Notes: generated by a model not told the origin, from the sequence alone. A stretch of 32,000 nt of DNA from Gemmata obscuriglobus (GCF_008065095.1 NZ_CP042911.1:3720001-3752000), one strand, 5' to 3'. Numbered from the stretch's first letter, positions 1 to 32,000 are shown. A program made the numbers and translations.

Positions 1-2
1 TC

Positions 3-983
<981 letters not shown>

Positions 984-1059
984 ACTCCTCCGGTCGGTCA
1001 CGATTCGCGGCGCCGGCGGACCCCGCCGCGCCGCTCTGCTCCCGGTGGTGAGGGACCGC

Positions 1060-1896
1060 ATGAGTGACGGAGATAACTGGGTCGACCACGCCGTGCTCGA
1101 ATTCCACTCGGGACGGCCGCTGACCTTATTGTTCGACTACGACGGTACGCTCGCGCCCATCGTCCCGCACCCCGCACTGGCGATCCTCGCGCCGCAGGTT
1201 CGCGCCCGGCTGCGCCGGCTCGCCCGAGCCCCCGGGGTGGCGGTCGGCGTGATCAGCGGGCGGGCGCTGGCCGACGTGCGCGACATGGTCGGTATCGACG
1301 ACTTGTACTTTGGCGGCAGCGGCGGGGCGGAATTGGACCTCTGTGGGGTAACAGAGGTCGAGCCGATACCGGCGGACGCCCAGCGCCAACTGACGGCCGC
1401 CGTTTCCGACTTGCGGGCCGCACTCGCCGGGTTCCACGGCGTCTGGCTCGAGCCCAAGCCGGTCGGGTTCGCGGTCCACTACCGGGCGACCCCGGAGCCC
1501 ACCGCAACCGCGTTCCACGCGTTCTTCAGCCGGTGGCACACCCAGTTCCCCGCGCTCCGAGTGCTGGACGTGTGCAAATCCTACGAAGTGGGGCTACGGG
1601 ACGGGTGGGACAAGGGGGATGCGGTGCGGCGCGTCCTGGCCGAACAGCCCGCGCACACGTTCGCAGCTTACTTCGGTGATTCGGAGAACGACCGCCCGGC
1701 GATGGCCGCGGTCGTTGCTGCCGACGGTGTGAGCGTCGGCGTCGGTCCGGAAGCGCCTGCTGGAACGAGGTACACGCTGCCCACGCCGGCCCGGCTGCAC
1801 ACCGACCTCGCGCGCCTGTGCGGCGCGCTGAACCTGTTCGACCGCGGCACCCACTCGGCAGGCGGAGCGGAGGCGACCCGTGACCACCTTGTATGA
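1060..1896 (+). CDS. otsB: trehalose-6-phosphate phosphatase (HAD superfamily)
   Basis: ATG at 1060 within ORF 862-1896. It has the HAD motif I LLFDYDGTLAP, then VISGR and a C-terminal GDSENDRPAM motif, and lies directly downstream of otsA. The ORF part upstream of 1060 is Arg/Pro/Ser-rich and overlaps the otsA 3' end, so it is taken as non-coding. Confidence 0.85.
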   Translation: MSDGDNWVDHAVLEFHSGRPLTLLFDYDGTLAPIVPHPALAILAPQVRARLRRLARAPGVAVGVISGRALADVRDMVGIDDLYFGGSGGAELDLCGVTEVEPIPADAQRQLTAAVSDLRAALAGFHGVWLEPKPVGFAVHYRATPEPTATAFHAFFSRWHTQFPALRVLDVCKSYEVGLRDGWDKGDAVRRVLAEQPAHTFAAYFGDSENDRPAMAAVVAADGVSVGVGPEAPAGTRYTLPTPARLHTDLARLCGALNLFDRGTHSAGGAEATRDHLV

Positions 1897-2290
1897 CGCG
1901 GGCCGCCCCCAGGAGCGGCGGCCCGGTGTTCTGCTGATCGACCCGGACCCGACCGCCCGGGCTAGCCTGGCCCGCGGGCTCGAGGGCGCCGGCTGGCACG
2001 TGTGGGCCGTGGACGGCAGCACCGCCATGGAAACGTACCGACTGCACCGGGACAATATTGACGTTGCGCTGGTGGACCTTCAGTTCCCGGGCCTTCAGGG
2101 CGGGCGACTGCTCGCCGAACTGGGGCAGGTGGCTCCCGAACTGACCCGGTGTGCGATGTCCGGCGGGGTGAAGGCGTACACCGCATCCGCGTACCGGCGG
2201 ATGAGCGGCACCCCTCTGTTCGCCAAACCGCTCGACCCGCGTGCGCTGGCCGCGGCCCTCCATGACCTATTGCTCGTGAGCCGCACCTGA
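1880..2290 (+). CDS. single-domain response regulator (CheY-like receiver, no output domain)
   Basis: GTG start at 1880 is preceded by GGAGG (1869-1873) with a 6-nt spacer. Receiver signatures are VLLIDPDP, VALVDLQFPG (phospho-acceptor Asp context) and FAKPLD (conserved Lys). It overlaps the otsB 3' end by 17 nt. Confidence 0.8.
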   Translation: MTTLYDAGRPQERRPGVLLIDPDPTARASLARGLEGAGWHVWAVDGSTAMETYRLHRDNIDVALVDLQFPGLQGGRLLAELGQVAPELTRCAMSGGVKAYTASAYRRMSGTPLFAKPLDPRALAAALHDLLLVSRT

Positions 2291-3712
2291 GCCCGCGTAT
2301 CCGTTCACGGGGTGGCGATGGGTGCCGGGAAGGAGTGAGGGCACGGGTGTGCCGTTTCGTGCGGCCTGAATGGCGTCGGTGAGGAAGGTGAGCACGTTTC
2401 GGCCTTGCTGCTGGCACGAGGCGACGACGGTGAGCACCCGCTCGACGAATCGGGAGCCGCGTTCGGAGTCGGTGCCGTAACTGGTCTTGCGCCAGCACAC
2501 CGCGTGGCGCAGGGCCCGCTCGGCCGCGTTGTTGGTGGGCTCGACGCCGTCCACCCGGGCGAACGTGTACAGGGCTCCACCGAACCGAAGCAACTCGCGG
2601 CACACGCCCGCGGTGATCGCGCACCCGCACGTGCGCCCGCGCCCCAGTTGGGCGTAGACGGCCGCCCGAACCCCGCCCAGGTGATGGGACACGAACCGGG
2701 CCCGGCTCAACGTCCCGTCTCGCACCCGGGGCCACGCGCCCAGGAGCGCATCGGCCGAGGCCAACAGGGCGGTCCCGATCGGGGACCCGTCGTTGCCCCG
2801 GTCGATCATCGCCTGGAAGTCCCGCCGCAGGTGCGCCCAACACACCTGGCGCCGGTCCGGTGACAGGTGGTCGTACACCGAGTACCGGTCGGTGGTGAGC
2901 ACACCCGGGGTTCCCGGGATCAGCTCGCCCAACACCTTGCGGGCTCGGGACCGGCGGATCACGAACCCGGTCAACCGGTCGGCCACCGCGACCCACAGCC
3001 AGGCCCGGCTCCGGCCCTCGCGCCATCCGGTCTCGTCCACGTTCGCGGACCTCCCCGTGAGGTGGGCGTGGACCGCCGTGGTGACCGGCTCCCGGGCGCC
3101 CGCGGTGCGGTCCTGGAGGTGGCACACGGCACCCGGGCTGATCGGCACCCCGAACAGGTCCCTCAGCACCCGCGCGACGCCCCGCTTGCCGAGTCGGTAC
3201 GCCCCGGTCAGGACCGCGCAGGCGGCCTGGGTCCGGGGGCCGTATCCGCCCCGCACCCCGGGTGGCAATGGTGGGCATGTGACCCGCGCGCAACGGGGGC
3301 AGGTGAGCCGGTGTCGCCGGTACTCGGTCACCTGGGGCCGCACCGCGGGTAACTCGAGCACCTGGTGGCGAATGGGCTCGGGATCGGTCCCGGCGAGCGC
3401 ACCGGAGCACCCGGCGCACACCTCGGGCCGCAACTCGAGGACCGTGTCCGGGGGCAGGTCCGGGCGGGTCCGCTTGGGGTGCCCGGGTTGTCCGCCCCGG
3501 GCCTTCCCGGTTCCTTTCCGAGGCGGTGCCGGCTTCACCTGCGGGCCGTCGGAGGACGGGGGCTTGGACGAGTTGGACGGGCTCTGGTTGAGACGGGCTT
3601 CCAGGGCCGCAACCCGGGCTTCCAGGGCCGCAATTACCGCCGACACGGCGGCCTGGGCCGCCGCCGGCAGTTGGTTCCAGAGCTCCTCAGGGATTGGCGG
3701 GGTTGCGCCCAT
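2267..3712 (-). CDS. IS66-family transposase
   Basis: 481 aa. It has an N-terminal leucine-zipper-like AALEARVAALEARLNQSPSNSSKPPSSD, a Cys motif region CAGC...CPRC, and DDE region motifs VDETGW, TDRYSVY and CWAHLRRDF, all characteristic of IS66 TnpC-type transposases. The ORF runs 30 nt past the left IR before its stop. Confidence 0.9.
   Translation of the reverse strand: MGATPPIPEELWNQLPAAAQAAVSAVIAALEARVAALEARLNQSPSNSSKPPSSDGPQVKPAPPRKGTGKARGGQPGHPKRTRPDLPPDTVLELRPEVCAGCSGALAGTDPEPIRHQVLELPAVRPQVTEYRRHRLTCPRCARVTCPPLPPGVRGGYGPRTQAACAVLTGAYRLGKRGVARVLRDLFGVPISPGAVCHLQDRTAGAREPVTTAVHAHLTGRSANVDETGWREGRSRAWLWVAVADRLTGFVIRRSRARKVLGELIPGTPGVLTTDRYSVYDHLSPDRRQVCWAHLRRDFQAMIDRGNDGSPIGTALLASADALLGAWPRVRDGTLSRARFVSHHLGGVRAAVYAQLGRGRTCGCAITAGVCRELLRFGGALYTFARVDGVEPTNNAAERALRHAVCWRKTSYGTDSERGSRFVERVLTVVASCQQQGRNVLTFLTDAIQAARNGTPVPSLLPGTHRHPVNGYAGSGAAHEQ
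2297..2313. repeat. IS66 terminal inverted repeat (end distal to transposase start)
   Basis: GTATCCGTTCACGGGGT pairs with 3766-3782. Confidence 0.8.
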
Positions 3713-3765
3713 TACACACGAATCTGCGGCTCCAGGCCGACCCCGGCAAGTCGACCGGCGATCAG

Positions 3766-3782
3766 ACCCCGTGAACGGTTAC
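3766..3782. repeat. IS66 terminal inverted repeat (end proximal to transposase start)
   Basis: accccgtgaacggttac is the reverse complement of GTAACCGTTCACGGGGT; 16/17 match to 2297-2313. Confidence 0.8.
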
Positions 3783-4603
3783 GTTCACCTGGGTGACCGG
3801 GGACAGCGTGTACGGCGACAGCCCGACATTCGTGCAGGGGGGCCGGGCTCTGGGCACGTGGTACGTGGTCGACGCGTCGGCCGACGCGCGGGTGTGGGTG
3901 GCCGAGCCGGTGGTCGTGCCGGCGGGCACCAAGGGCCGCCGGGGCCGTGCCACCACCGCGCCCCATGTGGCCACCAAGCCCGAGCGGGTGGACGCGGTGG
4001 CCGCGCGGCTCCCGGCCACGGCGTGGACCCGTGTGGTGGTGGCCGAGGGGAGCCAAGGGCCGAGGATCTTCGAGTACGCGGCCCTCTGGGTGTGGTTCAG
4101 CGAAGAAGGGCTCCCATCCGGGCGCGAGCGCCTGTTGGTGCGCCGGTCCGTGGGCCAGGAGCCCGAGCTCAAGTGCCACCGGTCCAACGCGCCCGAACAA
4201 ATCACGGTGGCGAAGTTGGCCCCGGTGCGCGGGTGCCATTGGTCGGTGGAGCAGAGCTTCCAGGCGGCCAAGGGGGAGTGCGGGTTGGACGAGTACGAGA
4301 CCCGGGGTTGGGTCGGGTAGCACCACCACACCGCCTTGTCCCTGTTGGCCTTGTGGTTCCTGGCACGGCAGAAGCGCCGGTTGGGGGAAAAAAGAGCCCC
4401 AGATGAGTTCCCCCGAGGTGCGCGCCCTGCTCGGGCACCTGCTCGACACGCGGCGCTGGGATGAGGACCAAATCCTGACGTGGTCCCGGTGGCGACAGGA
4501 GCGCAATCGCATCGCCAAAAGGTGCCACCGGAAGCGCCACCAGGCCGCACTGAGCGTAGCCGACGCCGAGCGGCGGAGTCGGGGACAACCAGAGGCGCTG
4601 TAG
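3783..4603 (+). pseudogene. IS701-family (DDE) transposase remnant: 5'-truncated at the IS66 end, with one in-frame stop and one frameshift
   Basis: Frame 1 reads (W)VTGDSVYGDSPTFVQ...LLVRRS...ELKCHRSNAP...WSVEQSFQAAKGECGLDEYETRGWVG, then TAG (4318-4320) where this family has Trp, then HHHTALSLLALWFLARQKRRLG. Homology then continues in frame 2 (SSPEVRALLGHLLDTRRWDEDQILTWSRWRQERNRIAKRCHRKRH) after the G5A6 run at 4383-4393. The N-terminal half is absent. Confidence 0.75.
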
Positions 4604-4913
4604 TATTACCCCGCCGGGGCCAAACAGGCCGGCGAATTCAAGCTTTTCAAGCCGAATTTCGCTCGCCGGGAATTGCTGCGTGATCGGTACTTGTCCGGCA
4701 GCATGCGTCGTTTGTCACGCAAGGTCAAAACTCGTCTTGGCGTCACAAGTCGGCACGTGCAAAACCCACTTCGCATCTACGACTGTCGTGTTCGACATGA
4801 CCTGTGCATGGGTGGGGGTGCGGGCCATCGGTGTGAGGCGCCCGCCGAATCAGATGCTGCCGTGGACCCACCCAAAATCGCAAGTTATCAGCGGTGCGCA
4901 TCGGGGGCATTGC

Positions 4914-6572
4914 TCAGTGATTCCATGAGAGTTCGGTGCTGTTGAAGAGCGCCCAGTACAGGTCCGCGAGCCGCCGCCTGCGTTCGTCACCACTCGTATT
5001 CGCAAGTCTGGTTGCGAAGTGGTGGCTTTCCTTCGGAGTTGGTCGGCGCGTCAGCACGGTCAGGTAAGCCGCTTCGACCGCGGCGCGATCGTCCGGCGCG
5101 AACATTGCGATTTGTGCCGAAGCACTCAACAGTTCTTCATTCGCCTTGCCGTCCACCAGGTCACCGTTCATCACCAGTAGGCGTTGCGGGATGGTGCCAC
5201 TGGATCGGGCGAATTCGTCGTCGTCGGCGTCGCCGTATCGCGCCACAAAATCCTTCTCGCTGAAGTACCGGGCCAGCCGCACGAAGACGTGCGATTGCTG
5301 GTCTATCGTTTTCACACTTGCGGCCTGGATCACGTTCCCGATCACTTGTTCGGGGCGCAGCCGCGAGAGGGGGAACACGGCCCACGCTTCGTCATGAGAC
5401 TCGGTAATTTCGAACGCGGCAGCGCTGTCGAGCCGAAACACGTCGAGGGAGGAAATGAGCAGGATGAGCCGGCGGATGTCGTGCCCGTGGGCCGCAAAGT
5501 CGTCCCCCAGAATGCGGAGCGCGGGGGGCGCCTGCTCGTCGCTCATCTCTGCAAGCGTCTGTGCTTCGATCCGGTTCGTCAGCGGGCGGCCGAACAGCAT
5601 GGCCCACACACGGTTCACGGTCGCACGCGCGAAGTAGACGTTCTTCGTGTCGGTGACCCACGCCGCGAGGCGCGAGCGCCTCGTGCCGGTGGCGGGCAGC
5701 AACTCCGGCAGAAATGGCACACCGGGACCGATTTCATGTCGCCCGCCCGCAACGCGATCCTCGAAGCCGTATTCGCCGGTAGCAGCGTCCGTGATGTTGG
5801 TCACCACATGTCTCGTCTGCCCGAAGAACGCTGCGAGTGCCTGGAAATGCGTCTGCTTCCAAGTCGGTTCGAGGAAGTGGTCATGGCACTGCGCGCAGTC
5901 GATGCGCAGACCCAGGAACGCACGGCTGACGCGCACCGCGAGCTTTTCGGGGTCAGGGGCTTCCTTGTTGTCGTCGTAGCCCGCGGCTACGAAGTTGACC
6001 GCGGGCACATCCGTGTTGAGACCTTGCGCGGCAATCATCTGCGTCACGACCTCGGCATACGAGGTGTTCTTGAGGAACTCGTCGCTCAGCCACGCGATAA
6101 ATTTGCGCTTGCGGTACACGACGGGTGGCCCGTCTTCGGTGCCGATGTACGCCCGCGCGAGTCGGTCGGCGAAGTAGTCGGCGAACCGTCGGTCCTTTAG
6201 CAGGTGATGCGCCCAGCCCTCAACACGCATCTCGGGCGATTGCTCCTCGAACTGGCGGACATCTTCCAGCGACGGCACGCTGCCCGTGAGCGCGAGCGAC
6301 AGCCGGCGGGCCACGGTGAGGTCAGCAGCGAGTGGGGCAGGGACGAGCCCTTTTTCGGCCCACTGGTCCCGAAATGCGCGGTTCACCTTCGCGACCGTGA
6401 CACGGAAGTCGGGCCGCTCGGTCGGGGCTGCGTCGAACGTGATCTTGCGCCTGGGTGCGGATAGTGGAAACAGGCTCGCCCACAGCGAGAGAGCTGAGCC
6501 GAGTACGACCGCGGCGAATAGGACGTTTCGGCCCCACATATCTGATGTTCCGTGCGGGAGATCGCAGTGCAT
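4914..6572 (-). CDS. DUF1549/DUF1553 domain protein (planctomycete PSD1-type), N-terminal membrane anchor
   Basis: DUF1549-like WAEKGLVPAPLAADLTVARRLSLALTGSVPSLEDV; DUF1553-like RIDCAQCHDHFLEPTWKQTHFQALAAFF; family-typical C-terminus DLYWALFNSTELSWNH. The start is uncertain. ATG 6572 has a GGTGGG-like SD; ATG 6539 sits directly before the hydrophobic anchor. ATG 6740 is unlikely because it would overlap the divergent gene. Confidence 0.85.
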   Translation of the reverse strand: MHCDLPHGTSDMWGRNVLFAAVVLGSALSLWASLFPLSAPRRKITFDAAPTERPDFRVTVAKVNRAFRDQWAEKGLVPAPLAADLTVARRLSLALTGSVPSLEDVRQFEEQSPEMRVEGWAHHLLKDRRFADYFADRLARAYIGTEDGPPVVYRKRKFIAWLSDEFLKNTSYAEVVTQMIAAQGLNTDVPAVNFVAAGYDDNKEAPDPEKLAVRVSRAFLGLRIDCAQCHDHFLEPTWKQTHFQALAAFFGQTRHVVTNITDAATGEYGFEDRVAGGRHEIGPGVPFLPELLPATGTRRSRLAAWVTDTKNVYFARATVNRVWAMLFGRPLTNRIEAQTLAEMSDEQAPPALRILGDDFAAHGHDIRRLILLISSLDVFRLDSAAAFEITESHDEAWAVFPLSRLRPEQVIGNVIQAASVKTIDQQSHVFVRLARYFSEKDFVARYGDADDDEFARSSGTIPQRLLVMNGDLVDGKANEELLSASAQIAMFAPDDRAAVEAAYLTVLTRRPTPKESHHFATRLANTSGDERRRRLADLYWALFNSTELSWNH

Positions 6573-6694
6573 ACCCACCGTCCATCGTGCGCGTTTCACG
6601 AAACCGTACGCTTCGTCCGGGGGTAGTACGGGTGCCGGTCGGTGAGTACCTACCGGGAGTTCTGCAGGCACCCGATTCGGCCCCCACAATTCCA

Positions 6695-7915
6695 ATGGCA
6701 GCTCACGCAATTCCCGTCGCGCCGCCGCTGATCGGACCAACGTTCGATGACCCTCTTCCGGTCGCGCAACCGGTTCGTGCGCCAGTTCCGGAGATGATTC
6801 CCGGTGCGGAGCCGGGTGCGAACCCGTTGCTGCGCGCGATCGGCCTCCTTGGAGCAGGGCTGGAATGGTGCTTCGGGGTTGTGGTACTGCTTCTGGGCCT
6901 ATCGGTGCTGGCGGCGGTGCCGCTCGGGCAGTTCTTGGTTTTGGGCTATCTGTTGGAAGCGAGCGGGCGGGTGGCCCGATCCGGGCGCATCCGGGATGGG
7001 TTCATCGGCGTCCGCCGGGCGGCCCTGTTCGGAGGAGCCGCGTTGGTGGGCGGCGTGATGTGGCTCCCGCTCTACCTGATGTCGCTCCAGGCGGAAGCGG
7101 CTCGGATCATCGACCCGCGCGGGACGATCGCGCGGGTGTGGGAGATCACGCTCGGCGTCTCCGCGGTGGTTCTCGTGCTCCATGTGGCCGGCGCGCTTTT
7201 CTGGGGCGGGCGGGTCCGGCATTTTTTGAATCCGATCAACGTTCCGTGGCTCGCGCACCGGCTGTTCCAGGGCGGGATGTACCAGGAGGCACGAGACCGT
7301 GTTTGGGAACTCGTTGTCGGGTTACGGCTGCCGTACTACTTCTGGCTCGGCCTTCGGGGGTTTGTGGGCGGGTTCATCTGGCTCGCGTGCCCGCTTTTCC
7401 TTCTCGGGCTCGGGCACAAGTTTTGGGGCGTCGGGTTGCTCGGCGCGGCGCTACTTTCGGTTGTGGTGCCGTGCGTACCCTTCTTGCAGGTGCGGTTCGC
7501 CCGGACGCGGCGGTTCGCCACGTTTTTCGAGTTGCGAAAGGTCCGCGGCGTGTACCGACGGGCGCCGCTTGCGTTTGCGTTCGCACTGTGTGTCCATCTG
7601 CTGTTCGCGATGCCGCTATACGTGCTGAAAATCGAACTCATCCCGCGCGAACTGTTCTTCGTTGAGGGGCTGTTCTTCCTGCTGTTCATCTTCCCGGCGC
7701 GGCTGCTGGGTGGGTGGGCGTATGCACGCGGCACGCGGCGCCAGCTACCGCGGCTTTGGGTGTCCCGGTGGGCAGGCCGGCTCGCGGCGGTTCCGGTGGT
7801 GCTCGCGTACGTGTTTGCCGTGTGGGTGTCACAACACATTGGCTGGGCGGGCGTGTCGAGCCTGTACGAGCAGCACGCGTTCCTGCTGCCGGTACCGTTC
7901 GTGACGTGGCGGTGA
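6695..7915 (+). CDS. polytopic integral membrane protein, family not recognised
   Basis: ATG at 6695 within ORF 6455-7915. A Pro-rich N-terminus is followed by many long hydrophobic segments (e.g. WCFGVVVLLLGLSVLAAVPLGQFLVLGYLL, LFFLLFIFPARLL, AAVPVVLAYVFAVWV). It is divergent from the DUF1549/1553 gene and convergent with the DUF58 gene. Confidence 0.65.
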   Translation: MAAHAIPVAPPLIGPTFDDPLPVAQPVRAPVPEMIPGAEPGANPLLRAIGLLGAGLEWCFGVVVLLLGLSVLAAVPLGQFLVLGYLLEASGRVARSGRIRDGFIGVRRAALFGGAALVGGVMWLPLYLMSLQAEAARIIDPRGTIARVWEITLGVSAVVLVLHVAGALFWGGRVRHFLNPINVPWLAHRLFQGGMYQEARDRVWELVVGLRLPYYFWLGLRGFVGGFIWLACPLFLLGLGHKFWGVGLLGAALLSVVVPCVPFLQVRFARTRRFATFFELRKVRGVYRRAPLAFAFALCVHLLFAMPLYVLKIELIPRELFFVEGLFFLLFIFPARLLGGWAYARGTRRQLPRLWVSRWAGRLAAVPVVLAYVFAVWVSQHIGWAGVSSLYEQHAFLLPVPFVTWR

Positions 7916-7937
7916 TTTCCGGCCCGCCCCGGCGACG

Positions 7938-8819
7938 TTACCGCCCGTGACGCTTCTGAAGGTACGCGGCGAGGTCGTGCCCGAGGTCGGCGTCGGTGCG
8001 GAGCCGGACGTAGTCGATCTCCAACCGCCGACAGCCGCTCTCGATCGAATCGATGTGCGCGTGGAGCGCTTTCAAATAGCTGTCACGAACGCCGGCCGGG
8101 TCGGTGAGGACTTCCGGCATCCCCTCAAGGCCCTTGAACAGCGTCGTCTGGCGGAACGGAAAATCGAGTTCGGCCGCGTCGAGCGTGTGAAACAGCACCA
8201 CCTCGTGTTTCTGGTAGCGGAGGTGCTGTAGTGCCGCGAGAAGATCCGGTACGTCGTCGAGCAGGTCGCTGAACACGAACACGATCCCGCGCCGCCCGGT
8301 GCGCCCCGCCAGTTCGTCCATCCCGCGTGCGGCCCCGGCCCCGTCGGAAAAGGGGCCGGTCGCCATCACGCGACACGCCTCGCGGAGCTGGTTCGACTGG
8401 CCGGACGGTCGCAGGAATGCACGCACCCCGCCGGCCACCAAACTGACGCCCACGGTGTCGGCCTGCTGGAGCACGAGGTAGGCCATCGCGGCCGCCGCCG
8501 AGCACGCGAGTTCGTACTTGCTGCGGGCCGCGGAGGCGTACGCCATCGACTCGCTGGCGTCCACAACGACCCACGCGACGAGGTTCGTCTCCTGCTCGTA
8601 CTGCTTCATGAAGTACCGTTTGGTCCGCGCGTACACGGCCCAGTCGATGTGCTTCACGTCGTCGCCCGGCGCGTACTCGCGGTGCTGCGCGAACTCCACC
8701 GCCAGCCCCTGGCGCGGGCTGCGGTGCTTGCCCGCGAGGTAGCCTTCCACGAACTGCCGCGCCTCGATCTCCAGGCGGTCGATTCGGGACAGAACGGCGG
8801 CGTCGAGCGGGTTCGACAT
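7938..8819 (-). CDS. DUF58 domain protein (VWA-like, MoxR-associated)
   Basis: HRSPRQGLAVEFAQHREYAPGDDVKHIDWAVYARTKRYFMKQYEQETNL...VVVDASESM is the canonical DUF58 signature. The start lies 12 nt downstream of the MoxR stop. Confidence 0.85.
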   Translation of the reverse strand: MSNPLDAAVLSRIDRLEIEARQFVEGYLAGKHRSPRQGLAVEFAQHREYAPGDDVKHIDWAVYARTKRYFMKQYEQETNLVAWVVVDASESMAYASAARSKYELACSAAAAMAYLVLQQADTVGVSLVAGGVRAFLRPSGQSNQLREACRVMATGPFSDGAGAARGMDELAGRTGRRGIVFVFSDLLDDVPDLLAALQHLRYQKHEVVLFHTLDAAELDFPFRQTTLFKGLEGMPEVLTDPAGVRDSYLKALHAHIDSIESGCRRLEIDYVRLRTDADLGHDLAAYLQKRHGR

Positions 8820-8831
8820 GGTGCGGGTGAC

Positions 8832-9881
8832 CTATTCGGCCGAACGCGCCGGGACCAGCGCGAGCAGCTTTTTCACAATTTCGTCGGGCGTGACGCGGTC
8901 GGCGTCGGCGTTGTAGTTGGTGACGACCCGGTGCCGCATGACGGGCAGCGCGACCGCCTTCACGTCCTCGGTCGCCACGTAGGTGCGACCGTGCAGCAGG
9001 GCTCGCGCCTTGGCTGCGAGGACGAGGTTCTGACCCGCGCGCGGCCCCGCCCCCCAGGTCACGTACTTCTTCACGAAGTCGGGCACGTTCGGGTCCGGCG
9101 CCTCGCCGTCCTGGGTGCCGGGACGGGTGAGGCGGGCGATCCGCATCGCGTACCGAATGACGAAGCCGGCCGCGGGCACCCGGCGCACCAGCTTTTGCAT
9201 CTCCAGCAGCTGCGGCCCGTTTACAACGTGCTCCGGCTTTTCGCGGCTCGCGGTCGTCGTGGACTCGAGAATGCGGAACTCCTCCTCCTCGCTCGGGTAG
9301 CCCACGTTGACCGTGAACATGAAGCGGTCCTGCTGGGCTTCGGGCAGGGGATAAGTGCCCTCCTGCTCGATGGGGTTCTGGGTCGCGAGGACGAAGAACG
9401 GGTCGGGCAGCAGGTGCCGGACGCCCGCGACCGTGACCTGCCGCTCCTGCATCGCTTCGAGCAGCGACGACTGCGTCTTGGGCGGCGTCCGGTTCACCTC
9501 GTCGGCGAGCACCACGTTGGCGAACAGCGGACCCGGGAGGAACTTGAACACCGGGCGGTGCGTCTCCGGGTCCTCTTCGATCATCCGCGTCCCGGTGATG
9601 TCGGTCGGGATCAGGTCGGGGGTGAACTGGACGCGGTTGAACGTGAGGTTCATGCTGTCCGCGAGGGTGCGGATCATGAGCGTTTTCGCCAGCCCGGGCA
9701 CCCCGACCAGGAGCGCGTGCCCTTGCGCCAGTAGGGCGATGAGCAGCAGCTCCATCACGTCCTTCTGGCCGACGATAACCTTGCCGCACTCCTCGCCGAT
9801 CCGCTCGGCCGCGGCGCGCAGTTGGTCGACCGCGTGGGCGTCGTCGCCGCTCAGACCGACAGGTTCCGCTCGAACAGACAC
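8832..9881 (-). CDS. MoxR-family AAA+ ATPase
   Basis: GTG start at 9881 with GGAG 6 nt upstream. It has Walker A LLVGVPGLAKT, the MoxR-typical FNRVQFTPDLIPTDITGT, Walker B VVLADEVNR and ATQNPIEQEGTYPLPEAQQDRF. Confidence 0.9.
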   Translation of the reverse strand: MSVRAEPVGLSGDDAHAVDQLRAAAERIGEECGKVIVGQKDVMELLLIALLAQGHALLVGVPGLAKTLMIRTLADSMNLTFNRVQFTPDLIPTDITGTRMIEEDPETHRPVFKFLPGPLFANVVLADEVNRTPPKTQSSLLEAMQERQVTVAGVRHLLPDPFFVLATQNPIEQEGTYPLPEAQQDRFMFTVNVGYPSEEEEFRILESTTTASREKPEHVVNGPQLLEMQKLVRRVPAAGFVIRYAMRIARLTRPGTQDGEAPDPNVPDFVKKYVTWGAGPRAGQNLVLAAKARALLHGRTYVATEDVKAVALPVMRHRVVTNYNADADRVTPDEIVKKLLALVPARSAE

Positions 9882-9920
9882 GTTGTTCTCCAGCCGGCGT
9901 TCGGACGTTGCGAGTTAGGA

Positions 9921-12900
9921 CTATTTCAACCAAACGACCCGGTCGCCGGTTGCGATCACGGTGGCATTCGGGCCGAACCACACGGCCAAGCCGGGGCCTC
10001 GGGCCGGGACGTTGAAGCGGCCCGTGCGCGTGCCCGTCTCGGGGTCGAGGAGCACCACGGGCACCACACGATCGACCCACGCATCATACAGCGTTGCGGC
10101 GAGCCCGGGGAGCCGCCACAGGTGCGGTTCCCGCCGGAACGATCGTGACAGCCGCGCCAGAACATCCGCCACCGGCTCGCGCGTGGGCGCTTGGCGAGGG
10201 TGGGCGATCAGGCCCGATTTCCCGACCCGCACCGCCCACCCCGCGTCGCCGGCGTCCGGCAGCGTGACCGACCACGCGGGCGTGCCGTCTTCTCGTGCGA
10301 GCGCCACCACCTTGTTCCCAACGGGAACGTAAATACGATCGGCGTCCGCGTCGACGCCGGACAGGTCAATGTGATCGGCGTCGAGGAACGCGGGCTCGTG
10401 CCATAGAGACTTGCCGTCGGCCGCGCTAACCGGTTCGAGGTCCACTCCGTAATTGCGGCGCACGGCGATGAGCAGTTCGGCACCGAACGCACGCACCTGC
10501 GGCGGTTCGCCGGCCAGCCCCTCGGGGCGCTCGGCCGCGAACACCCATTTGGTGCGAAGGCCCGGTGTGAACACGACGAACCGGCCCCGCCCCGGTACGG
10601 GAAGCGCGATCGGCGGAACGTCGTTCGGTCCGCCCAGATCAACGAGCCGCACGTGGCCGGCCCCGTCAGCGAGCGCGAGGTGCCCGCCCGAGATCTCCAC
10701 CGGCGCGTGCGGCCAACTCGCCAGCGCCGTGCCGGTTGGGTGGGGCGGTTGCGTTTCGAACCGGCCGGTGTCGAGCCGCACGAACCAGAGCTGACCGTCG
10801 GAGAGCTGTGCGACCACGAACCGGTTTGCTGTCGCGAAATGCGGCTCGAACCTGGGAGTCGTAGCGAACATCACCGATTCATACCCGCTGTCGCCGGTCG
10901 CCGCCAGCACCCATGCCACCCGCCGGGCGCCGAGGTCGAGCGCGATGAGGTGGAACTCGCCGAGCCGCGCCACGAGCCACGAGCCCGCGAGCCGAAAGGA
11001 CGACAGGTACGGTCCGAGCGTGTCGGCACCGGCGCGTAGTTGGTAGGGCAAGGCCCCTGGCGTGAGTCTTGCCGTGACCGGCGCCCGAAAAATCCAAACC
11101 GGATCGCGGGCCGTACCGTACAGCGCGACGATCCGCGGACCTACCGCCAGAAAGCCGTCCGGCAGATCCGCTGCGTGAGTGAACAGTTCCGTGGCGGCGT
11201 GTTCCGTTTCGGCGCCCTGATTGAGCGGCACCGCAAGTACCTTGTCGCCACCGGCCATGAACAGCCGTTGGGGGGGCTCCGTTGAACCCGGGATCGAAAG
11301 TAATGGGCACATACCCGAGGGCGTCTGCCATGTGTGATCGCGCTCGGACCGCGGCGCCAGTGCCGGCGGGCACGGCGGGGTAGCGGGGCTCATTACGGGA
11401 ACCGATGGCGCACGTGTTGGGCGGTGAAGGTGCTCGCTCACGAAGGTTTCGAGCGTCACCGGAAGCCCCTCGGCCGTGAGAACCCATTCGGACATGAGGG
11501 CGGGGGGAAGAGCACGGCGCACGGTCGTGGGGAGTTCCCCTGCGCGCGGCGACAGTTGCACCATCCGGGCCGCGGCCCACGCGCGCAACTGGGGCGGGAA
11601 GTTACCCGTCGCGGCTTCCGTGAGGGCCGTAAAGCACGCGGCCGTGTTGCCCGCGGCCAGGTCGCGCTCCGACCGGTCGATGAGCCAGTGAAACAGGTCC
11701 GCCGGCGTGTCCGATCGCGGGACGATCTTGTACGACTCGGCACGGTATCCCCAAATTTGTGCGTGCGTGACCACGACGAGCGTGCCGTCGGCGTAAGCCA
11801 AATTCCCGAAGAACGTTCGGTTCTCGAGTAGATCTCCGGTCATTGGATTCGAGCGACCCGAAGGGGGCAGACCGTTTTCGGGGCGTGCGAAGGTGGGGAG
11901 CGGCGCGGGGAGCGGGTTCGGGCGGCCGGGGGTGGGAAACCCATTTTCGGGGCGCACAAAGTACAGCCCGGCGCGCGACGGCCACAAGATCACGTCGTCG
12001 GTGACAACCCCTTGGCCGTAAGAAAGCGTACCGCCCTGCACCCAGCCGCCGTCCTCACGGTGGTGCGAGCCAGTGTCCAGGTCCAGCCCGCGCAGCCCCG
12101 CGAGCGGCCCGGTCACCGTGACGATGACCCGCCCCCGCGCGACCCCCAGGATTCGTGCCCCTTCCGTCGGGCCGGAGCCCCAGACCACACCGCCGGTGGC
12201 GCCGTCGAGGCAATACACGCGTTCGCCGTCGGCCGGCGCGACCAGCACCCGACCGCCGAACGCGACCGCCGGGCTGGGGTCGCCCGCGTAGTTGCTCTTA
12301 CGCGAGCGCGGGTAGCGAAACGCCCACGCCCGCTGTCCGGTCGCGGCGTCCACCGCGACGACCGCGCCGGTGTTGGAGCAGAACACGAGGTTCCGCCCAC
12401 AGAGGGTGAGCAGTTCCTGGCGCGTCCGGCCGGCGCCCGAGACCGGCTGGGCGCTGTCACAGAGCTCGGTTGCCCACGCGGGGCGGTCCGGGGTTCGGTC
12501 GCCGACCGGGTCGTAACAGACCGCGACGTGAACCACCCGTCCGCCCTCGAACTTGGCGTACACGGCCCACAGCCGCTTCCCGACCACGAGCGGCGCGCCT
12601 TCCCAGGCGGCCGGCACCTTCCGGTCCTCGGGCGGGGGGAGCTTCCACACCGGCTCGATTTCGTCCTCGGTCGGTCGCAGGCACGCAAGATACGATTCCT
12701 CGGCATCGCCCCTCGAAAGGTCCTCGGGCGTGCGAACCGCCGGCGGGCCGAACCGAGCGTACAGGCGCCCGTCGGCCGCGGTGAGTGACGCGCAGGCGTC
12801 GACCGAGTAGCCCGGTAGATCCGACTTTACTTTCACCTCCGAAGAGAAGTACGGGCGCGGCTTGCCGCTCCGCAGGTCGAACCGGTACACGCGACTGGCG

Positions 12901-13850
12901 TCCGCAACGAACACCTCGCCGTTAGCGATGACAGGGTGTCCGAACGGCTGGCGCGCCGGCGGGTTGTTCGCCTCGCGCCGCGGGACCGCGGGGAGGCGCG
13001 CGGACCACGACGCCCGGCCCCAGTCGCGGGGGACGCCGCCGGGCACGCGCCCCGCTCGGTCCGGGCCGCCGCCGAACGTGGCCCACGACTCGGCCGACGG
13101 CTCCGGGGCGAGTTGCGGCTTGGCGTCCAGAACCGCCTGAAGTGTGTCAGCCAGCAGCCCGGTTTTGCCCGCGAGCGCGCCGGTCGCGTTCGGGTGCTTC
13201 TGCTTAAACCCGTCGAGAGCGTCCTTCGCACGGGAGGGCTGACCGCCGACCGCCAGCGCGAGAACGATTCGCGCACGCACAAGTGCCGGATCGGTGCTGG
13301 AATCGGGGTACACGAGGTCCGCGCCTGCGTCCGGCAACAGTTGCCGCCACACGGACTCCGCGCCGCGGAACTCGCCGCGCTCGAACAGCAGGTCGCCGAG
13401 AAGGAGCAGCGCCTCGCCCGCGGGGCGCGAGACGAAGTAGCGGTCGAGGAGCTGGTAGAGCGGCTGCGGGTCGCGCCCCTCCTTCGCTTGTGCCAGCAGC
13501 CGCTTCGCGGGCTGATCGATCCGGTCCCGGTAGGTCCGCAGCACGTCCGGGCTGAGTCGGCTCAGGAGCTGGTGGGCCAGCCGCCGCGCGGTCGGGTGCG
13601 ACTGGTTCACTTCGGGCGGGATGAGGTCGCCGCCCGACTCGTCGAGCACGCGCTGGAGGTCATCGGCCGCGTCCGCGTGCTTGCCGGCGGCCAGTTTCTG
13701 CTCGATCTCCAGCAACCGCTTGCGGGTCTGAGCCGACGCGCCGCGGACGGCGGCCGATTCCGGCGCGGGGGCCGAGGCCGGTTGCGCGGCGGCAGCGCCG
13801 GCGAGGGTCAGCAGGGCCAGTGTTGCGGCGGCGCGGGCGGCCCGGTTCAT
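9921..13850 (-). CDS. large secreted TPR-like / PQQ-like (BamB-type) beta-propeller repeat protein, 1309 aa
   Basis: ATG at 13850 (in frame with stop 9921) gives the signal peptide MNRAARAAATLALLTLAGAAAAQP. A helical repeat region follows (LLLLGDLLFERGEFRGAESVWRQLL). There are multiple propeller-repeat signatures: VVAVDAATGQRAW, VYCLDGATGGVVW, LIALDLGARRVAW and VVALAREDGTPAW. The rest of the 2116-aa track ORF upstream of 13850 is antisense to the cytochrome c gene and is treated as artefact. Confidence 0.8.
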   Translation of the reverse strand: MNRAARAAATLALLTLAGAAAAQPASAPAPESAAVRGASAQTRKRLLEIEQKLAAGKHADAADDLQRVLDESGGDLIPPEVNQSHPTARRLAHQLLSRLSPDVLRTYRDRIDQPAKRLLAQAKEGRDPQPLYQLLDRYFVSRPAGEALLLLGDLLFERGEFRGAESVWRQLLPDAGADLVYPDSSTDPALVRARIVLALAVGGQPSRAKDALDGFKQKHPNATGALAGKTGLLADTLQAVLDAKPQLAPEPSAESWATFGGGPDRAGRVPGGVPRDWGRASWSARLPAVPRREANNPPARQPFGHPVIANGEVFVADASRVYRFDLRSGKPRPYFSSEVKVKSDLPGYSVDACASLTAADGRLYARFGPPAVRTPEDLSRGDAEESYLACLRPTEDEIEPVWKLPPPEDRKVPAAWEGAPLVVGKRLWAVYAKFEGGRVVHVAVCYDPVGDRTPDRPAWATELCDSAQPVSGAGRTRQELLTLCGRNLVFCSNTGAVVAVDAATGQRAWAFRYPRSRKSNYAGDPSPAVAFGGRVLVAPADGERVYCLDGATGGVVWGSGPTEGARILGVARGRVIVTVTGPLAGLRGLDLDTGSHHREDGGWVQGGTLSYGQGVVTDDVILWPSRAGLYFVRPENGFPTPGRPNPLPAPLPTFARPENGLPPSGRSNPMTGDLLENRTFFGNLAYADGTLVVVTHAQIWGYRAESYKIVPRSDTPADLFHWLIDRSERDLAAGNTAACFTALTEAATGNFPPQLRAWAAARMVQLSPRAGELPTTVRRALPPALMSEWVLTAEGLPVTLETFVSEHLHRPTRAPSVPVMSPATPPCPPALAPRSERDHTWQTPSGMCPLLSIPGSTEPPQRLFMAGGDKVLAVPLNQGAETEHAATELFTHAADLPDGFLAVGPRIVALYGTARDPVWIFRAPVTARLTPGALPYQLRAGADTLGPYLSSFRLAGSWLVARLGEFHLIALDLGARRVAWVLAATGDSGYESVMFATTPRFEPHFATANRFVVAQLSDGQLWFVRLDTGRFETQPPHPTGTALASWPHAPVEISGGHLALADGAGHVRLVDLGGPNDVPPIALPVPGRGRFVVFTPGLRTKWVFAAERPEGLAGEPPQVRAFGAELLIAVRRNYGVDLEPVSAADGKSLWHEPAFLDADHIDLSGVDADADRIYVPVGNKVVALAREDGTPAWSVTLPDAGDAGWAVRVGKSGLIAHPRQAPTREPVADVLARLSRSFRREPHLWRLPGLAATLYDAWVDRVVPVVLLDPETGTRTGRFNVPARGPGLAVWFGPNATVIATGDRVVWLK

Positions 13851-13964
13851 AGAATGCGCTCGTACCCCGAGAGTGCCCCGCCCGTCGGACGGGACCGCTT
13901 TATTGTTGACATTCCGGCCCAAAGCACAAGCGCCGGCGGCCGAAAAAGTCGCCGCGATCCGCTC

Positions 13965-15410
13965 ATGACGAACTCGCGTTGGTTCCTGGCGTGCGTCGGT
14001 GTTGCGGCGTTCGGGTTCACCGGCTGCGGCGGCTCGACCGAAGGGCACGCGCCGCAACCGGCCGCCGCCACGGCCCCGCCGACGACGCGGTACGCGCCGC
14101 GTACCGACCTGATGGCGGTGAAGATCCCCGACGGCGCCCCCGCGCACTGGTCTGCGGCGCGGTTCCCGCCGCTGAAGAGCGTTCGGCTGATGCCCCACAC
14201 GCCCGACGCCGATCTGGCGACGGATCTGCGGAAGCAGTTCGGCAAGAACATCCTGGACCCGATCGTTTACGAACAGGACGTGTGGATGCCGGCCCAGGCG
14301 GACCGCCTCGCCCGGGTACTCGACGCACACTTCGGCACACCCGCCGCCCCGACCGTCGTGGTGCCGGAACTCAATCACCTCGCGGCAACCAGTACGGTCC
14401 GGTTCGATCCGACGCTCAGCCTGGGCGCGAACTTGAAGGAGGCGCAGAAGCAGTTCGGTAAGGCCAAGTTCAAGGAGCTGGAAGCGGACCGGCAGACCGC
14501 GAGCGAGATGAAGCGGGAGCTGAAACTGGACGACGCGACGCTCGCCCGCGGGGCCGTGTTGTACCGGCGGTGGTGCATGCAGTGTCACGGCCCGAGTGGG
14601 GCCGGCGACGCGGCCTACGCGATCGAGGCCGGGCCGATGCCCCGGGACTACCGCCAGGGCGCTTTCAAATACACGACGGTGCTCGTGCCGGCGACCGCTC
14701 CCAAAAAGGCCGGCCTGGGCGCGGCCGGCAAGCCGCTCCGCTCGGACCTCGTGCGCACCGTCCGCAACGGCATCGACGGGACCATGATGCCGGCGTTCCC
14801 GTCCCTGACGGCCGCCGAACTCGACGACGTGATTAGTTACGTGATCCACCTGAGCGTGCGCGGGGAGGTCGAATTCGCGGCGCTGGCGAGGGCGATCAAG
14901 CCCGGCGGCGACGACCCCATCTACGAAGGCGCCGAAATGGACTGGCTGGTCGCTCAGACCGAACTGGCGGTCCTGTACAACTGGAGCGTCGCTGCGAAGC
15001 ACCCGATCCCGGTGCCCGCGGAGCCGGTGATGACTGAGAAGGAGCGGATCGACTCGGCGGTGCGGGGGTACCGGCTGTACAACTCGCCGGAGTTCGGGTG
15101 CGGGAGTTGCCACGCGAACTACGGTCGCGCCCAGCAGTTGAAGTGGGACATTTGGGGCACGATCGTTCAGCCCCGGAACCTGACGCTCGGCGTGTACCGG
15201 GGCGGACGCAAGGGCGAAGACCTGTACGCGCGGATCTACGGCGGGATCGCCCCATCGGGGATGACGGCCTTCCACGACCGCGTGACGAACGCCGCCCCGG
15301 GCAGTCCGAACAAGATCTGGGACGTGGTCCATTTCCTGCAGGCACTGGGTGACGCGGGCGACCGCCGTCGGATGCAGGAACGCGATGCCGAGATCAAGTT
15401 CGACCCGTGA
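13965..15410 (+). CDS. dihaem c-type cytochrome lipoprotein
   Basis: ATG at 13965 (in frame with ORF 12936-15410) gives MTNSRWFLACVGVAAFGFTGCGG, a lipobox with Cys. There are two haem-binding CxxCH motifs: CMQCH (14574-14588) and CGSCH (15099-15113). MPAF lies downstream of the first motif as a candidate Met ligand. Confidence 0.8.
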   Translation: MTNSRWFLACVGVAAFGFTGCGGSTEGHAPQPAAATAPPTTRYAPRTDLMAVKIPDGAPAHWSAARFPPLKSVRLMPHTPDADLATDLRKQFGKNILDPIVYEQDVWMPAQADRLARVLDAHFGTPAAPTVVVPELNHLAATSTVRFDPTLSLGANLKEAQKQFGKAKFKELEADRQTASEMKRELKLDDATLARGAVLYRRWCMQCHGPSGAGDAAYAIEAGPMPRDYRQGAFKYTTVLVPATAPKKAGLGAAGKPLRSDLVRTVRNGIDGTMMPAFPSLTAAELDDVISYVIHLSVRGEVEFAALARAIKPGGDDPIYEGAEMDWLVAQTELAVLYNWSVAAKHPIPVPAEPVMTEKERIDSAVRGYRLYNSPEFGCGSCHANYGRAQQLKWDIWGTIVQPRNLTLGVYRGGRKGEDLYARIYGGIAPSGMTAFHDRVTNAAPGSPNKIWDVVHFLQALGDAGDRRRMQERDAEIKFDP

Positions 15411-16372
15411 TTCCTCGGGAACATCCCGTTTAAATGTCTTTCGCTGTGACGCGCGGGCATCTTGCCCGTGTTGCCCGATGTAAGGTGTCGCCCTGGACCA
15501 AACAGCAACACCCGAAAGCCGGAGCGAGAAGGAGCATTCCCAATCACCGATTTGCTGCGGGTTGACTGATCGGCACATCGGGTAGTTCCCCACCATTTTC
15601 TCTCGTGAGGGGCTTCCGGAAGTTCTCACCACACCTTGCGGGCACTTGGGTGCCATCGGTGCCCTGTCGTCGCTCCAGAAGCGGGCTCTTTTGCAGAAAA
15701 CGCTTCGGCCGCAAGCATCAATTTTTGAACACGTTGCGTCACATTCAACCCGAGTACTGGGCGAAGCTGGTGCGCCTGTTTGGTCCTCATCGGGCGAAAA
15801 GAACGCGTGATTTCGTGGGTAGCTGCCACCCAGCGAATGGCCAACTCGTGACCAGTCAGACGCCAGCAGATGTCCCCTTCGTGTCCAGTCGGAGCCGGCT
15901 GAGCGAAGCGGCACTGTAACCCCCGTTACAGAGCAGCGGGCCGGGCGACCTTGTTGCGCCGAGACAGCTACTCCAAATCTCCCTCGAACAGACATTCCCG
16001 TTCCTCCACTTCCGACTTCCGCGGCGCTGTCCGGTCCGTGTTGCCGCTTGGCGCTGAGTTCGGTGGCCGAAGACCGAACCGCGAACGCGACGCATGCCTT
16101 GGTGAGAACTCCCACCGGCGCAACGGCCGGTGCGTACTGCGGCCGATGGCACCCGGTGTATGCGTCGGTCATCCGAGCGGCGGCGGACGGGTGGTGGCGC
16201 CGCCTTGAACCGGTCGCCCACGCCCCCGGTGCATCGTCGCACGACCCGCAGTCACGTCCGCAGCGGCTCACAAGGTGCGGGAGAACAACAGGTTGGTGCG
16301 GGTGGGCACCCGGTTGGTGATCGGCGCGTTTTGGGGTGGCGCTGGCGGTGGTGAGCTTGGCGATGGACCGGG

Positions 16373-16625
16373 TTGGTCAAGACGCGCCCTGTGAAGCGGT
16401 ACTACCGAACGGATCGGAACTGCAATGTGCGCAAGACGTGCAGCTTCTCAAAGGACCGGGAGATGCACCGGGCGGCCACTCGCTTGAACGAATTTAGCGA
16501 CAACTTCCGTCGTTCGGTGGCGACGCGACGTTCCAAGGACGTGGACGGACTTTTGCGGCGAAGAATCCCGGTGACGGCCGCTGGATTAACCGACCATGTG
16601 TGGAGCTTGCCAAGTGGCTGGCATT
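16373..16625 (+). pseudogene. IS1-family-like transposase C-terminal remnant
   Basis: Translation ...DRNCNVRKTCSFSKDREMHRAATRLNEFSDNFRRS...IPVTAAGLTDHVWSL resembles the conserved tail of IS1-type transposases (ER.N...R...RKT..FSK..E.H.......YNF.R.H..L..TPAMAAGLTDHVWSL). It is shortened and degenerate, and no DDE core is recognisable upstream. Confidence 0.45.
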
Positions 16626-16774
16626 TCCTGCCGGACGACGCAAGTAGGACCCCACCCGTGTCGGTCTCTGGACACAAATTGACATCGCGTGATCTTGCAC
16701 TCACCACATTGCAGCGCATGGTATACAATTCGTCATATCCGCCCGCCACCGTACCCGCTGACGTACCCACGCCT

Positions 16775-17119
16775 ATGGCAATTCGTTCAATCTCGCACTT
16801 CCTCTGGCAGGTTCTGCGTGCCACGAAGCGAAGTAAGAAACCGCCGACCGGCCGCCAATTGCGGATTTCCCCGACACCGAGGTCCAAGGACGGTTCGTTC
16901 CTGACGGCGCTCGTTGACGAAGGACTGCTGAAGTTCGTCACAGGATCCCCGGCCGCCCCGTTCGAAGCCACGTTCTCACTGACCGAGAAGGGGGAGCACG
17001 CGGCCGAATACGGCGAGTACGAGTACGAGCCGAAGCGCCCGGCGCCCCAGCCCCCTCCCCCCGTGGTAAAGTCCGCGCCTCCCACGGCGAAGAAGGTCCG
17101 CAGCGCCAAGAAGCCGTAA
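16775..17119 (+). CDS. hypothetical small protein; possible winged-helix-like core with a Pro/Lys-rich tail. The start is uncertain and it may be read as one ORF with the IS1 remnant.
   Basis: This is the in-frame continuation of ORF 16373-17119. MAIRSISHFLWQVL...GSFLTALVDEGLLKFV...FSLTEKGEHAAEYGEYEYEPKRPAPQPPPPVVKSAPPTAKKVRSAKKP. No convincing SD precedes ATG 16775 or ATG 16718, and no family was recognised. Confidence 0.3.
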   Translation: MAIRSISHFLWQVLRATKRSKKPPTGRQLRISPTPRSKDGSFLTALVDEGLLKFVTGSPAAPFEATFSLTEKGEHAAEYGEYEYEPKRPAPQPPPPVVKSAPPTAKKVRSAKKP

Positions 17120-17378
17120 GTCCGGCCCCACGACAGGAAACGCCCAAGGGGCCGAAACAGCCCCTGAGCGTCCGTAAAGCAACCGCACGTTTCTGACCCG
17201 CCGGTGGCCGGATTCGTTTCGCCCGCGGTTGGTGCCCTGAAGCGCTTGCCATCGCCCCGTCGTGCCTATCACCCGTCACAACTTCGTTCGCTTGGCCAAG
17301 CTCATCGGCGATTGTGACATCCGCCCGCCTACCAGTGGCCGATCTCCGACCACGCCTCCCGGCATCCCGCCCAAACCA

Positions 17379-17825
17379 TTGGCAGTGGGTCTAGATATGG
17401 AGATGACAGCCGAGTCGGGAAGATGATCCCCCTCCGCTTCAACTCTTCCTCAAGCTCGAGCGGCGCGTGATGATATCCGCCGCGCTAGCCGACGTGTTAC
17501 GCGGGTACCTCGACGGGAAGTCGCTTGACGAACCGGTGTGACCTGGGAGTTGGTCAGATCGCGGGGCCGACATGATCAAGATCGACGCTCAGACCGCCGG
17601 GATTGCGACCGAAGTTGCCATTAAGGACGGGCCGCAGGAACTCAGTTCCACTCGCTTCGGGGAACCTTCGCAACGTTCCTGGACGGGATCAACATTTCCC
17701 TGAAGTCGCGTCAGGAACTGATTTGGCACTCGGGTCCGCGGCTCACGATGAAGCGATACACACGGACGAAGTTGTCCGAATTGGGGGAAGCAGCAACAAA
17801 AAAACGTGATTTTCACCGCCTCTGA
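17379..17825 (+). pseudogene. tyrosine recombinase (phage-integrase family) C-terminal remnant
   Basis: Frame 1 reads LADVLRGYLDGKSLDEPV, then TGA (17539-17541) where Trp is expected, then PGSWSDRGADMIKIDAQTAGI. After a -1 shift, frame 3 reads FHSLRGTFATFL (from 17646; the H-x-x-R box) and RQELIWHSGPRLTMKRYTR (His and catalytic Tyr box, Tyr codon 17757-17759), with the stop at 17823-17825. The N-terminal domains are missing. It lies next to the 3' end of tRNA-Ser. Confidence 0.65.
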
Positions 17826-17918
17826 TGACCGAGCCGAACGCCGATTTGTCTTACACAAACTTACACTAGCGCCTGCGGGCGAGGGCAGTTTTGAGCGGGT
17901 GAGAGCGGAAATGAACGA

Positions 17919-17950
17919 GATCGGCGAGTAGCTTTCGCTACTCGCCGATC
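17919..17950 (-). terminator. perfect 14-bp stem / 4-nt loop hairpin downstream of tRNA-Ser (candidate terminator)
   Basis: GATCGGCGAGTAGC-tttc-GCTACTCGCCGATC lies 33 nt beyond the tRNA 3' end on the minus strand. On that strand it is followed by tcgttcatttcc, which is only moderately T-rich. Confidence 0.4.
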
Positions 17951-17981
17951 AGATTGAAAACCACGTAATCACGTCAAGTTA

Positions 17982-18071
<90 letters not shown>

Positions 18072-18078
18072 AAATGGC

Positions 18079-18107
18079 TTAAAAACTAACCCATTCAGCC
18101 GTTTGCA
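18079..18107 (-). promoter_or_regulatory. candidate sigma70-like promoter for tRNA-Ser
   Basis: On the minus strand: TGCAAA (reverse complement of 18102-18107), a 17-nt spacer, then TTTTAA (reverse complement of 18079-18084), ending 7 nt before the mature tRNA 5' end. The match to consensus is weak and planctomycete promoter rules are poorly known. Confidence 0.25.
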
Positions 18108-18399
18108 TCACCCGCCTGTGTTTCGTGTCATTAACCACTCACTACGACCAGAATACATACTGTAGTGAACAGATGCTCTCAGCAGGTTGCAACCGGATAG
18201 AGACACCTTACCAACCTCTTGAGCCGAGAAGGTGACGCTTGGAGAAGTCTATTGGTTCACTCGCGTCGAAGCAATCCCCAACCGCCCAAAGAAACTGTAC
18301 GCCGATTTTCGCCACAGGGAGTTTACACCGCTTTCCCGCTGTCTACCGTTCTTGGGAACTTTACCACGCTTGCGTCTGTCGCCGAGGTGCAGGTAAAGG

Positions 18400-18736
18400 G
18401 CCCAGATCGCCCGCCCGGGGCTGTCCAAAGCGGTGCCGGCCGGGAAGCCGTACCGGACCTTCGGGGCGCCGTGGAGTGGCGAGTCGGACGTGGCCGTGGT
18501 TGAGATCAGTGCGGACGCCGGGAAGTCGTGGTCGGAGGCCAAGCGGCTGGGGCACGCGGTGCCGTTCGCGTGGCGGCTGTGGGCGTTTTCGTGGGACGCT
18601 CCTGAAACTACTGGACGGTACAAAGTGATGGGCCGGGCACTGCACCGACGGACGCACGCCGCCCGTGGAGCATGACGCGAACCGGCGGACCTACACGATC
18701 AACTTTGTTTTCACGGTCGAGGTCGAGGCGGTGTGA
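18400..18736 (+). pseudogene. fragment of a sulfite-oxidase-family molybdoenzyme (C-terminal Moco-dimerisation/Ig-like domain only), frameshifted
   Basis: Frame 1 reads AVPAGKPYRTFGAPWSGESDVAVVEISADAGKSWSEAKRLGHAVPFAWRLWAFSWDAPETTGRYKVMGRA. After a +1 shift near 18636-18641, frame 2 reads TDGRTPPVEHDANRRTYTINFVFTVEVEAV, with the stop at 18734-18736. The pattern G.AWSG...I..VEVS.D.G.SW..A.L....AW..W...W....G.Y....RATD matches that domain. No catalytic domain lies upstream. Confidence 0.5.
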
Positions 18737-18809
18737 TCGGCATCGGAGGGCCGGCCACTACAATCGGCCCTGGCGGTCCAAGTGGGACGGCCACTTCTCG
18801 GAGGCGACC

Positions 18810-19193
18810 ATGAAGGTGATCATCGCAGCGGCGCTGGTTCTCGGGCTGGGCAGTTTCGCGCGGGCGGAAGACAAAGCGAACCCGGTGGGCACGTGGAAGT
18901 GCGAGTACACGATCGGGGACATGAAGCGGACGGCCGAACTGGTGGTCACGAAGGACGGGGACAAATTGGCCGGGGTGATGAACTGGCCGGACCAGAAGGG
19001 CGCGAAGGTCAAGGATCTGAAGTTCAAGGACGGGGAACTCACGTTCTCCGCGGTGCGGAAGTTCATGGATAACGAGATCGCCATCGACTACAAGCTGAAG
19101 GTCGAGGGAGAGAACCTCAAGGGGAAGGCGGCGGCGGAAGTCGGGGGCAACAAGCAAGAGTTCGACATCGAAGGGAAGCGGGAGAAGAAGTAG
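18810..19193 (+). CDS. small secreted beta-rich protein (127 aa), hypothetical
   Basis: ATG 18810 is preceded by GGAGG (18800-18804) with a 5-nt spacer. The signal peptide is MKVIIAAALVLGLGSFARAED. The mature part is Lys/Glu/Gly-rich with alternating beta-like pattern (GTWKCEYTIGD...LAGVMNW...LKFKDGELTF...YKLKVEGENLKGKA). Confidence 0.75.
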   Translation: MKVIIAAALVLGLGSFARAEDKANPVGTWKCEYTIGDMKRTAELVVTKDGDKLAGVMNWPDQKGAKVKDLKFKDGELTFSAVRKFMDNEIAIDYKLKVEGENLKGKAAAEVGGNKQEFDIEGKREKK

Positions 19194-19284
19194 CCTGATC
19201 CGGCTCAAACCGTCAGTTGTTCGCCGGGATCGCTGGCGCACCGCTGCCAGCGAACCGCCGAAGGCGGCTGTCCCTGGCCCCTGT

Positions 19285-19388
19285 CGCGGCAGGGCCAACG
19301 CACTCACCCACGCCAGAATTTGATGCTACCTACCTCGAAATACTACTGCTGAAAAAATTACGAGGTTGAGTGCGTTGGCCCTGCCGCG
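19285..19388. repeat. 104-bp palindromic element: perfect 22-bp inverted arms around a 60-nt AT-richer spacer
   Basis: cgcggcagggccaacgcactca (19285-19306) is the exact reverse complement of tgagtgcgttggccctgccgcg (19367-19388). The spacer contains an inner 6-bp inverted repeat acctcg (19332-19337) / cgaggt (19361-19366). It lies in the 283-nt gap between the secreted-protein gene and the SDR gene. Confidence 0.9.
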
Positions 19389-19476
19389 CCCCGCGGTGAT
19401 TATTTCCCCTTGTTCCCGAACCGCCGGGCAAGGTATAGACGCCGCACCTTACGCGGAACTCTTCAGGAGAGGTGCG

Positions 19477-20364
19477 ATGGACTCGCGGGCTACCCCGTTG
19501 GCCGGCCGCTCGGCGGTCGTGACGGGTGCGAACCAAGGGCTGGGGCGCGTCATCGCCGAACACCTCGTACGCGCCGGCGCGAGCGTCCTCCTTACCGCAC
19601 GCGGCGCGGACCTGCTCACGAAAACGGCTGCTGAACTGCTCCCACTGGCCTGCGTGTCCGGTCAGAAGGTGCTGACCCGTGTCGCAGACGTGGCGAAAGA
19701 GGCGGACTGCAACGCCACCGCCGCGCAAGCCTTCGCCGAACTCAACAACCCGTGCGTCCTGGTGAACAACGCCGGGGTGTACGGTCCCTTCGGGTTGGTC
19801 GAGGAGAACGACTGGGCCGAGTGGGTGAAGGCGATCGAAATCAACCTCTTCGGCACGATCCTCATGTGCCGGGCGTTCCTGCCCCGGATGCGTGAAGCGC
19901 AGTACGGGAAGATCATCAACCTCTCGGGGGGTGGCGCGACGGCGCCCCTTCCGCGCATCAGCTCGTATGCGGCGTCGAAGGCGGCCGTGGTGCGGTTCAC
20001 CGAGACGCTCGCGGAAGAAACGCGGGGCGCCGGGATCGACGTCAACGCCGTAGCCCCCGGCGCGCTCAACACGCGCCTCATGGACGACCTGATCGCCGCC
20101 GGCCCCGAGAAAGTGGGCGCGGCGTTCTTCGACAAGATGACCAAGACGCGCGACTCGGGCGGCACGCCACTCGACAAGGGCGCGGAGCTGTCGGTGTTCC
20201 TCGCGTCCGCCGCTTCGGACGGCATCTCGGGGCGTCTCATTAGCGCGGTCTGGGACGACTGGCAGAACCTGCCGACACACTCCGACCAGCTCGCGTCGAG
20301 CGACATTTACACGCTGCGCCGCATCACGCCGGACGACCGCGGGGGGTGGAAGAAATGCGCGTAG
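19477..20364 (+). CDS. short-chain dehydrogenase/reductase (classical SDR)
   Basis: ATG 19477 is preceded by AGGAGAGG. It has the cofactor motif VTGANQGLG, plus NNAG and the catalytic YAASKAA (YxxxK). Confidence 0.85.
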   Translation: MDSRATPLAGRSAVVTGANQGLGRVIAEHLVRAGASVLLTARGADLLTKTAAELLPLACVSGQKVLTRVADVAKEADCNATAAQAFAELNNPCVLVNNAGVYGPFGLVEENDWAEWVKAIEINLFGTILMCRAFLPRMREAQYGKIINLSGGGATAPLPRISSYAASKAAVVRFTETLAEETRGAGIDVNAVAPGALNTRLMDDLIAAGPEKVGAAFFDKMTKTRDSGGTPLDKGAELSVFLASAASDGISGRLISAVWDDWQNLPTHSDQLASSDIYTLRRITPDDRGGWKKCA

Positions 20365-21356
20365 GCATCGTCGGGTGCGGGCTTATCGGCGGGAAGCGGG
20401 CGAAGAGCCTTGCCGCACTTGGACACACGGTCGCCGCCACCGCAGACATTAGCCTTGAGCGCGCACAGGCGCTCGCGAAGGCGTACCCGGGGTGCGACGC
20501 GGTCGGCGGCTGGCGCGAACTCGTGGCGCGCGCCGACCTGGACACGGTCGTCGTCGCGACCATCAACGATTCGCTCGCGTCGATCACCCTGGCGGCGGTT
20601 GAGGCGGGCAAACACGTGCTGGTGGAGAAGCCGGCGGCGCGGTCGGCCGAGGAGCTGCGCCCGGTCGAATCGGCGGCGCAACAGGCGGGCGTCACGGTCC
20701 GGGTCGGGTTCAACCACCGGTTCCACCCCGCGCTGCTGAAGGCGCGGGAACTGGTCGACGCCGGCGCGGTCGGGCCGCTGATGTTTGTTCGCGGCCGGTA
20801 CGGTCACGGCGGGCGCGTGGGTTACGATCGCGAGTGGCGCGCGAACCCGGAACTGGCCGGCGGGGGCGAACTGCTCGACCAGGGCGTCCACCTGATCGAC
20901 CTGACCCGATGGTTCCTCGGCGACGTGAGCCGCGTAAGTGGGTTCGCGGGCACGTTCTTCTGGGACATGCCGGTCGAAGACAACGGCTTCCTCTGCACCC
21001 ACCACGCGGACGGATCGGTCGGTTGGCTACACGCCAGCTGCTCGGAGTGGAAGAACCTGTTCTGCCTTGAAATTTACGGCAAGACGGGCAAGCTCCAGGT
21101 CGACGGGCTCGGCGGCAGTTACGGGCTGGAGCGGCTGGCGTATTACCGCATGTTGCCGCAAATGGGGCCGCCCGAGACGACCATCTGGGAGTACCCGGGT
21201 GAGGACGGGTCGTGGAACGCGGAGTTCCGCGCGTTCGAGGCCGCCGTCGCGGGACGGCAGGGGTCGGGTGCGACGCTCGGCGACGCGGTCGCGGCGCTCG
21301 ATGTGGTCGCGGCGGTGTACGCGCAGTCGGCCGGGGACGGCCGCCGCGCGGCGTAA
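20355..21356 (+). CDS. Gfo/Idh/MocA-family NAD(P)-dependent oxidoreductase
   Basis: MRVGIVGCGLIGGKRA (Rossmann GxGxxG) and HVLVEKPAARSAEEL (the EKP motif) identify the family. ATG 20355 overlaps the SDR stop by 10 nt; a GTG at 20346 is an alternative start. Confidence 0.85.
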   Translation: MRVGIVGCGLIGGKRAKSLAALGHTVAATADISLERAQALAKAYPGCDAVGGWRELVARADLDTVVVATINDSLASITLAAVEAGKHVLVEKPAARSAEELRPVESAAQQAGVTVRVGFNHRFHPALLKARELVDAGAVGPLMFVRGRYGHGGRVGYDREWRANPELAGGGELLDQGVHLIDLTRWFLGDVSRVSGFAGTFFWDMPVEDNGFLCTHHADGSVGWLHASCSEWKNLFCLEIYGKTGKLQVDGLGGSYGLERLAYYRMLPQMGPPETTIWEYPGEDGSWNAEFRAFEAAVAGRQGSGATLGDAVAALDVVAAVYAQSAGDGRRAA

Positions 21357-21391
21357 ACGGTCGGTAGCGCGGACGGAACCTTCGGTAAAGT

Positions 21392-21421
21392 TTTACGCTT
21401 GTGGTAGCCGATATTTACAAT
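21392..21421 (+). promoter_or_regulatory. candidate sigma70-like promoter upstream of hddA
   Basis: TTTACG (21392-21397), an 18-nt spacer, then TACAAT (21416-21421), about 57 nt upstream of ATG 21479, in the 122-nt gap after the Gfo/Idh/MocA gene. Confidence 0.3.
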
Positions 21422-21478
21422 GCCGCGCGACGCGCTCGGCCCCCGACCGCACCACACCGCATGGAAGCGGAGTGACCG

Positions 21479-22504
21479 ATGATTATCACACGAAGCCCGC
21501 TCCGCATCTCGCTCGGTGGTGGTGGGACCGACCTGCCGTCCTACTACCGCGACCACACCGGCTTCCTCGTGGCCGCGGCCATCAACCGCCACGTCCACAT
21601 CGTCATCAACCGGTCCATCCTGCCGGAGATGATACTCAAGTACTCTCAGACCGAGCGCGTCACCGACGTGGAGCAGATCCAGCACCCGCTGGTCCGCGAG
21701 GCGATGAAGCTGGTGGGCATACCGGCCGAGGGCCTGGAAATCGCCGCCATGGCCGACATCCCGGCGGGCACCGGGCTGGGCTCGTCCGGCAGCTTCTGCA
21801 CCGCACTCTTGCGCGGGCTGCACGCCCTGCACAACGGCAACCCGAGCGCCGCCGAGATCGGCGAGCAGGCGTGCCACATCGAGATCGACCAACTGCACGA
21901 GCCGGTCGGCAAGCAGGACCAGTACATTGCGGCGGTCGGCGGGGTGACGTGCTTCCGGTTCCACCCGGACGGGCACGTCGAGTACTGGCCGCTGCGGGCG
22001 TCGTCGGACACGCTCCGCAAGCTCGAACAGAACGTGCTGCTATTCTTCACCGGGTACACGCGGTCCGCGTCGGAGGTGCTGCGCGAGCAGGACACCAAGA
22101 CGAAGGCGTCCGACGCGTCGATGATCCAGAACCTGCACTTCATCAAGGACCTGGGGCTCAAGAGCAAGGACGCGCTGGAGGCCGGCGACCTGCGGGGCTT
22201 CGCCGAGCTGATGAACGTGCACTGGAACTCGAAGAAGAAGCGGAGCGGGAACATGTCCAACTCCCGCATCGACGAGTGGTACGACCTCGGGCTGAAGAAC
22301 GGCGGGCTGGGCGGTAAGCTGATCGGCGCCGGCGGCGGCGGGTTCCTGATGTTCTACACCGAGAACCCGGACCAGTTGACCGAGGCCATGAGCGAGGCGG
22401 GCCTCCAGAACGTGCCGTTCCGGTTCGACTTCGAGGGCACGCGCGTGATCAGCGGCGGCGCCCCGTCGCCGGTGCTGCGCCCCGCGATCCGCCGGGCGGC
22501 GTGA
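21479..22504 (+). CDS. hddA: GHMP-family sugar kinase; best fit is D-glycero-alpha-D-manno-heptose 7-phosphate kinase
   Basis: ATG 21479 has GGAG 6 nt upstream. It has the N-terminal MIITRSPLRISLGGGGTDLPSY, the GHMP motif IPAGTGLGSSGSF and a C-terminal GGKLIGAGGGGFLMF. Its neighbours are gmhA, gmhB and a nucleotidyltransferase gene. Confidence 0.8.
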   Translation: MIITRSPLRISLGGGGTDLPSYYRDHTGFLVAAAINRHVHIVINRSILPEMILKYSQTERVTDVEQIQHPLVREAMKLVGIPAEGLEIAAMADIPAGTGLGSSGSFCTALLRGLHALHNGNPSAAEIGEQACHIEIDQLHEPVGKQDQYIAAVGGVTCFRFHPDGHVEYWPLRASSDTLRKLEQNVLLFFTGYTRSASEVLREQDTKTKASDASMIQNLHFIKDLGLKSKDALEAGDLRGFAELMNVHWNSKKKRSGNMSNSRIDEWYDLGLKNGGLGGKLIGAGGGGFLMFYTENPDQLTEAMSEAGLQNVPFRFDFEGTRVISGGAPSPVLRPAIRRAA

Positions 22505-22592
22505 GCGGTTCTCTCGCGGCGCCCCGCCCGAGCCAAGGGCCGCGGGGGCATTCCCACTCTGTGTCACGAGACCAAGGCACGAAGGCACAGCC

Positions 22593-23306
22593 GTGAACGA
22601 CCTCGCTTCGACGCCCGTGCTGATCCTCGCTGGCGGGAAGGCCACGCGCCTCGGCGACATCGCCAAGGCCGTGCCCAAAGCGCTGGTGCCGCTGGCCGGG
22701 CGGCCGTTTCTTGATCACCAATTCGCGGACCTGCACGCCCAGGGCATTCGCGAAGTGGTCATGTGCGTCGGGCACTTCGCAGAGCAGATCCGGGACTACG
22801 TCGGCGGCGGGGAGCGGTTCGGGCTGCGGGTCCGGTACTCCGAAGACGGCGCGAAGCCGCTCGGCACCGGCGGCGCAGTTCGGCGGGCGCTGCCGCTCAT
22901 CCCCGACCAGTGCTTCGTGCTGTACGGCGACTCGCTGCTGGACGTGAGCTACGCCGCGGTGCTGGGCGCGTTGCCGCCGGCGGCCCTGGCCGTAATGACG
23001 GTGTTCCGCAACGAGAACAGTTACGACACGAGCAACGTGGTCTTCCAAAATGGGCGCCTGTTGCGGTACAGCAAACGGGACCGCACGCCCGCGATGACCC
23101 ACATCGACTACGGGCTGTCGCTCTTGCGCCGGGGCGCGGTCGAGCGGATCCCCGAGCACGAACCGTCCGACCTGGCCGAACTGTACACGGGGCTGGTGGA
23201 CCGCGGCGAGATGGTGGGGCTCGAGGTGACCGAGCGGTTCTACGAAATCGGCTCGCCGGCGGGCCTGCAGGAGGCCGAAGCGTTCGTCCTCCGGCGGGCC
23301 GGCTGA
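22593..23306 (+). CDS. hddC: sugar-1-phosphate nucleotidyltransferase; best fit is D-glycero-alpha-D-manno-heptose 1-phosphate guanylyltransferase
   Basis: GTG start at 22593. It has the NTP-transferase motif VLILAGGKATRLG...PKALVPLAGRPFL plus LGTGGAV and YGDSLLD. The functional call rests on gene context. Confidence 0.7.
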   Translation: MNDLASTPVLILAGGKATRLGDIAKAVPKALVPLAGRPFLDHQFADLHAQGIREVVMCVGHFAEQIRDYVGGGERFGLRVRYSEDGAKPLGTGGAVRRALPLIPDQCFVLYGDSLLDVSYAAVLGALPPAALAVMTVFRNENSYDTSNVVFQNGRLLRYSKRDRTPAMTHIDYGLSLLRRGAVERIPEHEPSDLAELYTGLVDRGEMVGLEVTERFYEIGSPAGLQEAEAFVLRRAG

Positions 23307-23428
23307 TCCCCGAATCGCGGCGTCCGCTTCGACCCGCACGCGCCCGATTGACCGGGTTGGCTCCTGAACCGAGTTGCTTCGTGCGGGCGGCGCCCGCGGT
23401 CCCAGAACATCAGCGAACGGAGTCGCAC

Positions 23429-24055
23429 ATGTCGTTCACGCAGCAGTTCCTCGCCGAAGCCGGCGAGATCGTCACGAAGCTCGATGTCGCCGCCATCGAT
23501 CGGACCGTGAAGGCGCTGGCGGACACCCGCGCCCGCGGCGGGCGGTTGTTCATCCTCGGCGTCGGCGGCAGCGCCTCGAACGCGGCGCACGCGGTCAACG
23601 ACTTCCGCAAGATCGCCGGCATCGAGACCTACTCGCCCACCGACAACGTCTCGGAACTGACGGCCCGCACGAACGACGAGGGCTGGGAGACGGTGTTCGC
23701 CGAGTGGCTCAAGGGGAGCCGGCTCAACAGCAAGGACGCGATCCTGGTGTTCTCCGTCGGGGGCGGCGACCTCGAACGGAACGTCAGCCCGAACTTGGTG
23801 CGCGCGGTCCAACACGCCAAGGCGGTCGGGGCGACGGTGTGCGGGATCGTGGGCCGCGACGGCGGGTACACGGCGAAGGTGGCCGACGCGTGCGTGATCG
23901 TCCCGACGGTGAACGCGGCGCACGTGACGCCGCACGCCGAGGCGTTCCAGGCGATCGTGTGGCACCTGTTCGTAACGCACCCCGCGCTCAAGGCCGCCGC
24001 TACCAAGTGGGAGTCGACCGCCGCCGCCGATGCGGTAACCAAGAAGGCGGCGTAA
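23429..24055 (+). CDS. gmhA: SIS-domain phosphoheptose isomerase (sedoheptulose-7-phosphate isomerase)
   Basis: ATG 23429 lies within ORF 22763-24055. The SIS motif is RLFILGVGGSASNAAHAVNDF, with FSVGGG and GIVGRDGG blocks. The context is the heptose pathway genes. Confidence 0.78.
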   Translation: MSFTQQFLAEAGEIVTKLDVAAIDRTVKALADTRARGGRLFILGVGGSASNAAHAVNDFRKIAGIETYSPTDNVSELTARTNDEGWETVFAEWLKGSRLNSKDAILVFSVGGGDLERNVSPNLVRAVQHAKAVGATVCGIVGRDGGYTAKVADACVIVPTVNAAHVTPHAEAFQAIVWHLFVTHPALKAAATKWESTAAADAVTKKAA

Positions 24056-24057
24056 CT

Positions 24058-24082
24058 CGCGCCCGTGCGAAGCACGGGCGCG
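24058..24082 (+). other. intercistronic GC hairpin (perfect 11-bp stem, 3-nt loop) between gmhA and gmhB
   Basis: cgcgcccgtgc-gaa-gcacgggcgcg starts 3 nt after the gmhA stop. No T tract follows it, so it is more likely an mRNA-stability or processing element than a terminator. Confidence 0.4.
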
Positions 24083-24114
24083 TCGGCTCCGCGAAGGCGA
24101 TCTGGAAACTGACG

Positions 24115-24678
24115 ATGGCGCAGCGCGTGGTGTTCCTGGATCGGGACGGGGTGCTCAACCGGGCCTTCCCCGAGGGGGGCACCACGCGCCCGCCCATGAC
24201 GCTCGACGAACTGGAACTCCTGCCGGGCGTGCCTGCGGCTCTCGAGCGCCTACGCGCCGCCGGGTTCGCGCGGGTCGTGGTTACCAACCAGCCGGACGTG
24301 GCCCGTGGCAAGCAGACCCGTGCGGCGGTCGAGGCGATTAACGCCAAGATGTGTGCCGAGCTGCCGCTGACCGACTTGTTCGCGTGCTACCACGACACCG
24401 CGGACCGGTGCGACTGTCGCAAGCCGAAGCCCGGAATGCTGCTGGCGGCGGCGGCGAAGTGGGATCTGGACCTGCCCGCCGCGTTCCTGATCGGTGACCG
24501 GTGGAGCGATGTGGCCGCGGCGGCCGCCGCCGGGTGCCGCGGCGTGCTGATCGACACGCCGTTCAGCTCGCCCGAGAGGTGCTCGCCCGACCACACCGCG
24601 GCGGACATCACCGCGGCCGTGGACTGGGTTCTCAAAACAGCGGCGGCCGAAGCGACTGGTCGCACGGCCGCCCGATGA
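24115..24678 (+). CDS. gmhB: D,D-heptose 1,7-bisphosphate phosphatase (HAD-IIIA)
   Basis: ATG 24115 lies within ORF 23374-24678. It has HAD motif I FLDRDGVLN, VVTNQPDVARG, the Zn-finger-like insert CYHDTADRCDCRKPKPGML, and IGDRWSDV. Confidence 0.82.
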   Translation: MAQRVVFLDRDGVLNRAFPEGGTTRPPMTLDELELLPGVPAALERLRAAGFARVVVTNQPDVARGKQTRAAVEAINAKMCAELPLTDLFACYHDTADRCDCRKPKPGMLLAAAAKWDLDLPAAFLIGDRWSDVAAAAAAGCRGVLIDTPFSSPERCSPDHTAADITAAVDWVLKTAAAEATGRTAAR

Positions 24679-24711
24679 CGGGTACGGGTTCACGCCAAAA
24701 GGGAGTTTGGG

Positions 24712-25416
24712 ATGAAACTGTTCGTCGACACCGCGGACGTGAAAGAGCTGGAGATGTGCCTCGAGCGGGGGTTCCCGTCGGGCGTCACCACCAACCCGCT
24801 GTTGGTCGCGCGGTCCGGTTGCACGGACTTCGGCGCGCACATCCGCTCGATGATCGACGCCCTGATCCGGCACGACGCCAAGATCCCGCTGTCGGTGGAG
24901 GTGAACACCGCCGACCCGAACAAGATGGCCGACCAGGCCGAGGAGTTCGTCCGCGAGTTCGGCGACTACCCGTACCTGAACATCAAGATCCCGATCGGCT
25001 GGAACGAGCTGAAGGTGATCGCGCAGCTGGCCAAGCGGAACGTGCCGGTGAACTGCACCTGCTGCATGTCGTACAACCAGGCGATCATGGCCGCCAGCGC
25101 GGGGGCCAAGTACGTGAGCCTGTTCTGGGGGCGCATCCGCGACATCGGCTACGACGCCGGCAGCGTGGTCCGCGCCACCCGCGAGTCGCTCGACCGGCGC
25201 GGGCTCGACAGCGAGATCATCGTCGGCAGCATCCGCCACATCGCCGACGTGAACGAGGCGATCCAGGCCGGCGGGCACATTCTCACGGTGCCGCCCAAGT
25301 TCTTCTCGCAAATGTGCGCTCACCCGAAGACCGACGAGGCCGTTGCCCAGTTCATGACCGAGTTCCGCGCATGGGAGCAGGCGGTCCAGGCCAACCAGAT
25401 GAAGCGAGCCGCTTGA
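24712..25416 (+). CDS. transaldolase / fructose-6-phosphate aldolase family protein (short type-3B class)
   Basis: ATG 24712 is preceded by AGGGAG. MKLFVDTADVKELE...GVTTNPLL...LNIKIPIGW (Schiff-base Lys context)...AGAKYVSLFWGRIRDIG fits the small Tal/Fsa family. Confidence 0.85.
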   Translation: MKLFVDTADVKELEMCLERGFPSGVTTNPLLVARSGCTDFGAHIRSMIDALIRHDAKIPLSVEVNTADPNKMADQAEEFVREFGDYPYLNIKIPIGWNELKVIAQLAKRNVPVNCTCCMSYNQAIMAASAGAKYVSLFWGRIRDIGYDAGSVVRATRESLDRRGLDSEIIVGSIRHIADVNEAIQAGGHILTVPPKFFSQMCAHPKTDEAVAQFMTEFRAWEQAVQANQMKRAA

Positions 25417-25424
25417 TGCTGAGC

Positions 25425-25448
25425 CCCGCGGTTCCAGGCCGCCGCGGG
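25425..25448 (+). terminator. candidate terminator hairpin after the transaldolase-like gene
   Basis: cccgcgg (25425-25431) and ccgcggg (25442-25448) form a 7-bp GC stem, followed by catttcagg. The T tract is weak. Confidence 0.3.
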
Positions 25449-25732
25449 CATTTCAGGTTGACGCGCCGCATGGGCCGCCCGGCTTTCCTTGCGCGGCAGG
25501 TGTTGCCAGCCACTCGCGTAAGGATCGCACACGGTCGGCGATCCCGGCGGCCCATTGATGCAGCGGTAGCACTGCGGGCGACTGGCGGAGCGGGCCGCAC
25601 CAACACTCGATGGCGTGGTCCGGACGATTTTGACGGGATCGACAGGATTTCAACTCCGTCAGAATCGGTGTTCGTAATCATGAGGCCCGTGGGCCGGAAC
25701 GCAGCCGCGACCGTCCGCTCCGCCGCCGTTTC

Positions 25733-26488
25733 TTAGGGCTTGGTGAACGTGCTGGCGTCGAGTTTCTCGACCAACTCCAGGCTCGTCACCTCGCCTTCGA
25801 TGAACTTCTTGCCGTCCCGCTTGGTAAGGAACTTCATCGCCTGCTGGGTCCCTTGAACTTCCTTATACTCGCTCGGGAACGATTCTTCCGTCACCTCCTG
25901 ACCGGTGGTGTCGTCCTTCACGCGCGTTTCGCTCTTCACGAGCAAGCCGGTTTCTTTGTCGAAGTAGAGGTCGATGTCGCGGTGCCCTTTGCTCGACACT
26001 TTCACCCCGAGCGCCGGGCGGTTTTCCACTTTGATCTCGCCGGTCGTGGCGAAGGTGAACTGCTTGTCCTTCAGTGGGGCCAAGTTCGTCACCCAGGAGG
26101 CGTATGCCTGCTCCTTGGTCTCTTCGAGCTTGTCCTTGTCCAACTCCGTCACGTCTTTCACGATCTTCGTCCAACCCTTGTCGCCGGCCAGGACGATGAC
26201 GATCGGGATCTTCTGCCCGCCGGCGTCGATCTCCAGGTCGATGCGCTGCTTGTCCTGTCCCGCGACAGAGATTTCGCCGGTCATTGCGAGGCCGTCGCCC
26301 TGCCCGTAGAAGGTGCCCTTGAGCTTACTGACGGCGCCCCCGAACTTGTCGAGTTTGTCCTGCCCGCCGTGTGCTTTTACGGCCTTCTCGATCAACTTTC
26401 GGGCCTCCGCCGCGTCGTCCGCCCGCGCCGGAGCGATCGCCGCGAATACGAACCCGAGCGCCAGAACCGCATGCCGAAGGTGCTTCAC
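25733..26488 (-). CDS. secreted hypothetical protein, LolA/outer-membrane-lipoprotein-carrier-like beta-rich fold suspected
   Basis: GTG start at 26488 with GGGAG 6 nt upstream. The signal peptide is MKHLRHAVLALGFVFAAIAPARADD. The rest is a Lys/Asp/Glu/Thr-rich alternating sequence. No catalytic motif was recognised. Confidence 0.7.
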   Translation of the reverse strand: MKHLRHAVLALGFVFAAIAPARADDAAEARKLIEKAVKAHGGQDKLDKFGGAVSKLKGTFYGQGDGLAMTGEISVAGQDKQRIDLEIDAGGQKIPIVIVLAGDKGWTKIVKDVTELDKDKLEETKEQAYASWVTNLAPLKDKQFTFATTGEIKVENRPALGVKVSSKGHRDIDLYFDKETGLLVKSETRVKDDTTGQEVTEESFPSEYKEVQGTQQAMKFLTKRDGKKFIEGEVTSLELVEKLDASTFTKP

Positions 26489-26566
26489 GAGTCGCTCCCG
26501 ATGTGAGGTGAACGTGCCGGCGTGCCGGCCGGCACTCGCCAGTGATTCGCCGCTGGTAGCGCCGGA

Positions 26567-26992
26567 TTATCTGCCGCGCGAGAACTTTTTCCGATCCAGA
26601 CCGTAGGCCTCGCGCTCGAACCGGTTGTCGAAATAGAAGTGGTCGCCGCGCCGCCACGCGAGGTAGCTCGCCAGGAAGTATGCCGGGAGGAACAGCGGCC
26701 CCCACCGCTCGCACTGGCGCACGTGGACGTGTTCGTGGTCGCGCGAGTGGTCGAGGGCGTCGCGGTCCTGGCCCAGGATTACGTGCCCGAGGCACAGAGC
26801 GGAGGCCTCGATCCACAGGCACCGGCGGAGCACGAACCGCGCGAACCCGCCGTACACCTCCAGCGCGCCGCGCTCGACGCGCATCCGACCGCCGGTGACC
26901 ACCGCGAGCGGCACGCACGAAAGCCCGAGAAGCGTCACGGGCAGTGCCCACAGGTAGCGTAACGGCGCCGCCGCGGTTCGGGTCAGACTCAC
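26567..26992 (-). CDS. small membrane protein with HExxH motif (putative metalloprotease-like), 141 aa
   Basis: GTG at 26992 overlaps the upstream TGA stop as GTGA. It has a hydrophobic N-terminus LRYLWALPVTLLGLSCVPLAVV, the motif DHSRDHEHVHVRQCERWGPLFLPAY (HEHVH = HExxH) and a second hydrophobic stretch. The track ORF start at 27148 would overlap the upstream gene by about 160 nt, so it was not used. Confidence 0.55.
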   Translation of the reverse strand: MSLTRTAAAPLRYLWALPVTLLGLSCVPLAVVTGGRMRVERGALEVYGGFARFVLRRCLWIEASALCLGHVILGQDRDALDHSRDHEHVHVRQCERWGPLFLPAYFLASYLAWRRGDHFYFDNRFEREAYGLDRKKFSRGR

Positions 26993-28479
26993 GGCTTGTT
27001 CCCGTCGTAGTTCCGTTCGACCAGCCCGACGCCTGTGGGGATTTCGGAAGGGCGGCCGAAGTAGTTGTCCACGATCATGTTCGCTCGCCCGCCGTCCGCT
27101 TTCACCGCGAGTGAGTCGGTTCGTGGCCGGTCGTCGCGGATCAGGCACCCGCTGACGCGCGAGCGCGACACATCTTTCAGGAGCAGCCCGACGGCATCGG
27201 AATCTAAAATCGTCACATTCGTAACGTTAAACCGGTCGCAGGTGTCGAGCGTGACGGCCGCGGGCGCCACCCGGACGCGCGAAACCGTGAAGCCCGTCAG
27301 CACACAGTCGGTGCTGTTGCGGAACACAAGGTCGTTGGCCGTTTCGGGCTTCTCTTCACTCGCGTAGCGCGGGTTGCGGTCGAAGTTGTTTGGACCGATG
27401 GTTACTGCGGTGCTGTTCTCGACGAGCACGTTGTGCTCGTAGGCCGTCCAACAAGTGTTGCCGGTCATTAAGACCCCGCGGGCGTGATCGAGGTGAACGT
27501 TTACCTTTACGTCGCTGAGGACGTTGCCGGTGATGGTGACGTGTCCGTCGCGGAGTTCACCGGTGCCGTTCGCCTTTGTCGCGCTCGGACCTTTGATACG
27601 GATGTTGGCCGAACCCGGGGCGTTGTGGTTGTGCTGAACGGTGCAGCCGGTGATCGCGACTTCGGCGTTCGACCCGCCGGTGCTGTCGATGAGCACGTTC
27701 GCGGTGGGCGGACCGTTCACCCCGTGGTTGCTCTCGATGTCGCAACCGGTGATGTGGAGGTTCCGCACCTGCCCGGCCCGGGCCACGACGCCGCCCAGAT
27801 CGCAATAGCTGATGTGCGAACCCGTAACGTTGATCTGGTGCAGGTTCACGTTGTCGAGGTAAACGCCGACCCCGCGGTTCTCGTAGATGTGGCAGTCCGA
27901 AACGAGGACGTTGCGGTTGCGCGTTGTCAGATGGATGCCGTGAAAGCACTTGCGGATCAGCACCTTTGAGACGGTGAGCTGCATCGTGCCCGCCGCTTCG
28001 ATGCCGTTCGCCTTGTCGTGCCCGCCAACGATTTCCAACCCCTCAACGCTCGGCATCCGCTCATTCCAAACCTGCGCGCCGACCGTTTTCGGGTCCGCTG
28101 TGCCGGTGTGTGTGCCCACGAATTTGAACGCCGGTCCCTCGCCGGCCATTACGATTCGCGCGGTGCCGTCGCCGCGCAGGGCCGCGAACCCGGCTTTGTT
28201 CAAGTTCACGAGAACCGGTTTGCTGATGCGGTAAGTGCCGTGCGGGAACACGGTCGGGCCGTTCCCGGCGTTGACGGCGTTCTGAACGGCTTGCCAGTCG
28301 TCGGTGCAACCGTCGCCCTTCGCGCCGTGGTCGCGCACCGTTCCGTGCGGCACCTTAAACGGCCCGAAAGGCTCCGGTCGCGGCACCGGTTGCCCCCTCC
28401 CGGCGAATCCGATTGCCAGTAACGCCAGGAACGACAGCGCAAGCCCACTGGCGAAGAGACCGATGACTCGACGCGACAT
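26989..28479 (-). CDS. right-handed parallel beta-helix protein (pectate-lyase superfamily / glycosidase-like), secreted or membrane-anchored
   Basis: ATG 28479 gives MSRRVIGLFASGLALSFLALLAIGFAG. The N-terminal pectate-lyase-superfamily motif is VRDHGAKGDGCTDDWQAVQNAVNAG. Repeated beta-helix rungs follow (VSDCHIYEN, VTGSHISYCD, ITGCDIESNH, ITGCTVQHNH, ITGNVLSD). Confidence 0.8.
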   Translation of the reverse strand: MSRRVIGLFASGLALSFLALLAIGFAGRGQPVPRPEPFGPFKVPHGTVRDHGAKGDGCTDDWQAVQNAVNAGNGPTVFPHGTYRISKPVLVNLNKAGFAALRGDGTARIVMAGEGPAFKFVGTHTGTADPKTVGAQVWNERMPSVEGLEIVGGHDKANGIEAAGTMQLTVSKVLIRKCFHGIHLTTRNRNVLVSDCHIYENRGVGVYLDNVNLHQINVTGSHISYCDLGGVVARAGQVRNLHITGCDIESNHGVNGPPTANVLIDSTGGSNAEVAITGCTVQHNHNAPGSANIRIKGPSATKANGTGELRDGHVTITGNVLSDVKVNVHLDHARGVLMTGNTCWTAYEHNVLVENSTAVTIGPNNFDRNPRYASEEKPETANDLVFRNSTDCVLTGFTVSRVRVAPAAVTLDTCDRFNVTNVTILDSDAVGLLLKDVSRSRVSGCLIRDDRPRTDSLAVKADGGRANMIVDNYFGRPSEIPTGVGLVERNYDGNKP

Positions 28480-28806
28480 GCGGCACTCCAGAAGGTACAC
28501 GGCGAGGGTACCCGGTGAAATGGCCAGCGGGAAGGCGCAATGTCGGGTTCGGTGGGGCTGATTGAACCGGGGGTACGCTCGACAGTGCTACCGATGGACA
28601 AAATGCGACTTCAGTCGTTTCAAGTTCGTTGGTTGTGCGCCACCCAACGGCGGTTCGGCCGTGCTCGTCTAACCGCTGGCGTCAGCCGGTGTGTGTAACC
28701 TGGGCGTCAGTCGGAGATTGATCTGCTCACGGCGTCCGCGGCACGGTAGCCTCCTCTGGGCTAACGAGATTGCGGCGTGGGACGAAGGCGGCGATGGGAT
28801 TTCAGG

Positions 28807-28847
28807 GGACGCAACGGAGGGCCATTGGGTAGCCCTCCGTTGCGTCC
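28807..28847. repeat. perfect 16-bp stem / 9-nt loop hairpin in the carB to beta-helix-gene intergenic region
   Basis: GGACGCAACGGAGGGC-cattgggta-GCCCTCCGTTGCGTCC lies about 150 nt downstream of the carB stop on the minus strand. No clear T tract sits on either side. Confidence 0.85.
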
Positions 28848-28995
28848 GACGACTGCCTCGCGGAGCCCGTAAGCACGACTTGCATCCGCGCGTGACCGCT
28901 TTTCCCCGGGCGCGCAACAAGGTGAGTGTGGTTCGTATGACCCACACCACCTTGCTCGAAGTGGCCCTGCCTACCTCCCTAGTCTCATCAGCCAG

Positions 28996-32000
<3,005 letters not shown>

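Follow-up and report, generated by a model that had tools for sequence, protein, structure and literature searches.

In the 32-kb window (the whole stretch of Gemmata obscuriglobus DNA that was analysed), a gene for an exported TPR and double beta-propeller protein is followed on the same strand by genes for a MoxR AAA+ ATPase and a DUF58 protein, with gaps of only 39 nt and 12 nt, and is separated by a short spacer from a divergent gene for a dihaem c-type cytochrome lipoprotein (Table 1). On the far side, a plus-strand ORF ending at 7915 converges on the DUF58 gene, 22 nt away. Checked against the sequence, the coordinates, the two gaps, the 114-nt spacer and the motifs of all four genes agree with those of a preliminary description of this DNA, including the propeller gene as first placed (13850 to 9921, minus strand); its assignments of MoxR, DUF58 and an N-terminal TPR-like module likewise held up in profile searches and in the structure model. 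A mechanical 2116-aa ORF spanning 9921..16271 is a high-GC artefact, because the codon-position GC profile shifts frame at ~13.9 kb.

Table 1. Features of the locus, with positions counted from the first letter of the window
Feature	Position	Strand	Basis
DUF58 protein, VWA fold, 293 aa	7938..8819	-	Pfam: DUF58 3.9e-43, VWA_2 4.8e-07
MoxR AAA+ ATPase, classical (MRP, AAA_3) type, 349 aa	8832..9881	-	Pfam, motifs
Exported TPR and double beta-propeller protein, 1309 aa	9921..13850	-	AF2 half-models, pLDDT 89.5 and 91.7
Beta-propeller 2, ~residues 837-1308, with helical hairpin insert	9927..11342	-	AF2 model and Foldseek
Helical linker domain, ~residues 716-808	11427..11705	-	AF2 model
Beta-propeller 1, ~residues 282-703, BamB-like	11742..13007	-	AF2 model and Foldseek
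N-terminal helical TPR-like domain, ~residues 40-245	13116..13733	-	Helices in AF2 model, TPR_6
Signal peptide, residues 1-22, MNRAARAAATLALLTLAGAAAAQP	13785..13850	-	Sec type, read from sequence
Divergent spacer between cytochrome and propeller genes, 114 nt	13851..13964		Aligned across loci
Conserved promoter-like element directed at the propeller gene	13902..13929	-	Spacer alignment
Dihaem c-type cytochrome lipoprotein, 481 aa	13965..15410	+	Pfam, motifs

Domain composition of the four products

The MoxR gene starts with GTG, a start backed by homologues whose alignments begin at residue 1. Its product matches AAA_3 (2.9e-60) and AAA_lid_2 (7.7e-20) and has intact Walker A (GVPGLAKT at residue 60) and Walker B (LADEVNR at residue 125) motifs, which together place it among classical MRP/AAA_3 ATPases; the closest solved structure is 2r44 (1.3e-76). 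The DUF58 protein consists of the VWA domain alone by Pfam, has the intact MIDAS of a DUF58/VWA partner (DASES at residue 87), and carries neither a signal peptide nor a membrane segment in its sequence. The cytochrome has a lipobox (GFTGC, Cys21) and two haem-binding motifs, CMQCH (residue 204) and CGSCH (residue 379), with Pfam matches to Cytochrome_CBB3 and Cytochrom_C; its N-terminal ~170 residues matched no known domain.

The signal peptide of the propeller protein contains no twin arginine and no lipobox cysteine, nor indeed any cysteine. When the N-terminal part was scanned alone, TPR_6 scored 30.5 bits (cut-off 26.3), and the same domain holds the best conserved motif of the propeller family, QTRKRLxEAEQKL...LQRxLDExGDDLI. 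An exhaustive search (E<=1e-30, clustering at 50% identity) placed 753 clusters in this family, and the representatives listed have a hydrophobic segment at the N-terminus, where they also share a related motif. Structure prediction, which the preliminary description had put forward for counting blades, gave two propellers, both with a predicted BamB-like scaffold fold. The first has ~30 modelled strands, a count consistent with eight blades, ranks BamB first in Foldseek (E 5e-13, TM 0.72-0.77) and matches PQQ_2 over residues 495-637 (1.3e-18). BamB is also the best Foldseek match of the second propeller, which is missing from family members of only ~700 aa, as seen in three loci. Invariant positions of the protein are mostly Gly, Trp and Pro, with few polar ones in propeller 1 (Y513 and D541, with R512 almost invariant).

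Linkage across Gemmataceae and distant relatives

The arrangement recurs in over 30 Gemmataceae loci, with MoxR 3' of the propeller gene in 24 of the 27 loci that could be assessed and, divergently upstream, the cytochrome in 26 of 31, while the outer flanks vary and no other flanking family is common to more than six of 33 loci. The linkage among propeller, MoxR, DUF58 and cytochrome is frequent and beyond chance, though not obligatory: among the loci compared, propeller genes occur lacking MoxR, as in six loci, and lacking the cytochrome, as in eight. The preliminary description had proposed the four genes as a unit, and had named beforehand the failure of orthologous neighbourhoods as grounds for giving up that proposal; the neighbourhood proved conserved. 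Gaps between propeller and MoxR and between MoxR and DUF58 vary and are sometimes large, with unrelated genes inserted in two loci. MoxR is 75-97% identical across loci versus 45-88% for the propeller, and MoxR-DUF58 pairs of 72-77% identity were found without a propeller gene in two further loci. Such strong conservation of MoxR relative to the propeller also fits a general housekeeping role, and counts against the reading that we prefer below.

The divergent spacer is itself conserved in part. Its promoter-like element, on the propeller strand, comprises TTGTGC (13929-13924), a 16-nt spacer and AACAAT (13907-13902); a generic sigma-70 scan gave no match. The reverse complement of GAATGTCAA is TTGACATTC, a -35 consensus pointing at the cytochrome gene. 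Across the aligned loci, AATGYSAASAAT occurs in 16 of 35, as a single copy in each save one locus that has two, and all 16 have one copy on the propeller strand 30-60 nt 5' of the propeller ATG; within the 32-kb window it is present once.

No oxidase (COX) genes lie within 8-10 kb in 21 assessable Gemmataceae loci, this window included, and the cytochrome here does not share an operon with COX2 and COX1. It does so in a distant clade of metagenome-recovered loci whose propellers are 28-37% identical. There the cytochrome is upstream of the propeller gene in 23 of 38 loci, MoxR is downstream in 17 of 26, and COX2 and COX1 come immediately after the cytochrome in every locus scored (17/17). The full layout of distant members runs outward from the divergent spacer, with the dihaem cytochrome c, COX2, COX1, CtaA and COX3 on one side and the TPR-propeller, MoxR, DUF58 and a giant BatA/VWA gene on the other; Pfam confirms COX2, COX1 (4.7e-145), COX15-CtaA and COX3. 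Oxidase operon and MoxR occur together in seven loci. The BatA/VWA giant is directly 3' of DUF58 in nine loci and near MoxR in two others. Five loci have MoxR with no cytochrome or oxidase genes nearby. Overall, the linkage holds from 88% to ~30% propeller identity while all other flanking genes change.

Compared by tblastn, the Gemmata cytochrome is 29-40% identical to those of the distant clade, the longest alignments covering most of the query, and each of six distant cytochromes examined has a lipobox and two CxxCH motifs, the same architecture as found here. Judged by sequence, its homologue in distant relatives is the cytochrome heading an aa3-type oxidase operon. The Gemmata cytochrome is not a private partner of the propeller, and its redox context is the terminal oxidase; for Gemmata itself the putative oxidase link comes from this homology and not from local context.

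A possible Bat-type module of the oxidase branch

Since distant members carry the full layout, with oxidase genes beside the cytochrome in all 17 loci, we tentatively read the Gemmata locus as the reduced core of a module, spread widely among planctomycetes, that aids the cytochrome c-to-oxidase segment, a reading to which we give slightly less than an even chance. The reading that best fits would be a MoxR/VWA envelope module of Bat type with ties to the aa3-type oxidase branch, acting there, probably, as an assembly or maintenance system. Its full form, as distant relatives show it, has two divergent operons: one for a membrane-anchored dihaem cytochrome c, COX2, COX1, the haem A synthase CtaA and COX3, and one for a Bat-type machine of exported TPR-propeller, MoxR, DUF58/VWA and giant BatA/VWA membrane protein. 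It is possible that the genes of each arm are co-transcribed and that their products interact. In the likeliest mechanism, a cytoplasmic MoxR hexamer would consume ATP and, through MIDAS adaptors (DUF58, together with the membrane-spanning BatA/VWA protein in loci that encode one), would remodel or load a client at the cytoplasmic membrane. The exported TPR-propeller could then serve as a periplasmic scaffold arm that binds the cytochrome c and oxidase branch, so that the biochemical act would be assembly, cofactor loading or upkeep of this respiratory segment. In Gemmata proper, the oxidase and BatA/VWA genes are no longer adjacent, with cytochrome, propeller, MoxR and DUF58 kept together. 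As MoxR and DUF58 are cytoplasmic and the propeller protein and cytochrome are Sec-exported, a membrane link between the compartments is needed, and none is encoded in the Gemmata locus, which counts against this reading.

Bat (Bacteroides aerotolerance) operons comprise MoxR, DUF58, the VWA membrane proteins BatA and BatB, and the TPR proteins BatC and BatE; an action on the redox state of the periplasm has been proposed for the Bat proteins (PMC3557215). The likeness lies in the same MoxR (AAA_3) and DUF58 pair, in a TPR-containing exported partner (TPR_6, helical repeats in the model and a signal peptide) and, in relatives, in the BatA-N-terminal/VWA protein directly after DUF58. Here, however, the TPR protein is encoded upstream and continues into one or two BamB-like propellers, a single giant protein replaces BatA and BatB, and a cytochrome c and oxidase operon is coupled divergently to the system, an association for which we found no description in the literature. 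That giant is missing from the Gemmata locus, the 32-kb window holding no BatA or VWA gene beyond DUF58, in departure from a Bat operon. The chaperone module is thus as minimal here as the preliminary description stated; because relatives carry a giant BatA/VWA gene after DUF58, this minimal state is derived.

The logic of the proposed module is probably nearer to NorQ/NorD than to mxa. The client of NorQ/NorD, cNOR, is a member of the haem-copper oxidase superfamily. NorQ and NorD, a MoxR-class ATPase with its VWA partner, carry out the insertion of FeB into cNOR (PMC9976466, PMC13036017). They form an AAA+/VWA pair encoded beside a respiratory enzyme with a c-type cytochrome, but NorQ falls in a different MoxR subfamily, NorD lies outside the DUF58 proteins, no exported TPR-propeller accompanies the nor pair, and metal insertion is known for nor, not for the Gemmata module. 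That the MoxR here is of the MRP/AAA_3 type and not the NorQ/CbbQ type counts against our preferred explanation. RavA-ViaA is a further MoxR/VWA pair with respiratory complexes as its targets, fumarate reductase among them (PMC10585395), but differs in MoxR subfamily, genomic context and the lack of an exported partner.

Alternative readings

A less probable reading, though one we take seriously, is that of a general Bat-type envelope or stress module, in which MoxR, DUF58, BatA/VWA and the TPR-propeller serve the whole envelope, a role already suggested for Bat and Cmd operons, and adjacency to cytochrome and oxidase genes stems from common regulation, for instance by oxygen, and not from a client relationship. 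The Bat-like operon composition agrees with this, as do the many members with MoxR but no nearby cytochrome or oxidase, the MoxR-DUF58 pairs that stand alone, and the high conservation of MoxR. Against it, the cytochrome stays beside the propeller gene in 26 of 31 Gemmataceae loci even after the oxidase genes have left, the shared spacer element is conserved, and all 17 distant loci scored have the oxidase operon after the cytochrome.

We consider it unlikely that the propeller is an unrecognised periplasmic redox or metal enzyme, matured by MoxR/DUF58 and passing electrons to the dihaem cytochrome by the logic of mxa, as the preliminary description had entertained. Its statements on mxa are correct: MxaR and MxaS, with MxaACKL, are required for Ca2+ insertion into methanol dehydrogenase, an eight-bladed propeller enzyme (PMC12276312). 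Common ground with mxa lies in MoxR and its partners of VWA type, in a propeller of eight blades in the periplasm and in a c-type cytochrome that goes with it. In favour of this reading, the four roles recur together across loci, tetrathionate hydrolase, a cofactor-free enzyme of the same fold, is among the top structural matches, and a few polar residues of propeller 1 are invariant. The analogy holds only in part, and gives way at the propeller, which appears BamB-like and, as the preliminary description itself recognised, has no quinoprotein signature. Pfam PQQ (PF01011) reaches 25.1 bits against a cut-off of 26.7 and spans 75 residues only, the NCBIfam PQQ alcohol dehydrogenase model TIGR03075 reaches 18.3 bits against 480, no CC dipeptide occurs anywhere in the 1309 residues, and PQQ dehydrogenases begin only at Foldseek rank 40 (TM 0.38-0.48, normalised to target). 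With quinoprotein models below cut-off and no vicinal Cys-Cys, the protein is not recognisable as a PQQ-dependent alcohol or methanol dehydrogenase. Nothing points to the propeller being a redox enzyme itself. The Gly, Trp and Pro invariants are those of typical scaffold repeats, counterparts of MxaJ, MxaI and MxaACKL are absent from the Gemmata locus, and the cytochrome belongs with an oxidase operon and therefore points to an oxidase, not to a dehydrogenase.

Very little probability attaches to the absence of any functional coupling, that is, to an inherited gene order in which an autonomous MoxR-DUF58 chaperone pair sits beside unrelated neighbours. Exceptions in both directions, products in different compartments, and the variable, sometimes large and interrupted gaps would all suit it; the persistence of the linkage from 88% to ~30% propeller identity, with other flanks changing, would not.

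Slighter still is the chance of an outer-membrane protein assembly factor that fuses a BamD-like TPR to a BamB-like propeller. Public annotation names the propeller protein 'BamB', and BamB is the top structural match of both propellers, which share its eight-bladed fold by Foldseek and by a blade number drawn from strand counts. Yet the equivalog models fall far below their cut-offs (TIGR03300, 30 bits versus 285; PRK11138, 19.5 versus 423), the protein has several domains, no lipobox and no lipid anchor, and is three to four times as large as BamB, and its neighbours are MoxR, DUF58 and cytochrome genes and not bam genes.

Scarcely credible, finally, is membership in the ternary conflict systems of MoxR, vWA and beta-propeller components, known from planctomycetes, whose third component has TPR and beta-propeller regions (Kaur, Burroughs, Iyer, Aravind 2020): the bpMoxR match (1.1e-11) amounts to 45 bits against 202 for AAA_3, and three defining features contradict it, in that the P-loop is GVPGLAKT and not the frequent, though not universal, variant GxxxTAKS, the VWA protein lacks the C-terminal propeller of ~four blades, and the N-terminus of the third component is its most conserved stretch and not a variable one. 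PADLOC returned no match for the locus, and its synteny beside respiratory genes is stable and vertical.

Conserved gene order in the Gemmataceae

The four core genes, encoding a dihaem cytochrome c, a TPR and double-propeller protein, MoxR and a DUF58 protein, were confirmed in the sequence of the window, which comes from Gemmata obscuriglobus, with the coordinates, gaps and motifs that the preliminary description had assigned to them. The propeller and MoxR genes are separated by 39 nt, the MoxR and DUF58 genes by 12 nt, and the cytochrome gene and the propeller start by 114 nt. The propeller protein is 100% identical to WP_010041460, has a Sec-type signal peptide that lacks a lipobox, and matches PQQ_2 (1.3e-18); TPR_6 exceeds its cut-off when the N-terminal part is scanned alone. 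MoxR is of the classical AAA_3 type (AAA_3 at 2.9e-60), with a lid domain and intact Walker A and B motifs, and its closest solved relative is 2r44. The DUF58 protein (DUF58 at 3.9e-43) additionally matches VWA_2 and retains the MIDAS motif DASES, and a PDB sequence search with it returned no relative. Both MoxR and the DUF58 protein of the window lack an export signal. Public records disagree on two starts, giving MoxR 307 aa in one record against the 349 aa backed by homologues, and the cytochrome 542 aa in one against 481 aa. A 2116-aa mechanical ORF (9921-16271) was rejected as a high-GC artefact, with a frame switch near 13.9 kb in the codon-position GC profile.

Features of the window, in order of position
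Feature	Position	Strand	Remarks
IS66-family transposase	2267-3712	-	with DUF6444 and zf-IS66
DDE_5 transposase fragment	3793-4320	+
Planctomycete PSCyt2/PSD1 protein	4914-6740	-	adjoins multi-pass membrane protein gene
Multi-pass membrane protein	6695-7915	+	no family match; ORF convergent to DUF58, end at 7915
DUF58 gene	8819->7938	-
MoxR gene	9881->8832	-	GTG start
Propeller gene	13850->9921	-	1309 aa
Promoter-like/operator-like element	13902-13929	-	TTGTGC, 16 nt, AACAAT; from comparison of divergent spacers
Cytochrome c lipoprotein gene	13965-15410	+	motifs CMQCH and CGSCH
tRNA-Ser(GCT)	17982-18071	-	inside low-GC stretch 15411-19300

Homologous loci (L-numbers) came from scanning a single genome for each species, which gave 32 loci, most labelled Gemmataceae or Gemmata; further loci found via the cytochrome or MoxR were added and are biased towards linkage. 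Gene presence was scored with tblastn inside limited flanks. Among assessable Gemmataceae loci, 24 of 27 have MoxR after the propeller gene, and 26 of 31 have the cytochrome gene upstream of it in divergent orientation; this bears out the proposal of a conserved unit. Since no other neighbouring gene family is common to more than 6 of 33 loci, the four genes form an island of conserved order. The exceptions are a propeller gene with neither MoxR nor cytochrome (L018), two loci with the cytochrome and no MoxR (L027, L029) and four with MoxR and no cytochrome (L019, L028, L030, L031). MoxR-DUF58 pairs (72-77% identity) also occur without a propeller in L033 and L037; in the latter (L037:2966-8053), an IS66 transposase lies between the gene for an unrelated 426-aa PQQ_2 protein and the pair, which has neither a TPR-propeller nor a cytochrome gene nearby.

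Short propeller forms of 689-714 aa, comprising the TPR region and first propeller only, are found in L028, L035 (6755-8899) and L036 (4863-6932). Those of L035 and L036 still lie between cytochrome and MoxR, and that of L028 has MoxR after it and no upstream cytochrome. This makes the N-terminal half the core of the propeller protein. In L036 (7001-15041) and L073, no DUF58 gene follows MoxR, and genes for an ECF sigma factor and a giant BatA/VWA protein lie ~2 kb downstream. In some Gemmataceae lineages (L034, L035 and another locus), a convergent Lactonase-family (PF10282) gene directly follows DUF58.

A cytochrome-led oxidase operon in distant relatives

A word-indexed homologue search with the propeller protein gave 187 matches, all close relatives and all Gemmataceae wherever the source gave a name. 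This picture of the family was misleadingly narrow and was corrected by an exhaustive HMMER search (query residues 23-720); at E<=1e-30, this recovered 753 cluster representatives (clusters at 50% identity). In the representatives listed, the N-terminal region contains a hydrophobic segment and a related motif, and protein length separates a short class (~700 aa) from a long one (1100-1520 aa). A metagenome scan with a narrower alignment of distant members yielded a distant-clade set of 62 loci, whose propeller proteins are 28-37% identical to the Gemmata protein. DUF1559 and FGE-sulfatase/kinase genes in the flanks suggest a planctomycetal origin for these contigs. Among all loci analysed, L054/L069 and L039/L058 are near-duplicates.

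Within the distant clade, 23 of 38 assessable loci have the cytochrome upstream of the propeller gene, and 17 of 26 have MoxR downstream of it. The cytochromes have in common a lipobox and two CxxCH motifs, and in all 17 loci with a cytochrome and enough flank the cytochrome gene heads an oxidase operon, followed by COX2, COX1, CtaA and COX3 (Pfam: COX1 at 4.7e-145; also COX2_TM and COX2, COX15-CtaA and COX3). Seven distant loci hold the oxidase operon together with MoxR. A giant protein with BatA N-terminal and VWA domains is encoded directly after DUF58 in nine loci, of which two (L028, L031) are labelled Gemmataceae, and close to MoxR in two more. In five distant-clade MoxR proteins (L047, L048, L051, L059, L062), the N-terminus is extended by a segment with four cysteines (CxxC, 12-13 residues, CxC), which resembles a zinc ribbon and is lacking in the Gemmata MoxR.

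The fuller arrangement is an aa3-type oxidase operon, headed by the dihaem cytochrome c gene and divergently paired with a Bat-type operon, the latter consisting of the exported TPR-propeller protein, MoxR, DUF58 and BatA/VWA membrane protein genes. The breadth of the distant clade suggests that this arrangement is ancestral and the Gemmata locus a reduced core. An oxidase gene lies beside the cytochrome in none of 21 assessable Gemmataceae loci, window included, and the window has no BatA/VWA gene. Such a reduced remnant would account for the orphan-like look of the system in Gemmata. The preliminary description had read the chaperone module as minimal, which holds for the window itself but is better seen as secondary reduction, given the BatA/VWA gene after DUF58 in relatives. 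Its comparison to mxa gene clusters was the wrong nearest analogy. The cytochrome points to the terminal oxidase.

Fold of the propeller protein and a possible client

The propeller protein was modelled as two overlapping halves from a 113-sequence alignment (mean pLDDT 89.5 and 91.7). In the models, a helical TPR-like domain (about residues 40-245) comes after the signal peptide; a first propeller of ~30 strands is then joined through a helical linker (about 716-808) to a second, which has a helical hairpin inserted in it. Blade numbers were deduced from strand counts and structural matches. BamB is the top solved structural match for both halves (E 5e-13 and 1e-14), followed for the first propeller by tetrathionate hydrolase and YxaL, while PQQ dehydrogenases do not appear before rank 40 (target-normalised TM 0.38-0.48). 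This ranking points to a scaffold-propeller fold.

MoxR/VWA pairs are common, and few have a known client, for example NorQD, CoxDE, CbbQO, RavA-ViaA and MxaRS. To our knowledge, no client of the classical MoxR-DUF58-Bat type has been known since the Bat operon was described. The module described here is built from known kinds of component and is conserved over hundreds of sequence clusters. Its divergent association with a cytochrome c and an aa3-type oxidase operon recurs, and this genomic context suggests a client for the classical type. We tentatively favour a reading in which the module helps to assemble or maintain the branch from cytochrome c to the oxidase, or to load its cofactors, and the TPR-propeller protein acts as a periplasmic scaffold. 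As analogues we take three characterised MoxR/VWA pairs: NorQ/NorD, which insert FeB into cNOR (PMC9976466, PMC13036017), RavA-ViaA, which targets fumarate reductase (PMC10585395), and MxaR/MxaS, which load methanol dehydrogenase with Ca2+ (PMC12276312). Beyond the conserved linkage, we infer a mechanism in which the cytoplasmic ATPase and DUF58 protein would reach their periplasmic partner via the BatA/VWA protein; as this protein spans the membrane, it would address the compartment problem. In Gemmata, it is predicted to be encoded elsewhere in the genome.

A stronger version of this reading, which we hold to be rather doubtful, is that the cytochrome c to aa3 oxidase branch is the dedicated client of planctomycete Bat-type MoxR/DUF58/VWA systems, and the TPR-double-propeller protein a new periplasmic assembly factor or structural subunit. 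Ycf48 and Ycf3 exemplify the propeller and TPR proteins that commonly serve in photosystem assembly, and the role of the TPR-double-propeller protein would, if this version is true, be comparable to theirs. The open-access literature searched contains no description of the propeller family or its MoxR-DUF58 link, nor of a link between a Bat-type operon and a cytochrome c oxidase operon. Because genetic tools exist for planctomycetes, the long-standing question of Bat-type function becomes testable, and the interest of the module lies in this testable client.

One alternative, which we consider unlikely, is that the Bat-type operon is a general envelope system merely co-regulated with respiration. 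The alternative first proposed, with the propeller as a redox enzyme in its own right that undergoes maturation, is improbable; the preliminary description was right that the propeller is no recognisable quinoprotein, an identity rejected by family cut-offs (TIGR03075 18 bits vs 480), the absence of Cys-Cys and the structural ranking. A complete lack of functional coupling is very improbable beside the island of conserved order. A role as BAM accessory factor would fit the top structural match and the 'BamB' label widespread for the family, yet is highly improbable: equivalog models give the label no backing, and true BamB identity was rejected (TIGR03300 30 bits vs cut-off 285), correcting a systematic misannotation of the exported TPR-propeller partner. 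A MoxR-vWA-propeller conflict system is extremely improbable and was rejected, as three defining features fail and PADLOC gave no match. The 'nuclear pore-like' beta-propeller proteins of Gemmata (PMC5287468) belong to another family, the member described being annotated Na-Ca exchanger/integrin-beta4, and the window protein goes unmentioned in that study.

The divergent spacer and its surroundings

The spacer between cytochrome and propeller genes harbors an element, detectable only through locus comparison, that from its sequence is a candidate promoter or operator. The 12-mer AATGYSAASAAT is present in 16 of 35 loci (L001, L002, L005, L007, L008, L011-L014, L017, L020, L023, L024, L026, L032, L034). 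L034 carries it twice and the others once; invariably, a copy sits 30-60 nt upstream of the start of the propeller gene, and the window as a whole contains the 12-mer once. An inverted-repeat variant of the element reads GCATT...AATGC, and the reverse complement of its core contains TTGACA, towards the cytochrome gene. A generic sigma-70 scan gave no promoter, terminator-like sites were at chance level, and Rfam returned the tRNA-Ser only, with no riboswitch or leader. Palindromic repeat insertions lengthen the spacer in two loci (L002:9550-9749 and L004:9672-9997), flanking the element on either side and leaving it intact.

Beyond the cytochrome gene, the stretch 15411-19300 has a lower GC content (about 0.61) and weak coding signal, and is shared with Gemmata algarum for only about 500 nt; a species-specific insertion or the remnant of an integrated element would be a possible origin. 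On the other side of the unit, conservation of the multi-pass membrane protein and PSCyt2/PSD1 genes is limited to close Gemmata relatives (L001, L005, L007), and trehalose synthesis genes (OtsA-like, 30-983; OtsB-like, 862-1896) adjoin the transposases.
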